Assembly: GCA_964628095.1 (NCBI GenBank)
Contig: CAZVLR010000002.1
Span: 12,795-76,794, forward strand
Source of the DNA: an uncultured Candidatus Saccharibacteria bacterium
GTDB taxonomy: Bacteria > Patescibacteriota > Minisyncoccia > Minisyncoccales > CAZVLR01
Direction: 5' to 3'
Length of the DNA stretch: 64,000 nucleotides
Shown one piece after another: positions 1-64,000 of the stretch. The position numbers were made by a program, and so were the translations under genes. Positions within the stretch are counted from its first letter, which is position 1. Each line of letters begins with the position of its first letter. The notes below the pieces were generated by a model, which was not told the origin of the DNA, did not search any database, and saw only the letters and a list, made by a program, of their open reading frames with translations.

Positions 1-1034
1 AAGGCAGAACTAAAGCCTCAGCCAGACTGAAAGAAGGCTTTGATATGGATATTAGGGTGGTGCCCCCAAAATCCTACGGTTCGGCCCTGCAGTATTTTAC
101 TGGTTCTAAAGAACATAATATTGCTACGCGCCGCTTAGCCATTGAAAAAGGCCTGAAGCTTTCTGAATACGGATTATTCAAAGGAAAGAAAATGGTGGCT
201 GGTTGGGACGAGCCGGGAATTTACAGATTATTGGGGCTACCATATATTGAACCTGAATTAAGAGAAAATCAGGGCGAGATAGAAGCGGGCTTGGAAGGAA
301 AGTTGCCCCAGATTATATCTTTACAAGACATGAAGGGAGATTTGCATTGCCATTCCAATTGGAACGGAGGCGCAAATTCCATTAAAGAATTAATTGTTGC
401 TGCGAAAAACCTAGGTTATGAATATCTTGGCATTGCCGACCACACCAAGTTTTTAAGAATTGAAAACGGTTTAGATGAAAAAAAGCTAGGCCGACAAAGG
501 CAGGAAATAGATGGGTTGAATAAAAACCCAGAAAACTTTAAAGTTTTGCAGGGTTGCGAAGCCAATATTTTAACCGATGGCACAATTGATATTAATGATC
601 AAGCCTTGAGCAAATTAGATTATGCGATTGCGGGCATTCACTCGAGCTTTAAAATGGAAAAGGATAAAATGACCGAAAGAATGATTAGGGCCATGAAAAA
701 TCCGAATATTAATATTATTTCTCACCCTACCGGCCGGATTTTAAAAAGAAGAGACGAATACCAAATTGATTTTGATAAGGTGCTGAGAGCAGCTCGGGAA
801 TTTAAGGTGGTTTTGGAAATCAACGCTTATCCTGAAAGGCTGGACTTATCCGATCAGAATATTAAGCGGGCCAAAGAAGCTAAAGTTTCAATGATTATTA
901 ATACCGACAGCCACGAAAAAAGTCAGTTAAAGCTTATGGAGTACGGTGTTTTTCAGGCAAGAAGGGGTTGGGCGGAAAAAGAAGACATTATTAATACTCA
1001 ATCATTAGAAAAATTAATAACCTTTTTTAAATAA
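1..1034 (+). CDS. polX: DNA polymerase X family protein, C-terminal part with PHP phosphoesterase domain (5' end off-window)
   Basis: The frame is open from base 3 through the tracked ATG at 45, so the gene is cut by the window edge. YFTGSKEHN (Pol X thumb) is followed by PHP-type metal-ligand motifs HCHSNW, IADH, GIHS, SHPTGR, NTDSH. Confidence 0.85.
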   Translation, partial: GRTKASARLKEGFDMDIRVVPPKSYGSALQYFTGSKEHNIATRRLAIEKGLKLSEYGLFKGKKMVAGWDEPGIYRLLGLPYIEPELRENQGEIEAGLEGKLPQIISLQDMKGDLHCHSNWNGGANSIKELIVAAKNLGYEYLGIADHTKFLRIENGLDEKKLGRQRQEIDGLNKNPENFKVLQGCEANILTDGTIDINDQALSKLDYAIAGIHSSFKMEKDKMTERMIRAMKNPNINIISHPTGRILKRRDEYQIDFDKVLRAAREFKVVLEINAYPERLDLSDQNIKRAKEAKVSMIINTDSHEKSQLKLMEYGVFQARRGWAEKEDIINTQSLEKLITFFK

Positions 1035-1038
1035 AATT

Positions 1039-1194
1039 ATGTACCGGCGATCTCTTTTTCAAATGCACGTACCTTCGATTATTGGTATTATTATAATATT
1101 AGTAATAGCAGGAGGGGTTTTGGTTTATACTAAAAAAATGATAGATGAAATAACGGAAATCAGATACGGCAGTTTAATGGAAATTGCAAAATAG
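1039..1194 (+). CDS. possible small membrane protein (51 aa), below the ORF-track cutoff
   Basis: Hand translation of ATG 1039 to TAG 1192-1194 gives MYRRSLFQMHVPSIIGIIIILVIAGGVLVYTKKMIDEITEIRYGSLMEIAK. It has one hydrophobic helix flanked by basic residues and fills an otherwise empty 232-nt gap. No homology evidence. Confidence 0.3.
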   Translation: MYRRSLFQMHVPSIIGIIIILVIAGGVLVYTKKMIDEITEIRYGSLMEIAK

Positions 1195-1266
1195 CTTTAA
1201 AAATGAAATCGATAATTCTTCTTAAATCAATTCGACCATCGCCATTAGAAAAAGGTAAAAAAATCT

Positions 1267-1716
1267 ATGCCAGTTGAAAAATCGGCCGGAGCCGTTGTTT
1301 TTAGAAAAGAAAAAGGAAAAATTTACTATTTATTGCTGCATTATCCTTCTGGGGCTCGGACCCCCAAAGATTATTTTGATTTTCCCAAGGGGCATTTAGA
1401 AAAAGGAGAAACAGAGATAGCTGCGGCCAAAAGAGAAATTAAGGAGGAAACAGGATTAACAGACATTGAAATTACAGAGGGGTTTAAGGAGTGGATAAAA
1501 TACTTTTTTAGATTTAAAGAAAAGAATATTCTTAAATTCGTTACCTTTTATTTGGCCCGAACCAAAGAAAAAGAAGTTCGGGTTTCAAGCGAGCACACGG
1601 GATACAAATGGCTTACTTTTAAAGATGCCTTGGCCGAGTTAAAATTTAAAAATGCCAAAGAAATTCTCAAAAAAGCCGATCAATTCCTTTGCCAGCAGGG
1701 TTTATCAGACAGTTAG
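1267..1716 (+). CDS. NUDIX hydrolase
   Basis: Nudix box GHLEKGETEIAAAKREIKEETGL (GX5EX7REUXEEXGU pattern). Confidence 0.85.
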   Translation: MPVEKSAGAVVFRKEKGKIYYLLLHYPSGARTPKDYFDFPKGHLEKGETEIAAAKREIKEETGLTDIEITEGFKEWIKYFFRFKEKNILKFVTFYLARTKEKEVRVSSEHTGYKWLTFKDALAELKFKNAKEILKKADQFLCQQGLSDS

Positions 1717-1954
1717 AAAGATTCCAAGAGGTCAAGTGTCAACTTATAAGCAGGTGGCATTGGCTTCGGGTTCGCCTTTGGCTTGGCGGGCCGTGGGCAA
1801 CATTTTAAACAAAAACAAAGACAGTCAGATTCCTTGCCATCGGGTAATAAAGTCTAACGGCAAAATCGGCGGCTACAACCGCGGTGCAAAAAAGAAGCGG
1901 ATTTTACTAAAAAAAGAAAGCGTGTTAATAAAAGGTATAAATATTGGCCTTTGA
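1652..1954 (+). CDS. MGMT-family DNA alkyltransferase, single-domain (active-site/DNA-binding domain only)
   Basis: IPRGQVSTYKQVA helix-turn-helix region and PCHRV active-site cysteine motif. Only 100 aa. The only in-frame ATG overlaps the Nudix gene by 65 nt. Confidence 0.75.
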   Translation: MPKKFSKKPINSFASRVYQTVRKIPRGQVSTYKQVALASGSPLAWRAVGNILNKNKDSQIPCHRVIKSNGKIGGYNRGAKKKRILLKKESVLIKGINIGL

Positions 1955-2012
1955 CAACTCATCAAAAAGCAAAAGCTTATTATAAAAACCACTTTTAAAC
2001 TGAGGAGGGTTT

Positions 2013-2255
2013 ATGAAAAGCAATGCCGAACAGATTGAAATTTTAAAAAAGCTTCAGCACGAACATTTGAGTCCGATTATGCGGATTGCTTCACCCCTAT
2101 TTGTGAATATGACAGAAAGAAGGATTGCCATAGAAAAAGGCGACGGATTAGCGGGAGATCAAAATTACCTTACTTTTTTTAAGCAGAACATCGAGCAGAT
2201 AAAAGAGATTGCCGAAAAGGCCCTGGAATTCATTCAGTCAAGCCAGACTAATTAA
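2013..2255 (+). CDS. hypothetical protein (80 aa, helical)
   Basis: ORF preceded by a strong SD (ctGAGGAGGgttt-ATG) and followed by a hairpin terminator. No recognisable motif. Confidence 0.5.
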   Translation: MKSNAEQIEILKKLQHEHLSPIMRIASPLFVNMTERRIAIEKGDGLAGDQNYLTFFKQNIEQIKEIAEKALEFIQSSQTN

Positions 2256-2275
2256 AAGTAAAATACAGCACAAAC

Positions 2276-2316
2276 AAAAAGCCGCAGTGTTTTTACACGC
2301 TGCGGCTCTTCTTTTT
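2276..2316. terminator. bidirectional rho-independent terminator between the 2013 ORF and rplT
   Basis: Hairpin GCCGCAGTGT (2281-2290) / ACACGCTGCGGC (2295-2306), with an A-run on the left and a T-rich run on the right. Confidence 0.6.
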
Positions 2317-2320
2317 GCTT

Positions 2321-2665
2321 TTATTTTATCTTTTCAACCAGCTCAGAAAATATTTTAGGGTTATTTTCAGCCAACTGAGACAGGATTTTTCTGTCCAATT
2401 CGATGTTTTTCTTTTTCAAGCCATTCATAAACTGGCTGTAAGACATATTATTCTGCCGGCAGATAGCGTTTATCTTAATTTGCCATAAGCGCCGGAAATT
2501 TCTTTTTTTGTTTTTCCGGTCTCTAAAAGAATAGCTCCAGCCGTGCAACAGGGCGTCTTTGGCCAATTTATACTTTGATTTCCGGCCCCAGCGAAAGCCC
2601 TTGGTGTGTTGCAGGATATTTTTTCTCCGCTTTCGGGCGGTTGTTCCTCTTTTAATTCGAACCAT
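2321..2665 (-). CDS. rplT: 50S ribosomal protein L20
   Basis: MVRIKRGTTARKRRKNIL...GFRWGRK N-terminus typical of L20. Sits in the infC-rpmI-rplT order. Confidence 0.95.
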   Translation of the reverse strand: MVRIKRGTTARKRRKNILQHTKGFRWGRKSKYKLAKDALLHGWSYSFRDRKNKKRNFRRLWQIKINAICRQNNMSYSQFMNGLKKKNIELDRKILSQLAENNPKIFSELVEKIK

Positions 2666-2671
2666 ATATTT

Positions 2672-2857
2672 TTAGCGGTATAATAACTTTTTAATTTTTT
2701 TAGCTTCCGGCTTGGATAAGGGAACCCATTTTCGGCCCTGCCTGACTTTTTTTCCGGATTTTTTAGCGCGATAATGATTAAGACCGGACGGGCGCCTCAA
2801 AATCTTGCCGTTTTTGGTTATTTTGAATCTTTTTAAAACTGATTTTCTGCTTTTCAT
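2672..2857 (-). CDS. rpmI: 50S ribosomal protein L35
   Basis: 61-aa basic protein MKSRKSVLKRFKITKNGKILRR, located between infC and rplT. Confidence 0.95.
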   Translation of the reverse strand: MKSRKSVLKRFKITKNGKILRRPSGLNHYRAKKSGKKVRQGRKWVPLSKPEAKKIKKLLYR

Positions 2858-2875
2858 TTTTTTGTGATAATTATT

Positions 2876-3385
2876 TTATTGTTTTGTAACGATAATAGTG
2901 TAGCCCCGGGGCTCTCTTTTTAATTCCCGTTCGATTTTAATGGGAAGCAATTTTCCCAAGCCCTCCAGGAAGCTTTGTATTTTTCCTTTGGCGAATTCGG
3001 CTAAGGCCTTTTCCCGGCCCCTTAAAACCATTTCCACTCTAACTTTGTTCCCTTTTTTTAGAAAGTTTTCAGCTTGATTGATTTTAGTTTCCAGATCGTG
3101 GGAAGAAATATTAAAGCCAAAACGGATGCCTTTTATCTCGCCGGTCATTTTATGTCTAGCCTCCTTTTCTTTTTTTTGCAGAGAATACAGAAATTTTCCA
3201 TATTCCATAATCTTGCAAATAGGCGGTTCCACCTTTTCGGTTACCTGGATTAAATCCAGATTGCGCTCCCGGGCTAATTTTAAAGCTTCGGGCAGGTTGA
3301 ACAATCCTAACTGTTTTCCAGTTTCGTCGATTACCCGTACTTCTTTAGCCCTTATTTGGTTGTTGATGAATGGTTTTTTTAACAA
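2876..3385 (-). CDS. infC: translation initiation factor IF-3 (non-ATG start; tracked ATG at 3445 rejected)
   Basis: INNQIRAKEVRVIDETGKQLG matches the IF-3 N-domain. The tracked ATG (3445) lies inside the tmRNA gene (3394-3739). The first plausible in-frame starts after the tmRNA 3' end are TTG 3385 or ATC 3367. The exact start is uncertain. Confidence 0.85.
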   Translation of the reverse strand: MLKKPFINNQIRAKEVRVIDETGKQLGLFNLPEALKLARERNLDLIQVTEKVEPPICKIMEYGKFLYSLQKKEKEARHKMTGEIKGIRFGFNISSHDLETKINQAENFLKKGNKVRVEMVLRGREKALAEFAKGKIQSFLEGLGKLLPIKIERELKREPRGYTIIVTKQ

Positions 3386-3393
3386 TTTATTTT

Positions 3394-3739
3394 TGGTGGA
3401 GGTGAAGGGATTCGAACCCTTGTGCAAAAATATTCTCCAAGACAACGCTACAAACTTAGCCCGATTTGGTATCAGTAGAAAGTATTAATCGGACCAAATC
3501 TTTCTACTTTTTGGTCAAGATTTTGATAGTCTTTTGACCGGAAAGAGCTACCTATCTCGATTGATATAACACCAGATTTTAATTATCGAGAATTGCTAAA
3601 ACCCGATGTGCTTTAAGCGTATGCTAAAGCAGGAGCTTGAAATAAGTTGGCACTTATATCAGTTTCCGAAGGTTTTACGAGCTTTCGGAGCTCGGTTTGA
3701 TTGTTTTGGGTCGGATTTTTGTCGATTCCTGAACACCCC
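3394..3739 (-). ncRNA. ssrA: tmRNA (SsrA)
   Basis: Minus-strand 5' end is GGGGUGUUCAGGAAUCGAC and 3' end is GGGUUCGAAUCCCUUCACCUCCACCA (tRNA-like acceptor/T arm with CCA). The internal tag frame GCC AAC UUA UUU CAA GCU CCU GCU UUA GCA UAC GCU UAA encodes ANLFQAPALAYA* (3651..3613). It lies directly downstream of smpB. Confidence 0.9.
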
Positions 3740-3768
3740 CTATTAATTATTATTAAGATCTTAAGATG

Positions 3769-4218
3769 TTATTCTTTTAACGATCGCTCAATTTCCCGGT
3801 TAATCTCTTTTTTCTTAATCAGATCCCTCTTATCTTTCTTTTTCAAGCCTTTGGCCACGCCAAACTCTAGCTTAATTTTTCCTCCCTTAATATACACTTT
3901 TAAGGGTACAAAAGTCAAGCCTTGTTGGTTGGCCTTGCCAATGAGGTATTTTATCTCAGATTTCTTTAAAAGCAGCTTGCGTGATCTTTCCGGGTTATAA
4001 TCAGAGGGTGTGTTTTTAGGCTGATAGGGTGGAACTTGGCAGCCGACCAGAAAAACCTCTTCGTTTTTTAACACCACATAGCAGCCCGATAAGTTCATTC
4101 GGCCCAATTTTATCGATTTTACTTCGTGGCCCAAAAGGCTGATGCCGGCTTCAAATTTCTCTAAAATCTCGTAGTTAAAATACGCCTTTTTGTTTTCAGT
4201 GATTGGTTTAATATTCAT
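3769..4218 (-). CDS. smpB: SsrA-binding protein SmpB
   Basis: KKAYFNYEILEKFEAGISLLGHEVKS and a basic C-terminal tail typical of SmpB. Adjacent to tmRNA. Confidence 0.95.
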   Translation of the reverse strand: MNIKPITENKKAYFNYEILEKFEAGISLLGHEVKSIKLGRMNLSGCYVVLKNEEVFLVGCQVPPYQPKNTPSDYNPERSRKLLLKKSEIKYLIGKANQQGLTFVPLKVYIKGGKIKLEFGVAKGLKKKDKRDLIKKKEINREIERSLKE

Positions 4219-4297
4219 ATTGTGTTTTCATTTTAACCTAAATTCTTTCTTTTTCCAATCTTGATATAAAGGCTATAACAGGGTAAACTTAAAATTA

Positions 4298-5893
4298 ATG
4301 ATAAGGCAAAAAGTTGCAAAATCAATTGAGCAGGCCATAAAAGAGCTCCAAAAAGAGGGTTTTTTGCCAAAACTCCCAGTTTTAAATTTAGAGATCAAGG
4401 AATCGCAAAAGGAAATTTACGGCGATTACGCTTCAAGTGTTGCCTTAAAAATAGCTAAAATCACAAAAAAACAGCCCCTAGAGGTCGCCGAAAAAATATC
4501 TCACAATATAAAAAGAAAAAATAAGGACTTTTTCAATCAGATTGAGGTGATAAAACCCGGCTTTATCAATTTTTTTATTTCTCAAAAACAATTAAGAAAA
4601 GAATTGGGCGAGGCTTTAGCAGGGGGAGAGAATTTTGGGAAATTAACAGCCGGCAAGAAAATTAAAGCTAACGTAGAGTTTATTTCTGCTAACCCTACCG
4701 GCCCCCTTCATATTGGCAATGGCCGGGGTGCTTTTTTCGGAGATTGCCTGGCTAATATTTTAGCTTTTGCGGGCTTCAAAGCTTATAGGGAGTATTATGT
4801 AAACGATACTAAAAACAGCACGCAAATTTTAGAATTAGGAAAAACCGCTTTGGACCAGGGCCAATCTTACCTTTCACCGTACTTAGAATCTTTGATTTTA
4901 AAGTTAAAACCGCATCTTAAAAAGATAAAATCAGAAAGCGAAGCCGGATTTTTTGTGGCTCAGAATATTTTGGGCGACATTAAGAAATTTGTTTCTGAAA
5001 AACTTAAGATAAAAATTGATTTTTGGATTCAGGAACATAATTTATTCCGCCAGGATAAGGTAAAGAAAATCTACGATACTTTAAAGAAAAAAAATCTGAT
5101 TTATGAAAAAGACAAGGCTACGTGGTTAAAGCTCGATGCTTTTGACCTGGAAGACGGGGTATTGTTAAGAGAAAACGGCCAGCCAACATATTTTTTATCA
5201 GATATTGCCTACCACAAAGATAAAATAGACAGGGGGTTTAAAAAAATAATAGATATTTGGGGCGCCGATCATCAGGGGCACGTGCCGCGCATGAAGGCGG
5301 TAATGAAAATTCTGGGGTTTAAAGGGGAGTTTGATATTTTGATCAGCCAGATGGTTCAGTTAGAGGGCGAAAAGATTTCCAAGAGAGCCGGAAAAATTAT
5401 CTTGTTGGAAGACTTGGTTGATGCGGTCGGCCTGGATGCGGTGAAATTCTTTTATTTAATGAAATCTTTAAACACTCAAATGAGCTTTAATCTGGCCTTG
5501 GCCAAAGAAAAGTCACAAAAAAATCCGGTTTTTTACGTTCAATACGCCCATGCCAGAATCTGTAGCATTTTAAAAAAGGGTAAAACAGATAGTCTGAAAT
5601 TTAACACAAAATATTTAGAGTTTTTGGAACATCCTTCGGAAATAAAACTAATGAGAAAGATTATTCAATTGCCAGAAATTATTGAAGACACGGCCAAGGA
5701 TTATCAATTACAAAGATTGCCCCAGTATGCTTTGGAATTAGCGGAATCTTTTCATAGTTTTTACCGCGATTGCTATGTTTTATCCAAAGATAAAAACTTA
5801 GCCCAGGCGCGTTTGTTGTTGGCTTTTTGCGCCAAGAACACCTTAAAAACAACCTTAAACCTAATGGGAATTCAGGCGCCCGAGAAGATGTAA
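4298..5893 (+). CDS. argS: arginine--tRNA ligase
   Basis: SANPTGPLHIGNGRGA (HIGH region) and ISKRAGK (KMSKS-like), plus the ArgRS C-terminal anticodon-binding region. Confidence 0.95.
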   Translation: MIRQKVAKSIEQAIKELQKEGFLPKLPVLNLEIKESQKEIYGDYASSVALKIAKITKKQPLEVAEKISHNIKRKNKDFFNQIEVIKPGFINFFISQKQLRKELGEALAGGENFGKLTAGKKIKANVEFISANPTGPLHIGNGRGAFFGDCLANILAFAGFKAYREYYVNDTKNSTQILELGKTALDQGQSYLSPYLESLILKLKPHLKKIKSESEAGFFVAQNILGDIKKFVSEKLKIKIDFWIQEHNLFRQDKVKKIYDTLKKKNLIYEKDKATWLKLDAFDLEDGVLLRENGQPTYFLSDIAYHKDKIDRGFKKIIDIWGADHQGHVPRMKAVMKILGFKGEFDILISQMVQLEGEKISKRAGKIILLEDLVDAVGLDAVKFFYLMKSLNTQMSFNLALAKEKSQKNPVFYVQYAHARICSILKKGKTDSLKFNTKYLEFLEHPSEIKLMRKIIQLPEIIEDTAKDYQLQRLPQYALELAESFHSFYRDCYVLSKDKNLAQARLLLAFCAKNTLKTTLNLMGIQAPEKM

Positions 5894-5897
5894 TAAT

Positions 5898-6515
5898 ATG
5901 AAATTAAGAAATACTTATTATATTATCCGCCACGGCCAAAACATTCATCAAATAAGTAATAAAAAAAGAAAAAAGCCCTTAATCTATCCCTGGCCGGAAA
6001 AAAAGCCGATTCGTTTAACTTTACAAGGTAAAAAAGAAGTACTGGCCTCGGCTAAAATTTTAAAAAAGAAAAACATCGGTCTGATTTATTCCTCGGACAT
6101 GTTTCGTGCCAAGCAGACAAGCGAAATTTTAGCCAAAGAATTAAAAATTAAGAAAATAACTTTTGACAAAAGATTAAGAGATGGCAATTTGGGAATTTAT
6201 AATGGCCGACCCAAAGAGGTTTTTTACAAGGAATTTTTCGTGGTTAATACCGAAGAAAGATTTGCCAAAAGACCCAAGGGGGGCGAGAGCTGGAACGATA
6301 TTAAAAAAAGAACGGCTGATTTTATCAAAAGCGTGGATAAAAAATATAAGAATAAGAATGTTTTACTGGTTAGTCATGGAGACCCGCTTTGGCTTTTAGA
6401 AAGCGTTGTTAGGGGCTATAGCAATAAAAAAGCTTTTGACGCCATTTTCGACAAAAAGATTTACAAGCTGGTTATTATGAAAACCGGCGGATTAAGGAAA
6501 TTATATCCTTTTTAA
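5898..6515 (+). CDS. histidine phosphatase family protein (phosphoglycerate mutase-like)
   Basis: YIIRHGQN (RHG catalytic motif) and VSHGDP later in the protein. Confidence 0.8.
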   Translation: MKLRNTYYIIRHGQNIHQISNKKRKKPLIYPWPEKKPIRLTLQGKKEVLASAKILKKKNIGLIYSSDMFRAKQTSEILAKELKIKKITFDKRLRDGNLGIYNGRPKEVFYKEFFVVNTEERFAKRPKGGESWNDIKKRTADFIKSVDKKYKNKNVLLVSHGDPLWLLESVVRGYSNKKAFDAIFDKKIYKLVIMKTGGLRKLYPF

Positions 6516-6517
6516 AT

Positions 6518-9367
6518 ATGGATTTTGCAAAAACAGAAAAAGAAATCTTAAAGTTTTGGGCTGACAATAGAATCTTTGAAAAACTCCAGGCAAAGAATTG
6601 GGGCAAGAAACGCTGGTCTTTTTTAGACGGCCCGATTACCGCCAATAACCCCATGGGTGTGCACCACGCTTGGGGTCGGACTTACAAGGATTTGTTTCAG
6701 CGCTACAAGGCCATGCGGGGTTTTTACCAAAGGTTTCAGAATGGCTTTGACTGCCAGGGCTTATGGGTTGAGGTGGAGGTGGAAAAGGAGCTGGGCTTTA
6801 AAACGAAAAAAGACATTGAAGATTATGGCATTGAAAAGTTTGTGGAAAAATGCAAAGAAAGGGTTTTAAAGTATTCGAAAATTCAAACCGAGCAATCGAT
6901 CAGGCTGGGCCAGTGGATGAACTGGGATAATTCGTATTTTACCATGTCAGACGAGAATAATTACGCCATCTGGCATTTTTTAAAAATTTGCAAAGAAAAG
7001 GGCCTGCTTTACAAAGGCAAAGATGTAGTGCCTTGGTGCATTAGGTGTGGCACGGCTATTTCCCAGCACGAGATATTAACTGAAGAATACAAGGAAATAT
7101 CTCATAAGGCAATTTTTTTCAGATTGCCCTTGGCAAGCGAAAGCCAGACTTTTTTTCTTGCTTGGACTACCACGCCCTGGACTTTGCCCGCCAACGTTGC
7201 TCTGGCCGTAAATCCCGGGCTGAATTACGCCTATATTCAAAACGGAAAGGGTCAAACATATATATTGTTGGAAAACAAAGCCTTTTTAATCCCAGGGGGC
7301 AAGGTAGTTAAAACTTTAAAAGGATCACAATTGAAGGATTTGGAATATAAAGGACTGTTTGACGAGTTACCTTTGGCAAAAGATATTTTAGGTGATTATC
7401 GCCATAAAGTAATTACCTGGAAAGAAGTTTCTTTGGAAGACGGCACGGGCGTTGTACATATAGCTCCCGGTTGCGGGCAGGAAGACTTTAAACTGAGTAA
7501 AGAATTCAATCTGCCGGTTATTGATCCCGTGGACCAAGAGGGCAGATATAAAAAGAACCTTGGCTTTTTAGAGGGTAAATTAGTAACTCAGGTTCGAGAG
7601 GATATTTTTGACAGTCTTGAGAAAAAGGGTTTGGTTTTTAAGATTGAGGATTATTTACACCGTTATCCCACTTGTTGGCGCTGCAAATCGGAGCTGATTT
7701 TTAGATTAGTTAACGAATGGTACATTTCAATGGAGAAAATAAGGAAATCTTTGGTTAAGATCACCAAAAAAATACAATGGATACCGGATTTTGGTTTAGA
7801 AAGAGAGTTGGATTGGTTAAAAAATATGCAGGATTGGTTAATTTCCAAAAAAAGATATTGGGGTTTGGCCTTGCCCATTTTTGAATGTGCTTGTGGTAAT
7901 TTTGAAGTGATTGGCTCCAAAGAAGAATTGAAAGAAAGGGCAATTGAGGGCTGGCCCGATTTTGAAAATCATTCACCACACCGGCCTTGGGTGGATAAGG
8001 TAAAAATTAAATGCTCCAAATGCGGGCAATCCGTTGAAAGAATAAAAGACGTAGGCAATCCTTGGCTGGATGCGGGCATTGTACCTTTTTCAACCACGGG
8101 TTATTTTGAGGATAAAAAGGAGTGGAACAACTGGTTCCCGGCCGATTTTATCTGCGAATCTTTTCCCGGGCAGTTTAAAAACTGGTTTTATTCTTTGATC
8201 GTTATGAGCGCGGTTTTAGAAGGAGAAAATCCTACGAAAACTATTTTTGGCTACGCTTCCGTAAAAGATGAAAAAGGGGAAGAAATGCACAAATCCAAGG
8301 GGAATGCCATTTGGTTCGATGAAGCAGTTGAAAAGATCGGAGCCGAACCCATGAGATGGCTTTACGTGCGGCAGAACCCCGCTTATAATTTGAACTTTGG
8401 CTACAATGCGGCCCGGGACATCCAAAAGAAACTATTAACCCTTTGGAATAATTTCGTATTCTTTAAAACCTATTCTGATCAAAAAAGCGAAATTTCTTTA
8501 CCTAAAAAAATGGATAAAGCCAACGTGCTTGATCAGTGGATTATTTCCCGTTTACACGGCTTAATTGAAAAAGTAACCAAGGGCCTGGATGGTTATGACG
8601 CGGCTCAGGCAGCTTTAGCCATAGAGGATTTTTTTATCGAAGATCTTTCTTTGTGGTATATCAGGCGATCGCGCCGTCGCTTTCAGAAGCCAGATAATAT
8701 ATTAGAAAAAGAAACAGCTTTGGGCGTTCTTTATTTTACACTTTTTAACTTATTGAAAATCATTTCCCCGTTTTTGCCTTTTTTCTCAGAATCAATGTAT
8801 CAATCGATAAAAGACAAGGAGTTACCCGAATCGATTCATTTGTGCGATTGGCCAAAAATTGAGAAAGATTTAATAAATAAGAAACTGGAGGAAAAAATGA
8901 AAGCAGTTAGGGTTGTGGTAGCGGAAATTTTAGCACAAAGGGCAAAAGAAGGCATAAAAGTACGCCAGCCGCTTTCAAAGATTACCATAAAAGAAAAATT
9001 GGAAAATGAGTTTATTGAATTGATAAAAGAAGAGGTTAACGTAAAGGAAGTTTTATTCGGCAAGGAAATAAAATTAGACACTCAAATTACGCCCCAGCTT
9101 TTGCAAGAGGGCATTTTAAGGGAGGCAGTCAGGCATATTCAGATAATGAGAAAAGAATTGGGGCTACAGCCCAAAGACAAAATTTTGGTTAGGTACGAGA
9201 GCGGTGAGGAATTGAATAAGATATTCATCAATAACCGCGACTATTTAATTAAAGAATTAAAAACCGAAGATTTCTCTCAAAAAAAAGAAGAACTATCTTT
9301 TGACAAGATTTCAGAGCTTGAAATTAACAATAAGAAAGTTTGGCTAGCAATTAAGAGAAAGGGATAA
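6518..9367 (+). CDS. ileS: isoleucine--tRNA ligase
   Basis: Class I signature GVHHAWG, editing-domain motif WTTTPWTLPANVALAVNP (IleRS-type) and a KMSKS variant MHKSKGN. ValRS and LeuRS are identified separately elsewhere in the window. Confidence 0.9.
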   Translation: MDFAKTEKEILKFWADNRIFEKLQAKNWGKKRWSFLDGPITANNPMGVHHAWGRTYKDLFQRYKAMRGFYQRFQNGFDCQGLWVEVEVEKELGFKTKKDIEDYGIEKFVEKCKERVLKYSKIQTEQSIRLGQWMNWDNSYFTMSDENNYAIWHFLKICKEKGLLYKGKDVVPWCIRCGTAISQHEILTEEYKEISHKAIFFRLPLASESQTFFLAWTTTPWTLPANVALAVNPGLNYAYIQNGKGQTYILLENKAFLIPGGKVVKTLKGSQLKDLEYKGLFDELPLAKDILGDYRHKVITWKEVSLEDGTGVVHIAPGCGQEDFKLSKEFNLPVIDPVDQEGRYKKNLGFLEGKLVTQVREDIFDSLEKKGLVFKIEDYLHRYPTCWRCKSELIFRLVNEWYISMEKIRKSLVKITKKIQWIPDFGLERELDWLKNMQDWLISKKRYWGLALPIFECACGNFEVIGSKEELKERAIEGWPDFENHSPHRPWVDKVKIKCSKCGQSVERIKDVGNPWLDAGIVPFSTTGYFEDKKEWNNWFPADFICESFPGQFKNWFYSLIVMSAVLEGENPTKTIFGYASVKDEKGEEMHKSKGNAIWFDEAVEKIGAEPMRWLYVRQNPAYNLNFGYNAARDIQKKLLTLWNNFVFFKTYSDQKSEISLPKKMDKANVLDQWIISRLHGLIEKVTKGLDGYDAAQAALAIEDFFIEDLSLWYIRRSRRRFQKPDNILEKETALGVLYFTLFNLLKIISPFLPFFSESMYQSIKDKELPESIHLCDWPKIEKDLINKKLEEKMKAVRVVVAEILAQRAKEGIKVRQPLSKITIKEKLENEFIELIKEEVNVKEVLFGKEIKLDTQITPQLLQEGILREAVRHIQIMRKELGLQPKDKILVRYESGEELNKIFINNRDYLIKELKTEDFSQKKEELSFDKISELEINNKKVWLAIKRKG

Positions 9368-9454
9368 TTTTTCTTTGGAGATTCTCTGAAAAAAGCTTAA
9401 AATTAGAATAAGGGGTTGTAGGATTATAAACCAGAGCTTTAATTCCATTGTAAA

Positions 9455-10366
9455 ATGTCCAAGGCTAAACCGGTTAAAACTAAATCTTTTTCAATTGAAG
9501 AAAAGGACCGTCTAACAAAAATTCACCAAGGCATTGTTAGGGGGCGTTGGTTTTGGATAATAATTTTAGGCCTTAGCAGCGTTTCTTTGGTTATTACCCG
9601 CAAGATGAGTGCTATTCCCCTTTTTTCCTCTTATCACCCCAAAGAAAATGTTGGTTTTTATTTAATCACTCTTTTTTTGGTTTTTTATAATTTTCTTTTC
9701 TGGCTTTATTTAAAGCAAGGTGAAAAATGCACTGAAAAAGGCTTGAACAATTTAAGATATTTGCAGGTCGGTTGCGACCTGGCCCTGGTTACGGCTTTGT
9801 ATAATTTAATCGGTGGCATTGATAACCCCACCCTTTTGCTTTACTTGGTACCTATTTTAGTGTCAATCATGCTTTTTAGTGCAAAAGGCGTGTTTATTGT
9901 TACCACTTTAAGTTTGCATTTAGCTGTGTTTATTACCTTAGCCGAACATTTTGGCCTAATCGTCCATAAGTTTCGCTATCTTATCCCAATAGGAATTTTC
10001 GGCAACCTACCCATCACGCTTTATTTTTTAACAACTTTTGCCCTTTCTCTTTACGGTGCCTCTATTTTTGCTAATTTTTTAGCCGATATTTTATCACAGA
10101 AAGAAAAAAAATTGAGGGAAAAAACATCTCAAATGGAAGAAGTTAATACGATTTTGGAAATTAAGGTTCAAGCCAGAACCAGGGCCATGCAGGATTTAAC
10201 AGACTCCTTGGAACAGCAGGTTAAAGTAAGAACGGAAGAACTAGAGGGGAAGATAAAAGAAGTGGAACGGTTTAATAAATTGGCCAGCGGGCGCGAAATG
10301 AAGCTTTTGGAATTGGAAAAAGAAATTAAAACATTAAAAGATGAGTTAAAAACCGCCATATCATAA
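9455..10366 (+). CDS. membrane protein: about 6 TM helices plus a C-terminal coiled coil (signalling-helix-like), no output domain
   Basis: Six hydrophobic segments, followed by LEIKVQARTRAM...VKVRTEELEGKIKEVERFNKLASGREMKLLELEKEIKTLK. Paralog of the next gene. Confidence 0.75.
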   Translation: MSKAKPVKTKSFSIEEKDRLTKIHQGIVRGRWFWIIILGLSSVSLVITRKMSAIPLFSSYHPKENVGFYLITLFLVFYNFLFWLYLKQGEKCTEKGLNNLRYLQVGCDLALVTALYNLIGGIDNPTLLLYLVPILVSIMLFSAKGVFIVTTLSLHLAVFITLAEHFGLIVHKFRYLIPIGIFGNLPITLYFLTTFALSLYGASIFANFLADILSQKEKKLREKTSQMEEVNTILEIKVQARTRAMQDLTDSLEQQVKVRTEELEGKIKEVERFNKLASGREMKLLELEKEIKTLKDELKTAIS

Positions 10367-10380
10367 GCATTTTTAATTTA

Positions 10381-11259
10381 ATGTCAGAAGAGCTACAAAA
10401 AAATAATCAGGAAGAAAAAATCAGGCTTTTGGCTATTCATAAGAATGTGTTTTGGGGCCGGCTTTTGTGGACGTTACTTTTTTGCGGCATCGGGCCTTCG
10501 GTGATGATAATTAAAAAACTTACTTCTACCCCGGCTTTTGTTCAGCAAAGAATGACCGGAAACTATTTTGCCCTGGCCTTTGTTTTATTGTACAGTTTTT
10601 CCTTTTGGCTTTATTTAAGAAGGGGCGAAAAATGCACCGAAAAGGGTTTGAATATTTTAAGATATTTCCAAGTCGGTTGTGATTTAGTTTTTTCGCTGTT
10701 TCTTTTTTACAACGTTGGAGGAATTGACAGCCCGGCCTTCTTTCTTTTTTTATTGCCCTTTTTTGTTGGGACCATATTTTTTAAATTAAAAGGAGTTTTA
10801 TTAATTACCACCCTAATACTTGTTTTTAGTTCGGGCATTGTTTTTTTGGAATATTACGGCATTCTTTTTCACCAGTCGCATTATTTGACAAATACGGGTA
10901 TTTTTATCCATTTACCCATTACCATTTATTTTTTATTCACCCAAGCCTTTGTTCTTTATGGTGCTGCTGTTTTTGCCGGCGTCTTGGCCAATGTTTTAGA
11001 CCGGCAAGAGAAAAAATTAAAGGAAAAGAATTTATCACTAGAAGAAGCAAAGTCTTCTTTGGAGGTAAAAGTTGTGGACCGGGAGAAATCGTTAAAAGAG
11101 CTGGCTATTTCCTTAGAAGATCAGGTTTTAGCCCGAGTTAAAGAACTGGAAAACAAAATGTTAGAATTGGAGAATTTTAACAAGTTAGTAGTCGAAAGGG
11201 AGTTAAAAATGATAGAATTAAAAAAGAAGATAAAAGACTTTAAAAGGCAATTAGAATAA
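10381..11259 (+). CDS. paralogous membrane plus coiled-coil protein, no output domain
   Basis: Shares LYL(K/R)xGEKCTEKGLNxLRY(L/F)QVGCDL (22 of 26 identical by eye) and the FNKLxxxRE(M/L)K(L/M)(L/I)ELxKxIK tail with the 9455 gene. Confidence 0.75.
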   Translation: MSEELQKNNQEEKIRLLAIHKNVFWGRLLWTLLFCGIGPSVMIIKKLTSTPAFVQQRMTGNYFALAFVLLYSFSFWLYLRRGEKCTEKGLNILRYFQVGCDLVFSLFLFYNVGGIDSPAFFLFLLPFFVGTIFFKLKGVLLITTLILVFSSGIVFLEYYGILFHQSHYLTNTGIFIHLPITIYFLFTQAFVLYGAAVFAGVLANVLDRQEKKLKEKNLSLEEAKSSLEVKVVDREKSLKELAISLEDQVLARVKELENKMLELENFNKLVVERELKMIELKKKIKDFKRQLE

Positions 11260-11260
11260 A

Positions 11261-11869
11261 ATGAGCGAAAACATTTCCTTAAAACAAGAAGCAGACAGGC
11301 TTTTAAAAATTCCCGGTAACGTTAAAGGGGTGGTTTTTCAAACACATTATAAATATATTTTGTATCGTACTGGCGAAGAGGGGGTAAAAACCGTTGAGGC
11401 TAAATTAGAAGAATTGGGCCATCCGTTGAAGTTCAAAGAAATTAAATCTTGGCTTTGGTATTCAGAGGGCCTCGATGTTTTAATATTTTTAATTTTAAAA
11501 GACATTTTTAATTGGGATGATTCCGATATTTTTGACATGGGAACTTCAGCGCCCAAATACTCTTTTATTGTCGGTACCCTTTTAAAAACTTTCATTTCAC
11601 CCAAGAAGTTTTTTGAAGAAACGCCAAAGTATTGGGAAAAGCATTATAGTTTTGGGCAGATGGAGGCCCTAGAAATAAACGAAGATCAAAAATATGCCAC
11701 AGTTCGGATTAAAGACTATAATTTTCATCCAATTAGCTGTATTTATTTTAAGGGTTATTTTACCCGAATCGGACAATTTATTATTAAAACCAATAATTTT
11801 CAGGTAGAAGAGAAAAAGTGCGTTCATCGGGGCGATACTTACCACGAATTTTTATTAACTTGGGAATAA
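11261..11869 (+). CDS. soluble hypothetical protein, possibly a ligand-binding sensor module (H-NOX/DUF2378-like by gross layout only)
   Basis: 202 aa with no TM segment, tightly coupled between the membrane paralogs (1-nt gap) and the histidine kinase (6-nt gap). The H-NOX YxSxR motif is absent. The family call is weak. Confidence 0.5.
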   Translation: MSENISLKQEADRLLKIPGNVKGVVFQTHYKYILYRTGEEGVKTVEAKLEELGHPLKFKEIKSWLWYSEGLDVLIFLILKDIFNWDDSDIFDMGTSAPKYSFIVGTLLKTFISPKKFFEETPKYWEKHYSFGQMEALEINEDQKYATVRIKDYNFHPISCIYFKGYFTRIGQFIIKTNNFQVEEKKCVHRGDTYHEFLLTWE

Positions 11870-11875
11870 ATAATT

Positions 11876-13534
11876 ATGCCAGAGGATATAAAATTAAAAG
11901 AAAAATATCAGGAATTGCAGGAATCTTTCGAAGATTTGCAGCTTTATTTTGAGCAATTCACCACTTTTTTGCCAATTGCCGTTTGTAGTATTACGCCCAT
12001 AGGAGTTATTATTAGTATTAATAAATTTTTTCAGGAATTAACCGATTATAATGAAATGGAAATTGTTGGTAGGCCAGTGGAAACGCTTTTTTTGGAAAAA
12101 GAACAAGGTAAAATGCTTACTCGGGAGGTAATTGACGGTGAAGTTGTTGAAAAAGAGTTGAATTTGATTAATAAAAAAGGCGAAAAGATTCCTGTAACGG
12201 TTTCTGCTTCTCTAAGAAAAGATAAAGAAGAAAACATTTTAGGTTATTTTTTAGCCATCATTGAAATTGTTAGGTTTAAAAAATTCCAAGAAGAGCTAGA
12301 AAAAAGGCTAAAGGAAAAAACTAAGGAATTAGAAGATCGGACCAAGGCATTAGAAAATTCTAGGGGCGGCCTGCTTAATATTTTAGAAGACATGGAGGAG
12401 TCTAAAAATAAAGAGGAGGAGGAAAAAAATAAAACCCTAGCTATTATTACTAATTTTGCCGACGGCCTTTTAGTTTTTGACGAACACAGTAAGCTATCTT
12501 TGATAAATTCGCAGGCCGAAAACTTTTTTAATGTTACAGCTAAAGAAACTTGCGAGCGATCAATTCCGGAGTTGATTAAATTTCCCAATTTATCGTTGTT
12601 GATCAATCTTTTAATCGATGTTTCTCAAAAAGAGGAGAATAAAGAAGACAAAAAAAACGATCAATCTAAATTTGAAATAAGGGAAATTTTTAGACGAGAA
12701 TTGTTGATAAAAGACGATCTGGTATTAGAGGTTTCCAGCATACCTCTTTTGAAAGATGATAAAAAAACTGGCGCGCTAGTGGTAATCCACGATATTACTA
12801 GGGAAAAAATGATTGAGGTAATGAAAACAGAATTTGTTTCTTTGGCGGCGCATCAGTTAAGAACCCCCTTGTCGGCAATTAAATGGACCTTAAAAATACT
12901 TTTAGATGGCGATTTGGGCGAATTGAATTCCGAGCAGCGTGATTTTATCGAAAAAACTTATAAATCCAACGAACGGATGATTGATTTAATAAATTCTTTA
13001 TTGGATGTGGCCAGAATTGAAGAAGGGCGTTATCTTTATAAGCCAGTTTTAACCGAAATAGAGCCCATTATTCAGTTTGTGGTTAATTCCTACAAGGACG
13101 AAGTAGCTAATAAAAAAATTAACTTTGAATATTTAAAACCAAAGGAAAAAATGCCCAAAGTTTTGGTAGATGTGGAAAAAATCCGTTTGGTTATTCAGAA
13201 CTTTATTGAAAATGCCATTAATTATACGCCTGCGGGTGGTCAGGTGACAATTTCTTTAAAGCATGATAAGAAAGAAATAGAATTAATAATAAAAGATAGC
13301 GGCGTGGGCATACCCAAAGATCAGCAAGCCAGGGTTTTTACCAAGTTTTTTAGGGCCGCCAATGTAATGCGTTTGGAGACCACCGGAACAGGCTTGGGAC
13401 TTTTTATCTCAAAAAACATTGTTGAGGCCCATCAGGGGCGAATATGGTTTGAATCGGAGGAAAAGAAAGGTACCACTTTCCACTTTGCCCTACCTATTAA
13501 AACTGAATTCGACGAGTTTATCACCGGCTTTTAA
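11876..13534 (+). CDS. PAS-domain sensor histidine kinase (soluble)
   Basis: H-box SLAAHQLRTPLSAIKW, N-box ENAINYTPAGG, G1 DSGVGIP, G2 GTGLGLFIS. N-terminal PAS-like region and the coiled-coil linker KEKTKELEDRTKALENSRGGLLNILED. Confidence 0.9.
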   Translation: MPEDIKLKEKYQELQESFEDLQLYFEQFTTFLPIAVCSITPIGVIISINKFFQELTDYNEMEIVGRPVETLFLEKEQGKMLTREVIDGEVVEKELNLINKKGEKIPVTVSASLRKDKEENILGYFLAIIEIVRFKKFQEELEKRLKEKTKELEDRTKALENSRGGLLNILEDMEESKNKEEEEKNKTLAIITNFADGLLVFDEHSKLSLINSQAENFFNVTAKETCERSIPELIKFPNLSLLINLLIDVSQKEENKEDKKNDQSKFEIREIFRRELLIKDDLVLEVSSIPLLKDDKKTGALVVIHDITREKMIEVMKTEFVSLAAHQLRTPLSAIKWTLKILLDGDLGELNSEQRDFIEKTYKSNERMIDLINSLLDVARIEEGRYLYKPVLTEIEPIIQFVVNSYKDEVANKKINFEYLKPKEKMPKVLVDVEKIRLVIQNFIENAINYTPAGGQVTISLKHDKKEIELIIKDSGVGIPKDQQARVFTKFFRAANVMRLETTGTGLGLFISKNIVEAHQGRIWFESEEKKGTTFHFALPIKTEFDEFITGF

Positions 13535-13574
13535 TTTTTAATAAAAAGTAGTATAATATTAAAGACATAACAAT

Positions 13575-13946
13575 ATGGCCAAAAAAATTTTACTTATCGA
13601 AGACGAAGAAATTTTATTAAATTTGCTTGATAAAAAACTGCAGGAAGCCGGTTACGATGTAACCGTTGCTCGGGATGGCCAAGAGGGCCTAGAAACAATG
13701 AAAAGTTCCCGACCCGATCTTATTTTATTGGACATTGTAATGCCCAAAATGGGCGGCTTTGAAGTAATGGAAGAAATGAACAAAGATGAACAACTTAAGA
13801 AAATTCCAGTTGTTATTGTTTCCAACTCCGGTCAGCCAGTAGAGATTGATCGAGCCAAAGCATTGGGCGCTAAAGATTGGCTGATTAAAACTGAATTTGA
13901 TCCACAGGAAGTAATTGAAAAAGTAATAAAACAAATAGGAAAATAA
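13575..13946 (+). CDS. single-domain response regulator (receiver only)
   Basis: KILLIEDEE, phospho-acceptor context LILLDIVMP, and VIVSNS...K. 123 aa with no output domain. Confidence 0.9.
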   Translation: MAKKILLIEDEEILLNLLDKKLQEAGYDVTVARDGQEGLETMKSSRPDLILLDIVMPKMGGFEVMEEMNKDEQLKKIPVVIVSNSGQPVEIDRAKALGAKDWLIKTEFDPQEVIEKVIKQIGK

Positions 13947-13974
13947 TTTCAATAAATTTATACAATTTATTTTT

Positions 13975-14343
13975 ATGGCAAAAAAAATCTTAATTATCGA
14001 AGACGATAAATTTTTAAGAGAGCTTATCGCCAAGAAGCTTACTAAGGAAATGTATGATACGGTTGAGGCGGTGGACGGCGAAGAGGGCATTAAAACTGTA
14101 AAAGAGGAAAAGCCTGATTTGGTGCTTTTGGATTTAATTTTGCCAGGCGCCGATGGTTTTGAGGTTTTGGGTAAAATGAAAGAAGATCCGGCGTTATCCC
14201 AAATCCCAGTGATTATTCTTTCCAATCTTGGACAAAAAGAAGACATTGAAAAAGGCTTGAAGTTAGGAGCAGTTGATTATATGATCAAGGCCCATTTTAC
14301 TCCGCAGGAAATTGTCGATAAAATTAGGACGATTTTAAAATAA
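13975..14343 (+). CDS. single-domain response regulator (receiver only)
   Basis: KILIIEDDK, LVLLDLILP, VIILSNLG...K. 122 aa with no output domain. Confidence 0.9.
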   Translation: MAKKILIIEDDKFLRELIAKKLTKEMYDTVEAVDGEEGIKTVKEEKPDLVLLDLILPGADGFEVLGKMKEDPALSQIPVIILSNLGQKEDIEKGLKLGAVDYMIKAHFTPQEIVDKIRTILK

Positions 14344-14371
14344 GATCTGTTTAATTTCATAATGTAAAAAC

Positions 14372-14405
14372 ATCCCCAATTTTTTATTATCTTTGGGGAT
14401 TTTTT
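14372..14405 (+). terminator. rho-independent terminator after the receiver genes
   Basis: ATCCCCAA (14372-14379) pairs with TTGGGGAT (14393-14400), followed by TTTTT. Confidence 0.6.
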
Positions 14406-14423
14406 AATCAAAAATTTAACTAC

Positions 14424-15986
14424 ATGGCTTTGGATAGCTTGTCAGAACAATATTATTTAAAAATTGGGAAAGCTTCAGATTTGAAGATTTTTAAAGAAAG
14501 GCTAATTTACCGTCTTTTGGAAATTTTACCTGGGTTTTTAAGTTGGTTGACGCTTTTTTTAATTTTATTTTTTTCCTGGAAAGAACCGGTTTGGGTGTCT
14601 GTTTTTGTCATCATGTTTGTTATTTACTGGCTTTTTCGTACCATTTATCTTTCTTTTCACCTTTGGTCTGGCTACAAGCGCATGATTATTCACGAGAAGG
14701 AAAACTGGATTCAGAGATTAAAAGATTTTAAAGCTCAAGACTGGCGGGGCATTTATCATTTGGTGGTACTGCCTTTTTATTACGAGCCCTTGGATATTAT
14801 TAGGGAGAGCCTTAAAGCTTTAAGTAATTCTGACTATCCAAAAGACAGAATGATAGTGGTTTTGGCCGGGGAGGAGCGGGCGGGAGAAGGTGGTAAGATG
14901 GTAGCTAGAATCCTTGAGAGTGAATTCAAAGATGTTTTTTTTAAATTCTTGGTAACTTGGCACCCGGTTAATTTAAAAGGCGAGATTATCGGGAAAGGAG
15001 CTAATGAAAGCTGGGCCACCAGGCGGGTTAAAGAATTGATCATTGATCAACTTAATATTGATTACAAAAACATTATAGTTTCTTCTTTAGATGCCGACAC
15101 GGTTGTTTTTTCCGGGTATTTGAGTTGTTTGACGTATCATTATTTAACGGCAAAAAAACCAGATCGAACATCTTTTCAGCCCATTCCTCTTTTTATTAAT
15201 AATATTTGGCAGGCGCCTTTTCTTTCAAGAATTTTCGCTTTTTCTTCTACCTTCTGGCACATTATGACTCAAGAAAGGCCGGAGAAAATGATTACCTTTT
15301 CTTCGCATTCGATGAGCTTTAAGGCTTTAGTCGACGTTGATTTCAGGCAAGTTAATGTGGTATCGGACGATTCGCGGATTTTCTGGCAGTGCTTTTTAAG
15401 GTACGACGGCGATTATCAGGTGCTGCCTCTTTATTACCCCATTTCTATGGATGCCAACGTTTCAGTTAATTTAAAACAAACCATCATTAACCTTTATAAG
15501 CAGCAGCGAAGGTGGGCATATGGCGTGGCCGATATTCCCTATTTTCTTTTCGGCTTTTTAAAAAATAAAAAGATTCCCCTTAATAAGAAATTTTCTTTGA
15601 GCATGGAGCTGATTGAAGGACATTGGTCTTGGGCTACGGCCTCGATGATGATTTTTCTTTTGGGCTGGATGCCGATTATTTTGGGTGGACCGTCTTTTTC
15701 ACAAAGCTTACTATCCTTTAGTGTGCCCAAAATTACTAGTCAGATTTTAACTATTGGAATGATCGGCTTGGTTGTTTCGGCTTATTTCAGCCTGATTTTA
15801 CTGCCGCCCAAGCCGCCAAAATATGGAAGATTCAAATATGTTTTTTTTGCCGTTGGCTGGCTATTAGTGCCGGTTATTATGGTTTTTTTCACCTCCATAC
15901 CTGCCTTTGAAGCCCAAACCAGATTAATGGTGGGTAAATATTTGAGTTTTTGGCCAACAGAAAAGATAAGGAAAAAGAAATATTAA
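14424..15986 (+). CDS. membrane-embedded family-2 glycosyltransferase (processive synthase-like)
   Basis: N- and C-terminal TM segments flank a GT-A domain with SSLDADT and the QQRRW (QxxRW) motif. Confidence 0.75.
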   Translation: MALDSLSEQYYLKIGKASDLKIFKERLIYRLLEILPGFLSWLTLFLILFFSWKEPVWVSVFVIMFVIYWLFRTIYLSFHLWSGYKRMIIHEKENWIQRLKDFKAQDWRGIYHLVVLPFYYEPLDIIRESLKALSNSDYPKDRMIVVLAGEERAGEGGKMVARILESEFKDVFFKFLVTWHPVNLKGEIIGKGANESWATRRVKELIIDQLNIDYKNIIVSSLDADTVVFSGYLSCLTYHYLTAKKPDRTSFQPIPLFINNIWQAPFLSRIFAFSSTFWHIMTQERPEKMITFSSHSMSFKALVDVDFRQVNVVSDDSRIFWQCFLRYDGDYQVLPLYYPISMDANVSVNLKQTIINLYKQQRRWAYGVADIPYFLFGFLKNKKIPLNKKFSLSMELIEGHWSWATASMMIFLLGWMPIILGGPSFSQSLLSFSVPKITSQILTIGMIGLVVSAYFSLILLPPKPPKYGRFKYVFFAVGWLLVPVIMVFFTSIPAFEAQTRLMVGKYLSFWPTEKIRKKKY

Positions 15987-18074
15987 TTATTCCAAATGGA
16001 TTCTTTCTCCAAAATTCTTCAAGCCCTCTTTTAAAGAGGGGTGTTTTTTAAAACTAGGATCTGATTTTATCATTTCTTTAGCGGCTTCTTGGGTTTTTTC
16101 CACTAATAAAACATCAGTTAAAGAAGCCATGGTTAGGTCGGGAATGCCCCACTGTCTAATGCCATCAAGCGAGCCCGGGCCGCGAATTGCTAAATCTTTT
16201 TCAGCCAATTTGAAGCCATCTTCGGAGGATACCACAGCCTTCAATCTTTGGCTGGTTTTTGAAACCGGTGAATCGGTAAAAAGTAGGCAATAAGATTGAT
16301 GCTTTGATCTTCCTACCCGGCCCCGGAATTGGTGCAGTTGAGCCAGGCCAAATCTTTCAGCGTCTTCGATCATCATGACGGTGGCGTTAGGTATGTCAAC
16401 TCCTACTTCCACTACCGAGGTGGATACGAGAATATTGATTTCTCCCCTTTTAAAATTATTCATAACAGCTTCTTTTTCGGAAGACTTCATTTTTCCGTGA
16501 AGCATGGCAATTTTTAAGTCAGGAAAAACAACCTCTGAAAGTTTTTGGTATTCTTCCTTTACCGCTTTTACTTCGGCCCAAGAAGTAAGCCGGGCGCTTG
16601 CTTCAATGCGCGGACAGATGACAAAAATCTGATAGCCCAATTTCACCTGTTCTTTTATAAATTGATAAGCCATGGTTCTTTTTTCTGGGCCAACGATTTG
16701 GGTGAATATTTTTTTTCTACCCTGAGGTAGTTCGTTAATAATCGATAAATCCAGGTCGCCAAAAATAGTTAGAGTTAGGGTGCGGGGGATGGGGGTGGCC
16801 GTCATTGATAATAAGTGGGGAATGAATTTTTTCTGCTGGCAAAGGTGAGCCCGTTGTTGAACGCCAAAACGGTGTTGTTCATCCAGAATTACCAGGGCCA
16901 AATTATCGAATTTTATTTCTTTTTGAATTAAGGCATGAGTGCCAATGAGAATGTCCAACTCCCCGCTTTTTATTTTCTCTAACAGCTTCTTTCTGGTGCT
17001 GATTACAATTTCTTTTAGATCTTTTGAAAACAGGCGGTTATCTTTTCCGGTAACCAGGCCAATACTTACGTTAAAATCTTTTAATAATTCAAAAACCGTT
17101 TTAAAATGCTGTTTGGCCAGAATTTCGGTTGGCGCCATAAAGGCTGTTTGGTAGCCGGTTTTTACCGTATTTAAAGCAGCCATTGTGGCTACTACAGTTT
17201 TACCTGATCCCACATCTCCCTCGAGCAGCCTGTTCATGGGTCGCGGTTTTTCCAAATCTTTTAAAATCTGCCAGCCGGTTTTTTTCTGAGCATTGGTTAG
17301 TGGCCAAGGTAGACGTTTTACAAAATCTTTGATTAACTCCAGCTGAATGGGTAGAGCAATTGCCTTTTGGGCTTTAATTTTTTGCCTTTCCTTTTGTACA
17401 AAGAGCGAGATAAAAAACAGTTCTTCAAAGGAAAAGCGATCTTCCGCTTTTTTTGCCAGACCTTTGGAATCGGGAAAATGCACCTGCCAAAGCGCCTGGC
17501 TTAGGGGAATTAAGGAGAATTTTTTTAAAAATTCTGGTGGTAGCGGATCGGTTATACTGTTTTTTAAATTGGTTAAAATCGGCTTTATAATAAACCTAAG
17601 CCAGCGAGAAGATAGTCCGGCGGTTTCTGGGTACATTGGTACAATGCGGCCGGTGTGGGTTAAGTCGGCCGAAAGCTTTTCGTAAATGGGGTTGGAAAAA
17701 TAAAAATCCTTTTCTTTTTTGATTAGTTTTCCGGCCAGGCAAATGCTGTCGCCCACTTTTAAGGTCTTGGTTAAATAGGGTTGGTTAAACCAGATTATTT
17801 TTAAGATTCCGGATTTATCCTGTATTATCCCTTGGGTGAGAAACATTCTTTTTTTCCAAGTTCTGATGTTTTTAATTTCAGTTATTGCTCCTTGTATGCA
17901 TGCGGCTTCGTTAAGCTGTAACCGGGAAATAGGAACAATATTAGAAAAGTCCTCATAGCGGTGGGGAAAGTGGTAAAGCAGATCCCGGACGTTTTTAATG
18001 CCCAGCCTTTTCAACTTTTTTTGGTAAGCCGGGCCGACCCGAGAAAGTTGTTCAACCGGGGTTGAAAGCTCCAT
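15987..18074 (-). CDS. recG: ATP-dependent DNA helicase RecG
   Basis: Walker A GDVGSGKT, DEQHRFG, the N-terminal wedge region VGPAYQKKLKRLGI..DLLYHFPHRYED, and helicase motif VI QLHQFRGRVGR. Confidence 0.95.
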   Translation of the reverse strand: MELSTPVEQLSRVGPAYQKKLKRLGIKNVRDLLYHFPHRYEDFSNIVPISRLQLNEAACIQGAITEIKNIRTWKKRMFLTQGIIQDKSGILKIIWFNQPYLTKTLKVGDSICLAGKLIKKEKDFYFSNPIYEKLSADLTHTGRIVPMYPETAGLSSRWLRFIIKPILTNLKNSITDPLPPEFLKKFSLIPLSQALWQVHFPDSKGLAKKAEDRFSFEELFFISLFVQKERQKIKAQKAIALPIQLELIKDFVKRLPWPLTNAQKKTGWQILKDLEKPRPMNRLLEGDVGSGKTVVATMAALNTVKTGYQTAFMAPTEILAKQHFKTVFELLKDFNVSIGLVTGKDNRLFSKDLKEIVISTRKKLLEKIKSGELDILIGTHALIQKEIKFDNLALVILDEQHRFGVQQRAHLCQQKKFIPHLLSMTATPIPRTLTLTIFGDLDLSIINELPQGRKKIFTQIVGPEKRTMAYQFIKEQVKLGYQIFVICPRIEASARLTSWAEVKAVKEEYQKLSEVVFPDLKIAMLHGKMKSSEKEAVMNNFKRGEINILVSTSVVEVGVDIPNATVMMIEDAERFGLAQLHQFRGRVGRSKHQSYCLLFTDSPVSKTSQRLKAVVSSEDGFKLAEKDLAIRGPGSLDGIRQWGIPDLTMASLTDVLLVEKTQEAAKEMIKSDPSFKKHPSLKEGLKNFGERIHLE

Positions 18075-18075
18075 G

Positions 18076-18148
18076 TGCCCTCGGCAGGAATCGAACCTGC
18101 AGTCTCAAGGTCCGCAACCTTGCATTTTATCCATTAAACTACGAGGGC
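18076..18148 (-). tRNA. tRNA-Arg (anticodon GCG)
   Basis: Acceptor GCCCTCG/CGAGGGC, anticodon stem CAAGG/CCTTG, loop TTGCGGA, T arm GCAGG-TTCGATT-CCTGC, discriminator A. CCA not encoded. 73 nt. Confidence 0.85.
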
Positions 18149-18159
18149 TGGTATTGTTA

Positions 18160-18188
18160 ATTCTAAAATAAAATTAAGCTTAATTCAA
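18160..18188 (-). promoter_or_regulatory. sigma70-like promoter for tRNA-Arg(GCG)/recG
   Basis: Minus strand reads TTGAAT (18188-18183), 17 nt, TAGAAT (18165-18160). The tRNA 5' end lies 11 nt downstream. Confidence 0.5.
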
Positions 18189-18189
18189 G

Positions 18190-18218
18190 TTGACTTTAAT
18201 CTATTTTATAGATAAAAT
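18190..18218 (+). promoter_or_regulatory. sigma70-like promoter for tRNA-Ser/tRNA-Ser/infB unit
   Basis: TTGACT (18190-18195), 17 nt, TAAAAT (18213-18218). The tRNA starts at 18232. It sits back-to-back with the minus-strand promoter. Confidence 0.5.
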
Positions 18219-18231
18219 ATATTTATCAAAA

Positions 18232-18322
18232 GGAGGAGTGCGGCGAATGGTAAGCCAGCAGTTTGCTAAACTGTACCCGTCTAAAAAGCGGGTTGTGGGT
18301 TCGACTCCCACCTCCTCCGCCA
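18232..18322 (+). tRNA. tRNA-Ser (anticodon GCT)
   Basis: Acceptor GGAGGAG/CTCCTCC, anticodon stem GCAGT/ACTGT with loop TTGCTAA, long variable arm, T arm GTGGG-TTCGACT-CCCAC, discriminator G. CCA encoded. Confidence 0.9.
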
Positions 18323-18344
18323 GCCGCTAATTTATTAAATAAAT

Positions 18345-18432
18345 GGCGGGGTCGGATAACGGCTATTCCACCGGTCTTGAAAACCGGAGCTCCTTCGGGG
18401 GCTTGTGAGTTCGAATCTCACCCCCGCCGCCA
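18345..18432 (+). tRNA. tRNA-Ser (anticodon TGA)
   Basis: Acceptor GGCGGGG/CCCCGCC, anticodon stem CCGGT/ACCGG with loop CTTGAAA, long variable arm (GCTCCTTCGGGGGC), T arm GTGAG-TTCGAAT-CTCAC. CCA encoded. Confidence 0.9.
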
Positions 18433-18480
18433 GGCCGCTAAATATATAAATCGGCAATTTTAATTTTAAACAACAATTCT

Positions 18481-18852
18481 ATGCCAAGCTTTTTTAAGAA
18501 AAAGAAAAAACAGCCAGAAAACACAAAAGAAATTTTAGAGGCTTTTATGCTAATGCAGGAAAATTTCGAGAAGTTATCGCAGGAGCTGGATAAGATAAAA
18601 AAAGATAACAAATTTCACATTCAAAAATTAGGCGTGGTTAGATTCAATCCTTTTTCAGGAGTAGGTTCGGACCAAAGCTTTTCCATCGCCTTATTGGATT
18701 CAAACGATAACGGCGTGGTGATTACCAGTCTTTATACCAGAAACGAGAATCGCGTTTATGCGAAACCTTTAAAAGCCGGGCGTTCCGAATACCTGCTTTC
18801 AGCCGAGGAAAAAAACGCTATCGAAAAAGCTAAAAACGGCCTTGAGAAGTAA
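18481..18852 (+). CDS. DUF4446-like protein
   Basis: Layout and the motif VVRFNPFSGVGSDQSFSIALLD..GVVITSLY resemble the DUF4446 family as I recall it. No function known. Confidence 0.6.
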   Translation: MPSFFKKKKKQPENTKEILEAFMLMQENFEKLSQELDKIKKDNKFHIQKLGVVRFNPFSGVGSDQSFSIALLDSNDNGVVITSLYTRNENRVYAKPLKAGRSEYLLSAEEKNAIEKAKNGLEK

Positions 18853-18869
18853 AAAAGAGAAAAGTTACT

Positions 18870-20363
18870 ATGATAAAAACTCCAAAAGATAATTTAATAT
18901 TGCGGGCGCCAGTGGTGGTAGTGCTGGGACATATTGATCATGGTAAAACCACCCTGCTAGATTTTATTAGAAAAAGCCGGGTGGCAGAAAAAGAAACAGG
19001 TGGCATCACCCAACATGTGGGCGCTTATGAAATTGAGCAAAAAGGCAAGAAGATTACCTTTATTGACACGCCCGGTCATGAGGCCTTTTCACAAATTAGA
19101 TCCCGGGGCGCCCACACTGCTGATATTGCAGTATTGGTTGTTGACGCGACTGAAAGCGTTAAAACCCAAACCAAAGAGGCAATTTCACACATTAAAAAAG
19201 CAGAGATTCCTATTATTGTAGCGATTAATAAAATGGACAAATCTGAAGCTAATCCCGAAAAAGTTAAAAGAGAATTAATTAGAGAGGATATTACCGTGGA
19301 ATCAATGGGTGGTAAAGTGCCTTCGGTGGAGGTTTCTGCTAAAACCGGAAAGGGCGTGCCCGATCTTTTAGAGCTGATTTTATTAATTGCGGAAATGGAA
19401 AATTTAAAGACTAATACTTCAAAGTCGGCTGAGGGCGTGATAATTGAGGCTTTTCAAGATAGCAAAAGGGGTGCGATTGCCACTTTATTAATTAACGAGG
19501 GCAGATTGAAAGTTGGCCAAATAGTTGGCACCGAATCAGCTCTGGGGAAGGTAAAAGGATTGGCCGATTTCCGTGGAAAAGCTATAAAAGAGGCGCTTCC
19601 CTCCCAGCCGGTAATTATGATGGGTTTTGGCAAAGTGCCTTGGGTGGGAGAGAGTTTTCGGGTTTTCGAAACCTTCGAGGAAGCTGAAAATAATTTAAAA
19701 AAAGAAAAAGAGCTGGGGCCGGAAACAATCGATTTGCAGGACGACCAGAAAATTTTCAACTTAATTTTAAAAACAGATGTTTTGGGTTCGCTCGAAGCTT
19801 TAGAGGAAATATTAAGGGCCCTGCCTCAGGAAAGAATTGTTTTAAGAATTTTAAAATCGGAAGTAGGTGAGGTTAATGAATCTGATATAAAATCAGCCAG
19901 CCAGGCCAAGGCCAAAATTCTGGCTTTTCGGGTAAAAACCAACGCGGTAGCCCAGAATTTGGCCGAACGGGAAAGAGTGCGGATAATGAATTTCGAAATT
20001 ATTTACGAGTTGGTAGAAGGCGTGAGAAAATACATGGAAAAATTGGTTGAGCCGGAAATTGTCAGAAAAGATTTGGGCAAATTAAAGGTGTTGGTAGTTT
20101 TTTTGACCGAAAAGAACCGACAAATTGTTGGTGGGAAAATAGTTGAGGGCGAGGTTAAAAAAGGCCAGGTTTTTATTGAGGTTTTGCGGAATAACGAAAT
20201 TAAGGGCACGGGCAGAATGATTAATCTTCAAAAGAATAAAAAAGACGTGGATCGGGCCACCAAGGGGGATGAATGCGGCATTCTTTACGAGGGTGATATT
20301 AAAATTGAGCAGGGTGATATCGTTGTTTTTTATAATAAAGAGAGGATTAAGCCCGAAATTTAA
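18870..20363 (+). CDS. infB: translation initiation factor IF-2 (short form lacking N-terminal extension)
   Basis: G domain starts almost at the N-terminus (VVVVLGHIDHGKTTLLD, DTPGHEAF, NKMD), followed by IF-2 domains II to C2. 497 aa. Confidence 0.95.
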   Translation: MIKTPKDNLILRAPVVVVLGHIDHGKTTLLDFIRKSRVAEKETGGITQHVGAYEIEQKGKKITFIDTPGHEAFSQIRSRGAHTADIAVLVVDATESVKTQTKEAISHIKKAEIPIIVAINKMDKSEANPEKVKRELIREDITVESMGGKVPSVEVSAKTGKGVPDLLELILLIAEMENLKTNTSKSAEGVIIEAFQDSKRGAIATLLINEGRLKVGQIVGTESALGKVKGLADFRGKAIKEALPSQPVIMMGFGKVPWVGESFRVFETFEEAENNLKKEKELGPETIDLQDDQKIFNLILKTDVLGSLEALEEILRALPQERIVLRILKSEVGEVNESDIKSASQAKAKILAFRVKTNAVAQNLAERERVRIMNFEIIYELVEGVRKYMEKLVEPEIVRKDLGKLKVLVVFLTEKNRQIVGGKIVEGEVKKGQVFIEVLRNNEIKGTGRMINLQKNKKDVDRATKGDECGILYEGDIKIEQGDIVVFYNKERIKPEI

Positions 20364-20367
20364 AAAA

Positions 20368-20712
20368 GTGAAAGACAAAGCTTTAAAAGTAAATAGTTTA
20401 TTACAAAAAGAATTGAACCATATCTTTTTAAAAGATATAGAATTTCCGCAAGGGTTATTGGTTACAATTACCCGGGTGGAAACTTCGGACGATTTGTATC
20501 ATGCCAGAATTTACATCTCGGTTTTACCAGAAAACGGCGAAGAAAGAGTTTTACGGATTTTAGATAAGCTTATTTACCCGATTCAGCAGAAAATCAACCA
20601 CAGATTACGTATGCGGCCGATCCCGCAGATAAGGTTTGTAAAAGAAACTGAAACTTTTGAAGCGGGAAAGATTGAAGGGTTGCTGTACGATATTAAAAAG
20701 AACGAGCATTGA
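20368..20712 (+). CDS. rbfA: ribosome-binding factor A (GTG start preferred over the tracked ATG at 20269)
   Basis: KVNSLLQKELNHIF...ITRVETSDDLYHARIYISV is RbfA-like. The tracked ATG overlaps infB by 95 nt. The in-frame GTG at 20368 sits 4 nt after the infB stop. Confidence 0.85.
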   Translation: MKDKALKVNSLLQKELNHIFLKDIEFPQGLLVTITRVETSDDLYHARIYISVLPENGEERVLRILDKLIYPIQQKINHRLRMRPIPQIRFVKETETFEAGKIEGLLYDIKKNEH

Positions 20713-20770
20713 AAAATAGCCAGAATTTTATTAAAATAAAGAAGTTCTTGTTTTAGACGAACAATTTTTG

Positions 20771-20842
20771 GGCCAGGTAGCCAAGCAGCAAGGCAGCGCT
20801 CTGCAAAAGCGCTATACGTGGGTGCAATTCCCGCCCTGGCCT
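20771..20842 (+). tRNA. tRNA-Cys (anticodon GCA), non-canonical T-loop
   Basis: Acceptor GGCCAGG/CCTGGCC, anticodon stem GCGCT/AGCGC with loop CTGCAAA, discriminator T (typical of Cys). T arm GTGGG-TGCAATT-CCCGC. D-loop AAGCAGCAA lacks GG. Confidence 0.8.
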
Positions 20843-20852
20843 CGGATAATTT

Positions 20853-20936
20853 GCCCGGGTGGTGGAATTGGTATACACGAGAGACTTAAAATCTCTTGAG
20901 TGCAAACTCTTGTGGGTTCGAGTCCCACCCCGGGCA
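20853..20936 (+). tRNA. tRNA-Leu (anticodon TAA)
   Basis: Acceptor GCCCGGG/CCCGGGC, anticodon stem AGAGA/TCTCT with loop CTTAAAA, long variable arm, T arm GTGGG-TTCGAGT-CCCAC. Confidence 0.9.
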
Positions 20937-20939
20937 TAT

Positions 20940-21011
20940 GGCGACTATAGTGTAGCAGTAACACTGGAGTTTGTGGCACTCCCATCACGGGTGCAAGTCC
21001 CGTTAGTCGCC
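20940..21011 (+). tRNA. tRNA-His (anticodon GTG) with encoded G-1, non-canonical T-loop
   Basis: G-1 (20940) lies opposite C73. Acceptor GCGACTA/TAGTCGC, anticodon stem GGAGT/ACTCC with loop TTGTGGC, T arm ACGGG-TGCAAGT-CCCGT. D-loop AGCAGTA lacks GG. Confidence 0.8.
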
Positions 21012-21019
21012 CAAAAGGA

Positions 21020-21049
21020 AAGCCCGCCTTAGTGAGGCGGGCTTTTTTG
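21020..21049. terminator. bidirectional rho-independent terminator (tRNA cluster / htrA)
   Basis: AAGCCCGCC (21020-21028) pairs with GGCGGGCTT (21036-21044), then TTTT. An A-rich run on the left serves the minus strand. Confidence 0.7.
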
Positions 21050-21061
21050 TTAGACGTTATT

Positions 21062-22105
21062 TTATTTCTTCTCTTCCATCCTTACTTTTAATTCTAGTTC
21101 TTTACTTCCTCTTAAAACCTTAAAGGAAAGCTCTTCATCGATTTGGTATTTTTGTAAAAGGTTGGCTAAGGGGTTTTTGTCATCCACCTTTTCTTTATTA
21201 ACTTCAATAATAATATCGTATTCTTTTAACCCAGATTTGTCAGCTGCCGAATTTTTAACCACTGCTTCCTCGCCCAAGGTTTCTCTAACAATTAAAGCGC
21301 CGTATTCAATGGGGAGTTTGTGCATTTTAGCCAGTTCTTTGCTGATAAGAATATATCTAACGCCCAAGAAGGGCCTTTTTACTTTTCCATACTTCATTAC
21401 TTCCTCAAGATCCTTTTTTATATAGTTAATGGGAATGGCAAAGCCAATATTTTGGGCGCCCATTACCGTAGCCGTATTAATGCCAATAGCTTTTCCTTGC
21501 ATATTAACTAAGGGCCCGCCCGAGTTTCCGGGGTTAATAGCGGCATCGGTTTGGAATAATCCTCGTAGTTGGGATGATTGGGAATCCAGGCCTGAAAAAG
21601 CGGTAATAGCTCTACTCATGCCAGAAATAATACCGGCTGAAACCGTGTCGTGAAATTCACCCAAAGCATTGCCAATGGCCACCACCTCCTCGCCTAGCTC
21701 CACTTGGTCGGAATCTCCCAGCTCCAAATAGGCCAGATTTTTACAATCTATTTTTAGAATCGCAATATCGGAAATAGGGTCGCGCGACATAATTTTGGCC
21801 GGGCATTTTTCGGTGGGGCTTAAAATTATAGTGTAATCGGCTTCTGGATCAGCCACGACGTGGTTGGAAGTAATAATATAGCCGTCGGGCGAAACAACAA
21901 AGCCCGAGCCGCCGCCAACTTTGGTTTTTTCTTTTTCTTTATCGAATTTGGGTACGACGTATTGTTGTCCGCCAAAAGGAAAAAAATAATAGCCGTCTAC
22001 TTTAGGCAGGTCTTTTGAGATAACAATGGTGATAACTGCCGGGCAAACTTTTTTAGCGATCTCAACGATAGGTGATTTATTTTCCATATAACTCGATATT
22101 ATCAT
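21062..22105 (-). CDS. htrA: HtrA/DegP-family serine protease with PDZ domain (alternative start at 22087)
   Basis: Trypsin-like triad context (TSNHVV, DIAILK, GNSGGPLVN) plus a C-terminal PDZ. The second ATG (22087, MENKSP...) sits 8 nt after a TGnTAATAT -10 box. Confidence 0.9.
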   Translation of the reverse strand: MIISSYMENKSPIVEIAKKVCPAVITIVISKDLPKVDGYYFFPFGGQQYVVPKFDKEKEKTKVGGGSGFVVSPDGYIITSNHVVADPEADYTIILSPTEKCPAKIMSRDPISDIAILKIDCKNLAYLELGDSDQVELGEEVVAIGNALGEFHDTVSAGIISGMSRAITAFSGLDSQSSQLRGLFQTDAAINPGNSGGPLVNMQGKAIGINTATVMGAQNIGFAIPINYIKKDLEEVMKYGKVKRPFLGVRYILISKELAKMHKLPIEYGALIVRETLGEEAVVKNSAADKSGLKEYDIIIEVNKEKVDDKNPLANLLQKYQIDEELSFKVLRGSKELELKVRMEEKK

Positions 22106-22124
22106 AAAAATTTATTGTCAGCAA
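22096..22124 (-). promoter_or_regulatory. promoter abutting the htrA start
   Basis: Minus strand reads TTGCTG (22124-22119), 17 nt, TGA-TAATAT (-10 at 22101-22096), then 8 nt to ATG 22087. No SD. Confidence 0.45.
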
Positions 22125-22143
22125 CAAAAAAATATGATAATTT
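22115..22143 (+). promoter_or_regulatory. promoter for tRNA-Arg(CCT)/VanW gene
   Basis: TTGTCA (22115-22120), 17 nt ending in TGA, TAATTT (22138-22143). The tRNA starts at 22156. It overlaps the divergent htrA -35. Confidence 0.4.
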
Positions 22144-22155
22144 AAAGTAAATTTC

Positions 22156-22232
22156 GCCCTCGTAGCTCAACTGGATAGAGCAGCTCCGTCCTAAGGAGAA
22201 GGTTAGGGGTTCAACTCCTCTCGAGGGCACCA
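22156..22232 (+). tRNA. tRNA-Arg (anticodon CCT)
   Basis: Acceptor GCCCTCG/CGAGGGC, D arm GCTC-AACTGGATA-GAGC, anticodon loop GTCCTAA, T arm AGGGG-TTCAACT-CCTCT. CCA encoded. Confidence 0.9.
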
Positions 22233-22240
22233 AAAATTTT

Positions 22241-23920
22241 ATGAAGAGAAAAACCGGACTTAAAATATTAATCTTTTTTCTGGCAGTTTTATTTTTAACT
22301 GTTTTATTTTTATTAAGCCCCATTTTAAGCCGAGACCGAATGGTTTGGGGTTTAAAAGTGGTCAATGTTAATATTGGCGGGCTTTCATCTTTTGAAGCTA
22401 AAGCGGTTTTAGAAAAAGAAACGGCCAAGATTTACCAAAAAGATGTAATTTTAGAGTATTCAAAAGAAGACAGAACGTGGCAAGTAACAGTTTTAGACAT
22501 GGGTTTTAATATAGATATTGATAATACAATTAACAACGCTTTAAAAATCGGCCGGGAGGGTGTATTTAAAAGTTTTTCAGAACAAGCTTCGGCTTTATTC
22601 TTTGGAAAAAACCTGCCCCTTTCCTTTAATTTTAACAGCAAGGAGTTTGATGATTTTGGTAAAATAAACTTTTTTGAAATAGAAAATTATAAGCAGGAAC
22701 CGGAGCTCAAATACGATGTTAGTAGTAGCGATTTTATAATTCAGCCAGGGAAAACCGGCCTCATGGTTGATAAAGAAAAATTAAAAGACGATATTTTAAG
22801 TCAAATCAATCAGGGGTTTTTTAGCAAAGTGGAGCTGGCTTTAAAAAAAGATCAGCCGCTTTCGCAAATGGCCGCTGAAAAAACGCGTCAAAAAGCCTTG
22901 TTGATTTTAAATTCAGCTCCTTATTATTTAACCGATCAAGATAAAAAATGGCCTTTAAATAAAGAAACAATTTTATCCTGGTTTTTCTTTTTAGCAAAAG
23001 ATGATAATTTAGTTATTGAATTAAAAGAAAAGGAAGTCCAGAGCCTTTTGGAGGGTTTAGTGCCAGAGGTTAATCAGCCTTCAACCAATGCTGTTTTGGG
23101 CCAAAAAGACGGCCAGATGATTATTGTAAAAGAGGGCCAGAATAAAAAAGAGTTGGATTTAAAAAGCAGCTTTGAAAGCATCCAAAGAGAAATTTTAAAC
23201 GATAATCACATTGTTAATAAAGAAATTGCTTTACAGATAAAAACAGCGCCGCCAGAGGTTAATTCTAATAGTATTCAAGAATTAGGATTTACCTCTTTTT
23301 TGGGCCAGGGTTCGGCCGATTATTCCGGTTCGCCTTCAGGCCGTATTTTTAATATTAAACTGGGCGCTTCTAGAATAAGCGGAATTATTGTAAGGCCCAA
23401 CGAGGAGTTTTCTTTTAACCAGACTATCGGCGATATTAATGCTACTTCTGGTTATATGCAGGCTATTGTTCTAAAAAACAACAAAAAGGTAGTTGAATAC
23501 GGCGGGGGCGTGTGCCAGGTTTCCACCACTTTATTCCGGGCGGCCATAAACGCCGGCTTAAAGATTGTCGAGCGCCACGCCCACGCCATACCGATTGCTT
23601 ATTACGTACCCACTGGTTTTGACGCTACGGTTTATCCCGGGCAGGTAGATTTAAGGTTTCTAAACGATACGAAAAACAATATTTATATTCAAAGCTATAC
23701 CAAAGCCAGTAAGCTTTATTTTGAAATTTACGGTTCAAACGACGGCCGGGAAATTAAAATTTTGGGCCCGAAAGTTTTAGCGGTTAAAGAAGACGGTTCA
23801 ATGAAAACGCTTTTAACCCAAGAAGTCTACATACTGGGCAAATTATTGAGAAGGGATCAGTTTTACTCCATTTATAAATCGCCCGCTTCTTATACCTTGG
23901 AAGAAAATCCTTTAGATTAA
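22241..23920 (+). CDS. VanW-family cell-wall associated protein
   Basis: N-terminal TM anchor and a C-terminal VanW core GGGVCQVSTTLFRAAINAGL...ERHAH. The ATG lies 8 nt after the tRNA CCA end. Confidence 0.85.
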   Translation: MKRKTGLKILIFFLAVLFLTVLFLLSPILSRDRMVWGLKVVNVNIGGLSSFEAKAVLEKETAKIYQKDVILEYSKEDRTWQVTVLDMGFNIDIDNTINNALKIGREGVFKSFSEQASALFFGKNLPLSFNFNSKEFDDFGKINFFEIENYKQEPELKYDVSSSDFIIQPGKTGLMVDKEKLKDDILSQINQGFFSKVELALKKDQPLSQMAAEKTRQKALLILNSAPYYLTDQDKKWPLNKETILSWFFFLAKDDNLVIELKEKEVQSLLEGLVPEVNQPSTNAVLGQKDGQMIIVKEGQNKKELDLKSSFESIQREILNDNHIVNKEIALQIKTAPPEVNSNSIQELGFTSFLGQGSADYSGSPSGRIFNIKLGASRISGIIVRPNEEFSFNQTIGDINATSGYMQAIVLKNNKKVVEYGGGVCQVSTTLFRAAINAGLKIVERHAHAIPIAYYVPTGFDATVYPGQVDLRFLNDTKNNIYIQSYTKASKLYFEIYGSNDGREIKILGPKVLAVKEDGSMKTLLTQEVYILGKLLRRDQFYSIYKSPASYTLEENPLD

Positions 23921-23929
23921 AGACAGCTA

Positions 23930-23955
23930 AAAACCGCCAGATTTGGCGGCTTTTA
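23930..23955. terminator. bidirectional terminator between VanW gene and 3D-domain gene
   Basis: CCGCCA (23934-23939) pairs with TGGCGG (23944-23949), flanked by AAA on the left and TTTT on the right. Confidence 0.55.
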
Positions 23956-23958
23956 GTT

Positions 23959-24495
23959 TTAGATTTTCAAGATTTCAATGTAGGATCTTTTGACCCCGAA
24001 GTTTTTGGCTTCCCAATAAGAAGGAAACCAAATGTCTACGTTGTCGCCGTCTTTTGACCAATGCATCCGGTCTTCAACCACAAAGACTTTGTCTCCGTAG
24101 ATGGCCGGAATTCTGATTTTGGTTCCAAAAGGCAACAGGTTATTAGCCACAACGCCATCCTTTACCCAGGAGTTCGAAGCAGTCACAAAAGGAGTGCTGT
24201 CGGTTTGCTCTGGGGTAGACGAATAGGCCGTTAAAGTTACCGCCAAGCGGTCTTTTACCAAGATTTTGCCCTTTGGCAAAAGCGGATTTGAAATTGATAA
24301 AAGCGAGTTAGCCTGCAGAGTTAAAAGCTGGCCGAAGTCTTCAAGCGTCGGAATCTCCGAATCGGCTTGAATCTCCTGGGCTTTAAACTCGAACGGGGGA
24401 AAAAAGAGGTTTAAACTGATTGAAATCAAGAATATCAGGGTATACAGCCCGGCTCTTAGTTGGCTAAAAGTGGGCCTTTTTAAGGTTTTGACCAT
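23959..24495 (-). CDS. 3D-domain (MltA/RlpA-like barrel) cell-wall protein
   Basis: N-terminal anchor. C-terminal VTLTAYSS..EQTDSTP...GVVANN..PFGTKIRIP...VVEDRM....NVDIWF is typical of the 3D domain. Confidence 0.8.
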   Translation of the reverse strand: MVKTLKRPTFSQLRAGLYTLIFLISISLNLFFPPFEFKAQEIQADSEIPTLEDFGQLLTLQANSLLSISNPLLPKGKILVKDRLAVTLTAYSSTPEQTDSTPFVTASNSWVKDGVVANNLLPFGTKIRIPAIYGDKVFVVEDRMHWSKDGDNVDIWFPSYWEAKNFGVKRSYIEILKI

Positions 24496-24525
24496 ATTAA
24501 AACCCCCTACACGGGGGAATTCTCC

Positions 24526-24554
24526 ATGCTAGCATATGCTTTCGTTCCTGTCAA
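24526..24554 (-). promoter_or_regulatory. sigma70-like promoter of the 3D-domain gene
   Basis: Minus strand reads TTGACA (24554-24549), 17 nt, TAGCAT (24531-24526). Confidence 0.55.
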
Positions 24555-24600
24555 TAGTAAGGCCAAGCTTTTGAGTCGGGCCGATTTTAGAGCTTTCTAG

Positions 24601-24672
24601 AGCGGGTGAAGGGAATTGAACCCTCTTCTCATCCTTGGCAAGGATGTATAATAGCCGGTATACGACACCCGC
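24601..24672 (-). tRNA. tRNA-Gly (anticodon GCC)
   Basis: Acceptor GCGGGTG/CACCCGC, anticodon stem CATCC/GGATG with loop TTGCCAA, T arm GAGGG-TTCAATT-CCCTT, discriminator T. Confidence 0.9.
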
Positions 24673-24686
24673 TTACTTTAAATATG

Positions 24687-24760
24687 TGCCGCGGGCCAGA
24701 CTTGCACTGGCGACCTCTTCTTTTTCAGAGAAGCGCATCTACTACCTGAGCTACCGCGGC
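24687..24760 (-). tRNA. tRNA-Phe (anticodon GAA), non-canonical T-loop and irregular D-stem
   Basis: Acceptor GCCGCGG/CCGCGGC, anticodon stem CTTCT/AGAAG with loop CTGAAAA, T arm GCCAG-TGCAAGT-CTGGC. The D region GCTCAGGTAGTAGATGC pairs only if one T is bulged. Confidence 0.75.
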
Positions 24761-24770
24761 TGGGTTTTAT

Positions 24771-24842
24771 TGGGCGGTGAAGGATTTGAACCTACGGCCT
24801 TCTCGGTGTAAACGAGACGCTCTGCCGCTGAGCTAACCGCCC
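24771..24842 (-). tRNA. tRNA-Val (anticodon TAC)
   Basis: Acceptor GGGCGGT/ACCGCCC, D arm GCTC-AGCGGCA-GAGC, anticodon stem TCTCG/CGAGA with loop TTTACAC, T arm GTAGG-TTCAAAT-CCTTC. Confidence 0.9.
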
Positions 24843-24843
24843 A

Positions 24844-24929
24844 TGGTGCGGACGGTGGGAGTCGAACCCACATGCCATTTCTGGCACAGAGCCTCAGTCT
24901 GTTGCGTATACCGGTTCCGCCACGTCCGC
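24844..24929 (-). tRNA. tRNA-Leu (anticodon GAG)
   Basis: Acceptor GCGGACG/CGTCCGC, anticodon stem ACAGA/TCTGT with loop CTGAGGC, long variable arm, T arm GTGGG-TTCGACT-CCCAC. CCA encoded. The 5' end touches the rplS stop codon. Confidence 0.9.
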
Positions 24930-25340
24930 TTATTGCGCGCTTTCTACAGTGGGCGCCTCCACTGCTTCCGGCTCCTCCTGAACAACAGCTTGCGCGAATT
25001 CCTGCTTTTTCAAACGGGCTTTTTTGCCCCGAGTCTGCCTTAAATAGTAAAGCTTGGCTCTTCTTACCTTGCTTCTTTTTACTATTTCAATTTTGGAGAT
25101 TAAGGGCGAGTAGAGCGGATATATTTTTTCAACGCCCACGCCTGAAATCACCTTTCTTACGGTAATAGTCGAGCCGATTTCTTTTCCGTGCTTTCGGGCA
25201 ATCACCAGGCCTTCAAAAACTTGGACTCTTTGCTTTTCCCCCTCTTTTATCTTTTGGTGCACGCGTACGGTATCGCCCGGCCTGATATCGGGCATGTTTT
25301 TAATATATGGCTTTAAAATGTTATCGGTTTTTGTAATCAT
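24930..25340 (-). CDS. rplS: 50S ribosomal protein L19 (with acidic C-terminal extension)
   Basis: [34 protein letters not shown]... is the L19 core. Its ATG overlaps the upstream gene's TGA (ATGA). Confidence 0.95.
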
Positions 25341-26035
25341 ATGTTTTTGATAGCATTTTTTAATTCTGTTGGCAAGTCTGAGCGGAATTCTTTTTCCTCT
25401 CCTTTTGGGGTGGCTATTTTAAGGGAAAAGGCGTGCAGGAACTGGCGGGTTAGGCCTTCGGGCTCCGGCTGGTTTTTAAAGCCGTAAAGCGGGTCTTTAA
25501 CAATGGGGTGGCCCAAATAGGCCAAATGGGTACGGATTTGGTGCTTTCTACCGGTTTTGGGCAAAACCTCAAGCAGAGTGTAATCTTTGAATTTTTCAAC
25601 TGTTTTATACTCGGTAATCGCCTCTCTTTTGTTTTCCGCCTTGGGTTGGCCGGCCAGATATACTTTTTGTTTCCGCCGGTCGCTCGGGGCGCGGCCGATT
25701 AGGGTTTCAATTCTACCCGAATCGTTCTTTACTTGTCCCACCACCAAAGCCAGATATTTTTTTTCAACTTTGTTATCTTGAAACTGCTTTTGGAAAAATT
25801 CCAAAGTTTGGCTGTTTTTTGCCACCAGCAAGATGCCAGAAGTGTCTTTGTCCAAGCGGTGAATAATTCCGTATCTTGGGGCTTTTCCCGCATTTTTTAT
25901 TTCAGGGAATTTTTCTATTAGGTAATCGATTAAGGTTTTTTCTGAAATTGCTTCGTTTTCCGGGAAAACCGTAAGGCCGGCTGGCTTATTAACAACCAAA
26001 AAATCCTGATCTTGGTATAGGATGTTTAATTCCAT
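25337..26035 (-). CDS. RluA-family pseudouridine synthase (RluD-like, no S4 domain)
   Basis: LVVNKPAGL and the catalytic [15 protein letters not shown], plus KxYxALV. Confidence 0.9.
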
Positions 26036-26036
26036 G

Positions 26037-26110
26037 TGGGCGGTATAGGACTTGAACCTATAACCTTTCGCACGTCAAGCGAACGCTCTAGCCAATTGAG
26101 CTAACCGCCC
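26037..26110 (-). tRNA. tRNA-Val (anticodon GAC)
   Basis: Acceptor GGGCGGT/ACCGCCC, anticodon stem TTCGC/GCGAA with loop TTGACGT, T arm ATAGG-TTCAAGT-CCTAT, discriminator A at 26037. CCA not encoded. Confidence 0.9.
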
Positions 26111-26117
26111 CCTCTGA

Positions 26118-26190
26118 TGCGCCTGGATGGGATCGAACCATCGACCCCCACTTTATAAGAGTGGTGCTCTAACCACTGAGCTACAGGCGC
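26118..26190 (-). tRNA. tRNA-Ile (anticodon TAT)
   Basis: Acceptor GCGCCTG/CAGGCGC, D arm GCTC-AGTGGTTA-GAGC, anticodon stem CCACT/AGTGG with loop CTTATAA (34-36 = TAT), T arm GATGG-TTCGATC-CCATC. Confidence 0.8.
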
Positions 26191-26205
26191 TTTAAATTTA
26201 AAAAC

Positions 26206-28071
26206 TTAAAGCTTGGCCTTTTTTGGTGCGGATGATTCTTTTTCCGATTTGAACTGTGTTTTTATTAATTTCTCAAATTCTTCCCTTTCAATGGTTTCCT
26301 TTTCTATTAAAGTGTGGGCCACCTTGTGCAGCAGCTCTTTTTTCTTAAGCAGTATTTTCTCGGCCGACTTCTGGGCTTCTTCAATAAATTTAGCCACTTC
26401 TTTGTCGATTTTAGCCGCTACCTCTTCTGAATAATTCCTTTGGTCGGAAATCTCCCGGCCCAAGAATACCATTTCTTCCTTGTCGCCAAAAGCAATCGGG
26501 CCCAAGGACGACATGCCGTATTCTTTTACCAGTTTTCGGGCTAATTCCGAAGCTTTTCCTAGATCGTTGGAAGCGCCGGTAGTCAGCTCGTTGAATTTAA
26601 TTTTCTCGGCCGTGTAGCCGCCCAATAAAGTGGCTAATTCGGCTAAGAACTCGGTTTTGGTTGTAATTCTTCTTTCTTCGGTTGGCATTTTTAAAGTATA
26701 ACCTGCGGCCATGCCCCGGGCGATAATGGAAATTTTCCTGATAGGTTCGGCTCCGGGGGAGAAGGTAGATACCAACGCGTGGCCGGCTTCGTGAAAAGCG
26801 GCAATCTCTTTTTCCCTTTTGGAAAGCACGTGGCTTTTTCTTTCCGGTCCCAGCAGGGTTTTATCGATTGATTCCAGCATTTCGTCTTGGAACACCTGGG
26901 TTTTGTTTCTTCTGGCTGCTAATATCGCCGCTTCGTTTACTAAATTAGCCAAATCCGCGCCTGAAAAGCCCGGCGTTCTTTCGGCGATCTCCCGCAAATT
27001 AATATTTAAAGATAAGGGTTTGCCCTTGCAGTGGATTTTCATAATTTCTTCTCGGTCGTTTACATCGGGTAAGTCCAGCACTACCCGGCGGTCGAATCTT
27101 CCCGGTCTTAACAGGGCCGGATCTAAAACGTCGGGCCGGTTGGTAGCGGCAAAAATCAAAACCGTTGATTCTTTTTCAAAGCCGTCCATTTCCACCAAGA
27201 TTTGGTTTAAAGTTTGTTCTCTTTCGTCGTGTCCACCGCCAATGCCCGTGCCTCTAACTCGGCCAATGGCATCCAGTTCGTCAATAAAAATAATGCTGGG
27301 CTGGTGTTTTTTGGCCGTATTGAATAGGTCTCGAGTTCTGGCCGCACCTACGCCTACAAATAGCTCTACTAATTCCGAACCGGCAGTAGAAAAGAAAGGT
27401 ACGCCGGCTTCTGCAGCTACAGCTCGGGCCAGTAAGGTCTTACCCGTGCCCGGGGGGCCCATTAAGATAACACCCTTGGGGATTCGGGCGCCCATTTCAA
27501 GAAACTTTTTGGGGTTTTTAAGAAAGTCCACCACTTCCGCCAGCTCTTCTTTGGCTTCTTTTAAGCCAGCCACGTCTTTGAAAGTAATTTTATCTTTGGA
27601 ATGGCCTTCGGCGCCAAAAAGCCGGGCTCGGGCTTTGGTAAAATCAAAAGCCTGCATGGTGCCGGTTTTGGCCTGCCTAAAAATCATAAAAAAGAAAACA
27701 ATGAATACCAGTAAGGGAAGTACAAAAATTAAAATCGGACCTAGCCAGGTGGTCCAACCACTTTCGTTTTTAGTTTCAATTTGTACTGCTTTTAATTTGT
27801 CTTGGCTTACGCCGTAGTTAATAAGCGATTCTGATAAAGAGCTTTCGGTTTCTTTTCGGGCATTGACCTTGGAATCATCCTGATAGGTGATCTGCATGTC
27901 GTTTCCCGAAACCGTAATGCTTTTAATCTTGCCCTGGTTTATTTCTTCAACCAGTTGCGTCAGCGACAGCACCTTTTTATCTTCAAAAGGAGAGGAAACC
28001 AAAGTAAAAATCGCTGAGATTGCCAGGAAAACCAGAATTACAATTATGAAATTTTTTAATAACGCGTTCAT
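26206..28071 (-). CDS. ftsH: ATP-dependent zinc metalloprotease FtsH
   Basis: Two N-terminal TM segments, AAA+ Walker [16 protein letters not shown], Walker [12 protein letters not shown], and the zinc motif HEAGHAL. Confidence 0.95.
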
Positions 28072-28078
28072 TTGAGTA

Positions 28079-28111
28079 ATTATAATATATCACAGATTTA
28101 TAAAATTTCAA
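28079..28111 (-). promoter_or_regulatory. promoter region abutting the ftsH start
   Basis: Minus strand reads TTGAAA (28111-28106) ... TGTGATATATTATAAT. TATAAT (28084-28079) is followed by 7 nt and then ATG 28071. No SD. Confidence 0.4.
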
Positions 28112-28146
28112 ATAAAAAGAGACCCTTGGATAAACCTTAGGTCTCT
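28111..28146 (-). terminator. terminator of the zinc-ribbon gene
   Basis: AGAGACC (28118-28124) pairs with GGTCTCT (28140-28146). On the minus strand it is followed by TTTTATT. Confidence 0.5.
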
Positions 28147-28197
28147 TTATTGGAGATAGGAAGAAAATGTTTGGCAATTGTTTTTCAGTGTGGCGTG

Positions 28198-28659
28198 CTA
28201 TGCGCTTGCGCTCTGGACGAGCTTTAACTGGGGCTGTTGATCTTTGCCACCGTTAAGAAAGCCCTCGATAAAGGCGATATTCTGTTCGAACGCCTTTATT
28301 TGGTAGTGCAGCTTGTTTCCGCCTTTTTCCTGCCACAGGGTCTTTTTCTTCTGGGCCAGAGCTTCTTTGAAAACATCATCGTCAGCCCAGCCTCCGTTCA
28401 GCGCGTTCTTTATAGCTCTGTAGGCTTCATCCCTCACATTTTCCTGGAGCTGCTTGTAAGCTTCCTGGCTTTTTTCCAGCTTGATTCTGAGATCTTCAAG
28501 CCGGTTTTCCATGTGGGGTTTTGCCCAGGCTGCGGGGGTGATGATTCTGCCTTCTGCCAGTGCCTTGCCTGCCTCTATTACATACTCCTGGTAGCAAATC
28601 GGGCATACAAGGTCTCTTTCGTGCTTCTTTTCTGCGTCACAAATGGGGCATTGTTTCAT
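28198..28659 (-). CDS. hypothetical zinc-ribbon plus coiled-coil protein (start moved to the SD-led ATG)
   Basis: MKQCPICDAEKKHERDLVCPICYQ (CPxC...CPxC) followed by a helical K/E/Q-rich region. ATG 28659 is preceded by GAGAGGAGGGATTACC. The sampled GC is higher than in the flanks. Confidence 0.65.
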   Translation of the reverse strand: MKQCPICDAEKKHERDLVCPICYQEYVIEAGKALAEGRIITPAAWAKPHMENRLEDLRIKLEKSQEAYKQLQENVRDEAYRAIKNALNGGWADDDVFKEALAQKKKTLWQEKGGNKLHYQIKAFEQNIAFIEGFLNGGKDQQPQLKLVQSASA

Positions 28660-28720
28660 GGTAATCCCTCCTCTCGTTTTTATATATCCTATCTCCTTTA
28701 AATGTACTGCTATAATATTA

Positions 28721-28729
28721 ACTATATCA
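28721..28729 (-). promoter_or_regulatory. extended -10 promoter of the zinc-ribbon gene
   Basis: Minus strand reads TTTTGTGATATAGTTAAT, with TGA-TATAGT at 28729-28721. The same block occurs upstream of valS. Confidence 0.4.
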
Positions 28730-28762
28730 CAAAATAAAAAATCTGTCAAGGATATGACAGAT
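28730..28762 (-). terminator. terminator after the S1 gene
   Basis: CTGTCA (28743-28748) pairs with TGACAG (28755-28760). On the minus strand it is followed by ATTTTTTATTTT. Confidence 0.55.
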
Positions 28763-28787
28763 GTGTTTCTTTGAAATGTTTTCTGTT

Positions 28788-29882
28788 TTATTCCACTAAT
28801 TTTAAGCTCATGCGGTGCTCTTTGGGGTCGATAGTTACAATTTGAAAATCATATTGCTGGCCGATCTGCAGCTTTTCCTCCATTTTGGGCCGGCTGCCGA
28901 ATTCCGAAATATGGCATAAGCCCTGAATTTTTGGCGTTAACTGGACAAAGGCGCCAAAGGGGTTAAATTTGGTTACGTCGCCCCTTACCTTGTCTCCTTT
29001 TTGGTACTGCTTTTCAATTTCCTGCCAAGGGTCTTCCTTTAAAGCCTTTAAAGAAAGCGAAACTTTACCGTTGGAAATATCGATTATTTTAGCCTTAACT
29101 TTTTCTCCGGTTTTTACAACATCGCCCGGGTTTTCGATTAGCTGCCAGTCGAGCTCGGAAATATGAATTAAGCCTTCCATTTCCAGACCGCCCTGAGCAT
29201 CGGAAAACTTCATGAAAGCGCCAAAGTCGACAATGCCGGTAATCTCGCCCTCTACCACATCTTCTGTCTTAAAGTTCTTGAGGTTTTCCTTCATTTTTTC
29301 CGCCTCTTTCATTTTTTCAGAAAGGATAAGCTTTCCGGTTTTGGGGTCCAAATCGAAAATTTGCACCGCCATTTCCTGGCCGATAAATTTTTGCAGCTCC
29401 CTTAATATTTTATCTGTTTCGCCGCCCTCCACCTTTGGGTAGTTGGCACCGGACAATTGGGAAACAGGCAGAAAGGCCGGCACGCCGGCAATTTCAGCCA
29501 AAAGCCCGCCCTTATTGGCGCCGGTAATCCTTACGGTAATTAGTTCTTTGCCGTTTTTCTTATCAAATAAAGAATCCCAGGTAAGTTCCCGCCCAGCCTG
29601 ATTAATGGACAATTCAATATAGCCGTCTTCGTTTTCCAAATCGGTAATTTTAGCCATTATCGTGTCGCCGATTTTAAGGTCTTTTAGCACGTACTTGGCG
29701 TCGATAAATTCCTTGCCGTAGATAATTCCCGCGCCAATGGCTCCCAAATCCAAAAACATGGTGCCTTTTTTCTTGCCTATTACCTTGCCCTTTATAATTT
29801 CACCGATCTTGGGCGGTTTGATTAAATTATTTTCAGCGAGAATGTCTTTATTCATTGTTTGTGATATCCTTTTATATATCAT
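28788..29882 (-). CDS. rpsA: S1 RNA-binding domain protein (30S ribosomal protein S1-like, four S1 repeats)
   Basis: Repeated S1 OB-fold units (GxxxxGxV...G..G.i..se). 364 aa. An alternative start is ATG 29855 (MNKDIL...). Confidence 0.85.
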   Translation of the reverse strand: MIYKRISQTMNKDILAENNLIKPPKIGEIIKGKVIGKKKGTMFLDLGAIGAGIIYGKEFIDAKYVLKDLKIGDTIMAKITDLENEDGYIELSINQAGRELTWDSLFDKKNGKELITVRITGANKGGLLAEIAGVPAFLPVSQLSGANYPKVEGGETDKILRELQKFIGQEMAVQIFDLDPKTGKLILSEKMKEAEKMKENLKNFKTEDVVEGEITGIVDFGAFMKFSDAQGGLEMEGLIHISELDWQLIENPGDVVKTGEKVKAKIIDISNGKVSLSLKALKEDPWQEIEKQYQKGDKVRGDVTKFNPFGAFVQLTPKIQGLCHISEFGSRPKMEEKLQIGQQYDFQIVTIDPKEHRMSLKLVE

Positions 29883-29974
29883 ATAATTTTTAGGCGTGCA
29901 AGAGTTTTGTTAGAACAAGAGAGAGTTGAAGAGATATTTTTTTTATGATAAAATAAAACAATCAAATAAAAACC

Positions 29975-30625
29975 ATGCAGATTATTTGGCACGGACAATC
30001 TTTTTTTGAAATTATCGCCGGTCGCGCAAAGAACGGCCAGGTGGTTTTGGTTATAGATCCTTTTTCAGAGGAGATCGGTTTAAGATTCCCCAAGGTGTCA
30101 GCCGATATCGTGGCTGTTACCAGCGATTTGCCCGATCATAACAACGCAAAAGCGGTGGCGGGAAACTCTAATGAAGCCCCGTTTTTAATTTCGGGCCCGG
30201 GCGAATACGAAGTAAAAGAAATTTACATCCAGGGGATTTTGAGCAATAAAAACAATGGCAAGGAAAACACGATTTTTACCATTAAAGCTGAGGATTTAAA
30301 AATCTGCCACTTGGGCGATTTGGCCCAAAAAGAGTTGACTTCTGAACAGGTAGAGCAGATTGGCGACGTTGATGTTTTAATGATTCCCGTGGGCGGGAAC
30401 AATACCATCGATGGCAAGGAGGCTTTAAAAATCATGTCCCAAATAGAGCCCAAAATTATCATACCCATGCATTACATGCTGCCCAAATTAAAAACGAAAT
30501 TGGAAGACGCTGATAAGTTTTTAAAATCCGTAGGCGTGAAAAAAGTTGAGCCCTTGCCCAAGCTGACTATTAAGAAAAAAGACATATCCGAGGAAGAAGT
30601 AAAGATTATTATTTTAAAACCTTAA
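29975..30625 (+). CDS. MBL-fold metal-dependent hydrolase (UPF0173-like)
   Basis: MQIIWHGQSFFEI N-terminus, the ...SDLPDHNN, HLGDL and IPMHY pattern, and about 216 aa. Confidence 0.75.
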   Translation: MQIIWHGQSFFEIIAGRAKNGQVVLVIDPFSEEIGLRFPKVSADIVAVTSDLPDHNNAKAVAGNSNEAPFLISGPGEYEVKEIYIQGILSNKNNGKENTIFTIKAEDLKICHLGDLAQKELTSEQVEQIGDVDVLMIPVGGNNTIDGKEALKIMSQIEPKIIIPMHYMLPKLKTKLEDADKFLKSVGVKKVEPLPKLTIKKKDISEEEVKIIILKP

Positions 30626-30945
30626 TGAAGTTTTTAGAGCAGCTGCAACAACGCCCTGAATGGCAGAGAAAAATGATTTTATGGTTGGTGGTAATAATCT
30701 TGGGAATTTTACTTGTTTTTTTATATATTAGAAGTATCCAAAAAAGCGCCCAGAGCGCCAACTGGGACGATTTTTTTAAAAGATTAAATGTTTCTTCTTT
30801 GCAGGAGGGTTGGAACAAGACCAATGATGAGATTAAGCAAAGTGCGCCTCAGGTTAATCAGTCAGAAATAGACAAACAGGTTCAGGAAGAAATGGAAAGG
30901 CAAAAAACAGAATTCGAAAAGCAAGCTTCCACTTCAAACAATTAA
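30625..30945 (+). CDS. hypothetical single-pass membrane protein
   Basis: One TM segment (MILWLVVIILGILLVFLYI) then a Q/E-rich tail. Its start overlaps the previous stop (TAATG). Confidence 0.55.
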   Translation: MKFLEQLQQRPEWQRKMILWLVVIILGILLVFLYIRSIQKSAQSANWDDFFKRLNVSSLQEGWNKTNDEIKQSAPQVNQSEIDKQVQEEMERQKTEFEKQASTSNN

Positions 30946-30951
30946 TATTTT

Positions 30952-33435
30952 ATGCCCAAAAGCCCAAAAGAGCAAAACTTAAAAATAGGATACATTAAGC
31001 CGCGCGATATTACCGAAGAAATGAAAGACAGCTATATCGATTATGCCATGTCGGTAATCGTGTCGCGCGCTCTGCCCGACGTTAGAGACGGCTTAAAGCC
31101 GGTGCACCGCCGGATTTTGTATACTATGTATGAAGACGGTTTAACTCATGCCGCCAAATTCCGCAAATCGGCTAACGTGGTGGGTGCTTGCTTGGGCCGG
31201 TATCATCCCCACGGAGACCAGGCGGTTTATGATTCTTCCATGAGAATGGCCCAGGATTTTTCTTTGCGCTACACCTTAATTCAGGGCCAGGGCAACGTTG
31301 GTTCGATTGACGACCCGGGCGAATACGCAGCCATGCGTTATACGGAAATGCGGCTTTCCAAGATTGGCGAGGAAATGCTTAATGATATCGAAAAAAATAC
31401 GGTTAATTTTATCGATAACTACGACGGCACCAGAAAGGAGCCCATGGTTTTACCTTCGCCTCTTCCCCAATTGTTATTAAACGGTTCTTTGGGCATTGCC
31501 GTTGGCATGGCTACCAATATTCCGCCGCATAACTTAACAGAATTATGCGACGCTTTAAATTATTTAATCGACCATCCCAAAGCCGACACCGAAGAGCTTC
31601 TTAAATTCGTCAAAGGCCCGGATTTTCCGACCGGCGGCCAGATTTTTAATCAAAAAGACATTGTTACTGCTTATACCCAGGGCAAGGGGCCGATTGTCAG
31701 CCGGGGCAAGGCGGAGATTGTAGAGCAGGAAAAATCGGGGCGCCAGCAGATTATAATTTCCGAAATTCCCTATCAGGTGCAAAAAGCGGGCTTGGTGGAG
31801 CAGATTGCCAATTTGGCCTCGGAAAAAAGAATTGAAGGCATAAAAGACATCCGTGACGAGTCCGATAAAGAAGGTATGCGGGTGGTAATCGAGCTGCAGC
31901 GGGACGCGGTAGCTCAAAAGGTTTTAAACCGCCTTTACAAATTTACCGATCTGCAAAAAACTTTTCATTTAAATCTTTTAGCCCTGGTTGACGGCTTGCA
32001 GCCGAGAGTTCTGAACCTGCAAGAGATTCTTAGCTACTTTATCCAGCACAGGCAGGATGTGATAATAAGAAGAACCAAATATGATTTGGAAAAAGCCAAA
32101 GAGCGGGTGCATATTTTAGAAGGTTTGTACATTGCGCTGTCTAAAATCGATGCGGTAATCAGCACTATCCGCAAGTCAAAGGACCGGGACGAGGCTAAGA
32201 ATAATTTAATGAAGCGTTTTAAATTAACTGAGATTCAGGCCAATGCCATTTTGGAGATAAAGCTGCAGCAACTGGCTAAATTGGAAAGGTTTAAAATCGA
32301 GGAAGAGTTAAAAGAAAAAAAGAAATTAATAAAAGAATTAACAGATATTTTAAAAAGCCCGCAGAAGATAAAAGAAGTGGTTAAGAAAGAACTGAAAGAG
32401 ATAAAGGATAAATATGGGGATGAACGCCGGACCAAAGTTTCGGTTCAGAAAATCGGCGAAATTGCCGAAGAAGATTTAATCCCTCAGGAAGAAACGATTA
32501 TTACCCTAACCCAGGGCGGATACATTAAAAGAATTAATCCCAAAACCTATAAAATACAAAAACGGGGGGGCAAGGGTATAGTAGGTATGAAAACTTTGCA
32601 GGATGATACGGTAGAGCATTTCTTGGCCGCTCAAACCCACGACAACCTGCTATTCTTTACCGATTTGGGCAAGGTTTTCCGTACGCCTGTTTATGAAATT
32701 CCCGAAGGCACCAGAGTGGCGCGGGGCCGTGGGCTACTTAACTTTTTGGAGATTTCCGGCCAGGAAAAAGTTCTGTCTTTAATTCCTTCGGGCAAGGAAG
32801 ACAAGGAAGCCAATGTAAAGTACTTAGTGATGACCACCAAAAATGGTATAATAAAGAAAACCGAGCTGGACAGTTTTGAAAATGTGCGCAAATCCGGCTT
32901 AATTGCAATTACTCTTAAAAAAGACGATCTGCTTAAAAAAGTAATAAAGAGCACGGGCCATGACGAGGTGATGCTGGTCACTAAAAAGGGCCAAGCCATC
33001 AGGTTTAAGGAAAAACAGATTAGAGACATGGGCCGGACTGCTTCGGGGGTAAAAGCTATGCGCTTGAAAAAAGGAGACTATATTGTGGGTGCAGATGTGA
33101 TCAAGGCCAATTTGCCCGAAAAAAGCAAGGTGCCCAATCATTTGCTGGTGGTAATGGAAAACGGCTATGGCAAAAGAACCGACTTGAAAGAATACAAGCT
33201 TCAGGGCCGAGGGGGATCGGGCATTAAAGCCGCCAAAGTAACGCCTAAAACCGGCGACATTGTTTTCTCGGCGGTTTTAACGGGCGAGGAAGAAGACCTG
33301 ATTGTTATTTCTCAAAAAGGCCAAGTAATAAGAACGGAAATTAAGAATATTGCCAAGATTTCCCGAGCCACCCAGGGAGTAAGAATTATGAAATTGGAAC
33401 CGGGGGACAAGGTGGCTTCTGCCGCCTGCATTTAA
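30952..33435 (+). CDS. gyrA: DNA gyrase subunit A
   Basis: [27 protein letters not shown], active-site region AAMRYTE, and C-terminal beta-pinwheel repeats. Confidence 0.95.
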
Positions 33436-33446
33436 AAGACTAATAT

Positions 33447-33971
33447 ATGGAACCATTTTTAAATCCGCCGCAAGTTTTAGCCCAGTTGGAATACCACAAA
33501 AGAATGGTGGCCGCTGATTTTGGTTCGGGTTCGGGCGGTTGGGCTTTACCCCTGGCCAAAATTCTAGAAGACGGCAAGGTTTATGCCATTGATTTGCTGC
33601 CCGCGCCCCTTTCAGCCTTAAAGAGCCGGTTAACAGCGGAAAAGATACTTAATATTGAGATAGTTTGTTCCAATATTGAGGAAAAGAACGGTTCCAAACT
33701 TAAAAACGAAAGCGTTGATTTGGTATTAATGACCAATTTTCTTTTTCAAGTTGAGAAAAAAGACCTGGTTTTTGAGGAGGCTAAGAGAATTTTGAGAGCT
33801 AAGGGTAAGATTTTGGTGGTTGATTGGAAAAACGACAGCGTGCTTGGCCCGGAAAACGGCCGCTTTCCGGCCGAAAAAGCCAAGGAAGTTGCCAAGGCCC
33901 ACGGTTTTGTTTTGGAAAATGAATTCTCGGCCGGTAAGAGCCACTACGCCCTGGTATTTACAAAGGCTTGA
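33447..33971 (+). CDS. class I SAM-dependent methyltransferase
   Basis: Motif I VADFGSGSGGWALPLA and the post-I acidic AIDL. Confidence 0.8.
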   Translation: MEPFLNPPQVLAQLEYHKRMVAADFGSGSGGWALPLAKILEDGKVYAIDLLPAPLSALKSRLTAEKILNIEIVCSNIEEKNGSKLKNESVDLVLMTNFLFQVEKKDLVFEEAKRILRAKGKILVVDWKNDSVLGPENGRFPAEKAKEVAKAHGFVLENEFSAGKSHYALVFTKA

Positions 33972-34004
33972 TAATTAATCTTATATTTATTACAATTTAT
34001 TAAG

Positions 34005-34352
34005 ATGAAAAAGATACTTTTTTACGCTTTCATTCTGACTTTTTTACTGGCCCTGCCTTTGCCTTTTTTAAATCAGGCTTTTGGGGCTCAGATTACAATT
34101 CCTAATCCTTTAAATTATGACTCTGTTGAAGAGTTAATTAAGGCGATCATTGATTTTCTGTGGACCCTGGCCTTGGTTTTAGTTCCTCTTTTGGTGGTAA
34201 TTGCGGGCTTTTTGTTTATTACCGCCGGCGGGGATCCCCAGAAGGTAACTAACGCCAAAAGAATGATCACTTATATTATTGTCGGTTTTTTGGTTATTGC
34301 CTCGGCCAAAGGCCTAATTACTTTAATTCAAACAGTAATTAATAAAAAGTAA
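34005..34352 (+). CDS. VirB2/TrbC-like (T4SS pilin-like) small membrane protein, copy 1 (most divergent)
   Basis: Signal peptide (..AFGA/Q), two TM helices joined by the loop ITAGGDPQKVTNAKR. 115 aa. Confidence 0.6.
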   Translation: MKKILFYAFILTFLLALPLPFLNQAFGAQITIPNPLNYDSVEELIKAIIDFLWTLALVLVPLLVVIAGFLFITAGGDPQKVTNAKRMITYIIVGFLVIASAKGLITLIQTVINKK

Positions 34353-34363
34353 ATAACAATTAT

Positions 34364-34708
34364 ATGATAAAAAAATATTATTTGTCGTTAATATTAATAC
34401 TTTTAGCCATACCGTCGGTTTATTCGGCACAAAACAATGCAGGATACAACAACGTAGCTCCGCCCAACATAAGTTCACAGGGCATGTGGAATCTATTAGA
34501 TAAGATTATCAGTTACCTCTTCGGCATCTTTTTAGCGTTTGCTGTTATCTTTTTTATCATCGCTGCTTTTAACTTTATCACCGCTCAGGGCGAGCCCGAA
34601 AAAGTAAAAAGAGCCCGAGACTTTGTTCTTTGGGCGTTAATCGGTGTGCTGGTGGCTTTTGTTTCAAGGGGCTTAATCGAATTTATTAAGGGCCTAGTGG
34701 GCTCTTAA
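34364..34708 (+). CDS. VirB2/TrbC-like small membrane protein, copy 2
   Basis: Signal peptide (..VYSA/Q), TM1, FNFITAQGEPEKVKRARDFVLWALIG, TM2. Confidence 0.6.
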   Translation: MIKKYYLSLILILLAIPSVYSAQNNAGYNNVAPPNISSQGMWNLLDKIISYLFGIFLAFAVIFFIIAAFNFITAQGEPEKVKRARDFVLWALIGVLVAFVSRGLIEFIKGLVGS

Positions 34709-34740
34709 AAGTTTATTAATATTAAATAATCTTAATAAAA

Positions 34741-35055
34741 ATGAAAAAACATTTATTCTTAATTGCTTTATTATTGATATCGCCTTTAATGGTGGCAGCG
34801 GCAGAGACAATCCCAGATGTTGATATTTTTAAACTACTTACCAATATTACCAATTATCTTTTTGGTATATTACTGGCTACAGCGGTAATTTTCTTTATTA
34901 TAGCCGGGTTTAATTTTGTCACTGCTCAGGGCGATCCTGAAAAGGTAAAAAGAGCCCGGGATTTTGTTTTGTGGGCCATAATTGGTTTATTGGTAGCCTT
35001 TGTTTCAGTGGGCCTGGTTAACTTTATTAAAGCATTAGCAGAAAGTAGTAAATAA
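34741..35055 (+). CDS. VirB2/TrbC-like small membrane protein, copy 3
   Basis: Signal peptide (..VAAA/E), TM1, FNFVTAQGDPEKVKRARDFVLWAIIG, TM2. Confidence 0.6.
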   Translation: MKKHLFLIALLLISPLMVAAAETIPDVDIFKLLTNITNYLFGILLATAVIFFIIAGFNFVTAQGDPEKVKRARDFVLWAIIGLLVAFVSVGLVNFIKALAESSK

Positions 35056-35099
35056 CAAAAATAAAAAGGTCGAAACTTATACATTAAAGGAATAAAAAT

Positions 35100-35444
35100 A
35101 TGAAAAAAATATTACCATATTTAACGAGTATTTTGGTGGCACTGCCCATTATTGTTTCGGCACAAAATGCCTATACTCCAACTTATCCGCCCAAGCCCGA
35201 TATTTGGCTTTTACTTAATACGATTATTGCCTGGTTGTTTGGAATTTTACTTATCGTTGCTGTTATCTTTTTGATTATTGCCGGCTTTTTCTTTATTACC
35301 GCCCAGGGAGATCCGGATAGAGTTAAAAAAGCGAGAGACTTTGTATTGTGGGCAATTATTGGTATTTTGGTAGCTTTTGCCGCTCGCGGTTTGGTTTGGT
35401 TTGTGAATCAATTAGTTAGTACTAGCAGTATTCCGGGCGCTTAG
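35100..35444 (+). CDS. VirB2/TrbC-like small membrane protein, copy 4
   Basis: Signal peptide (..IVSA/Q), TM1, FFFITAQGDPDRVKKARDFVLWAIIG, TM2. Confidence 0.6.
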   Translation: MKKILPYLTSILVALPIIVSAQNAYTPTYPPKPDIWLLLNTIIAWLFGILLIVAVIFLIIAGFFFITAQGDPDRVKKARDFVLWAIIGILVAFAARGLVWFVNQLVSTSSIPGA

Positions 35445-35470
35445 GACATGGCCAAATTTAAAAGCACTAA

Positions 35471-35506
35471 AAAGCAGGCGCTGTTTTAACGCCTGCTTTT
35501 ATTTTT
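35471..35506 (+). terminator. terminator after the pilin-like array
   Basis: AAAGCAGGCG (35471-35480) pairs with CGCCTGCTTT (35490-35499), followed by TATTTTT. Confidence 0.7.
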
Positions 35507-35547
35507 AAACAAATTCTGTTATATCTATATAAATAGATAAAACTTTG

Positions 35548-35629
35548 GCCGAGGTGGCGAAATTGGCAAACGCGCTGGACTTAGGATCCAGTGGAGCAAT
35601 CTTTGTGGGTTCGAATCCCACCCTCGGCA
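35548..35629 (+). tRNA. tRNA-Leu (anticodon TAG)
   Basis: Acceptor GCCGAGG/CCTCGGC, anticodon stem CTGGA/TCCAG with loop CTTAGGA, long variable arm, T arm GTGGG-TTCGAAT-CCCAC. Confidence 0.9.
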
Positions 35630-35641
35630 CAAAAGATGATA

Positions 35642-35665
35642 AAAACGCCCAGATCGGGCGTTTTA
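35642..35665. terminator. bidirectional terminator (tRNA-Leu / hsp20)
   Basis: AAACGCCC, loop AGATC, GGGCGTTTT. Confidence 0.6.
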
Positions 35666-35669
35666 AAAT

Positions 35670-36251
35670 CTATTTTATTATTAACTTTCTTTTTTTCAAC
35701 CGTTCAATCTTCGGGATTCTGATCATTAATACTCCCTCTTTCATGGTGGCTTCGGCTCTTGCGGCGTCGGTTTCTTCTGGCAGAATGATTTTTTCGGAAA
35801 AAGGCCCCCAGAAGCATTCTTGCTTTACATAGTTTATCTCTTCTTTTTCATTGGGTTTAGTTCTTCTCCCTCGGATTAGTACAATGTCGGATTCAATATT
35901 AATATCTAAATCACTTGGTTTTACTCCGGCAATGGCTGTCATTATTACCACTTCGCCGTCGGTTTGGTAAACGTCCACGGCCAGCTCGCCTTCGGCTTCG
36001 AAAAGAGTTTCTCCGTTTTCTTCAGGTACCTTTACAAAGGCCGGAGGTTCAGTTGTTGTTTCTTTTTCCGATTCTAAATTCTTTGCTCTAATCTTTATTT
36101 TATTAGTAACCTTTTTTCTTGGCGTGGCCTCGGGCTTTTTCGATTCTTCCGTGCTTTTTTCGGAAACTTCTTTTGGTAAGGTTTCTTCTTCGGGCTCAGG
36201 CTCGATTTCTGCACCCATGCCCTTTTTTAATTTTTCGAAAAAGGAAGACAT
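35670..36251 (-). CDS. Hsp20/alpha-crystallin family small heat-shock protein (start at second ATG)
   Basis: Alpha-crystallin core LAVDVYQTDGEVVIMTAIAGVKPSDLDINI...GVLMIRIPK. ATG 36251 lies 4 nt after the upstream gene's stop, whereas the tracked ATG 36314 would overlap it. Confidence 0.85.
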   Translation of the reverse strand: MSSFFEKLKKGMGAEIEPEPEEETLPKEVSEKSTEESKKPEATPRKKVTNKIKIRAKNLESEKETTTEPPAFVKVPEENGETLFEAEGELAVDVYQTDGEVVIMTAIAGVKPSDLDINIESDIVLIRGRRTKPNEKEEINYVKQECFWGPFSEKIILPEETDAARAEATMKEGVLMIRIPKIERLKKRKLIIK

Positions 36252-36255
36252 AAAG

Positions 36256-37005
36256 TTAACAAATTTTACAAACACTAGATAGTTTTTTAAGCCTTTTAAA
36301 GCCCCAGAATACAAAGATGGCCATGCCGATTAAAATCGCGAATATTACCAAAACTTTTAAAAACAAATTTTCTACCATTATTATAGATAAATTATAAAGG
36401 CCATGCAAGGCAATGGCCAGAAAAAACCCAAAGAAAGTGTAAAGGGTTCGCCTTTTTGTTTCTAAAAATCCTAAAGCCAAAAAATATCCGAAAATAGCCG
36501 AAGTTAAAGCGTGTAGAAAGGTGGATGATAAAAACCTGATCGAGCCCAATAATATTAAAACCGCGTTTTCTCCGTATTTTGAAATCATTTCAAGCGGCAA
36601 AAACTGCTCCGGGAAAGAAAGATAAAGCAGGTTTTCCAGGGCGGCAAAGCCCAAACCGGCAATTATCATATAAAACATTATGTCTACGGGCTCGTCCAAT
36701 TCGTGGTGCTTTAAGGCTTTTTTCCTAACTACCAGGTATTTCATTAATTCTTCCGTAAAAGCTACCACCAGGAAGAAGTTTATCAGCAGGATTAATAAAT
36801 GGGGAAAATTTATTAATTTCTTTAATTCCATGCTTGCGCCCAATTCAGTAAACACGGCGGGTAAGGTTGCTAACATTCCCCAGAAAAAAACTTTCAGCAC
36901 CATTTTATTGGATTCGGGGTGGCTGTCTTTTCTCAAAAAAACCAGCAGCCAAATAAAGCTGGGTAAAAGGGCGCAGATTAACCACAATAGATAATTTTTT
37001 ACCAT
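36256..37005 (-). CDS. PrsW-family intramembrane protease
   Basis: Multi-pass membrane protein with FTEELMKY (EExxK) and HALTSAIFG...ALHGLYN (HxxxN) motifs. Confidence 0.75.
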   Translation of the reverse strand: MVKNYLLWLICALLPSFIWLLVFLRKDSHPESNKMVLKVFFWGMLATLPAVFTELGASMELKKLINFPHLLILLINFFLVVAFTEELMKYLVVRKKALKHHELDEPVDIMFYMIIAGLGFAALENLLYLSFPEQFLPLEMISKYGENAVLILLGSIRFLSSTFLHALTSAIFGYFLALGFLETKRRTLYTFFGFFLAIALHGLYNLSIIMVENLFLKVLVIFAILIGMAIFVFWGFKRLKKLSSVCKIC

Positions 37006-37006
37006 A

Positions 37007-39073
37007 TTATTTGGGGAAAGCCTCTATCATTAAGCACTCTTTTTTATTCTTTTGCGGCAGGCTTTGGTAGATTTCTTCGGTTAAAAACGGCATAAAGGGG
37101 TGCAAGAGCTTTAAAGAAGACAACAAAACGTAAAGCAGAACCTTTTTTGTCTCTTCGTTTTTGTCTTGCATTTGCTTTTTTGAGGTTTCAATATAGAGGT
37201 CGCAAAAGTTGTGCCAGAAAAAATGGTAGATTTGGCGTCCGGCCGGGCCGAATTTAAAATTCTCCAAATTCTTATTAGTCGCAATTGTTAACTTTTTCAA
37301 ATCAGCCAGGATTTTCTTATCGGCCTTGGTTAGTTTGTTAAGTTTGAATTTTCCGTTAACCTCCAGTGGTTTGTCTCCCACTTGTAAGAGCGCGAATCTT
37401 GAGGCATTCCAGATTTTATTGCAGAATTTCTTGCCCATTAAAATGTTGTCTTCCACAAACCTAATGTCCTGGCCACCCATTAAATGCCAAATAATGCCAA
37501 AGCGGGTGGCGTCGGCGCCGTATTTTTCCACCAACTGCAAGGGATCAATGCCCGTACCTAAAGATTTTGACATTCGCTTTCCTTCTTTAGTTAAAACCGT
37601 GGGGTGGATGAAAATATCCGAAAAGGGATATTTATTGGTAAACTCCAGGCCCGAAAAAATCATGCGGGCCACCCAAAGGTTAATAATGTCTCGAGCTGTT
37701 GATAAAACCTGAGTGGGGTAAAAATCTTTTAAACCTTTTGTTTTTTCAGGCCAGCCCAAAATGGCAAAGGGCCAGAGAGCAGAAGAAAACCAGGTATCTA
37801 AAACATCGTTTTCCCCTTCCAAGGGGATTTTATGGCCCCACCAGATTTGGCGGGAAATGCACCAATCTTTAATATTGGCCAGCCAGCACAGATAGCCCTT
37901 TTCAAAGTTTTTGGGGCGGATTTTAACGTTTCCCTTCTTTACGGCTTTAATAGCGTATTGGGCCAACTCCTGCATTTTTAAAAACCATTGGTCCGATAAA
38001 ATTAGTTCTACGGTGGTGTTACAGCGATAGCATTTGGGCAGGGAAATTTGGTAATCTTCGGTTTTTTCCAGCAAATTAAGTTTTTGCAAATCTTCCACGA
38101 TCTTTTGCCGGGCCTCTAACGTTTTTAATCCCCGGTAAATTTCCGGTGCCAGATCGGTTATTCGGCTCTTTTCGTTAATAACCTGCAAGCTTTCTAAATT
38201 ATGTTTTTGGCCGATTTGGTAGTCGGTTAAATCGTGGGCAGGGGTTACCTTTACAGCGCCCGTGCCAAAATTTAAATCCACCAGTTCGTCTGAAATTATG
38301 GGGATTTCCCGGTCAGTTAAGGGCAGTATAGCTTTTTTACCCACCAGGTTTTTATATTTTTTATCTTTAGGGTTCACCGCTACAGCCGTATCGCCCAGCA
38401 TTGTTTCGGGGCGGGTAGTGGCCACGATAATATATTTTTCAACCTCGTTTTTTAAAGGATACTTTATATGCCAAAGTTTTCCTGGTTCTTGCAGATACTC
38501 CAGCTCTAAATCCGACAAGCTGGTTTGACATCTGGGGCACCAATTAACCACTCTTTTGCCCCGATAAATCCAGCCCTTTTTATGATAATGCAAAAAAGCC
38601 GTTTCCACCGCCTTTTGGTATTCTTGATCCATAGTAAAGCGCGTGCGTGACCAATCCAGAGAGGAGCCGAGTTTTTTAAATTGTTCTAAAATAATATTCC
38701 CATATTTTTCCTGCCAGACCCAAATTCTTTTGATGAATTCTTCCCGGCCCAAATCAAACCTTGTTTTATTTTCCTTTTTGAGCTGTTTTTCCACCACGTT
38801 TTGGGCGGCAATGCCCGCGTGGTCGGTGCCGGGCAGCCATAAGGCCTTAAAGCCTTGCATTCTTTTCCACCTGATAAGAATATCCTGAACCGTGGCATTT
38901 AAAGCGTGGCCCATGTGAAGTTCGCCGGTAATATTGGGCGGGGGCACGGCAATAGTAAAGGGTTTTTTGTGTGTTTTGGGAAGCTTATCTGGATTAAAAA
39001 AACCCGACTTTAGCCAGAGTTGGTAGATTTTATCTTCCACTTTTTTAGGATCGTAAGCTGTGGGCAATTCCAT
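37007..39073 (-). CDS. valS: valine--tRNA ligase (short form, 688 aa)
   Basis: PPPNITGELHMGHAL (HIGH), editing-domain motif TTRPETMLGDTAVAVNP, RMSKSLGT (KMSKS). The protein ends soon after the anticodon-binding region, with no long C-terminal coiled coil. Confidence 0.9.
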   Translation of the reverse strand: MELPTAYDPKKVEDKIYQLWLKSGFFNPDKLPKTHKKPFTIAVPPPNITGELHMGHALNATVQDILIRWKRMQGFKALWLPGTDHAGIAAQNVVEKQLKKENKTRFDLGREEFIKRIWVWQEKYGNIILEQFKKLGSSLDWSRTRFTMDQEYQKAVETAFLHYHKKGWIYRGKRVVNWCPRCQTSLSDLELEYLQEPGKLWHIKYPLKNEVEKYIIVATTRPETMLGDTAVAVNPKDKKYKNLVGKKAILPLTDREIPIISDELVDLNFGTGAVKVTPAHDLTDYQIGQKHNLESLQVINEKSRITDLAPEIYRGLKTLEARQKIVEDLQKLNLLEKTEDYQISLPKCYRCNTTVELILSDQWFLKMQELAQYAIKAVKKGNVKIRPKNFEKGYLCWLANIKDWCISRQIWWGHKIPLEGENDVLDTWFSSALWPFAILGWPEKTKGLKDFYPTQVLSTARDIINLWVARMIFSGLEFTNKYPFSDIFIHPTVLTKEGKRMSKSLGTGIDPLQLVEKYGADATRFGIIWHLMGGQDIRFVEDNILMGKKFCNKIWNASRFALLQVGDKPLEVNGKFKLNKLTKADKKILADLKKLTIATNKNLENFKFGPAGRQIYHFFWHNFCDLYIETSKKQMQDKNEETKKVLLYVLLSSLKLLHPFMPFLTEEIYQSLPQKNKKECLMIEAFPK

Positions 39074-39081
39074 AATAATTA

Positions 39082-39090
39082 ATTATATCA
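39082..39090 (-). promoter_or_regulatory. extended -10 box abutting the valS start
   Basis: Minus strand reads TTTTTGTGA-TATAAT (TATAAT at 39087-39082), then TAATTATT (8 nt) and ATG 39073. No SD. Confidence 0.45.
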
Positions 39091-39096
39091 CAAAAA

Positions 39097-40125
39097 TTAG
39101 CTTATCTTTAAATTGGCTTGAGCTATAATTTCTTCTAACTTTTGCTTTTTTTTAGTTTTAAAATAGGCGGCCACAGCGATCATGGCAGCGTTATCGGTGC
39201 AGTATTTTTTATCAGGAACCAAAAAAACAAAACCCTCCCTCTCCGTTCTTTTTTTAAGCTGGCGTCTTAATTCTTCATTAGCCGCCACACCGCCCGAAAG
39301 AATTACCGATTTTACTTTATGGTCTTTGGCGGCTTTTAAGGTTTTTTTTAGTAAAACATCAATAATGGCTTGCTGCGCTTCTTTGGCGATTTCTTTTTTT
39401 TGTTCCGAGTTTAATTTTTTATTATTTTCTGTTAGTTCTTGAACCTTGTATAAAACAGCGGTTTTTAAACCTGAAAAGCTGAAATCGTAGTTTTTCTGGC
39501 TTATCATGGGCCGGGGTAGGGAAATGCTCTTTTTACCTTTAAAGCTTTTGGCAAGTTTTGCGATAATCGGGCCGCCCGGGTAGCCTAAGCCTAAAATCCG
39601 GGCTGTTTTATCCAAACATTCGCCCGCCGCATCGTCTCGGGTTTGGCCCAAAACTTTAAAGCTTTGACAGTCTTTCATTAAAATCAGCTGGGTGTGTCCG
39701 CCCGAAACAATCAAACAAAGAGCCGGGAAAACGTTTTTTATTTTACCCTCCAGCCAATTGGCGAAAATATGGGCCATTACGTGGTTTACCGGAATTAAAT
39801 CCAGTTTTAATTTTTTGGCTGTTTCCTTGGCAAAGTTAATGCCGGTCCATAAACAGGGTTCCAAACCTGGGCCCTGGGTGACGGCAATAAAATCAATTTT
39901 TGGATTCTTGGCCTTAGCCAAAGCCTTTTTAAAAACTAAGGGCAGGTTTTTAATATGTTCCCTTTTGGCCAAAAAAGGATAAACTCCGCCGTATTTTTGG
40001 TGTATTTTTACTTGAGAGGAAACGATGTTGGATAAAATTTTAAAACGGGGAGGGTTCTTTTTAATCACCTCTAAAATGGCGCAGCCAGTATCGTCGCACG
40101 AAGTTTCAATAGCGAGAATTTTCAT
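39097..40125 (-). CDS. tsaD: tRNA N6-adenosine threonylcarbamoyltransferase TsaD
   Basis: MKILAIETSCDDTGCAILE N-terminus, the HxxxH metal site (NHVMAHI) and the Kae1/Gcp fold length. Confidence 0.9.
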   Translation of the reverse strand: MKILAIETSCDDTGCAILEVIKKNPPRFKILSNIVSSQVKIHQKYGGVYPFLAKREHIKNLPLVFKKALAKAKNPKIDFIAVTQGPGLEPCLWTGINFAKETAKKLKLDLIPVNHVMAHIFANWLEGKIKNVFPALCLIVSGGHTQLILMKDCQSFKVLGQTRDDAAGECLDKTARILGLGYPGGPIIAKLAKSFKGKKSISLPRPMISQKNYDFSFSGLKTAVLYKVQELTENNKKLNSEQKKEIAKEAQQAIIDVLLKKTLKAAKDHKVKSVILSGGVAANEELRRQLKKRTEREGFVFLVPDKKYCTDNAAMIAVAAYFKTKKKQKLEEIIAQANLKIS

Positions 40126-40132
40126 ATTTTTG

Positions 40133-40141
40133 ATTATAGCA
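40133..40141 (-). promoter_or_regulatory. extended -10 box abutting the tsaD start
   Basis: Minus strand reads TGC-TATAAT (TATAAT at 40138-40133), then CAAAAAT (7 nt) and ATG 40125. No SD. Confidence 0.45.
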
Positions 40142-40227
40142 CGAGATTTAGCTTTACTTTAACCTTTTATCTTGATAAAGTAATATAATAAATTAACAGC
40201 AAATTTACAACTAAAGGGGGTGAGCTT

Positions 40228-40416
40228 ATGGCTGCCAGATTAGCAATTTTATGTGAAGATTGCAAAGTTATTCATTTATTGAGCGCCAGTGATTCCGCAC
40301 CCGAATATTGTTATAATGCCGAAAAAGATGATTGCATTGCCACACCCAAAGACGATTTGCAGGATTTCCTTTTAAAACACCAGCGCCACCACACCACAGA
40401 AGTTCCTATTGAATAG
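40228..40416 (+). CDS. hypothetical small Cys-containing protein (62 aa)
   Basis: SD-led (AAAGGGGGTGAGCTT-ATG). Sequence CEDC...C....C plus an HQRHH cluster. Followed by a hairpin terminator. Confidence 0.5.
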   Translation: MAARLAILCEDCKVIHLLSASDSAPEYCYNAEKDDCIATPKDDLQDFLLKHQRHHTTEVPIE

Positions 40417-40434
40417 GAAAAAGAGCAACAAAAT

Positions 40435-40463
40435 AAAAAGGGGTAACAAACCACCCCTTTTTT
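40435..40463 (+). terminator. terminator after the 62-aa gene
   Basis: AAAAAGGGGT, loop AACAAACC, ACCCCTTTTTT. Confidence 0.6.
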
Positions 40464-40505
40464 GATTGACTAAAAGATATTTTTTAATTAGAATATTTAC
40501 AACAC

Positions 40506-40580
40506 GGCCCATTCGTCTATCGGCTAGGACATGGCCCTTTCAAGGCTAAAAGACGGGTTCGACTCCCGTATGGGCCGCCA
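40506..40580 (+). tRNA. tRNA-Glu (anticodon TTC)
   Basis: Acceptor GGCCCAT/ATGGGCC, D arm GTCT-ATCGGCTA-GGAC, anticodon loop CTTTCAA, T arm ACGGG-TTCGACT-CCCGT. CCA encoded. Confidence 0.9.
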
Positions 40581-40635
40581 TTAATAATCTCAAACCAAGC
40601 CTCTTTTAATATATTTAAGGAGATTTTTGGCTATA

Positions 40636-40664
40636 TTGACAAAATTAGATAAAGGGTGTATAAT
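40636..40664 (+). promoter_or_regulatory. consensus sigma70 promoter of the secreted small-protein gene
   Basis: TTGACA (40636-40641), exactly 17 nt, TATAAT (40659-40664). A roughly 60-nt leader ends in the SD GAAAGGAGGAAG. Confidence 0.65.
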
Positions 40665-40730
40665 ACTAATATAGAACATAATATCATAATAATGATTGTT
40701 AAACCCATTCCTTGAAAGGAGGAAGAGAGC

Positions 40731-41078
40731 ATGAAAAGCACAATCATTTTAGTGGCTATGGTGGCAATTATCGCGATTGCAAGCGCTACTCAGGCGCAGG
40801 TGATGGTTGGTTGGCCCAATCCATCTGGTTATGGCCAATACTATGGTTATTACCAGCCATCACATCAGTCGTATACCTACCGGTATATCGATGACGGTGC
40901 AAGACACTGGGCGCGCTCTTATGAACGTGCATCTATAGTGGAAGCGGTTTCTGCAGCTGTTGTGGGGCTTGCTGGGATAGCTAAAATGCCATCTCAACAG
41001 CAGTATCAGCAGCAGCAATACCGGCCTCGCGTTCAATGCCCGCGTACATCAAACTGTGTTAGTTGCCATGGTCGTTAA
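40731..41078 (+). CDS. hypothetical secreted Tyr/Gln/Gly-rich small protein with Cys-rich tail
   Basis: Signal peptide MKSTIILVAMVAIIAIASATQA/Q. Mature part contains GYGQYYGYYQPSHQSYTYRY, a hydrophobic helix, QQQYQQQQY, and ends in QCPRTSNCVSCHGR. Strong SD and consensus promoter. Confidence 0.6.
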   Translation: MKSTIILVAMVAIIAIASATQAQVMVGWPNPSGYGQYYGYYQPSHQSYTYRYIDDGARHWARSYERASIVEAVSAAVVGLAGIAKMPSQQQYQQQQYRPRVQCPRTSNCVSCHGR

Positions 41079-41182
41079 CCCCTTTCCCTGGCGTCTTTTT
41101 TCGGGTTACCCCCATTCTGTCGATAATGGCAGAAAAAAAGAAGCTAACTTCTTTTCCTGTTAAAAGGCGCCAGGCCATTTTC

Positions 41183-41221
41183 AAAAAAAAGGACGATTCC
41201 TTAATATATCGTCCTTTTTTA
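41183..41221 (+). terminator. rho-independent terminator upstream of the recO promoter
   Basis: AAGGACGAT (41189-41197) pairs with ATCGTCCTT (41208-41216), followed by TTTT. Confidence 0.6.
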
Positions 41222-41226
41222 TTTGG

Positions 41227-41255
41227 TTGAAATAAGCATTTTTTTAATATATAAT
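41227..41255 (+). promoter_or_regulatory. sigma70-like promoter abutting the recO start (leaderless layout)
   Basis: TTGAAA (41227-41232), 17 nt, TATAAT (41250-41255), then TTGCCCT (7 nt) and ATG 41263. No SD. Confidence 0.6.
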
Positions 41256-41262
41256 TTGCCCT

Positions 41263-42024
41263 ATGGCAATTCATTATCGTACTCAGGCCATTTTTTTAAA
41301 AAAGATAGATTTGGGCGAGGCTGATCAGCTGTTTGTTATTTTTACAAAAAAATATGGAAAGTTGGAGGTTTTGGGTCGAGCCATCAGAAAGATAAAATCT
41401 AAACTAAAATCGGGCGCGGAGATTTTTTACCTTTCAGAGGTAGAATTTATTCAGGGGAAAACATATAAAACCCTGACCGATGCGATTGCAATCGAAAAAT
41501 ATTTAAATATTAGAAGAAATTTATCAAGATTGAATTTGGTAAAAAAGATAGCCGAATGTGTTGACCGTTTGGTTTTTGGCCAGGAAGCGGATTTGAAAAT
41601 TTGGAATCTACTTTTGGAAACAATTTTTCGCCAAAACAGCGAGAAGGAAAAAAAGGATCAGATTCTAAACTATTACTATTTTTTCTGGAGCTTGTTGGCT
41701 TTTTTGGGCTATCGGCCCGAGCTTTACAATTGTGCCTTGTGTCAGCAAAAACTATCTTTGGAACCCCTGGTTTTTTCACCAAAAGACGGCGGGGTTATTT
41801 GCGCTTTGTGCCAAAAATCTATAAAATTAATAAAAGTGGATCAAAAGCAAAACTTTGAAACAAGCCCCGAAACCGTAAAGATTTTGAGGTTTATTTTATC
41901 AAAGCCCTGGCCAACCATTAAGAAATTAAAAATCGACAAAGAAGAATTTTCTGCCCTGAGGGAGATTACAGGCAGTTATTACCGCTATGTGTTAGAACAG
42001 ATTTCTTTTGGGAAAGAAAATTAA
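41263..42024 (+). CDS. recO: DNA repair protein RecO
   Basis: N-terminal OB fold (RTQAIFLKKIDLGEADQLFVIFTKKYGKLEVLGRAIRK) and a zinc finger CALCQQ...CALCQ. Confidence 0.9.
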   Translation: MAIHYRTQAIFLKKIDLGEADQLFVIFTKKYGKLEVLGRAIRKIKSKLKSGAEIFYLSEVEFIQGKTYKTLTDAIAIEKYLNIRRNLSRLNLVKKIAECVDRLVFGQEADLKIWNLLLETIFRQNSEKEKKDQILNYYYFFWSLLAFLGYRPELYNCALCQQKLSLEPLVFSPKDGGVICALCQKSIKLIKVDQKQNFETSPETVKILRFILSKPWPTIKKLKIDKEEFSALREITGSYYRYVLEQISFGKEN

Positions 42025-42036
42025 CTTTGAAAAACA

Positions 42037-43695
42037 ATGAGAAAAATAATTATTTTAGTTTTAATATTGGGAGTCTTAATTAGTTTAGGTGCTTATTATT
42101 ATAAAACGAATGTTTACTCTCGGGGCAGTTTAAAGTTAGAAATTCTGGCGTCTTCGGAAATCGACGCCTTTAACAATGTAGAGTACATTGTAAAGTATAA
42201 AAACAATGGAAATGTGGTACTGGAAGAACCGGAATTGTCTTTCCAATATCCGGAAAACTCTTTCCCCGAAAACGATCAGCCCCAAAGAGTAATAAAAAAA
42301 CTAGAGGACATTTATCCGGGCGAGGAAAAAACCGTTTCTTTTAACGGCCGGGTTTTTGGCAAAGAAGGAGAAACGCCTAAAGCCTTGGCCAGTATTAGAT
42401 ACAAACCTCGGAATTTAAAAGCTTTTTATGAGTCTAATACTGAATTCGTTGCTCGGATTAAATTCGTTCCGATTACCTTTGAGCTTGATTTACCTTCAAG
42501 AATTGAAGCGGGCAAGGAAGTGGATTTTTCGCTTAATTACTTTTCTAACGCCGACTTTCCTGTTTCTGGTTTGAGGGCGAAAATTGAATATCCGCTTTCC
42601 GGCTTTGAATTTGTAAAAAGTAATCCTCAAGCCCTGGATAAAACCGAATGGGATCTGCCGCTTTTAAATAAGGCCGAGGGGGGTCGAATCCAGATCAGCG
42701 GGAAAATATCGGGCGAGCTAAACGAGCAAAAGAATTTTAAAGCCACCCTGGGCGTTTGGAAGGATGGCAAGTTCATTCTTTTAAAGGAAGTAACCAAGGG
42801 CGTGCAGATTTTAGCTTCTACCATTTCTTTATTACAAATGATTAACGGTAGCCAGGATTTTATTGCCAGCCCGGGCGATATGCTACATTACGAAATATTT
42901 TTCAGAAACACCGGCGAAGAATCTTTCCAAAACCTGTTTTTAGTGGCGCGGCTAGAGGGCAAGGCTTTTGATTTTAATACTATAAAAACTACCGATGGCC
43001 AGTTTAACAAGGGAGACAATTCCATTATTTGGGATTATCAGCGCGTGTCCAAACTTGGTTTTTTGGGCCAGGGTGAAGAAGGCAAGGTGGAGTTTTGGGT
43101 GAATTTAAAAGATAAATGGGACGTAGCGAGCAATCAAGAAAAAAACGTTGTTTTAAAAGATAACTTGATTCTTTTTCAATCGCGGGATGATTTTGAAAAC
43201 AAGGTTAATTCCAAACTGGAAATCGTTCAAAAAGGATTTTTCCAAGATAATAATATTTTTGGCAATAATGGCCCTGTCCCGCCCAGGATGAATTCCATTA
43301 CCACCTACACCATTACCTGGGAGGCCAAAAACTATTTTAACGATGTTCGGGATGTGAAGGTAAGGGCAGTTTTGCCCCAATGGGTAAGTTTAACGGGTAA
43401 GATTTTGCCGCAAGACGCCAGATTAACTTTTGATTCCCAATCGCGCGAGCTCTTGTGGCAGGTAGGCGATCTGGCCGCCACCCAAGGAGTTTTGAACCCA
43501 GGCCCTACGGTTTCTTTCCAGGTATCTTTTTCGCCTGAGCTTTCCCAGTGGGGACAGGCCTCCTTTATCATTAATCAGGCAACAATTTCTGGCGAGGACG
43601 CCTGGACTGGCAGTATTTTACAATCCAGCACCCAAGCCATTAATACCACTTTGCCCGACGACCCCACAATTAACGGTGCGGGCACGGTTCAATAA
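42037..43695 (+). CDS. hypothetical membrane-anchored surface protein with repeated beta-sandwich-like modules
   Basis: N-terminal TM anchor followed by about four roughly 110-aa segments with a recurring pattern (..Y.I.Y.N.G......L...). DUF11/CARDB-like by eye only. Confidence 0.6.
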   Translation: MRKIIILVLILGVLISLGAYYYKTNVYSRGSLKLEILASSEIDAFNNVEYIVKYKNNGNVVLEEPELSFQYPENSFPENDQPQRVIKKLEDIYPGEEKTVSFNGRVFGKEGETPKALASIRYKPRNLKAFYESNTEFVARIKFVPITFELDLPSRIEAGKEVDFSLNYFSNADFPVSGLRAKIEYPLSGFEFVKSNPQALDKTEWDLPLLNKAEGGRIQISGKISGELNEQKNFKATLGVWKDGKFILLKEVTKGVQILASTISLLQMINGSQDFIASPGDMLHYEIFFRNTGEESFQNLFLVARLEGKAFDFNTIKTTDGQFNKGDNSIIWDYQRVSKLGFLGQGEEGKVEFWVNLKDKWDVASNQEKNVVLKDNLILFQSRDDFENKVNSKLEIVQKGFFQDNNIFGNNGPVPPRMNSITTYTITWEAKNYFNDVRDVKVRAVLPQWVSLTGKILPQDARLTFDSQSRELLWQVGDLAATQGVLNPGPTVSFQVSFSPELSQWGQASFIINQATISGEDAWTGSILQSSTQAINTTLPDDPTINGAGTVQ

Positions 43696-43710
43696 TTAAA
43701 AGAAACTTTT

Positions 43711-43738
43711 ATCCCCGTTGAAGAAACGGGGATTTTTT
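43711..43738 (+). terminator. terminator after the surface-protein gene
   Basis: ATCCCCGTT (43711-43719) pairs with AACGGGGAT (43725-43733), followed by TTTTT. Confidence 0.65.
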
Positions 43739-43754
43739 GTTAAGATTAATAAAT

Positions 43755-45137
43755 ATGGCGGAAAAAAAATCTCAACCCACTTTAATGAATAAAATTATCA
43801 GCCTTTGCAAGCGGAAGGGCTTTATCTTCCCCAGCTCGGAAATTTACGGCGGAGTTTCGGGTTTGTGGGATTTGGGCCCCCTGGGTTCTTTATTGAAAAA
43901 GAATCTGCAGGATTTTTGGATAAAAAGATTTATTCTTGAAGAGGAAAATGTGGTATTGCTTGATGGCACCGTGCTAATGCATCCTAAAATCTGGGAAGCT
44001 TCGGGCCACGTGGAAAATTTTACCGATCCCTTAATGGAATGCCGGGTTTGTAATGCCAGATTTAGGGCAGATCATTTAGCCGAGGGGAAATTTATGGGCC
44101 AAGGCAAGGCGCAAAAAAAGAGCCAGTGTTTAGAATGCGGGGGCATGGACTTTACCGAACCCCGGCAGTTTAATTTAATGTTTAAAACCTATTTGGGTCC
44201 GGTTGATGACAAGGCTAATACTACTTATTTGCGCCCCGAAACCGCCCAAGCCATGTTTGTTGATTTTCTTAACGTGCTGGATTCCACCCGGCAAAAGGTG
44301 CCTTTTGGCATCGGCCAAGTGGGTAAATCTTTTAGGAACGAAATTACTACTGGCGATTATATTTTCCGCTCGCGCGAGTTTACCATTGCCGAAATAGAAT
44401 ACTTTGTTGAGCCGGGCCAAGATGAAAAATGCTTTGAAATATGGCTTGAAAAATGGCAACAGTTTTTTTCTGATTTGGGTTTGAAAAAAGAGAATCTCCG
44501 GCTTTACGAGCACCCCAAAGACAGCTTAGCTCATTATTCCAAAAGAACCGTGGATATTGAGTATAAATTCCCTTTTGGCTGGTCCGAGTTGGGTGGTGTG
44601 GCTAATCGCACCGATTACGATTTAAAAAGGCACGCTCAGTTTTCCGGGCAGGACCTGCAGTATTTTGACCCCGATACAAAAAAGAAATATTTTCCTTACG
44701 TGATCGAACCGACCCTGGGCATTGAAAGAGCCATGCTGGCCTTGTTATGCGAAAGCTATGAAGAAATAAAAGGCGGCCGGACCCAAACCACCGAAGCTGC
44801 AAAAGAAGTTGAAACAATGCTTAACTTGCCCAAAAACCTGGCCCCTATTAAGGTTGCGGTTTTACCCCTGGTTAAGAACAAGCCCGAACTGGTTAAAAAG
44901 GCCAAAGAAATTTACCAGATGCTTAAACCTTCTTTTATGGTTCAGTACGACGAGGTGGGTTCTATTGGCCGCCGCTACCGGCGCCAGGACGAGGTCGGTA
45001 CGCCTTACTGCATAACTATTGATTTTGAAACCTTGGAAAAGGAAACCGTTACTCTGCGCGACCGCAACACCATGTCTCAAGAAAGACTTCAGGTTTCAGA
45101 GCTGTTAACTATTTTAAAATCAAAACTGGAATCTTAA
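43755..45137 (+). CDS. glyQS: glycine--tRNA ligase (alpha2 type); ATG 43755 preferred over tracked TTG 43737
   Basis: RKGFIFPSSEIYGGVSGLWDLGPLG and FRNEITTGDYIFRSREFTIAEIEYF (class II motifs), plus a C-terminal anticodon-binding domain. TTG 43737 lies in the upstream terminator's T-run. Confidence 0.9.
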   Translation: MAEKKSQPTLMNKIISLCKRKGFIFPSSEIYGGVSGLWDLGPLGSLLKKNLQDFWIKRFILEEENVVLLDGTVLMHPKIWEASGHVENFTDPLMECRVCNARFRADHLAEGKFMGQGKAQKKSQCLECGGMDFTEPRQFNLMFKTYLGPVDDKANTTYLRPETAQAMFVDFLNVLDSTRQKVPFGIGQVGKSFRNEITTGDYIFRSREFTIAEIEYFVEPGQDEKCFEIWLEKWQQFFSDLGLKKENLRLYEHPKDSLAHYSKRTVDIEYKFPFGWSELGGVANRTDYDLKRHAQFSGQDLQYFDPDTKKKYFPYVIEPTLGIERAMLALLCESYEEIKGGRTQTTEAAKEVETMLNLPKNLAPIKVAVLPLVKNKPELVKKAKEIYQMLKPSFMVQYDEVGSIGRRYRRQDEVGTPYCITIDFETLEKETVTLRDRNTMSQERLQVSELLTILKSKLES

Positions 45138-45139
45138 AA

Positions 45140-46405
45140 ATGTTTAAAAAAACTACTCTTAAAAACGGTACCCGTTTGATTTTAACGCCGTTAAAGGATA
45201 CCAAAGCCATTACGCTTTTGGTGTTGGTGGCTACCGGCTCTAAATACGAAAGCAAAGAAGTTAACGGCATTTCCCATTTGCTCGAGCATATGGTTTTTAA
45301 GGGCACCAAAAACAGGCCGCAGACTTCGGATTTAGCTAAAGAGCTTGATCGCATCGGCGGTTTCTTTAACGCTTTTACGGGCAAGGAATATATGGGCTTT
45401 TGGGTAAAAGTTGACAGCAAGCATTTAAATATCGCCCTCGACATTGTGTCTGATATGCTTTTTAACTCTCTTTTTAAAGAAGGGGAAATTGAAAAGGAAA
45501 AGAAAGTTATCTTTGAAGAGATTAACATGATAAAAGACAGCCCTCAAGGCCATGTTTTAAACCTTTGGGAGGGTCTGCTTTACGGCGATCAGCCCTCAGG
45601 TTGGCTGATTTCAGGAGAAAAGGAAACGGTGGCCAAAATCAGCCGCAATAATATTTTGAATTATTTAAAAAATCAGTTTGTGGCAAAAAACATTGTTATT
45701 TCCTTGGCCGGTAATTTTGGCGAGGCAAAAATGAAAAAAGAAATCGAAAAGTTTTTCGGTGCCTTTAAAAAAGAGCAGCCCCTGGGCAAAAAACCGACAA
45801 AAGAAGCGCAAAGTAAGCCGCAATCTTTAATAGGGTTTAAAGAAACAGACCAGTCGCATCTTTGTTTGGGCGTTCGAACTTTTGATTTGTTTTCTCCCCA
45901 AAGGCACGCTTTAGCCGTATTATCAGGCGTTTTGGGCGGCGGCATGAGCTCCCGGCTTTTTATTAAAGTCCGGGAAAAACAAAGCCTGGCTTACTATATT
46001 AGAACTTTTCCCGAGCTTTATACCGATTCCGGGTATTTAGTAACGCACGCGGGCGTGGCCAATAACCGCATTGAGGAAGCGTTAAAAATTATTCTGGGAG
46101 AATACAAAGATTTATCAACAAAAAAGGTAACTAAGGAAGAATTAAGCAAGGTAAAAGAGCACATTAAAAGCCAGATTAATCTAGAGCTGGAAACTTCCGA
46201 TTCTTGGGCGTCTTTTTGCGGCGGCCAGGAGATTTTAAGAAATGAAATTCAGAGTCCAGAACAAGAATGCCGGGAGATTGATAAAATTACCCAAGATGAT
46301 ATCTTAAAATTAGCCAAAGAGATTTTCAGGCCGGAAAATCTGAATCTGGCGCTGATCGGGCCTTTTAAAGAAAAGGATAAATTTCAAAACTTGCTTAACC
46401 TTTAA
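45140..46405 (+). CDS. M16-family (pitrilysin/insulinase-like) zinc peptidase
   Basis: HLLEHMVFKGT (HxxEH) motif and the two-domain M16 length. Confidence 0.85.
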   Translation: MFKKTTLKNGTRLILTPLKDTKAITLLVLVATGSKYESKEVNGISHLLEHMVFKGTKNRPQTSDLAKELDRIGGFFNAFTGKEYMGFWVKVDSKHLNIALDIVSDMLFNSLFKEGEIEKEKKVIFEEINMIKDSPQGHVLNLWEGLLYGDQPSGWLISGEKETVAKISRNNILNYLKNQFVAKNIVISLAGNFGEAKMKKEIEKFFGAFKKEQPLGKKPTKEAQSKPQSLIGFKETDQSHLCLGVRTFDLFSPQRHALAVLSGVLGGGMSSRLFIKVREKQSLAYYIRTFPELYTDSGYLVTHAGVANNRIEEALKIILGEYKDLSTKKVTKEELSKVKEHIKSQINLELETSDSWASFCGGQEILRNEIQSPEQECREIDKITQDDILKLAKEIFRPENLNLALIGPFKEKDKFQNLLNL

Positions 46406-46409
46406 ATGC

Positions 46410-47426
46410 ATGGCTTCTAGCGAAAAAACATTGGACATCTCCTGGGGCACGGTTTTTAAACTGTTCCTGGTTGCGATTTTGCTTTACGTTATCTTTTTAA
46501 TCAGGGATATTATTATTTGGTTTGTTTTTGCGCTGGTAATTTCCGTGCTTTTTAATCCGGTTATAGACTTTTTTAAAAAGTTCAAAATTCCTCGACCCTT
46601 GGCCACGGTTTTTGTCTATATTATTTTCTTTGGCATTCTGGCCACCTTGGTTTATTTAATCATTCCCTTGTTTATTGAGGAAATCGGGCAGTTTTCCCAG
46701 CTTTTGCCCCAGTATTTTGAGAAAATCGCGCCCACTTTAAGGCAGTTCGGGTTTGATACAGACATTGAAACCCTATTTAGCACTCTTCAGGGCTATTTGG
46801 GGAAAATTGCTTCTAATATTATAAACGTTGTTTTTGCTTTTTTTGGGGGCATTTTCGCCGCTGTCTTTATTCTTTCTCTGGCTATCTACATGTCTTTGGA
46901 TGAAAAAGGGGTAGAGAAGGCCATTTTCATTTTTTTTCCAAAGAAGATGGAAGCGTACGCCTTATTGATTTGGGAAAGGTCACAAAAAAAAGTCAGCGGC
47001 TGGTTTTTTACCAGAATCTTGGCCTGCGCTTTTATCAGCGCCGCTTCTTTGATTGTCTTTTTGGTGTTTGGCACCCCCTATCCTTATTCTTTGGCTTTAT
47101 TAGCCGGCCTTTTGAATTTTATTCCGGTCGTCGGCCCCTTGCTAACCGGCGTTTTGCTTTTTCTAATTATCGGCTTGGACAACTTTTTTAAGGCGATTTT
47201 CGTGGTGGTGGCCTTTACTTTGGTCCAGCAGGTTGAAAACAACATTATTACGCCCTTTCTTTCTAAAAAAATTATTGGCATGTCGCCGGTTTTGGTTTTA
47301 ATGTCTTTGGCTATCGGCGGAATATTGTGGGGTTTTTTGGGCGCCATTTTAGCCATACCCCTGGGCGGCATTCTTTATGAATTTTTAAAGGATTTCTTAA
47401 AAAAGAAAAAAGAAGCGGAAATTTAA
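46410..47426 (+). CDS. AI-2E family transporter (PerM/UPF0118)
   Basis: Eight predicted TM segments with the loop layout and sequence style typical of UPF0118. Confidence 0.75.
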   Translation: MASSEKTLDISWGTVFKLFLVAILLYVIFLIRDIIIWFVFALVISVLFNPVIDFFKKFKIPRPLATVFVYIIFFGILATLVYLIIPLFIEEIGQFSQLLPQYFEKIAPTLRQFGFDTDIETLFSTLQGYLGKIASNIINVVFAFFGGIFAAVFILSLAIYMSLDEKGVEKAIFIFFPKKMEAYALLIWERSQKKVSGWFFTRILACAFISAASLIVFLVFGTPYPYSLALLAGLLNFIPVVGPLLTGVLLFLIIGLDNFFKAIFVVVAFTLVQQVENNIITPFLSKKIIGMSPVLVLMSLAIGGILWGFLGAILAIPLGGILYEFLKDFLKKKKEAEI

Positions 47427-47429
47427 AAT

Positions 47430-48095
47430 ATGGGCATTTTATACGTTGTAGCCACTCCTATTGGCAACTTGGAAGACATATCCTTGCGCGCCCTCCGAAT
47501 TCTTTCGGAGGCTGATTTAATTTTGTGCGAAGATACGCGCCAGACCCAAAAACTGCTTAACTTTTATAAAATTAAAAAGCCGACTTTAAGCTATCATCAA
47601 CATACCGGATTGAATAAAACAGAATACATTTTAGAGCTTTTAAAATCCGGCAAAAACTTGGCTTTGGTTTCCGACGCCGGCACGCCCGGCATTTCGGATC
47701 CGGGCGGAAAATTGGTAGCTTTGGCCACAAAAGAAAATATCCAAGTGCTTCCCGTGCCCGGCGCCTCAGCCCTAACAAGTATTATTTCCATTTCTGGAGT
47801 ACCCCTAGACCGCTTTATATTTTTGGGATTTTTGCCGCACAAGAAAAACCGAAAGAAATTCATTGCCGAAATCATTAACTCAAAATACCCAGTTATTTTT
47901 TACGAGTCGCCCTACCGCATTATAAAAACCTTAAAAGAATTACTGGTTTTATCTGTCAAAAAAGAAGTGGTGGTGGGCCGCGAGCTAACCAAGAAATTTG
48001 AAACAGTTTTAAGGGGTGATTTAGAAAATGTTTTAAAAAATATAGAAAGTGATAAGATTAATTCAAAAGGAGAATTCGTTGTAATCGTTTATTAA
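47430..48095 (+). CDS. rsmI: 16S rRNA (cytidine1402-2'-O)-methyltransferase RsmI
   Basis: LYVVATPIGNLEDISLRALRIL..ADLILCEDTR and SDAGTPGISDPG (tetrapyrrole-methylase fold). Confidence 0.9.
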   Translation: MGILYVVATPIGNLEDISLRALRILSEADLILCEDTRQTQKLLNFYKIKKPTLSYHQHTGLNKTEYILELLKSGKNLALVSDAGTPGISDPGGKLVALATKENIQVLPVPGASALTSIISISGVPLDRFIFLGFLPHKKNRKKFIAEIINSKYPVIFYESPYRIIKTLKELLVLSVKKEVVVGRELTKKFETVLRGDLENVLKNIESDKINSKGEFVVIVY

Positions 48096-48099
48096 TAAA

Positions 48100-48798
48100 A
48101 TGCTTAAAATAGACCTGCATATTCATACATCAATAAGCAAAGATTCGCAGAATACTTTGCTTGAGTATATAAACCAGGCGAAAAAGTTAAAAATGAAGGT
48201 GATTGGCATAAGCAACCACGGGCCCAAAACCGGCGTGATGATGGGCGGCGAGGTTCATTTTAGATCCATGGCGCGGGTGCCAAAGACAGTAGAAGGCGTT
48301 AGGGTTTTAAAGGGTATCGAGGCTAATATTATTGATAAAGATGGTTCAACTGACATAACCGAAAGGATATTTGAAAAATTGGATTATGCGATGGCCAGCT
48401 TTCACCAAGTCAGTCTTTATAAAAGAGGAGATATTAAGACCGATACTAGGGCCATGATTGAAACGATAAAATCTGGGCGGATTAATATTATTACCCATCC
48501 TTATGTTGTCGGTGTAGATATTGAAAAAGTCGCCGAGGCGGCCTGCAAAAACAATGTTTTATTGGAAATTGACAATAATTATTTAAAAGCAGATTATTTG
48601 CCAGATATTATTAAAATGATTGAGATCGTAAGAAAGCATAAAGATAAAATAATTATCGGTGGCGACGCCCACAATATTTGGGAGCTGGGCGACGATTCAA
48701 AAATTAATAAGATTAAAAAAGAGATCGGCTTAACCGAAGACTTGATTATTAACAATTACCAGCAAGAGCTGTTTAAAAGGTTAAACATTAAAGAATGA
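48100..48798 (+). CDS. PHP-domain phosphoesterase (YcdX-like)
   Basis: IDLHIHTSISKDS, ISNHG, SFH, THP and GGDAHN metal-ligand pattern. Confidence 0.8.
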   Translation: MLKIDLHIHTSISKDSQNTLLEYINQAKKLKMKVIGISNHGPKTGVMMGGEVHFRSMARVPKTVEGVRVLKGIEANIIDKDGSTDITERIFEKLDYAMASFHQVSLYKRGDIKTDTRAMIETIKSGRINIITHPYVVGVDIEKVAEAACKNNVLLEIDNNYLKADYLPDIIKMIEIVRKHKDKIIIGGDAHNIWELGDDSKINKIKKEIGLTEDLIINNYQQELFKRLNIKE

Positions 48799-50198
48799 AA
48801 AACAAATTTTATATCACTACGCCCATATATTATGTAAACGATAAGCCCCATTTGGGCCACGCTTATACTACCTTAGTTGCCGATGTGCTGGTGCGCTATT
48901 TTAAATTAAAAGGTGAGAAAGTTTTCTTTTTAACCGGCACCGACGAACACGGAGCTAAAATAGAAAAAGCGGCCAAGGAAGCAAAAAAAAGCCTTCGGGA
49001 ATTTTGCGATGAAAAAGCAGAGCAGTTTAAAAAAGCTTGGGCCAACTTAAACATTTCCTACGATAAGTTTATCCGCACCAGCGATAAAGAACATATTGAG
49101 GCCGTGCAGAATGTTTTAAAGGTTTTATTTAACAAGGGCCTTATCTACAAGGGAACTTACGAGGGGCTTTATTGCCCGGGCTGCGAGCAGTGCAAAACTA
49201 AAGAAGATCTGATTGACGGCCGGTGCCAAGAGCACAAATTGGAGCCGGAATTAATGAAAGAAGAAAGCTATCTTTTTAAATTGTCCCTTTTCCAGGATAT
49301 TTTAAAAGAAAAAATCGAAAGCGACGAGTTGGAAATTATACCCAAAGAAAGAAAAAAAGAAGTTTTATCTTTTTTAAAAAAACCTCTGCAAGATATTTCC
49401 ATTTCCCGGCAGAAAGTAAAGTGGGGCGTACCCCTGCCCTTTGACCAAAAGCTCACTCTTTATGTTTGGATTGACGCCTTTTTGAATTATCTGACCGGCC
49501 TTGGCTGGAAGGGCGACGTTAAAGAAGCTCCTGATTTTTGGCCGGCCGATCTGCATTTAATGTCAAAAGATATTTTAAGGGTGCATGCCACTATTTGGCC
49601 AGCTTTACTATTGGCACTCGGGTTGCCTCTGCCCAAAAGAATTTTTGTTCATGGCTACTTTACTATCGATGGCCAAAAAATGTCCAAAACCCTGGGCAAT
49701 GTTATTTGGCCCGATGAAATAGTGGAAAAATTCGGCGCAGACGGCGCCCGGTATTTGCTTTTATCAAATATGTCTTTTGGCAAAGACGGCGATATTTCCT
49801 GGCAGAAGCTAAATGAAAAATACAATGCCGATTTGGCCAACGGCTTAGGAAACCTGTTAAGCCGGACGATTAAATTAAACGAAACTCTATCAGTTCAACC
49901 GGAAAATCAGGAAAGCATAAGCGATCTTTGTAAATTAATCGAAGAACTAAAATTCAAAGAGGCCCTGGATCAAATTTGGCAGAAGATAAATTGGGCCAAT
50001 AAACACATTGAAGAAAAGCAGCTTTGGATTTTAACAAAAGACAACCCTCAAGAAGCCCAAAAAATACTAAAAGAATTGCTCTCTTTAATTTTACAGGTGG
50101 CTGAATGCCTGTTACCTTTTATTCCCGAAACCGCTCAAAAAATTAAAGAACAGATAAGGGAAAACAATAGCCAAATTTTATTTCCTCGGGTAAAATAA
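48795..50198 (+). CDS. metG: methionine--tRNA ligase (minimal form, 467 aa)
   Basis: YYVNDKPHLGHAYTT (HIGH) and KMSKTLGN (KMSKS). No C-terminal tRNA-binding appendix. Confidence 0.9.
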   Translation: MKNKFYITTPIYYVNDKPHLGHAYTTLVADVLVRYFKLKGEKVFFLTGTDEHGAKIEKAAKEAKKSLREFCDEKAEQFKKAWANLNISYDKFIRTSDKEHIEAVQNVLKVLFNKGLIYKGTYEGLYCPGCEQCKTKEDLIDGRCQEHKLEPELMKEESYLFKLSLFQDILKEKIESDELEIIPKERKKEVLSFLKKPLQDISISRQKVKWGVPLPFDQKLTLYVWIDAFLNYLTGLGWKGDVKEAPDFWPADLHLMSKDILRVHATIWPALLLALGLPLPKRIFVHGYFTIDGQKMSKTLGNVIWPDEIVEKFGADGARYLLLSNMSFGKDGDISWQKLNEKYNADLANGLGNLLSRTIKLNETLSVQPENQESISDLCKLIEELKFKEALDQIWQKINWANKHIEEKQLWILTKDNPQEAQKILKELLSLILQVAECLLPFIPETAQKIKEQIRENNSQILFPRVK

Positions 50199-50204
50199 AA
50201 AAAC

Positions 50205-51125
50205 ATGTTTGAAGCGCTAATTATTATTTTTGGCCTGGTGATTTTTGAAGCGGTAAATAGCATTGATAACGCTATTGTTAATGCTTATGTGCTAAAAACC
50301 ATGAGCCCCAAATGGCGCCGGATTTTTTTATTCTGGGGAATTATCACCGCCGTATTTATAATGCGTGGTCTTTTGCCGTTTTTAGTGGTATGGCTTTCAG
50401 TTCCTGAAATCGGATTTTTAGGGGCTTTTAAAGCCATGTTTTCCAGCTCGCCAGAAGTCGCCCATTTAATGGAAGAGAGAAAAAGCATTATTTTAATGGG
50501 TGCGGGCGTTTTTCTTTTTCTTTTGTATTTGCACTGGCTTTTTTTGGAGGAAAAACACCCCTTATTCGTTACCGATAAATTTATAAAACCCAAATACGGC
50601 ATTTGGTTTTTTGCCTGTACCGCTATCTTATTGGTGGCTTTACTTTATTTAGCCAGATCTTCGCCCTTTTTAATGTTGTCGGCCGCCTGCGGGAACGCCA
50701 TATTTTTTATTATGTACGGCTTTCGCGAGCAGGCGGAAAAACAGGGGAAAAAATTATTGGAAACTGCTTCAAAGATTTCCGATTTATCCAAATTTATCTA
50801 TCTTGAGGTGTTAGACGCCTCTTTTAGCTTTGACGGTGTCATGGGAGCTTTTGCCTTTACCACCAGCATTCCTTTAATCTTAATCGGTAATGGCATCGGC
50901 GCTTTAATTGTTCGGGATTTAACTATTCGAAGCATTGATAAAGTTTCAAAATACAAGTTTTTGAAAAACGGGGCAATGACTTCTATCGGTCTTTTGGGCC
51001 TGTTTATTATCTTAGAGAGTTTTGGTTTAGAGTTGCCCGATTATCTGCCCACCACCATCACCTTATTTTTAGTGGTTTTTGCGCTTTGGGAATCGAATAA
51101 ATTTTTAAAGAAAAACCCGGCATGA
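50205..51125 (+). CDS. DUF475 family integral membrane protein
   Basis: EAVNSIDNAIVNA and LEVLDASFSFDGVMGAFAFT motifs in a multi-pass protein. Confidence 0.7.
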   Translation: MFEALIIIFGLVIFEAVNSIDNAIVNAYVLKTMSPKWRRIFLFWGIITAVFIMRGLLPFLVVWLSVPEIGFLGAFKAMFSSSPEVAHLMEERKSIILMGAGVFLFLLYLHWLFLEEKHPLFVTDKFIKPKYGIWFFACTAILLVALLYLARSSPFLMLSAACGNAIFFIMYGFREQAEKQGKKLLETASKISDLSKFIYLEVLDASFSFDGVMGAFAFTTSIPLILIGNGIGALIVRDLTIRSIDKVSKYKFLKNGAMTSIGLLGLFIILESFGLELPDYLPTTITLFLVVFALWESNKFLKKNPA

Positions 51126-51940
51126 TTATTGATACGCACGCCCATTTAAATTTTAACGCTTTTAAAAAAGACGCCGAAAAAGTAATTCGGCGTTCTTTAA
51201 CTAATAATATTTGGATGATAAACGTTGGTTCTCAATATGATACTTCACAAAGGGCGATCGAGATAGCAAAGCATTATCCAGAAGGAGTTTTTGCCGCTGT
51301 CGGTCTGCATCCGATTCATTTGGAAACCAGCCTGGTTAAAATTAAAGACGACAAGGAAGAAATTGAAATTAAAACTAAAGAAGAGGATTTTAATTATGAA
51401 AAATACAAAGTATTGGCCCAGGCGGAAAAAGTGGTAGCCATTGGCGAAGTTGGCTTGGATTATTACTGGAAGCCCAAAAGCAAAAACCAGTTAGAGCCCT
51501 TTAAAGAAAAACAGAAAGAGATTTTAACACAACAGCTGGAATTGGCCAAAGAGCTTAATTTGCCATTAATTTTTCATTGCCGCATGGCGCACCGAGATTT
51601 GATAGAAATTTTAAAAAAGCAAAAAAATATTAAAGGGGTAATCCATTGCTTTACCGGAAATTTAGACGAGGCGCAAGAATATATTAGCCTTGGTTTGCAT
51701 TTGGGTTTTAACGGCATTATTTTTAAAACTAATCTTGACGAGGTAATAAAAACAATGCCTTTGGAAAAAATGTTGTTGGAAACAGACTGCCCTTATTTAA
51801 GCCCGCCCGGCGCTCCTCGCAGGAACGAACCCATATATGTAAAGCAGGTGGCTGAAAAGATCGCTGGATTGAAAAGTATGCAGATTGAGGAATTAGCCAA
51901 AATTACTACTCAAAACGCCAAAAAGCTGTTTTTAATTTAG
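51122..51940 (+). CDS. tatD: TatD-family metal-dependent hydrolase
   Basis: IIDTHAHLN, GEVGLDYY, FHCR, HCF and ETDCPY motif series. Confidence 0.9.
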   Translation: MIIDTHAHLNFNAFKKDAEKVIRRSLTNNIWMINVGSQYDTSQRAIEIAKHYPEGVFAAVGLHPIHLETSLVKIKDDKEEIEIKTKEEDFNYEKYKVLAQAEKVVAIGEVGLDYYWKPKSKNQLEPFKEKQKEILTQQLELAKELNLPLIFHCRMAHRDLIEILKKQKNIKGVIHCFTGNLDEAQEYISLGLHLGFNGIIFKTNLDEVIKTMPLEKMLLETDCPYLSPPGAPRRNEPIYVKQVAEKIAGLKSMQIEELAKITTQNAKKLFLI

Positions 51941-51974
51941 CTTGACCTTTAACTGTTTGAATGTTAGTTTCATA

Positions 51975-52005
51975 AAAGAAAAGAGTTTTTAAACTCTTTT
52001 TTATT
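51975..52005 (+). terminator. terminator after tatD
   Basis: AAAAGAGT, loop TTTTAA, ACTCTTTT, followed by TTATTTT. Confidence 0.5.
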
Positions 52006-52073
52006 TTGAGCACCTTTTAAACAAAATATGGAAAGTTAAAAAATGTTTAACCCTAATACAGGAGGAAGGCTTT

Positions 52074-53396
52074 ATGATACCAAGATACACTAGAAAAGAC
52101 ATGGGAGAAATCTGGTCAGATTTCAACAAATTCAGAAAGTGGTTTGATGTAGAGCTTGCTATTTTAAAAGCTAAAGAAGAATTGAGAATTGTGCCTTTTG
52201 GCACCGCGGAAAAGGTGAGAGAAAGCGCGGGTATTTCCATTAATCGTATTGAGGAACTGGAAAAAACCACCGGCCACGATGTAATGGCTTTTGTGCAGTC
52301 GATCTCAGAACAGTTAATCAAAAAAGGTCTGGCAGAGCAGGCGCAGCATTTTCATGCGGGCATGACGTCTTATGATATTTTAGACACTGCCTTAGCGGTA
52401 TCGATGCGCGATTCGATAAAGCTGTTAAGGACCGGCCTGAACGAATTGCTGGTTGTTTTAGGGGCAAATTGCCTGGCTCACAGAGATACGATTCAAATCG
52501 GTCGTACCCATGGCATACACGCTGAGCCGATTACCTTCGGCTTTAAGATGGTCAATTGGTACGACGAATTGGAGCGGCACGAAGAACGATTGGGAATTCT
52601 GAGGGAAAGAATTTCTGTGGGCAAGATTTCTGGCGCGGTTGGCACTTATGCCAATATCGATCCTGCGATTGAAGATCTTGCCTGTGAAATGCTCGCCTTA
52701 AAACCGGCGCGCATCAGCACGCAGATAATTTCTCGCGATCGGCATGCCGAATATGTTTTTACTTTGGCTTTAATTGCCGGTTCTTTGGCCAAATTCGCCA
52801 TTGAGATCAGGAATCTGCAGCGTACTGAAATTGATGAAGTGTCAGAGCCCTTTAAAAAAGGGCAAAAGGGCAGTTCGGCTATGCCTCACAAGCAGAACCC
52901 AATCGCTTCGGAAAATATTTCTTCTTTAACGCGTTTGATGCGGGGTTTTGTGCAAGTGGCATTGGAAAACCAGGAAACTTGGCACGAGCGCGATATAGCC
53001 AATTCGGCCAATGAAAGAATAATTCTGGCCGATAGCTCGATACTGTTAGACTACATGCTGGCCCGCCTTACCAACATACTGAGAAACTGGACGGTAAAGA
53101 CTTCTAAAATGGAAGACAATTTGTGGTTGTCTCAGGGCCGTATTTTTTCCGAACAGGTAATGCTGGCCTTGGCTCAAAAGGGGATGCCGCGGGAAGAGGC
53201 GCACGATTTAGTTCAGGAGCTAGCCTTGCTCTCGGCTAAAATTAATTCTCCCTTTAAAGATTTACTCTGGGAAGACCCAAGGATAAAAAAACTTTTAACC
53301 CAGGAAGAGCTGGAAGGGTGTTTTAAGCCCGAAGACCAGCTGAAAAACATTAAAAAAATCTATGACAGATTCATTTTTAGAATAGGAGGGCCCTAA
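52074..53396 (+). CDS. purB: adenylosuccinate lyase
   Basis: MIPRYTRKDMGEIWSD N-terminus and the signature GSSAMPHKQNP. SD-led (ACAGGAGGAAGGCTTT-ATG). Confidence 0.9.
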   Translation: MIPRYTRKDMGEIWSDFNKFRKWFDVELAILKAKEELRIVPFGTAEKVRESAGISINRIEELEKTTGHDVMAFVQSISEQLIKKGLAEQAQHFHAGMTSYDILDTALAVSMRDSIKLLRTGLNELLVVLGANCLAHRDTIQIGRTHGIHAEPITFGFKMVNWYDELERHEERLGILRERISVGKISGAVGTYANIDPAIEDLACEMLALKPARISTQIISRDRHAEYVFTLALIAGSLAKFAIEIRNLQRTEIDEVSEPFKKGQKGSSAMPHKQNPIASENISSLTRLMRGFVQVALENQETWHERDIANSANERIILADSSILLDYMLARLTNILRNWTVKTSKMEDNLWLSQGRIFSEQVMLALAQKGMPREEAHDLVQELALLSAKINSPFKDLLWEDPRIKKLLTQEELEGCFKPEDQLKNIKKIYDRFIFRIGGP

Positions 53397-53398
53397 CC

Positions 53399-53929
53399 GT
53401 GGAAGAAAAACAAATATCCGTTGCGATTATTATCGGTAGCGAATATGATTTTCCGCTTGTCGAGCAATCAGGCATGCTTGGAGTTCTTGACCAAATGAAG
53501 ATTGCCTGGGAGCTGTCTGTTATTTCAGCGGACCGAAACCCCCAAGAGCTTCATGATTATTGCATTGTTGCCAAGCGGCGGGGAGTCGTAGTCTTTATCG
53601 GGGCCGCAGGCATGTCGGCTAAGTTACCTGCTGCTATTGCTGTTTATACCGGCTATAAAACTCCGGTGATCGGCGTGGCTCTGCCTAGCGAAGATTTTCC
53701 CAATAGCCTCGATGCTTTATTTACCATTGTGCGCCAGCCGGGCGGTTGTCCGGTTATCTGTTCGGGCATTGGCAAGGCCGGTTTAAAAAATGCCGCTTTG
53801 ATTGCCTGCCAGATACTTTGTACTGGAAATGACGAACGCTCGTGCAAAACTTACTCAGATTTCTCGGCATATCTTAAAAGAAATCAAAAAACCCCACAAA
53901 TCCCATTAAAGGAAGGAGAAGCCTCATGA
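53399..53929 (+). CDS. PurE-like protein (AIR carboxylase/N5-CAIR mutase fold) with substituted conserved histidines
   Basis: By eye it aligns with E. coli PurE as I recall it: VAIIIGSEYD, FIGAAGMSAKLP, PVIGVAL, GIGKAGLKNAALIACQIL. SADRNP replaces SAHRTP and AAGMSAKLP replaces GAGGAAHLP. GTG start with SD AGGAGGG. Confidence 0.7.
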   Translation: MEEKQISVAIIIGSEYDFPLVEQSGMLGVLDQMKIAWELSVISADRNPQELHDYCIVAKRRGVVVFIGAAGMSAKLPAAIAVYTGYKTPVIGVALPSEDFPNSLDALFTIVRQPGGCPVICSGIGKAGLKNAALIACQILCTGNDERSCKTYSDFSAYLKRNQKTPQIPLKEGEAS

Positions 53930-54870
53930 AGAACAATTCACCGATTTTACAGACAGATTTTCCCGAAAGAAAGCTTTTCTGGCGTGGCAAAGTGCGAGAC
54001 ACTTGGGAGATTCCCGAATTACCACCCGAAAAAACAAAGGACCGGCTTTTAATGATAACCACCGACCGGCTGTCCGCTTTTGACGTGGTTATGCCCCAAG
54101 GTGTGCCCGAGCTGGGAAAGCTGCGCAACCAGATTTCTCTTTTCTGGTTTGAATATTTCAAGCATGCTTTTCCAAACCACATTTTAAGCTCGGACCAGCT
54201 TTATTGCCAGGCTTTTGTACCCGGACATTCCGAATATGATTTATTGGGCCGATGCGCTTTAGTACACCGGGCGGAAGTTTTCCGGGTTGAATGCATTGTG
54301 CGGGGCCATCTTTCCGGTTCAGCCTGGAAAAGCTACAGGGAGAGCGGCACCATTTGCGGGTTAAAATATCCGGCCGGGCTTCAAGAATCGGATCATTTGC
54401 CTTACCCAATTTTCACCCCATCAACCAAATCAGATACGGGCCACGATGAGAACATCGATTTTGACACCATGGTTAATCTTTTGGGTAGCCACTTGGCCGA
54501 GCTCTTGAGGTCGGTTTCGCTGCAGATTTATACCAAAGCCGCAGCGTACGCCTTGGAATGCGGTATTATCATTGCTGATACCAAGTTTGAATTTGGCATT
54601 CGTCGGAACGATGGCAGAACTGTGCTGGTTGATGAATTGCTTACGCCCGACTCTTCCCGTTTTTGGCCTCTGGATGAATATAATCCCGGCGGGCCCCAAC
54701 CCAGTTTTGACAAGCAGTTTGTGCGGGATTACCTTGAATCGATTAAATGGAACAAGCAGCCGCCCGCGTCCAACTTGCCCGAATCAGTTATTGAGGGAAC
54801 AAGGCAGAGATATATTCAGGCCTATCAGATGTTAACCGGCATGACCTGGTGCTCTGAGCGCTTTGAATAG
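53926..54870 (+). CDS. purC: SAICAR synthetase (long form, 314 aa)
   Basis: GKVRDTWEI, LLMITTDRLSAFD and IIADTKFEFG motifs. SD GGAAGGAG upstream. Overlaps the upstream stop by 4 nt. Confidence 0.9.
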   Translation: MKNNSPILQTDFPERKLFWRGKVRDTWEIPELPPEKTKDRLLMITTDRLSAFDVVMPQGVPELGKLRNQISLFWFEYFKHAFPNHILSSDQLYCQAFVPGHSEYDLLGRCALVHRAEVFRVECIVRGHLSGSAWKSYRESGTICGLKYPAGLQESDHLPYPIFTPSTKSDTGHDENIDFDTMVNLLGSHLAELLRSVSLQIYTKAAAYALECGIIIADTKFEFGIRRNDGRTVLVDELLTPDSSRFWPLDEYNPGGPQPSFDKQFVRDYLESIKWNKQPPASNLPESVIEGTRQRYIQAYQMLTGMTWCSERFE

Positions 54871-54893
54871 ATAAGACAGTTTTAAAGTAAAAA

Positions 54894-54928
54894 AGCGCCT
54901 TCTTTTTAAGAGGAGGCGCTGTTTTTTT
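54894..54928 (+). terminator. terminator after purC
   Basis: AGCGCCTTCT (54894-54903) pairs with AGGAGGCGCT (54911-54920), followed by GTTTTTTT. Confidence 0.7.
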
Positions 54929-54973
54929 ACATAGACAAAAAACCCAAAAAAAGATAAAATCAATTAAATCAAA

Positions 54974-57403
54974 ATGAATTACGATCCTCAGAAAATAGAA
55001 CAAAAGTGGCAAAAAAAATGGGAAAAGGAGCCAGAACTTTATTCTGTTAATGAAAAAAGCCGGGCCGAAAAGCGGTATATTCTGGACATGTTTCCCTATC
55101 CGTCTTCTGACGGTTTGCATACGGGGCACGTTGAAAGTTACACTGCCACCGATATTATTTCCCGCTATTTAAGAATGAAGGGCTATAATGTGCTTCATCC
55201 CCAAGGTTGGGACGCTTTTGGTTTGCCGGCTGAAAACTACGCCATTAAAACGAAAACTCATCCCTCTCTTACTACCCAAAAAGCCATCAAAAACTTTAAA
55301 AAACAGATGAATATGATGGGTTTTTCTTACGATTGGTCGCGCGAGATAAATTCATCCGACCCGAATTATTACAAATGGACCCAGTGGTTTTTTTTGTTAC
55401 TTTATAAAAACGGCTTGGCCTACAAGGCTAAAGCCAAGGTTAATTGGTGCAAAGACTGCCAGACGGTTTTAGCCAACGAACAGGCCGAAGGCGGCATCTG
55501 CGAAAGATGTAAAAATCCAGTTATTCAAAGAGATCTGGAGCAGTGGTTTTTTAAGATCACCAATTTTATTGAAGATCAAGGGGAAACCAGCGGCTTAATC
55601 TCCGGGCTTGGCAAGGTTGATTGGCCCGAGCATACCAAAATTGCCCAGTTAAACTGGATTGGCAAATCCGAGGGTGCAGAAATTGATTTTTTACTTGAAA
55701 ACAGTAAAGAGAAAATCAGCGTTTTTACTACAAGGATTGATACTATTTTTTCCGGTACCTTTTTAATTTTAGCGCCCGAGCATTTATTGGTTGATAAAAT
55801 CACCCAGCCAGAACACAGAAAAGAAATAGAAGAATACGTTCAAAAAAGCAAGAATAAAACCGAATTGGAAAGATTGCAGGTGGAAAAAGAGAAAACAGGC
55901 GTATTTACCGGTGCTTTTGTTGCTAATCCGGCGACTGAAGAAAAAATTCCGGTTTGGATTTCAGATTTTGTTTTGCCCGATTATGGGACAGGGGCAGTAT
56001 TTGCCGATGCGCACGATGAGCGCGATTTTGAAATGGCCAAAAAATTCGGCATTCCTTTAAAGGTTTCCATAAGGCCCGAAGACGAGAATCTTTGGCAAAA
56101 AGTAGAAAAGCTACAAGAGTGTTATTCTGGCGACGGAATTTTGGTAAACTCTGGACAGTTTAACGGGCTAATTTCTGAGGAAGCAAGGAAAGAAATTCCC
56201 AAATGGTTGGCTAAAAAGGGTTTGGCCCGGGTAAAGATTAATTATAAAATACGGGATTGGTTGGTATCGCGGCAAAGGTACTGGGGTGCGCCCATACCAA
56301 TAATCTATTGCGAAAAATGTGGAGAAGTTCCGGTGCCAGAAAAAGATTTGCCCGTTGAGCTTCCCGACGATGTTGATTTTAAACCTACTGGGGAGTCGCC
56401 CCTAATCAATTCTAAAAAGTTTCATAATGTAAAATGTCCCAAATGCGAAGCTCAAGCGCGGCGCGAATTTGACACTATGGACACTTTTGTTTGTTCTTCC
56501 TGGTACTATTTTCGCTATGCCGATCCGAAAAATGAAAAAGAATTTGCCTCCAAAGAAAGAATAAAATATTGGCTGCCCGTTGATTTGTATTTGGGCGGCG
56601 CCGAACACACGGTTTTACATTTGCTTTACGCCCGTTTTTTCACCAAAGTTTTACATAACTTGGGATATATTGGCTTTGACGAACCTTTTTTAAAATTGCG
56701 CCATCAGGGCATAATTTTGGCCGAGGACGGCAGAAAAATGTCAAAATCTTTAGGAAACGTGATTAATCCCGACGACGTGGTAAAAGAATGCGGCGCTGAT
56801 ACCTTGCGTCTTTTTGAAATGTTTATGGGCCCTTTAGAAGATATGAAGCCCTGGAGCATAAAAAGCATTGTGGGCGTGCGTCGCTTTTTGGAAAAAGTTT
56901 GGAAGCTAAAGAATAATGCAACAAAAGATGTTAAAGAAAATGAAAAAATTACAATTTTATTTCATAAAACCTTAAAAAAAGTTACCGAAGACATTGAAAA
57001 TTTAAAATTCAACACGGCTTTAGCAGCCATGATGATATTGGTTAACGAGCTGCAAAAAGAAAAAGAAATTTCAAAAGCTGTTTTTGGCAATTTTTTAAAG
57101 ATTTTGGCCCCTTTTGCCCCACACATTGCCCAAGAACTGTGGGAGGGGCTTGGCAACAAAGAAAGTATCTTTAAAGAGAGTTGGCCCGAATACGATAAAA
57201 AATTAGTAAAAGACCAAAAAGTTACTTTAATTGTGCAGATTAACGGCCGCGTTCGGGATAAAATCGAAGTTGAGGCCAACATTGAAGAGAAAGAAGCCAA
57301 GGAGTTGGCTTTATCGAGCGATAAAATAAAAAAATGGCTTGAGGGCAAGGAGCCCAAAAATATTGTCTTTGTCCCGGGTAAATTAGTTAACATTGTTTTG
57401 TAA
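54974..57403 (+). CDS. leuS: leucine--tRNA ligase
   Basis: MFPYPSSDGLHTGHVESY (HIGH), CP1 editing region, and KMSKSLGN. Confidence 0.95.
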   Translation: MNYDPQKIEQKWQKKWEKEPELYSVNEKSRAEKRYILDMFPYPSSDGLHTGHVESYTATDIISRYLRMKGYNVLHPQGWDAFGLPAENYAIKTKTHPSLTTQKAIKNFKKQMNMMGFSYDWSREINSSDPNYYKWTQWFFLLLYKNGLAYKAKAKVNWCKDCQTVLANEQAEGGICERCKNPVIQRDLEQWFFKITNFIEDQGETSGLISGLGKVDWPEHTKIAQLNWIGKSEGAEIDFLLENSKEKISVFTTRIDTIFSGTFLILAPEHLLVDKITQPEHRKEIEEYVQKSKNKTELERLQVEKEKTGVFTGAFVANPATEEKIPVWISDFVLPDYGTGAVFADAHDERDFEMAKKFGIPLKVSIRPEDENLWQKVEKLQECYSGDGILVNSGQFNGLISEEARKEIPKWLAKKGLARVKINYKIRDWLVSRQRYWGAPIPIIYCEKCGEVPVPEKDLPVELPDDVDFKPTGESPLINSKKFHNVKCPKCEAQARREFDTMDTFVCSSWYYFRYADPKNEKEFASKERIKYWLPVDLYLGGAEHTVLHLLYARFFTKVLHNLGYIGFDEPFLKLRHQGIILAEDGRKMSKSLGNVINPDDVVKECGADTLRLFEMFMGPLEDMKPWSIKSIVGVRRFLEKVWKLKNNATKDVKENEKITILFHKTLKKVTEDIENLKFNTALAAMMILVNELQKEKEISKAVFGNFLKILAPFAPHIAQELWEGLGNKESIFKESWPEYDKKLVKDQKVTLIVQINGRVRDKIEVEANIEEKEAKELALSSDKIKKWLEGKEPKNIVFVPGKLVNIVL

Positions 57404-58252
57404 ATGCCAGAAGAAATAATTATCTCTGATCGGGAGAGCCTAGAAAAAACTAAAAAATCTATTTTAAAAGATGGGCCGCAAAAGGTTCATATTTTAGCTG
57501 ATTTTGATAAAACCCTAACCCGTGCTTTTGTTGGCGGTAAAAGCACGCCTTCTTTAATTTCTATTTTAAGGGATGAAAATTATTTAACCGCCGATTATAC
57601 ACAAACAACCAAGAAGCTTTACGAAAAATACCATTTGATTGAAATTAGTCCGGAAATTCCTTTGGCCGAAAAGAAAAAATTAATAAACGAATGGTATGTT
57701 AAGGTTTTTAATTTATTGATAGATTCTGGTTTAACCAAGGAAATTTTAGAAAAGGTTATAAATTCAGACCGGGTGCAATTCCGCCAGGGATTTAATGAAT
57801 TCATCGATATTTTAAAAATTAATAATATACCTCTGGTTATTATGTCGGCTAGCGGCTTAGGGGAAGAGGCAATTTCAATGTTTTTGGAAAAAGAAGGGAA
57901 ACTGTATGAAAACATTCATATTGTTTCCAATTCTTTTCAATGGGATGAAAACGGCAGGGCCTTGGCCGTAAAAGAGCCGATTATTCACAGCATGAACAAA
58001 GACGAAACTTTGCTTGAAAACTTCCCGTTTTTTCAAAAAATTGAAAACAGAAAAAACGTTATTTTACTGGGGGATAATTTAGAAGACATTAATATGGTTT
58101 TGGGCTTTGGTTATGACAATTTGTTGAAAGTAGGTTTTTTAAACGAAAAAACAGAAGAAAGCTTAGAACATTACAAGAAAGCTTTTGACGTGGTAATTCT
58201 TAACGACGTTTCGTTAAATTATATCAATAACTTATTAAAAGAAATAATATAG
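57404..58252 (+). CDS. HAD-superfamily nucleotidase resembling the cytosolic pyrimidine 5'-nucleotidase (UMPH-1/P5N-1) family
   Basis: Motif I ADFDKTLT (DxDxT), motif II VIMSASGLG, motif IV ILLGDNLEDINM. The ATG directly follows the leuS TAA. Confidence 0.65.
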   Translation: MPEEIIISDRESLEKTKKSILKDGPQKVHILADFDKTLTRAFVGGKSTPSLISILRDENYLTADYTQTTKKLYEKYHLIEISPEIPLAEKKKLINEWYVKVFNLLIDSGLTKEILEKVINSDRVQFRQGFNEFIDILKINNIPLVIMSASGLGEEAISMFLEKEGKLYENIHIVSNSFQWDENGRALAVKEPIIHSMNKDETLLENFPFFQKIENRKNVILLGDNLEDINMVLGFGYDNLLKVGFLNEKTEESLEHYKKAFDVVILNDVSLNYINNLLKEII

Positions 58253-58271
58253 CTATCGAACGTTTTATTAA

Positions 58272-58302
58272 GAGGGCGGCTTTTAGCCGCCCTTTTCTTT
58301 TT
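58272..58302 (+). terminator. terminator after the nucleotidase gene
   Basis: GGGCGGC (58274-58280), loop TTTTA, GCCGCCC (58286-58292), followed by TTTTCTTTTT. Confidence 0.7.
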
Positions 58303-58346
58303 CTTGCCAATATGATTAGATAAAAAATCAATATTATTAAACTGTT

Positions 58347-60173
58347 ATGTGCGGTATTGTCGGCTATATTGGCAAAAAGGAGGCTTTTCCTATTTTATTA
58401 TCCGGCCTCAAAAAAATGGAATACCGGGGCTACGACAGCTACGGCGCCTGTATTTTGAATTCGCAGAACGAATTGTTTTTATGCAAGAAAACCGGCAAAA
58501 TTTCAGAAGCTCAGGAAATATATACTTTAAATCCCGAAGGTAAAATGGGCATTGCCCATACCCGCTGGGCCACCACAGGAGGCATTAGCGTTGAAAACGC
58601 CCACCCACATTCGGACTGCCACAAGGACATATTTTTAGTTCATAACGGCATTATTGAAAACTACCAAGAATTGAAAGAAAAATTAATCATTGAAGGCCAT
58701 AGATTTACTTCTGAAACCGATACCGAAGTGCTTTGCCATTTAATCGAAAAGTTTTTTGTCGATAATTTAGAGGAAGCGGTAGTTAAAGCGTTAAAATTGG
58801 TAAGGGGCACCTATGGCTTGGCCGTAGTTTCGCGCATGGACCCCTTAAAAATTGTGGCAGTGCGCAATTCATCACCTTTATTAATCGGCGTGGGCGATCA
58901 GGAATATATTTTAGCTTCCGATCCAGCCGGTATTATTGAAACAACTAACAAAGTAATTTATTTGGCCGATAAGGAAATTGCAATTTTAACTCCTATGGAG
59001 CTGGCGATTTTTGATTCGGAACTTAATAAAAAAGATAAAACCGTAGAAAAAATGGAGTGGAATGTTAAAGAGGCGCAAAGGGGCGAGTACTCTCATTTTA
59101 TGATGAAAGAAATCATGGAGCAGCCCGAGTCCATCAGTAATTCTTTAAGGGGCAGGCTGGTATTGGATTCGGGGTTGGCCAAGCTTGGCGGCTTGGAAAC
59201 GGTTCAGGAAAAGCTTAAAAATATCAATCGGATCAATATTGTCGCCTGCGGTACGGCTTTTCATGCGGGCTTGGTGGGAGAATATATGTTAGAAGAGTAT
59301 GCCGGCATTCCAACCGAAGTTGATTTTGCCTCCGAATTTCGCTACCGGAATCAGGTTTTTAACAAAAACGCCGCTTTTTTATTTATTTCCCAGTCGGGCG
59401 AAACCGCCGACACCCTGGCGGCCTTAAGAGAGGTAAAAAGAAAAGAGGGTTTGGCTTTGGGCATTGTTAATGTGGTGGCTTCGTCTTTGGCCCGAGAAAC
59501 CGAAGCCGGGGTTTATAACCATGCGGGTCCGGAAATCGGGGTGGCCTCCACCAAAGCTTTTACTTCCCAATTAACAGTGCTGGCTTTGCTAACTTTGTTT
59601 TTGGCTCGACAGCGAAACTTATCTTTGGTAATGGGTCAGAAAGTAGCCCGGGAAATTGCGAATTTGCCCGAACTTACAAAAAGAGTTTTAAAAACTTCTT
59701 CATATATTAAGCACTTGGCGCAAAAATACAAAAAACACGACAACTTCCTATTTATCGGCCGGAAATACAATTATCCTATAGCTTTAGAAGGCGCTTTGAA
59801 ATTAAAAGAAATTTCATATCTTAACGCTCAAGGCTATAGCGCGGGCGAAATGAAGCACGGGCCCTTAGCCTTGATTAACGAGAACTTCCCCACCATTGCT
59901 ATTTGCCTTTCTGATTCGGTTTACGAAAAGAATATTTCTAACATCGAGGAAATAAAAGCCAGAAAGGGCCGGGTGCTGGCCTTGGCTACTGAAGGCAACC
60001 AGGAAATTAAAAAAATTGTGGACGACGTAATTTTTATTCCCAAAACCATGGAATTTTTAACCCCGATCTTGTCTGTAATTCCCTTGCAGCTTTTTGCTTA
60101 TTACACCGCGCTTTTAAGGGGTTGCGACATCGATAAACCCAGGAATTTGGCCAAATCGGTAACGACCGAATAA
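58347..60173 (+). CDS. glmS: glutamine--fructose-6-phosphate aminotransferase
   Basis: N-terminal MCGIVGYIG (Cys2 nucleophile), two SIS domains, and a C-terminal ...KPRNLAKSVTTE. Confidence 0.95.
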   Translation: MCGIVGYIGKKEAFPILLSGLKKMEYRGYDSYGACILNSQNELFLCKKTGKISEAQEIYTLNPEGKMGIAHTRWATTGGISVENAHPHSDCHKDIFLVHNGIIENYQELKEKLIIEGHRFTSETDTEVLCHLIEKFFVDNLEEAVVKALKLVRGTYGLAVVSRMDPLKIVAVRNSSPLLIGVGDQEYILASDPAGIIETTNKVIYLADKEIAILTPMELAIFDSELNKKDKTVEKMEWNVKEAQRGEYSHFMMKEIMEQPESISNSLRGRLVLDSGLAKLGGLETVQEKLKNINRINIVACGTAFHAGLVGEYMLEEYAGIPTEVDFASEFRYRNQVFNKNAAFLFISQSGETADTLAALREVKRKEGLALGIVNVVASSLARETEAGVYNHAGPEIGVASTKAFTSQLTVLALLTLFLARQRNLSLVMGQKVAREIANLPELTKRVLKTSSYIKHLAQKYKKHDNFLFIGRKYNYPIALEGALKLKEISYLNAQGYSAGEMKHGPLALINENFPTIAICLSDSVYEKNISNIEEIKARKGRVLALATEGNQEIKKIVDDVIFIPKTMEFLTPILSVIPLQLFAYYTALLRGCDIDKPRNLAKSVTTE

Positions 60174-60255
60174 TCCACATTTTATTGTTTGATTTTTGTA
60201 TAAATAAAAGCTAAAATAATAATTGATTTAAGTAAAATCTATTTTTTATATAAAC

Positions 60256-61914
60256 ATGGCGGAGAATTTATTGGAAAAATCAGGAGAAAAAGTAATCTTA
60301 ATGGGAAATGAAGCAATTGTGCGGGGCGCTTTAGAAGCGGGTGTGGAGTTTGTGTCCACCTATCCTGGCACTCCTTCTTCGGAAATTGGCAATATTTTTT
60401 ATCGGATCGGAAAAAACCAGAACGTTTATTTTGAATTCTCCACTAATGAAAAAGTGGCCTTGGAAGCGGGCATTGGCGCTTCTTTTTCCGGTTTAAAAAC
60501 CTTAGTAGCTATGAAGAACTTTGGATTGAATGTCTGCTCCGATTCTCTTTTGCCCTTTTTATATACTGGAACAAAGGGGCCAACCGTAATTATTACCGCC
60601 GATGATCCTTCTTGCCACAGCTCAGCCCAATCAGAGGAAAACACCCGTCCCTTTGCCTACTTGGCGCACATTCCGATTTTAGAACCTTCAACCCCCCAAG
60701 AATGCAAAGATTTTGTAAAGCAGGCCTTTTTGATTTCAGAAAAGTACAATATACCGGTTTTAATTCGTAATACCACGCGGGTTTCGCATCAGCGGGCGAT
60801 TGTGGAACTGGGCCAGGTAAAAGAAAGGAACGCCATTTCCCATGGCAAATTCGTAAAAGACAATAAACGATTTGTTACTTTGCCTCCGCGCGTGCTGGAA
60901 ATGAAAAAAGAGCTTTTGGAGAAAATAAAAAAGATAGGAATTGATGCTGAAAAAAGCTCGATTAATCAAATAATTAACCAGAATCGGTTGGGCAAGGATA
61001 AAATCGGCATTATTACCTCGGGTGTTTCTTATTTGCATGTAATGGAGTCTTTAAAGGAATTAAATTTAAGTTTGCCGGTTTTTAAACTTGGTTTTTTTCA
61101 TCCTTTGCCCGAGCAGAAGATTAAAAGCTACATTAAAAAATTAAAGAAAGTTTTAATCGTTGAAGAGTTGGAGCCGTTTTTACAAAAAGAAATTGAAAGA
61201 ATCGCCAAAGAAACCAATTGCAAGTTGGAGATTTTTGGCAAAGACGTGCTTTCGGAAATTGGCGAAATGAAGCCAGAATTTGTAGAGCAGGCTTTGTTAA
61301 AAATACTTCATAAAAAACCCAAAATTGTAAAAGTGAAAAAATTGAGCGTTGAATTGGCACGGCGATCACCCCAAATGTGCCCAGGCTGCCCCTATTGGCT
61401 GGTAGTTTCGGCCATAAAAGGCGCAGTAGACACCAAAGAAGTGGTTTTTGGCGGCGATATCGGCTGTTACATGCTTTTGGGCTCGCCCCAGGTTGGCTTG
61501 CAGGATTATCTTTTATGTATGGGTTCTTCTATTGGCCTGGCTCATGGCATTAAAAAAGCTACCGGGCAAAAATTGATTACTTTTATTGGCGACTCCACTT
61601 TTTTTCATGCCGGCCTGCCCGCTTTAATCAACGCTGTTTTTAACGGGTCAAATCCTTTAATAATTATTTTAGCCAATTATACTACCGCCATGACCGGCCA
61701 TCAGCCCCATCCGAGCGTGCCTTTGTTGCCCAACGCCATTGATATTGAAAAAACCTGTCGGGCTTTAGGCGTTAAAAACTTAGTTTCTTTAGCGCCGGAC
61801 AACCAGGAAGAGTTTAAGAATAAAATCCGGGAATTTATGGCGAAAGACGAAGTGTCGGTGATTATTTCTAAAAAGCCGTGTATTTTTGTAAAAGACAAAT
61901 ATGCCCAAAAGTAA
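60256..61914 (+). CDS. iorA: indolepyruvate/2-oxoacid:ferredoxin oxidoreductase alpha subunit (IorA-like)
   Basis: MGNEAIVRGALEAGV..VSTYPGTPSSEI N-terminus and TPP-binding region CPGCPYW...GDIGCY...GDSTFFH. No CxxCxxCxxxCP ferredoxin motif is visible. Confidence 0.8.
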   Translation: MAENLLEKSGEKVILMGNEAIVRGALEAGVEFVSTYPGTPSSEIGNIFYRIGKNQNVYFEFSTNEKVALEAGIGASFSGLKTLVAMKNFGLNVCSDSLLPFLYTGTKGPTVIITADDPSCHSSAQSEENTRPFAYLAHIPILEPSTPQECKDFVKQAFLISEKYNIPVLIRNTTRVSHQRAIVELGQVKERNAISHGKFVKDNKRFVTLPPRVLEMKKELLEKIKKIGIDAEKSSINQIINQNRLGKDKIGIITSGVSYLHVMESLKELNLSLPVFKLGFFHPLPEQKIKSYIKKLKKVLIVEELEPFLQKEIERIAKETNCKLEIFGKDVLSEIGEMKPEFVEQALLKILHKKPKIVKVKKLSVELARRSPQMCPGCPYWLVVSAIKGAVDTKEVVFGGDIGCYMLLGSPQVGLQDYLLCMGSSIGLAHGIKKATGQKLITFIGDSTFFHAGLPALINAVFNGSNPLIIILANYTTAMTGHQPHPSVPLLPNAIDIEKTCRALGVKNLVSLAPDNQEEFKNKIREFMAKDEVSVIISKKPCIFVKDKYAQK

Positions 61915-62497
61915 TTCCAAAACAAAAAAAGATTTTAATATGATGATTGTCGGCACGGGCGGCCAGGGCTTAATTACCTTGCTTCAGATTATCGCCGAAG
62001 CTGCCAAGATGGAGGGAAAGGACGTAAGAACTTCCGAGCTTCATGGTTTAGCCCAGCGGGGCGGTTCGGTTGAGGTTCACATTAGGTTTGGAGAAAAGGT
62101 TTTTGCGCCCTTGGTATCTCAGGGCCGGGCCGATTTCATTTTAGGCCTAGAAATGCAAGAGGCTTTAAAAGCTCATGTTTTTGCTTCCGACAGTACAGTT
62201 TTTTTAATCAACAAAAATTTTATTCCCATACCTTTATCCAAACCGATTAGCGAAGAAGATATTATCAAAAACATCAAGAAAATATCCAAGGAGGCGTTTT
62301 TGGTGCCTGCGGCTGAAATCTGCCAGAAGGAATTAGGCAGCAGCGTGGTTTCGGGCATTTATCTTGTTTCCCTGGCTGTTTGCAAACAACTGATTCCTTT
62401 GAAGCCCGAATCCTTGGAAAAGGCCATTAGGAAAATGATTCCGGAAAGCTATTTGGAATTAAATTTAAAAACTTTCCAGCTGGCCCAGAAGAAATAA
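61901..62497 (+). CDS. iorB: indolepyruvate oxidoreductase beta subunit (IorB-like)
   Basis: MMIVGTGGQGLITL...TSELHGLAQRGGSV core. The start is either 61901 (14-nt overlap with iorA) or ATG 61940. Confidence 0.8.
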   Translation: MPKSNSKTKKDFNMMIVGTGGQGLITLLQIIAEAAKMEGKDVRTSELHGLAQRGGSVEVHIRFGEKVFAPLVSQGRADFILGLEMQEALKAHVFASDSTVFLINKNFIPIPLSKPISEEDIIKNIKKISKEAFLVPAAEICQKELGSSVVSGIYLVSLAVCKQLIPLKPESLEKAIRKMIPESYLELNLKTFQLAQKK

Positions 62498-62519
62498 TCA
62501 AAACCCTCGGTTTTCAAAC

Positions 62520-63464
62520 ATGAATAAAAAAAACATCGTTTGTCTGGGTGGGGGAAACGCCATGCCCAAAGCCGTTTTAATGGGCTTAAAAAAATATCCG
62601 GTAAAGATTTCCGCTATTTGCGCCATGCTCGACTCGGGCGGTTCGGCGGGAAGGTTGCGCAAGGACTATAAAATTGTTTCTCCCGGCGATATCCGTCGGG
62701 CTTTTCTGGCTTTAGCTGATACCTCGCCCATTATTGAGAATCTTTTCAACTACCGCTTTGACGTCGGCGCTTTAAAAGACCATAACTTTGCCAATTTACT
62801 AATTACGGCTTTAGAACTTTCAACCAATAATTACGAGCAGACCATAAAAGAGGTAAAGAAAATATTGAACGTAAAGCACGAAGTGCTGCCCTGTACTTTA
62901 GAAAAGGCCAATCTTTATGCGGTATTGGAAAACGGAAAGGTGATTTCGGGCGAAACCAATATTGATATTCCAAAGCATAACGGCAATTTAAAAATAAAGA
63001 GAGTTTTCTTAAAACCCGAAGCGAAGGCTTATACCAAAACCCTTGAGGCTATTAAAAAAGCCAATTTGATTGTTATCGGCCCGGGCGATCTTTATTCTTC
63101 TTTGGCCCAGATTTTATTGACCAAAGGCGTAAATAGGGCTATTTTAAAAAGCAAAGCTAAGAAAGTTTATATTTGCAACTTAATGACCAAATACGGCGAA
63201 ACTAATAATTTTTCGGTTCTGGACTTTACCAGGGAAATAGAAAAATATCTGGGCTTTCCCCTAGATTATGTTTTGTATAATAATGCCATGCCCAAGAGTA
63301 ACGAAATTAAAAAACAGAAAAAGATTTTTTCTTTGCTGTTGGAGACAGTGAAAATAGACAAAGGTTTATCGCCAGAAAAATTTATCGGCAAAAATTTGCT
63401 AACCCAAGGCGCGGTTGAGCACGACCCCCAAAAAATAGCCAAAGCCTTAATATCTCTTTTATGA
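62520..63464 (+). CDS. YvcK/CofD-family protein (UPF0052, gluconeogenesis-factor-like)
   Basis: IVCLGGGNAMPKAVLMGLK, MLDSGGSAGRLR and IGPGDLYSSL motifs. Confidence 0.8.
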   Translation: MNKKNIVCLGGGNAMPKAVLMGLKKYPVKISAICAMLDSGGSAGRLRKDYKIVSPGDIRRAFLALADTSPIIENLFNYRFDVGALKDHNFANLLITALELSTNNYEQTIKEVKKILNVKHEVLPCTLEKANLYAVLENGKVISGETNIDIPKHNGNLKIKRVFLKPEAKAYTKTLEAIKKANLIVIGPGDLYSSLAQILLTKGVNRAILKSKAKKVYICNLMTKYGETNNFSVLDFTREIEKYLGFPLDYVLYNNAMPKSNEIKKQKKIFSLLLETVKIDKGLSPEKFIGKNLLTQGAVEHDPQKIAKALISLL

Positions 63465-64000
63465 AGCAAAAAATTCAAGCAATTATTATGGCCGCGGGCG
63501 AATCTTCCCGTTTTTGGCCATTTAACCAAAAACACAAATCACTTTTTAAGGTAATGGGCAAACCATTGCTTTGCTATGTGATTGATGGCTTGCATGCCTG
63601 CGGGGTAAAAGAAATTGTGATTGTCCAAAACCATAAAGGCGACATCGAAAAGGAATTGAAAAACTGCAATTTGCCTTTAAAGATAAAATACGCGACTCAA
63701 AAAAAGCCAACGGGCACGGGCGACGCCATTTTGGCTGCCAAAAATCTGATTAACGGCCCCTTTTTCGTTTTGAACGCTGAAAGGATTGATTGTGCTGATT
63801 ATGTAAGGCTTATGATGGAGAAATCTAAGGGTACTAAAGCTAAAGCTGTATTGTTGGCCGGGCCCACGGCAACTCCTTGGATTTTCGGTATTTTAAAATT
63901 AAAAGGCGATAAGGTGATGGGCTTGGTTGAAAAGCCTAAAAAGGGCAAAGAGTCTTCCAATTTAAAAATCGTTGGCATTTATTTGCTGCCCAAAGAATTT
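63461..64000 (+). CDS. sugar-phosphate nucleotidyltransferase (3' end off-window; not in the ORF track)
   Basis: Hand translation from ATG 63461 (ATGA overlap with the upstream stop) gives MKQKIQAIIMAAGESSRFWPF...KPLLCYVIDGL...KPTGTGDAIL. No stop codon occurs before the window end. MAAGxxxR is the NTP-transferase signature. Confidence 0.8.
   Translation, partial: MKQKIQAIIMAAGESSRFWPFNQKHKSLFKVMGKPLLCYVIDGLHACGVKEIVIVQNHKGDIEKELKNCNLPLKIKYATQKKPTGTGDAILAAKNLINGPFFVLNAERIDCADYVRLMMEKSKGTKAKAVLLAGPTATPWIFGILKLKGDKVMGLVEKPKKGKESSNLKIVGIYLLPKEF

What the first reader, a model, noticed from the sequence alone, without database searches (positions are those of the whole stretch)
9455..11259. Tandem paralogous six-TM proteins ending in signalling-helix-like coiled coils but lacking any output domain
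Both proteins have about six TM helices and a strongly conserved cytoplasmic loop, GEKCTEKGLNxLRY(L/F)QVGCDL. A roughly 90-aa heptad-rich tail follows.

The tail contains motifs I associate with the linkers that join membrane sensors to PAS or HisKA modules in long sensor kinases: (A/V)RTxE(L) and FNKLxxxRE(L/M)K(M/L)(I/L)ELKKEI. Here the proteins stop after the linker.

The next kinase gene (11876) is soluble and carries the matching downstream part of such linkers (KTKELEDRTKALENSRGGLLNILED). This looks like a sensor kinase split into separate membrane-input and cytoplasmic-kinase polypeptides, with the input module duplicated. The parts might re-associate through the coiled coils.
Basis: inference. 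Interest (0 to 1): 0.55.

Follow-up and report, generated by a model that had tools for sequence, protein, structure and literature searches.

The report
Kinase-less membrane sensors with docking tail
Two neighbouring genes encode six-helix membrane sensors that have no enzyme domain and end in a conserved coiled-coil tail; they belong to a large, apparently undescribed class of sensor-only proteins that nearly always sit just upstream of a histidine kinase carrying a matching helix motif, which suggests a plug-and-socket way of wiring sensors to kinases.

Summary
Genes 9455-10366 and 10381-11259 encode paralogues (45% identity). Each has six TM helices and a ~90-residue tail that continues TM6 as one helix.

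The TM domain is a distant PilS/RegB-type sensor domain. One relative, P0066, is a single protein whose N-terminus matches paralogue 1 and whose C-terminus matches the window's kinase.

The tail is more than a cut-off linker. It is a signalling helix (ERT signature) plus a conserved cap, ELEKFxKLxVGRELKMxELKKEI. It is terminal in 146 of 147 tail-bearing hits and has no Pfam model. It follows many input types (HAMP, Cache, 7TM, PAS, GAF, REC) in candidate-phyla bacteria (CPR), Geobacter, Nitrospirae, a betaproteobacterium and archaea.

Of 129 tail genes, 83 have a kinase downstream, often with overlapping stop and start codons. 45 of 60 such kinases carry ALLNILED at the register where the tail has its cap. 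The window's kinase has GLLNILED. In the reverse test, 26 of 33 motif-bearing kinases had a tail gene upstream.

The 202-aa gene in between is a V4R-type sensor protein.

Best reading: a multi-input two-component system whose sensors act on a soluble kinase in trans. Physical contact is inferred, not shown.

The parts
9455..10366 (+). Paralogue 1 (303 aa): PilS/RegB-like six-TM sensor domain (aa 1-214) plus C-terminal tail (aa 215-303)
   Evidence: ORF. AF2 model with pLDDT 91.6 and six TM helices. Pfam 6TM_PilS E = 0.0038; NCBIfam RegB/PrrB TM region E = 4.6e-5.
9719..9781 (+). Cytoplasmic TM2-TM3 loop and start of TM3, GEKCTEKGLNNLRYLQVGCDL (aa 89-109), with clade-specific Cys92 and Cys107
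   Evidence: Invariant in the four close relatives. 85% identical between the paralogues.
9812..9829 (+). GGIDNP motif in the short outside loop between TM3 and TM4 (aa 120-125); resembles the RegB GGXXNPF quinone site
   Evidence: RegB motif and its position from PMC3000548.
10097..10363 (+). Tail of paralogue 1: two signalling-helix units (ART, VRT) and the cap ...VERFNKLASGREMKLLELEKEI...
   Evidence: Continuous helix 185-302. Matches the tail profile in the family.
10381..11259 (+). Paralogue 2 (292 aa): same six-TM domain (aa 1-206; GGIDSP) plus tail (aa 207-292) with cap ...LENFNKLVVERELKMIELKKKI...
11261..11869 (+). 202-aa soluble V4R-type (small-molecule-binding) protein, a recurrent partner gene between tail genes and the kinase in CPR loci
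   Evidence: The window copy has no Pfam hit, but 16 of 27 family members hit V4R PF02830 (best 1e-6).
11876..13534 (+). Soluble histidine kinase (552 aa): PAS - signalling helix/GLLNILED - PAS - HisKA - HATPase
   Evidence: Pfam. No TM segment. Residues 183-544 are 45% identical to the fused 6TM kinase P0066.
12368..12391 (+). GLLNILED (aa 165-172): the 'socket' motif A-L-x-N-[IML]-[LMV]-[ED]-D typical of kinases that follow tail genes
13575..13946 (+). Single-domain response regulator 1 (123 aa)
   Evidence: Pfam Response_reg E = 8.7e-25.
13975..14343 (+). Single-domain response regulator 2 (122 aa)
   Evidence: Pfam Response_reg E = 1.1e-25.

Best explanation
The two genes encode kinase-less membrane sensors. 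Each has a PilS/RegB-type six-TM input domain whose last TM helix runs on into a dimeric coiled coil. That coiled coil consists of signalling-helix (ERT) units and ends in a conserved cap, ELEKFxKLxVGRELKMxELKKEI.

The two sensors, the V4R-type soluble sensor protein encoded next to them, a soluble PAS kinase and two single-domain response regulators together form one operon-encoded, multi-input two-component system.

A signal sensed in or at the membrane changes the conformation of the tail. The tail then acts in trans on the soluble kinase. The most likely contact is the cap docking onto the kinase's (A/G)LLNILED helix, which sits at the same register after a homologous signalling helix and leads into the PAS-DHp-CA core. 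Kinase or phosphatase output towards the two receivers is set in this way.

Shown:
- the anatomy of the proteins;
- homology of the TM domain to kinase sensor domains;
- the existence of fused relatives;
- the strictly terminal, conserved tail on many input types;
- the two-way genomic association between tail genes and motif-bearing kinases;
- frequent overlap of stop and start codons.

Inferred:
- physical binding, the cap-to-motif contact, and the sign of regulation;
- the ligand (a membrane or periplasm-facing cue, since the conserved GGxxNP and LEYxGIxPH motifs face outward).
For: Anatomy
- Six TM helices and one continuous TM6-tail helix.
- TM domain: 20 of 84 family members hit Pfam 6TM_PilS (best 1.9e-8). 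The window protein also gives a weak RegB/PrrB TM match.

Fused relatives
- 6TM-PAS-HisKA-HATPase proteins match the TM part of the profile at E = 1e-20 to 1e-24.
- P0066 equals paralogue 1's TM domain plus the window kinase's PAS2-DHp-CA.
- Fused sensor-signalling helix-NxLED-PAS-kinase proteins also exist.

The tail as a module
- 732 representative clusters at E < 1e-10.
- C-terminal in 146 of 147 tail-bearing hits.
- R280, E281, M284, L287 and K288 are at least 90% conserved among 84 full-length members.
- It follows HAMP, dCache, HisKA_7TM, 5TMR-LYT, 4HB_MCP, PAS, GAF, PocR, periplasmic binding domains and REC. No output domain and no Pfam model were found.

Gene context
- 83 of 129 tail genes have a kinase downstream on the same strand within five genes; 34 are directly adjacent.
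- 19 of those 34 pairs overlap, and 10 overlap by exactly 4 nt.

Motif association
- 45 of 60 downstream kinases carry A-L-x-N-x-x-[ED]-D, against 4 of 17 other kinases in the same loci.
- Some kinases start with the motif or repeat it four times.
- In the reverse scan, 26 of 33 motif kinases with at least 3 kb of upstream sequence have a tail gene upstream. Among 57 loci where the motif lay in a non-kinase ORF, the 7 with a tail gene appeared from their sequence context to be kinase fragments cut by a contig end; the ~50 unrelated proteins, mostly glutaredoxin-like, had none.
- Tail and kinase share the signalling helix in register and diverge exactly at cap versus motif.

V4R partner gene
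-.
Against: - No binding evidence of any kind.
- The hhalign match between the tail and the kinase linker is modest (probability 41%).
- The genomic samples are dominated by CPR lineages that share synteny, so the counts are not phylogenetically independent. The pattern does recur, however, in Geobacter, Nitrospirae, Ramlibacter and archaea.
- About a quarter of the associated kinases lack the motif, and about a fifth of motif kinases show no tail gene within 6 kb.
- The window's own caps deviate from consensus. Paralogue 1 has L and E where M and K are near-invariant. Paralogue 2 has E in place of G.
- The window's kinase has its own PAS1 and signalling helix, so it does not strictly need an external sensor.
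Confidence: 0.6

Rival explanations
1. Decoy or dominant-negative partners. The tail proteins pair through their signalling helices with full-length membrane kinases that have the same sensor type. This produces half-dead heterodimers, so they tune or silence a kinase rather than deliver a signal to a soluble one.
For: In L027, L030 and L031 a multi-TM tail protein is encoded directly upstream of a 6TM-NxLED-PAS kinase. Fused 6TM kinases exist in related organisms. Truncated receptors acting as inhibitors are a known theme (general knowledge).
Against: In most loci, including this window and L001, the adjacent kinase has no TM domain. The input domains of tail proteins often differ from those of the neighbouring kinase. 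A decoy would not need a near-invariant cap.
Confidence: 0.15
2. The cap binds something other than the kinase. Candidates are the single-domain response regulators encoded after the kinase (scaffold, sink or feedback) or another conserved cellular target. On this view the kinase link is indirect.
For: The cap is almost the same from CPR to archaea, which fits a very conserved target such as a receiver domain. 32 of 43 CPR loci encode stand-alone receivers whose targets are unknown. REC-tail proteins exist.
Against: The specific co-occurrence with the ALLNILED motif in kinases is not explained by this view. There is no similarity between the tail and the receiver-binding DHp helix. Receivers accompany nearly all kinases, so their presence is not informative.
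Confidence: 0.12
3. The proteins have nothing to do with two-component signalling. They are membrane-anchored coiled-coil proteins with a structural or other role, and their position next to kinases is inherited synteny.
For: No catalytic or known output domain is present. The fold search finds no informative match. Much of the context data comes from related CPR genomes.
Against: Every N-terminal domain found on the tail is a signalling input domain. The adjacency recurs in unrelated phyla, with different upstream genes and overlapping stop and start codons. The TM domain is homologous to kinase sensor domains.
Confidence: 0.05
4. They are decaying remnants of a broken kinase gene.
For: They look like a kinase cut off after its linker.
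Against: - Both paralogues are intact, and orthologues diverged to about 50% identity keep the same ends.
- Hundreds of clusters share a near-invariant cap.
- The same protein is found on 15 contigs.
Confidence: 0.02

Closest known systems
PilS and RegB/PrrB/ActS-type sensor histidine kinases (six-TM input domain; Pfam 6TM_PilS PF25323)
   Same: - Six TM helices with both termini inside.
- A GGxxNP-like motif in the short outside loop between TM3 and TM4. In RegB this loop is the quinone site (PMC3000548).
- Weak but consistent profile matches.
- Relatives with this domain fused to PAS-HisKA-HATPase.
   Different: - No DHp or ATPase domain in the same polypeptide.
- The window proteins score below Pfam and NCBIfam cut-offs.
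- The Phe of GGXXNPF is missing (T or A instead).
- The ligand is unknown. Quinone sensing is doubtful in a CPR organism (general knowledge; not tested here).
Signalling helix (S-helix) of Anantharaman, Balaji and Aravind 2006 (PMC1592074)
   Same: A heptad helix with an ERT-type signature (family consensus ART and ERT; Arg at a core 'd' position) directly after a TM, HAMP or PAS input module.
   Different: The S-helix is described as lying almost always between two signalling domains. Here it is followed only by a ~35-residue conserved cap and the stop codon.
Stand-alone sensors that control a kinase in trans, such as H-NOX with its partner kinase, or accessory membrane proteins of kinases (general knowledge)
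   Same: A sensor and a kinase on separate polypeptides encoded side by side. The V4R protein in this operon fits this pattern as well.
   Different: Those partners are globular or unrelated membrane proteins, each with its own interface. Here many different input domains share one common C-terminal coiled-coil module, and the kinases share one matching motif.
Split histidine kinases such as CheA3/CheA4 and HisKA-only/HATPase-only pairs (PMC3591291)
   Same: The functions of one kinase are distributed over two proteins that must assemble.
   Different: In those cases the break is between the phospho-accepting and ATP-binding parts. Here the kinase core is intact and the break is between the input module with its signalling helix and the rest.

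Membership tests
Pfam 6TM_PilS (PF25323) | Profile match at or above the gathering score (27 bits) | tested here: not met
   17.4 bits (E = 0.0038) for paralogue 1 and 13.0 bits (E = 0.081) for paralogue 2. However, 20 of 84 aligned family members match at E <= 0.01, best 1.9e-8. This indicates distant homology, not curated membership.
Pfam 6TM_PilS (PF25323) | Six TM helices forming the N-terminal input module of a signalling protein | tested here: met
   Hydropathy, the AF2 model, and fused kinase relatives.
RegB/PrrB/ActS redox-sensing kinase | GGXXNPF motif in the periplasmic loop between TM3 and TM4 | tested here: inconclusive
   GGIDNPT (paralogue 1) and GGIDSPA (paralogue 2) sit at the right place, but the Phe, and in paralogue 2 the Asn, are replaced.
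RegB/PrrB/ActS redox-sensing kinase | HisKA and HATPase domains with a redox-active Cys; NCBIfam equivalog score of at least 350 | tested here: not met
   No kinase domains are present. The NF033792 score is 22.4 bits, over the TM region only.
Sensor histidine kinase | DHp helix with a phospho-accepting His (H-box) and a catalytic ATPase domain | tested here: not met
   No HisKA or HATPase hit. The profile comparison of the tail with DHp regions gives nothing.
Signalling helix (S-helix) | A helix of about 40 residues in heptads with a central ERT signature | tested here: met
   Paralogue 1 has QARTRAM and KVRTEEL. The family consensus is ARTxEL and ERTKEL, with Arg at heptad position d. Paralogue 2 is degenerate (DRE, ARV).
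Signalling helix (S-helix) | Located between two signalling domains | tested here: not met
   The helix is followed only by the cap and the stop codon. The tail is terminal in 146 of 147 tail-bearing hits.
Methyl-accepting chemotaxis protein | MCPsignal hairpin domain | tested here: not met
   No such Pfam hit in the window proteins or in 148 relatives. The tail is a single straight helix.
Sensor-only proteins with S-helix plus GRELKM cap (class defined here) | C-terminal module ...ERTxELxxKxxELEKFxKLxVGRELKMxELKKEI... ending 17-42 residues after the Gly | tested here: met
   Both window proteins align over the whole module. They deviate at single cap positions: SGREMKLLELE in paralogue 1 and VERELKMIELK in paralogue 2.
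Sensor-only proteins with S-helix plus GRELKM cap (class defined here) | Encoded upstream of a histidine kinase that carries the A-L-x-N-x-x-[ED]-D helix | tested here: met
   The kinase at 11876-13534 has GLLNILED at residues 165-172. The same gene order is found in L001.
V4R domain proteins (for the 202-aa neighbour) | Match to Pfam V4R PF02830 | tested here: inconclusive
   The window copy gives no hit even at E <= 10, but 16 of 27 aligned homologues do (best 1e-6).

The most novel reading that the evidence does not exclude
The S-helix-plus-cap tail is a universal, portable 'plug'. It lets any input module (TM sensors, Cache, PAS/GAF arrays, even phosphorylated receiver domains) connect in trans to kinases that carry the ALLNILED 'socket' helix.

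This would be a previously unrecognised modular wiring system for two-component signalling in bacteria and archaea. Several sensors could converge on one kinase, as in the tandem paralogues here, the arrays of up to five tail genes in Geobacter-type loci, and the four socket repeats in a Ramlibacter kinase.
Probability: 0.35. Interest if true: 0.85.

Novelty: new variant of a known kind. Interest (0 to 1): 0.68.

Why it matters
Textbook two-component systems join sensor and kinase in one protein. Known trans-acting sensors each use their own private interface.

A shared terminal module on hundreds of sensor-only protein clusters, paired with a shared motif on their neighbouring kinases, would have several consequences:

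- It would explain what many 'PAS domain protein', 'HAMP protein' or 'response regulator without output' annotations actually do.
- It would show how small genomes such as those of CPR bacteria feed several inputs into one kinase.
- It would offer a natural, short and portable interface for rewiring sensors to kinases in synthetic biology.
- It would extend the role of the signalling helix from an intramolecular switch to an intermolecular one.

Tried and rejected
- Pseudo-H-box idea. VGRELKM looked like a degenerate VSHELRTPL, i.e. a tail that is a truncated DHp helix or a pseudo-substrate. The spacing is off by one residue, and hhalign of the tail against 67 DHp regions found nothing. Rejected.
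- Word-index homology searches found only 2-6 proteins. The family became visible only with the exhaustive profile search.
- The first AF2 run, with four sequences, was poor (pLDDT 60.7). The run with 84 sequences was good.
- Foldseek against the PDB gave no significant match (best E = 0.25; ImcA at probability 0.80, E = 0.36). The afdb50 library was unavailable.
- The tail profile against PDB sequences gave only weak generic coiled-coil hits.
- The V4R family profile against the PDB gave nothing meaningful.
- Literature searches for the cap and socket motifs as text, and for 'no output domain' sensors, found no description of this class.
- A tblastn search of plasmid records with a Geobacter-type tail found no cap-bearing gene.
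It was replaced by a degenerate DNA pattern.
- A simple g-e' charge check of in-register parallel pairing of cap and socket, done by eye, gave mixed results. It is not used as evidence.
Full report
**1. What is there**

The window carries a run of same-strand genes with short gaps:
- isoleucyl-tRNA synthetase (6518-9367);
- paralogue 1 (9455-10366, 303 aa);
- paralogue 2 (10381-11259, 292 aa);
- a 202-aa gene (11261-11869);
- a 552-aa histidine kinase (11876-13534);
- two single-domain response regulators (13575-13946 and 13975-14343);
- a 520-aa multi-TM protein (14424-15986).

The gaps are 14, 1, 6, 40, 28 and 80 nt, so the genes very likely form one operon. The sequence comes from groundwater metagenomes, and the same protein is seen on 15 contigs. 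Its relatives are candidate-phyla-radiation (CPR, Patescibacteria) bacteria.

**2.

The paralogues are 45% identical (E = 3e-83). Hydropathy gives six TM segments with a basic N-terminus, so the N-terminus is inside.

With an 84-sequence alignment, AlphaFold2 gives a confident model (pLDDT 91.6). It has helices 13-51, 62-87, 94-119, 125-140 and 143-165, and one unbroken helix 185-302, which is TM6 running straight into the tail.

Identity between the paralogues varies by region:

| Region | Identity |
|---|---|
| Cytoplasmic TM2-TM3 loop | 85% |
| GGIDxP loop (outside) | 71% |
| TM6 | 62% |
| First outside loop | 15% |

The cytoplasmic loop, with its two cysteines, is conserved only in the four closest sequences.

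**3. The TM domain is a kinase-type sensor domain**

The only recurrent family match is Pfam 6TM_PilS. The window proteins score below threshold (E = 0.0038 and 0.081), but 20 of 84 aligned relatives match, best 1.9e-8.

NCBIfam gives a weak local match to the TM region of RegB/PrrB/ActS kinases (E = 4.6e-5). GGIDNPT and GGIDSPA sit in the short outside loop between TM3 and TM4. In RegB this loop holds GGXXNPF, the quinone-binding site (PMC3000548).

The exhaustive profile search found proteins of 453-588 aa whose N-terminal ~215 residues match the TM part at E = 1e-20 to 1e-24. Their remainder is PAS-HisKA-HATPase, or HisKA-HATPase in P0115.

P0066 is a clean Rosetta stone. Its residues 8-231 align with paralogue 1 (E = 5e-21). 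Its residues 222-569 align with residues 183-544 of the window's own kinase at 45% identity (E = 7e-101).

**4. The tail is a module, not a stump**

The same search returned 4281 representative proteins at E < 1e-3 and 732 at E < 1e-10.

Among the best 150 hits and the proteins found earlier, 147 carry the tail. In 146 of them it ends within 25 residues of the C-terminus. About 90 of the proteins are 270-325 aa six-TM-plus-tail proteins like those in the window.

The others carry the tail after HAMP (14), dCache_1 (7), HisKA_7TM (4), 5TMR-LYT, 4HB_MCP or PAS.

In Geobacter, Desulfuromonadaceae, Nitrospirae, Bacteroidetes, Verrucomicrobiota, Ramlibacter albus, Methanoperedenaceae and other archaea, the tail follows PAS/GAF/PocR arrays, periplasmic binding domains, HAMP, or a receiver domain. 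It is always at the very end, and no output domain is present.

No Pfam model covers the tail. No solved structure resembles it by sequence.

Its anatomy is:
- one or two signalling-helix units with the ERT signature described by Anantharaman et al. (PMC1592074);
- then the cap, ELE(K/R)FxKLxVGRELKMxELKKEIxxL.

In the 84-sequence alignment, which was not selected by motif, E281 is invariant and R280, M284, L287 and K288 are at least 90% conserved.

If the heptad register is continued from the ERT Arg, the invariant Arg falls on a core 'd' position. Conserved hydrophobic residues then lie on several faces of the helix, which suggests packing with more than one other helix (inference).

The S-helix paper states that the helix lies almost always between two signalling domains. 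A terminal position is therefore unusual.

**5. Gene context**

In 79 genome loci found through the cap motif, I called ORFs and marked kinases, receivers, tails and the 202-aa family with local profiles.

The typical CPR order is: one to three sensor-tail genes, zero to three copies of the 202-aa gene, a soluble kinase of 400-540 aa, then one or two single-domain receivers.

- 83 of 129 tail genes have a kinase downstream on the same strand within five genes; 34 are immediately adjacent.
- Of those 34 pairs, 19 overlap, and 10 overlap by the classic 4 nt.
- The same tail-then-kinase order occurs in Ramlibacter (L076), archaea (L047, L062, L078, L079), Nitrospirae (L066, L082), Geobacter relatives (L059, L068, L072) and others.
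- The close relative L001 has both paralogues directly followed by the kinase, without the 202-aa gene.

**6. A matching motif in the kinases**

45 of 60 kinases lying downstream of tail genes contain A-L-x-N-[IML]-[LMV]-[ED]-D (typically ALLNILED). Only 4 of 17 other kinases in the same loci do. The window's kinase has GLLNILED at residues 165-172.

The motif follows a signalling helix, a PAS domain, or the N-terminus itself. Kinases in L076, L034, L080 and L028 begin with it. The Ramlibacter kinase has four tandem copies and L034 has two.

When aligned on the shared ...ERTxELxxKxxELE... segment, the Asn of the kinase motif and the Gly of the cap fall in the same column. The two sequences diverge only from that ELE onward. 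Profile-profile comparison aligns just the shared part (E = 2.8e-4, probability 41%).

Fused proteins of the form sensor-HAMP-S-helix-ALLNILED-(PAS)-DHp-CA also exist, including multi-TM versions.

For the reverse test I scanned metagenomes for the DNA pattern of A-L-x-N-[IM]-L-E-D-x-E:
- 61 matches lie in kinases.
- Of the 33 kinases with at least 3 kb of upstream sequence, 26 have a tail gene upstream on the same strand.
- In 57 further loci the motif lies in an ORF not recognised as a kinase. Seven of these loci have a tail gene, and their motif ORFs appeared from sequence context to be kinase fragments cut by a contig end. The remaining ~50 are unrelated proteins, mostly glutaredoxin-like, and none has a tail gene nearby.

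**7. The gene in between**

The 202-aa protein has no Pfam hit itself. It has 26 homologues in the fetched loci, all next to tail genes and kinases, and 16 of the 27 family members match the V4R domain (best 1e-6).

V4R is regarded as a small-molecule-binding domain (general knowledge). The arrangement recalls H-NOX proteins encoded beside their kinases.

**8. Mechanism**

The best-supported reading is a multi-input two-component system. The two six-TM sensors and the V4R protein are separate input subunits for one soluble PAS kinase, and the tail is the transmitter.

That the cap docks on the ALLNILED helix is my inference. It rests on co-occurrence, on the shared register and on the multi-face hydrophobic pattern.

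The rival readings cannot be fully excluded:
- decoy heterodimers with membrane kinases;
- binding to the receivers or to some other target.

Unrelated function or gene decay is contradicted by the data listed above.

**9. Known or new**

The parts are known kinds: a PilS/RegB-like TM domain, the signalling helix, a PAS kinase, and trans-acting sensors.

I did not find the combination described. That combination is:
- a conserved terminal S-helix-plus-cap module shared by many sensor-only proteins in bacteria and archaea;
- the linked ALLNILED kinases.

There is no family model, no paper holding either motif as text, and no description among papers on signalling proteins lacking an output domain. 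'Split kinases' in the literature are split between DHp and ATPase (PMC3591291).

My literature access is partial, so prior description elsewhere is possible. I rate this as a new variant of a known kind.

**10. Caveats**

- All evidence is computational.
- My ORF calls and local profiles are crude.
- The locus samples were selected through the motifs themselves and are rich in related CPR genomes, so the proportions are descriptive and not independent counts.
- The cap consensus was built from regex-selected sequences. The unbiased conservation figures are those.
- The window's two caps each deviate from the consensus at one or two near-invariant positions. This may reflect specialisation, for example heterodimerisation of the paralogues, or weaker function.

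Noticed in passing
window 11261-11869 (+): A 202-aa protein with no Pfam hit of its own belongs to a V4R-type family (16 of 27 members hit PF02830). In CPR loci, one to three copies recur between sensor-tail genes and the kinase. It is absent from the otherwise syntenic relative L001.
   Followed up: partly
L076:8153-9427 (Ramlibacter albus); also L034:4690-5823: The kinase that follows a PAS-tail protein starts with four tandem ~21-residue repeats of the AVLNILED motif (two repeats in L034), as if it offered several docking sites.
   Followed up: partly
window 9728-9730 and 9773-9775 (Cys92 and Cys107 of paralogue 1; equivalent positions in paralogue 2): Two cysteines, one in the cytoplasmic TM2-TM3 loop (GEKC) and one in TM3 (VGCDL), are invariant in the four closest sequences but absent from the wider family. 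This could be a clade-specific redox or metal site.
   Followed up: no
L039:7587-8276, L046:7527-8378, L072, L051, L055: Receiver-domain proteins of about 200-350 aa have the same tail as their only other part. They lie next to kinases in Desulfuromonadaceae, Methanoperedenaceae and Geobacteraceae, so they may link one kinase to another.
   Followed up: partly
L039, L061 (Geobacter sp. OR-1), L059, L066, L046, L051: Arrays of three to five consecutive tail-bearing sensor genes, each with different PAS/GAF/periplasmic input domains.
   Followed up: partly
L008:9476-10048, L009:6749-7333, L026:4467-5012, L048:9463-10005: Small proteins (~180-195 aa, zero or one hydrophobic segment) end in the same tail, and their N-terminal part was not identified. 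They are interleaved with V4R genes in CPR loci.
   Followed up: no
Paralogue 1 has SGREMKLLELE (L for the near-invariant M, E for K). Paralogue 2 has VERELKMIELK (E for G). The orthologues in L001 show the same split, which hints at distinct pairing preferences.
   Followed up: no
window 14424-15986 (+): A 520-aa protein with about five hydrophobic segments has no clear family here. Its orthologue in L001 has a weak Glyco_trans_2_3 hit. It follows the receivers in both genomes and is followed by a terminator-like hairpin at 16024-16040, so it may be a regulated target.
   Followed up: no
window 3394-3740 (-); tRNAs at 18076-18429, 20771-21011, 22156-22229, 24601-24929, 26037-26190, 35548-35629, 40506-40577: A tmRNA gene and 15 tRNA genes lie mostly in clusters. 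The clusters at 24.6-26.2 kb coincide with the local rise in G+C to about 0.46.
   Followed up: no

What the first reader, a model, noticed from the sequence alone, without database searches (positions are those of the whole stretch)
18072..18148. recG start codon sits 1 nt after the discriminator base of tRNA-Arg(GCG)
On the minus strand the sequence reads acceptor 3' strand CGAGGGC (18083-18077), discriminator A (18076), a single C (18075), then ATG (18074-18072) of recG.

The N-terminus MELSTPVEQLSRVGPAYQKKLKRLGI matches where RecG proteins normally begin, and there is no nearby downstream Met. There is no room for an SD or a promoter. The nearest promoter-like element (TTGAAT-17-TAGAAT) lies upstream of the tRNA.

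The simplest reading is one transcript in which tRNA 3' processing creates the 5' end of an essentially leaderless recG mRNA. CCA is not encoded, so this would be an RNase Z-type cut after the discriminator. That layout resembles mitochondrial tRNA punctuation and is unusual for a bacterial chromosome. The same A-C-AUG junction recurs at 26035-26037.
Basis: partly seen in the sequence, partly recalled or inferred. Interest (0 to 1): 0.6.

Follow-up and report, generated by a model that had tools for sequence, protein, structure and literature searches.

The report
tRNA gene abutting recG start codon
In this ultra-small groundwater bacterium (Patescibacteria) a working tRNA gene ends one base before the start codon of the DNA-repair gene recG, a layout that recurs in many relatives and at other genes. 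It implies that cutting out the tRNA makes a leaderless messenger RNA, as happens in mitochondria.

Summary
tRNA-Arg(GCG) lies on the minus strand at 18148-18076. It is followed by one C (18075) and then the ATG of recG (18074-18072). Five independent assemblies carry the same junction.

The ATG is the only possible start and is the conserved RecG N-terminus. There is no Shine-Dalgarno (SD) sequence, promoter or terminator between the tRNA and the gene. The only promoter-like site is upstream of the tRNA, and it is conserved in relatives.

The layout recurs. In 81 orthologous Patescibacteria loci, a co-oriented tRNA ends 2 nt or less before recG in 18 (15 distinct sequences). The remaining spacers range from 3 nt to over 200 nt. 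None of the spacers up to 24 nt that were read carries an SD.

A second identical junction joins tRNA-Val(GAC) to rluA at 26037-26033. It sits inside a conserved ftsH-tRNA-tRNA-rluA-rplS-tRNAx4 block.

The genome is SD-poor and carries TATAAT-N7/8-ATG promoters, which fits frequent leaderless translation.

The best reading is a bacterial analogue of mitochondrial tRNA punctuation. No RNA data exist, and the nuclease and exact cut site are unknown. Near-universal C74 hints at a cut after C74 rather than after the discriminator. The spacer length changes between close relatives.

Verdict: a new variant of a known kind, of moderate to high interest.

The parts
18183..18188 (-). -35-like hexamer TTGAAT of the promoter upstream of tRNA-Arg
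   Evidence: Consensus scan finds TTGAAT-17-TAGAAT at 18188..18160. The same position carries TTGAtt in most relatives.
18160..18165 (-). -10-like hexamer TAGAAT, 11 nt upstream of tRNA position +1. The expected transcription start would leave a 5' leader of about 4-5 nt for RNase P to remove.
   Evidence: Relatives have TATGATAAT at the aligned position. The transcription start is inferred, not mapped.
18076..18148 (-). tRNA-Arg(GCG): acceptor GCCCTCG/CGAGGGC, discriminator A at 18076, CCA not encoded
   Evidence: Rfam RF00005 scores 71.2 bits and ARAGORN agrees. The acceptor pairs in 7 of 7 positions. Across 15 orthologous junction sequences the cloverleaf shows compensatory changes in 17 of 21 pairs.
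18075..18075 (-). Single C between the discriminator and the ATG, at tRNA position 74 (the first C of CCA)
   Evidence: C74 is present in 155 of 168 tRNA genes of the clade. It is the spacer base in 17 of 17 junctions listed with a 1-nt spacer in the recG loci and window. Exceptions: G in L136/L137 by the alignment, and T in L166.
18072..18074 (-). recG start codon ATG
   Evidence: It is the first start codon after the in-frame TGA at 18107-18105. M1 is invariant, and 100 of 120 homologues start at this position.
15987..18074 (-). recG coding sequence (695 aa)
   Evidence: ORF. Pfam finds RecG_wedge, DEAD, Helicase_C and RecG_dom3_C. Homologues are 62-67% identical over 100% of the length.
26037..26110 (-). 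tRNA-Val(GAC), the second case of the same junction. Discriminator A at 26037, then C at 26036.
   Evidence: Rfam scores 70.3 bits. Also.
25337..26035 (-). RluA-family pseudouridine synthase gene whose ATG (26035-26033) follows tRNA-Val by one C
   Evidence: Pfam PseudoU_synth_2 and NCBIfam rluA_subfam. Several homologue gene calls run back into a translated tRNA (P0141, P0201, P0224). Synteny and tight junctions are seen in relatives.
24601..28071 (-). Punctuated block: ftsH (28071-26206), 15 nt, tRNA-Ile(UAU), 7 nt, tRNA-Val(GAC), 1 nt, rluA, 4-nt overlap, rplS (25340-24930), 0 nt, tRNA-Leu(GAG)+CCA, 1 nt, tRNA-Val(UAC), 9 nt, tRNA-Phe, 13 nt, tRNA-Gly
   Evidence: TATAAT ends 7 nt before the ftsH ATG. 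No minus-strand promoter-like site lies between the ftsH start and the rluA start. The order is conserved in 8 of 8 relatives.
22156..22243 (+). Third short junction: tRNA-Arg(CCU) with encoded CCA (22230-22232), an 8-nt spacer AAAATTTT, then the ATG (22241) of a VanW-domain gene. No SD.

Best explanation
tRNA-Arg(GCG) and recG form one transcription unit. It is driven by the promoter upstream of the tRNA at about 18188-18160.

RNase P removes a short 5' leader. An endonucleolytic cut at the tRNA 3' end then separates the two products. The cut falls either after discriminator A73 or after C74.

- One product is a tRNA that the CCA-adding enzyme completes.
- The other is a recG mRNA that starts with C-AUG or exactly with AUG.

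That mRNA is translated as a leaderless mRNA without a Shine-Dalgarno sequence. tRNA-Val(GAC)/rluA works the same way inside the ftsH-tRNA-rluA-rplS-tRNA block, so tRNAs punctuate polycistronic transcripts as they do in mitochondria.

The 1-nt spacing is the lower limit reached by deletion-driven compaction of a very dense genome. It is tolerated because this lineage already initiates most translation without SD and often at the 5' end.

**Shown:** the anatomy, the identity of the start codon, the functional state of the tRNA, recurrence and synteny, the absence of SD and of an internal promoter, and the SD-poor, leaderless-type context.

**Inferred:** co-transcription, the endonucleolytic cut and its position, the nuclease, and leaderless translation.
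For: **Anatomy and start codon:**

**Not an artefact:** five assemblies carry the junction.

**Promoter placement**
- The only promoter-like site on the minus strand lies upstream of the tRNA.
- It aligns with a conserved TTGAtt-N17-TATGATAAT in relatives.
- There is no room for a terminator between tRNA and gene.

**The tRNA is under structural selection:** 17 of 21 pairs covary and none is systematically broken. CGU and CGC codons occur 176 times in the window's genes, so its 3' end has to be matured.

**Recurrence**
- 18 of 81 recG loci have a spacer of 2 nt or less. A further 14 have 3-24 nt, AT-rich and without SD.
- Tight junctions occur with diverged tRNA sequences and RecG proteins a median 58% identical to each other.
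- The same junction occurs at tRNA-Val/rluA in the window and in L170, L172 and L166. L167 has CC|ATG.
- It also occurs at tRNA-Ser(UGA) in L140 and tRNA-Ser(GCU) in L138, each followed by an ORF of at least 80 codons.

**Translation context**
- Only 6 of 60 other genes have an SD core.
- Four perfect TATAAT boxes end 7-8 nt before an ATG, at ftsH, a class I aaRS, tsaD and recO. About 0.1 would be expected by chance, by my estimate from base composition.
- recG relatives with longer spacers or no adjacent tRNA often have a -10-like box close to the ATG, e.g. L085, L126, L127, L151.

**Published precedent**
- Leaderless translation tolerates 0-1 nt. One extra nucleotide cost about 2-fold in Caulobacter (PMC8459731).
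- tRNA-like elements are used to define exact RNA ends through RNase P and tRNase Z in a prokaryote (PMC4946936).
Against: - There are no transcript data of any kind: no 5'-end mapping and no proteomics.
- No RNase Z, RNase J or other RNase gene was found in the 64 kb or in the fetched loci. The nuclease is therefore unidentified, and the rest of the genome could not be searched.
- The spacing is evolutionarily labile: 1 versus 7 nt at 94% RecG identity, and 1 versus 18 nt at 89%. The exact junction is therefore tolerated rather than demonstrably selected.
- A processed mRNA would carry a 5'-monophosphate. That could make it unstable and poorly translated.
- Promoter scans are consensus matches only. 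Hits in this AT-rich DNA are about as frequent as in shuffled sequence (8 found versus 5.3 expected).
Confidence: 0.68

Rival explanations
1. Mutually exclusive maturation. The tRNA and recG are co-transcribed, but the organism has no endonuclease that cuts precisely at the tRNA 3' end. The tRNA 3' end is made by a downstream cut inside recG followed by 3'-5' trimming, which destroys the message. RecG would then come only from a minority of molecules that are cut by chance at the junction or left unprocessed. The 1-nt spacing would be a nearly neutral product of deletion bias.
For: - No RNase Z-like gene was seen in the window or loci.
- Spacer length flips between close relatives, which suggests weak constraint.
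- The genome is extremely compact: 91% coding, with a median same-strand spacer of 13 nt.
- RecG is probably needed only in small amounts (general knowledge).
Against: - Spacers pile up at exactly 1-2 nt and none is shorter. No ATG overlaps the discriminator or the acceptor stem in about 90 loci. This points to a hard functional boundary at position 73/74, as expected if both products must survive the same cut.
- The same junction occurs for rluA, which is followed by the ribosomal protein gene rplS in the same block. A ribosomal protein cannot depend on rare accidents.
- CC|ATG junctions (L094, L138, L167) preserve the AUG only if the cut lies before A76.
Confidence: 0.15
2. recG has its own start of transcription. 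A promoter embedded in the tRNA gene fires at or next to the A of the ATG and gives a primary (5'-PPP) leaderless mRNA independent of tRNA processing.
For: The organism clearly has leaderless-type promoters elsewhere, with TATAAT 7-8 nt before an ATG. recG relatives without an adjacent tRNA seem to use such promoters.
Against: - The -12 to -7 region is CCGAGG, part of the G+C-rich acceptor 3' strand. In relatives it is TAGGGG, CGGGCG, TGGGGG or CAGGGA. None resembles a -10 box.
- The scan finds no promoter-like site inside the tRNA on the minus strand.
- tRNA constraints leave no freedom to evolve one.
Confidence: 0.07
3. Translation starts on the unprocessed or only 5'-processed tRNA-mRNA chimera. 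The G-rich acceptor 3' strand (GAGGG in the window, 4 nt before the ATG) acts as a Shine-Dalgarno sequence.
For: A GAGG core lies 4 nt upstream of the ATG in the window.
Against: - The GAGG is locked in a 7-bp, G+C-rich acceptor helix.
- A 4-nt spacing is shorter than usual.
- Only 3 of the 15 aligned tight-junction sequences (window, L084, L147) have GAGG.
- The tRNA-Val/rluA junctions (ACCGCCCAC|ATG, GTGCCCAT|ATG) have no purine run at all.
- A folded tRNA 2 nt from the P-site codon should clash with the ribosome (inference).
Confidence: 0.05
4. The annotated ATG is not the real start, and RecG begins at a downstream codon that has room for a leader.
For: An in-frame TTG exists at codon 21 (read).
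Against: - M1 is invariant, and L3, T5 and I7 are at least 90% conserved.
- 100 of 120 homologues start at the same position.
- The Pfam RecG_wedge match begins at residue 10.
- A start at codon 21 would remove the conserved VGPxYQKKL segment, and no SD precedes it.
Confidence: 0.02

Closest known systems
Mitochondrial tRNA punctuation (Ojala, Montoya and Attardi 1981; cited via PMC10941002)
   Same: tRNA genes abut protein genes with 0 to a few nt between them. Excision of the tRNA by RNase P and RNase Z is what creates the mRNA ends. The resulting mRNAs have no or almost no 5' UTR and are translated without SD. CCA is added after transcription. The window even has a stop codon flush with a tRNA 5' end (rplS/tRNA-Leu).
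   Different: Here the chromosome is bacterial, with ordinary sigma-70-like promoters, many transcription units and canonical cloverleaf tRNAs. Only some genes are punctuated and spacing varies between relatives. No overlaps were seen. The processing enzymes are unidentified and nothing has been shown at the RNA level.
Bacterial tRNA-mRNA co-transcripts such as the E. coli thrU-tyrU-glyT-thrT-tufB operon (own knowledge)
   Same: A protein gene lies downstream of tRNA genes in one transcript and is separated from them by processing.
   Different: tufB keeps a spacer of roughly 100 nt with its own SD. The mRNA is leadered, and its translation does not depend on where the tRNA is cut.
Primary leaderless mRNAs of bacteria (Mycobacterium, Deinococcus, Caulobacter; PMC4633059, PMC4007540, PMC8459731)
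   Same: An AUG at or within 1 nt of the 5' end, no SD, and a strong preference for AUG. This genome shows the typical TATAAT-N7-ATG signature at other genes.
   Different: Those 5' ends are made by transcription initiation and carry 5'-PPP. Here the end would be made by RNA processing and carry 5'-P.
tRNA-like 't-elements' that define RNA ends in plant mitochondria (own knowledge) and in Haloferax volcanii (PMC4946936)
   Same: RNase P and tRNase Z act on a tRNA-shaped structure to give exact ends on a neighbouring non-tRNA RNA. Locus L170 has an acceptor plus T-arm minihelix flush with the rluA ATG.
   Different: In the window the element is a genuine, needed tRNA, not a mimic.
Endonucleolytic cleavage between C74 and C75 of tRNA precursors in Propionibacterium acnes, which lacks RNase Z (PMC3848588)
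   Same: It is a bacterial precedent for a 3' cut that leaves C74 on the tRNA. At this junction such a cut would leave exactly 5'-AUG on the mRNA. It fits the near-universal C74 in this clade's tRNA genes.
   Different: It was observed in an actinobacterium, at tRNAs with full CCA, and was not linked to mRNA 5' ends. The nuclease is unknown there too.
MazF-generated leaderless mRNAs in E. coli (Vesper et al. 2011, cited in PMC3848588; its generality has been disputed, own knowledge)
   Same: Leaderless mRNA is made after transcription by a cut at ACA next to an AUG. The junction here reads ACAUG.
   Different: MazF cutting is stress-induced toxin activity that gives 5'-OH ends. There is no toxin context here, and the ACA arises simply from A73-C74-A(UG).

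Membership tests
tRNA-punctuated polycistronic transcript (mitochondrial type) | tRNA gene directly flanks the coding sequence, with 0 to a few nt between them | tested here: met
   1 nt at recG and at rluA. 0 nt between the rplS stop and tRNA-Leu. 8 nt after the CCA at the VanW gene.
tRNA-punctuated polycistronic transcript (mitochondrial type) | tRNA and mRNA are made as one transcript from an upstream promoter | tested here: inconclusive
   A promoter-like site lies only upstream of the tRNA and is conserved in relatives. There is no promoter, terminator or space in between. No RNA data exist.
tRNA-punctuated polycistronic transcript (mitochondrial type) | mRNA ends are produced by RNase P and RNase Z cleavage at the tRNA | not testable with these tools
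   No end mapping is available. No RNase gene is in the window or loci.
Leaderless mRNA translation | AUG start codon, no SD, and start region not sequestered in structure | tested here: met
   ATG is found at all 19 junctions listed with a spacer of 2 nt or less in the recG loci and window. SD is absent; GAGG inside the acceptor stem occurs in only 3 of 15 aligned sequences. No conserved structure covers the AUG.
Leaderless mRNA translation | mRNA 5' end lies at the start codon or within about 1 nt of it | not testable with these tools
   Inferred from the anatomy only.
Functional bacterial tRNA (tRNA-Arg, anticodon GCG) | Cloverleaf with a 7-bp acceptor, a Rfam score above threshold, and covariation among orthologues | tested here: met
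   71.2 bits against a gathering score of 29. The acceptor pairs 7 of 7. 17 of 21 pairs show compensatory change.
RNase Z substrate of the Bacillus subtilis type (CCA-less precursor) | No encoded CCA | tested here: met
   Only C74 is encoded; positions 74-76 read C-A-U.
RNase Z substrate of the Bacillus subtilis type (CCA-less precursor) | U-rich positions 74-76 that activate the enzyme (own knowledge of Pellegrini et al. 2012), and an rnz gene in the genome | tested here: inconclusive
   The clade's trailers are C74-rich (155 of 168). CAA, CAT and CAG are commonest after CCA, so they are not U-rich. Whether rnz is present could not be checked.
SD-led canonical initiation | An accessible purine-rich SD 5-10 nt upstream of the start | tested here: not met
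RecG helicase | Wedge domain plus superfamily 2 helicase core plus RecG C-terminal domain, full length from the conserved N-terminus | tested here: met

The most novel reading that the evidence does not exclude
In this Patescibacteria lineage, tRNA excision is a general, clade-wide way of making mRNA 5' and 3' ends. This would be true bacterial tRNA punctuation.

The 3' cut would fall after C74 rather than after the discriminator, and would be made by a nuclease other than classical RNase Z. It would leave tRNA-C74 for the CCA-adding enzyme to complete, and an mRNA beginning exactly with 5'-P-AUG that 70S ribosomes translate.

Near-universal retention of C74 in otherwise CCA-less tRNA genes would be the genomic footprint of that cut.
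Probability: 0.25. Interest if true: 0.75.

Novelty: new variant of a known kind. Interest (0 to 1): 0.6.

Why it matters
If confirmed at the RNA level, the mitochondrial solution is not an organellar oddity. In that solution tRNAs act as punctuation marks whose excision creates leaderless mRNAs. It would instead arise independently in bacteria with streamlined genomes that have largely given up Shine-Dalgarno initiation.

**Testable consequences**
- It would give a natural bacterial system in which 5'-monophosphate, processing-derived leaderless mRNAs must be translated. That bears on how 70S or 30S ribosomes recognise 5'-terminal AUGs.
- It would tie the output of housekeeping genes (recG, rluA, rplS) to tRNA promoters.
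- It would point to an unidentified tRNA 3' endonuclease activity in Candidate Phyla Radiation (CPR) bacteria.

**Practical consequence**
Gene callers mis-extend these ORFs into the tRNA. Several database RecG and RluA entries begin with translated T-arm sequence. Annotation pipelines that forbid contact between a tRNA and a coding sequence will also mis-place starts.

Tried and rejected
**Searches that did not yield what was needed**
- RNase Z or RNase J-type proteins (HxHxDH motif) in the window and in about 90 related loci: none.
- Pfam on all 61 window genes: no ribonuclease and no CCA-adding enzyme. The one metallo-beta-lactamase-fold protein (29975-30625, Lactamase_B_3) lacks the catalytic His motif and scores far below the NCBIfam cut-off. 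I did not treat it as a candidate.
Only L001, L011 and L017 were informative. A second scan with an N-terminal alignment in metagenomes gave the useful set.
- Literature searches for bacterial or CPR tRNA punctuation, CPR leaderless mRNAs, or RNase Z in CPR found nothing specific. Two searches failed on term syntax.

**Analyses that were weak or wrong**
- Clustering loci at 90% identity to count independent events was unreliable, because near-identical RecG proteins carry different spacers. I therefore report raw loci and distinct sequences.
- The neighbour-joining tree on 130 aa is too noisy to count gains and losses.
- The SD-distance column was miscomputed and was redone.

**Readings rejected**
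- Assembly artefact.
- Alternative genetic code or a downstream start.
- SD within the acceptor stem.
- A promoter inside the tRNA.
- A MazF-type ACA cut, because there is no toxin context and the ACA is explained by A73-C74-A.
Full report
**1. The observation**

On the minus strand the window reads ...GGTTCGATTCCTGCCGAGGGC-A-C-ATGGAGCTTTCA....

- Rfam's tRNA model matches 18148-18076 at 71.2 bits.
- ARAGORN calls tRNA-Arg with anticodon GCG at 18148-18075. The extra base is C74, because ARAGORN includes any matched prefix of CCA.
- The acceptor stem GCCCTCG/CGAGGGC pairs in 7 of 7 positions. The discriminator is A at 18076. A single C follows at 18075, and the ATG is at 18074-18072.

The ATG opens a 695-codon ORF, 15987-18074. 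Its product has the full RecG architecture: RecG_wedge from residue 10, DEAD, Helicase_C and RecG_dom3_C. Reading upstream in frame, a TGA lies at 18107-18105 inside the tRNA, with no ATG, GTG or TTG in between. The ATG is therefore the first possible start.

Of the 120 best homologues (62-67% identical over full length), 100 begin at exactly this position, 34 residues before the HFPxRY motif. The conserved N-terminus is M-x-L-S/T-T-P-I/V-E.

Several database entries are longer only because the gene caller ran back into the tRNA. Their N-termini are translated T-arm and acceptor sequence, for example ...CRFDSCRAH-MNLSTP and ...VVGSTPTRRA-MNLSTP. That was the first sign that the tRNA-recG contact is common.

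Five independent assemblies of this organism carry the identical junction. The second junction is tRNA-Val(GAC) 26110-26037, C at 26036, ATG at 26035 of an RluA-family gene.

**2. The organism and its genome style**

Names attached to the homologues place the window in Patescibacteria, also called the Candidate Phyla Radiation (CPR). The names include Paceibacteria-type groups such as Nealsonbacteria and Staskawiczbacteria. The samples are groundwater metagenomes.

- The window is 40% G+C and about 91% coding. The median spacer between same-strand genes is 13 nt, and 22 of 50 spacers are 10 nt or less.
- Only 6 of the 60 other genes have an SD core at a usable distance. Three of them are the adjacent purB, purE and purC genes.
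- Most starts are preceded by A/T-rich sequence.
- Four genes have a perfect TATAAT ending 7-8 nt before the ATG: ftsH, a class I aminoacyl-tRNA synthetase at 37007-39073, tsaD and recO. This is the geometry of primary leaderless transcripts. I estimate about 0.1 such matches by chance from base composition.

"No room for an SD" is therefore not remarkable in this organism. What is remarkable is that there is no leader at all and that a stable tRNA helix ends 2 nt before the start codon.

**3. Comparative evidence for tRNA-Arg/recG**

A metagenome scan with an alignment of the RecG N-terminus returned 80 loci whose N-terminal segment is 47-65% identical to the window's. With the window this makes 81 loci.

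Most of them have a co-oriented tRNA upstream of recG, nearly always tRNA-Arg(GCG). Often the same divergent pair of tRNA-Ser genes sits beyond it, as in the window (18232-18432).

| Spacer after the discriminator | Loci |
|---|---|
| 2 nt or less | 18 (15 distinct sequences) |
| 3-9 nt | 7 |
| 10-24 nt | 7 |
| 25-250 nt | 22 |
| none on the fragment, or more than 250 nt | 27 |

- A spacer of exactly 1 nt is by far the commonest single value among all tRNA-to-ORF distances: 17 cases, against at most 4 for any other value.
- In the tight junctions the base is almost always C. L094 has CC|ATG, so an encoded CCA shares its A with the ATG. L136 and L137 have G, by the alignment.
- No locus has the ATG overlapping the discriminator or the acceptor stem.
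- Spacers of 3-24 nt are A/T-rich and carry no SD, for example CAAAAAT, CTACGAT, CAGATAATTTTAAAATCA.
- Some long spacers hold a terminator-like hairpin followed by a -10-like box close to the ATG, for example L085.

An alignment of 15 tight-junction sequences shows three things:
- a conserved TTGAtt-N17-TATGATAAT promoter about 12-14 nt upstream of the tRNA;
- a tRNA whose four stems vary by compensatory change, in 17 of 21 pairs;
- no conserved structure over the ATG.

The tRNA is thus a working gene in all these lineages. CGU and CGC codons occur 176 times in the window's genes, so its 3' end must be matured correctly.

**4. The junction is labile**

Close relatives differ:
- L115 (1 nt) and L116 (7 nt) have RecG proteins 94% identical over the first 300 residues.
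- L089 (1 nt) and L093 (18 nt) are 89% identical.
- L100 (1 nt), L118 (7 nt) and L112 (174 nt) are 84-85% identical.

In L115 and L116 the tRNA-Arg sequences themselves differ strongly, which suggests recombination at the junction. L128 keeps CC-ATG-AAT-TTA-TCT-ACT-CCA (MNLSTP) directly after the tRNA, but the intact recG frame restarts 132 nt later. That looks like an insertion into the first codons.

The 1-nt state is therefore reached or kept repeatedly, among RecG proteins that are a median 58% identical to each other. It is not frozen. I read the pile-up at 1-2 nt, with nothing shorter, as a boundary. Deletions compact the spacer until the last position at which both tRNA and mRNA still work.

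**5. The second junction and the wider pattern**

The window's minus strand from 28071 to 24601 runs as follows:

ftsH, 15 nt, tRNA-Ile(UAU), 7 nt, tRNA-Val(GAC), 1 nt, rluA, 4-nt overlap, rplS, 0 nt, tRNA-Leu(GAG)+CCA, 1 nt, tRNA-Val(UAC), 9 nt, tRNA-Phe, 13 nt, tRNA-Gly.

- ftsH has a leaderless-type promoter.
- No minus-strand promoter-like site lies between the ftsH start and the rluA start.
- The rplS stop codon is flush with the tRNA-Leu 5' end.

Eight RluA homologues on long contigs all show the same gene order. The spacers between tRNA-Val and rluA are:

| Locus | Spacer |
|---|---|
| L170, L172 | 1 nt (C) |
| L166 | 1 nt (T) |
| L167 | 2 nt (CC) |
| L169 | 4 nt |
| L171 | 17 nt |
| L168, L173 | another gene inserted |

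Several RluA database entries again start with translated tRNA. Elsewhere in the fetched loci, tRNA-Ser(UGA) is followed by C|ATG in L140 and tRNA-Ser(GCU) by CC|ATG in L138, each opening an ORF of at least 80 codons. In the window, tRNA-Arg(CCU)-CCA is followed after 8 nt (AAAATTTT) by a VanW-domain gene.

The phenomenon is therefore a property of the clade, not of recG.

**6. How it most likely works**

*Shown*
- One promoter-like site upstream.
- A needed tRNA.
- No space for any signal between tRNA and gene.
- A conserved true start.
- An SD-poor genome with leaderless-type promoters.

*Inferred*
- The tRNA and recG are co-transcribed.
- RNase P trims a short 5' leader.
- An endonuclease cuts at the tRNA 3' end.
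- The CCA-adding enzyme completes the tRNA.
- The downstream fragment, starting C-AUG or AUG with a 5'-monophosphate, is translated as a leaderless mRNA.

A ribosome is unlikely to initiate on the uncut precursor. The E-site side of the start codon would be occupied by a 7-bp G+C-rich helix of a folded tRNA.

A 0-1 nt leader is compatible with leaderless initiation. In Caulobacter each added 5' nucleotide costs about 2-fold (PMC8459731).

**7. Where is the cut?**

I could not find any RNase Z or RNase J-type protein in the window or in the related loci. Pfam annotation of all 61 window genes found no ribonuclease. The rest of the genome is out of reach, so the enzyme is unknown.

One observation bears on the position of the cut. 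155 of 168 tRNA genes in the window plus the metagenome loci have C at position 74, in DNA that is 19% C. Only 37 encode full CCA. CAA, CAT and CAG are the commonest other trailers. In the window itself, 12 of 15 tRNAs have C74 and 5 have CCA (corrected with the Rfam ends).

Retention of C74 without CCA suggests that C74 stays on the matured tRNA, so the cut would fall after C74. At these junctions that would leave an exact 5'-AUG.

There is a published bacterial precedent. dRNA-seq in Propionibacterium acnes, which lacks RNase Z, found endonucleolytic cuts "always between the Cs" of CCA (PMC3848588). CC|ATG junctions likewise require a cut before A76 if the AUG is to survive. This is suggestive, not proof. 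G and T occur at position 74 in two tight junctions.

**8. Rivals**

- **Mutually exclusive maturation.** This is my main rival (confidence 0.15). Imprecise cuts plus exonucleolytic trimming would mean each precursor yields either a tRNA or an mRNA, and the spacing would be neutral compaction. Against it stand the sharp boundary at 1-2 nt and the presence of rplS in the rluA block.
- **A promoter inside the tRNA.** The -10 region is G+C-rich acceptor sequence in every lineage.
- **An SD inside the acceptor stem.** Only 3 of 15 aligned sequences have GAGG. The tRNA-Val junctions have no purine run, and the sequence is base-paired.
- **A downstream start.** Contradicted by N-terminal conservation.

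**9. Comparison with what is known**

- The layout works like mitochondrial tRNA punctuation. It shares abutting tRNAs, excision-defined mRNA ends, leaderless mRNAs and post-transcriptional CCA addition.
- It differs from classical bacterial tRNA-mRNA operons such as tufB, where the mRNA keeps a long leader with an SD (own knowledge).
- It differs from the known bacterial leaderless mRNAs because the 5' end would be processed, not primary.
- tRNA-like elements are already used to set exact RNA ends via RNase P and tRNase Z in Haloferax (PMC4946936).

Eleven completed full-text searches found no description of tRNA punctuation, or of processing-derived leaderless mRNAs next to tRNAs, in bacteria or CPR. 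The library is incomplete, so this is absence of evidence only.

**10. Verdict**

The logic holds and gains strong comparative backing. There is no RNA evidence, the nuclease and cut position are open, and the 1-nt spacing is frequent but labile rather than fixed.
- I rate it a new variant of a known kind, with interest 0.6.

Noticed in passing
window, all 15 tRNA genes; L081-L160: Position 74 (the first base after the discriminator) is C in 12 of 15 window tRNAs and in 155 of 168 tRNAs of the clade's loci. Full CCA is encoded in only 5 of 15 and 37 of 168. 'CA' at positions 74-75 is the commonest trailer. The DNA is 19% C. This is an unexplained signature of tRNA 3' maturation.
   Followed up: partly
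window 26118-26190 (-) and 18076-18148 (-): The isoacceptors present are tRNA-Ile(UAU) and tRNA-Arg(GCG), not the usual bacterial Ile(CAU, lysidine) and Arg(ACG, inosine). Both recur in all relatives examined. This suggests decoding without TilS or TadA. The rest of the genome was not checked.
   Followed up: no
L170 1140-1500: Nested or partial tRNA copies. In order: a 5' part of tRNA-Ile, a complete tRNA-Ile and a 3' part; then an acceptor plus D-arm piece, a complete tRNA-Val(GAC), and an acceptor plus T-arm minihelix. The minihelix abuts the rluA ATG with the same CCGCCCAC|ATG junction. This could be a tRNA-in-tRNA insertion, a partial duplication or an assembly chimera.
   Followed up: partly
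L113 about 1495-1700: A tRNA-Arg(GCG) is followed 128 nt later by a second copy of its 3' end (gactcctgccgagcgcac), next to the start of a downstream ORF unrelated to recG. The intervening sequence is rich in inverted repeats and looks like an insertion into or beside the tRNA.
   Followed up: no
window 24930-24932 / 24929: The stop codon of rplS (L19) is flush with the first base of tRNA-Leu(GAG). RNase P cleavage would therefore leave an mRNA ending exactly at its stop codon. In relatives this spacer is 12-48 nt, or a LAGLIDADG-like ORF is inserted.
   Followed up: partly
window 52074-54870 (+): purB, purE and purC have strong SD sequences (AGGAGGAAGG, TAGGAGGG, AAGGAAGGAGAAG) in a genome where about 90% of genes have none. 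This may mark recently acquired genes.
   Followed up: no
window 28079-28084, 39081-39086, 40133-40138, 41250-41255: Perfect TATAAT boxes end 7-8 nt before the ATG of ftsH, a class I aaRS, tsaD and recO. This is the signature of primary leaderless transcripts.
   Followed up: partly
L115 versus L116; L084: RecG is 94% identical between L115 and L116, but the upstream tRNA-Arg(GCG) genes differ throughout and the spacers are 1 and 7 nt. This suggests recombination at the tRNA/recG boundary. In L084 a long-variable-arm tRNA called Leu(UAG) occupies the tRNA-Arg position, with the same acceptor stem as the window's tRNA-Arg and the same C|ATG junction.
   Followed up: no
L128 556-690: Directly after tRNA-Arg comes CC-ATG-AAT-TTA-TCT-ACT-CCA (MNLSTP, the recG N-terminus). 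The frame then breaks, and an intact recG restarts 132 nt downstream (MNENSAIEEIPRIGP). This appears to be an insertion into the first codons, with a new start recruited.
   Followed up: no
database proteins P0007, P0017, P0019, P0025, P0028, P0091 (RecG); P0141, P0201, P0224, P0185 (RluA): Public gene calls extend these ORFs upstream into the tRNA, giving spurious N-termini such as ...GSTPTRRA-M and ...RFDSCRAH-M. This is a systematic annotation error caused by the junction.
   Followed up: yes
window 29975-30625 (+): A 216-aa metallo-beta-lactamase-fold protein (Pfam Lactamase_B_3) lacks the HxHxDH motif. It scores far below the NCBIfam cut-off for 'metal-dependent hydrolase'. It lies divergent from the ribosomal protein S1 gene. 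Function unknown, and not an evident RNase Z.
   Followed up: partly
window 34005-35444 (+); 3394-4218 (-): Four tandem small genes encode type IV secretion pilin (T4SS_pilin/TrbC) paralogues. Separately, tmRNA (tag ANLFQAPALAYA) lies next to smpB.
   Followed up: no
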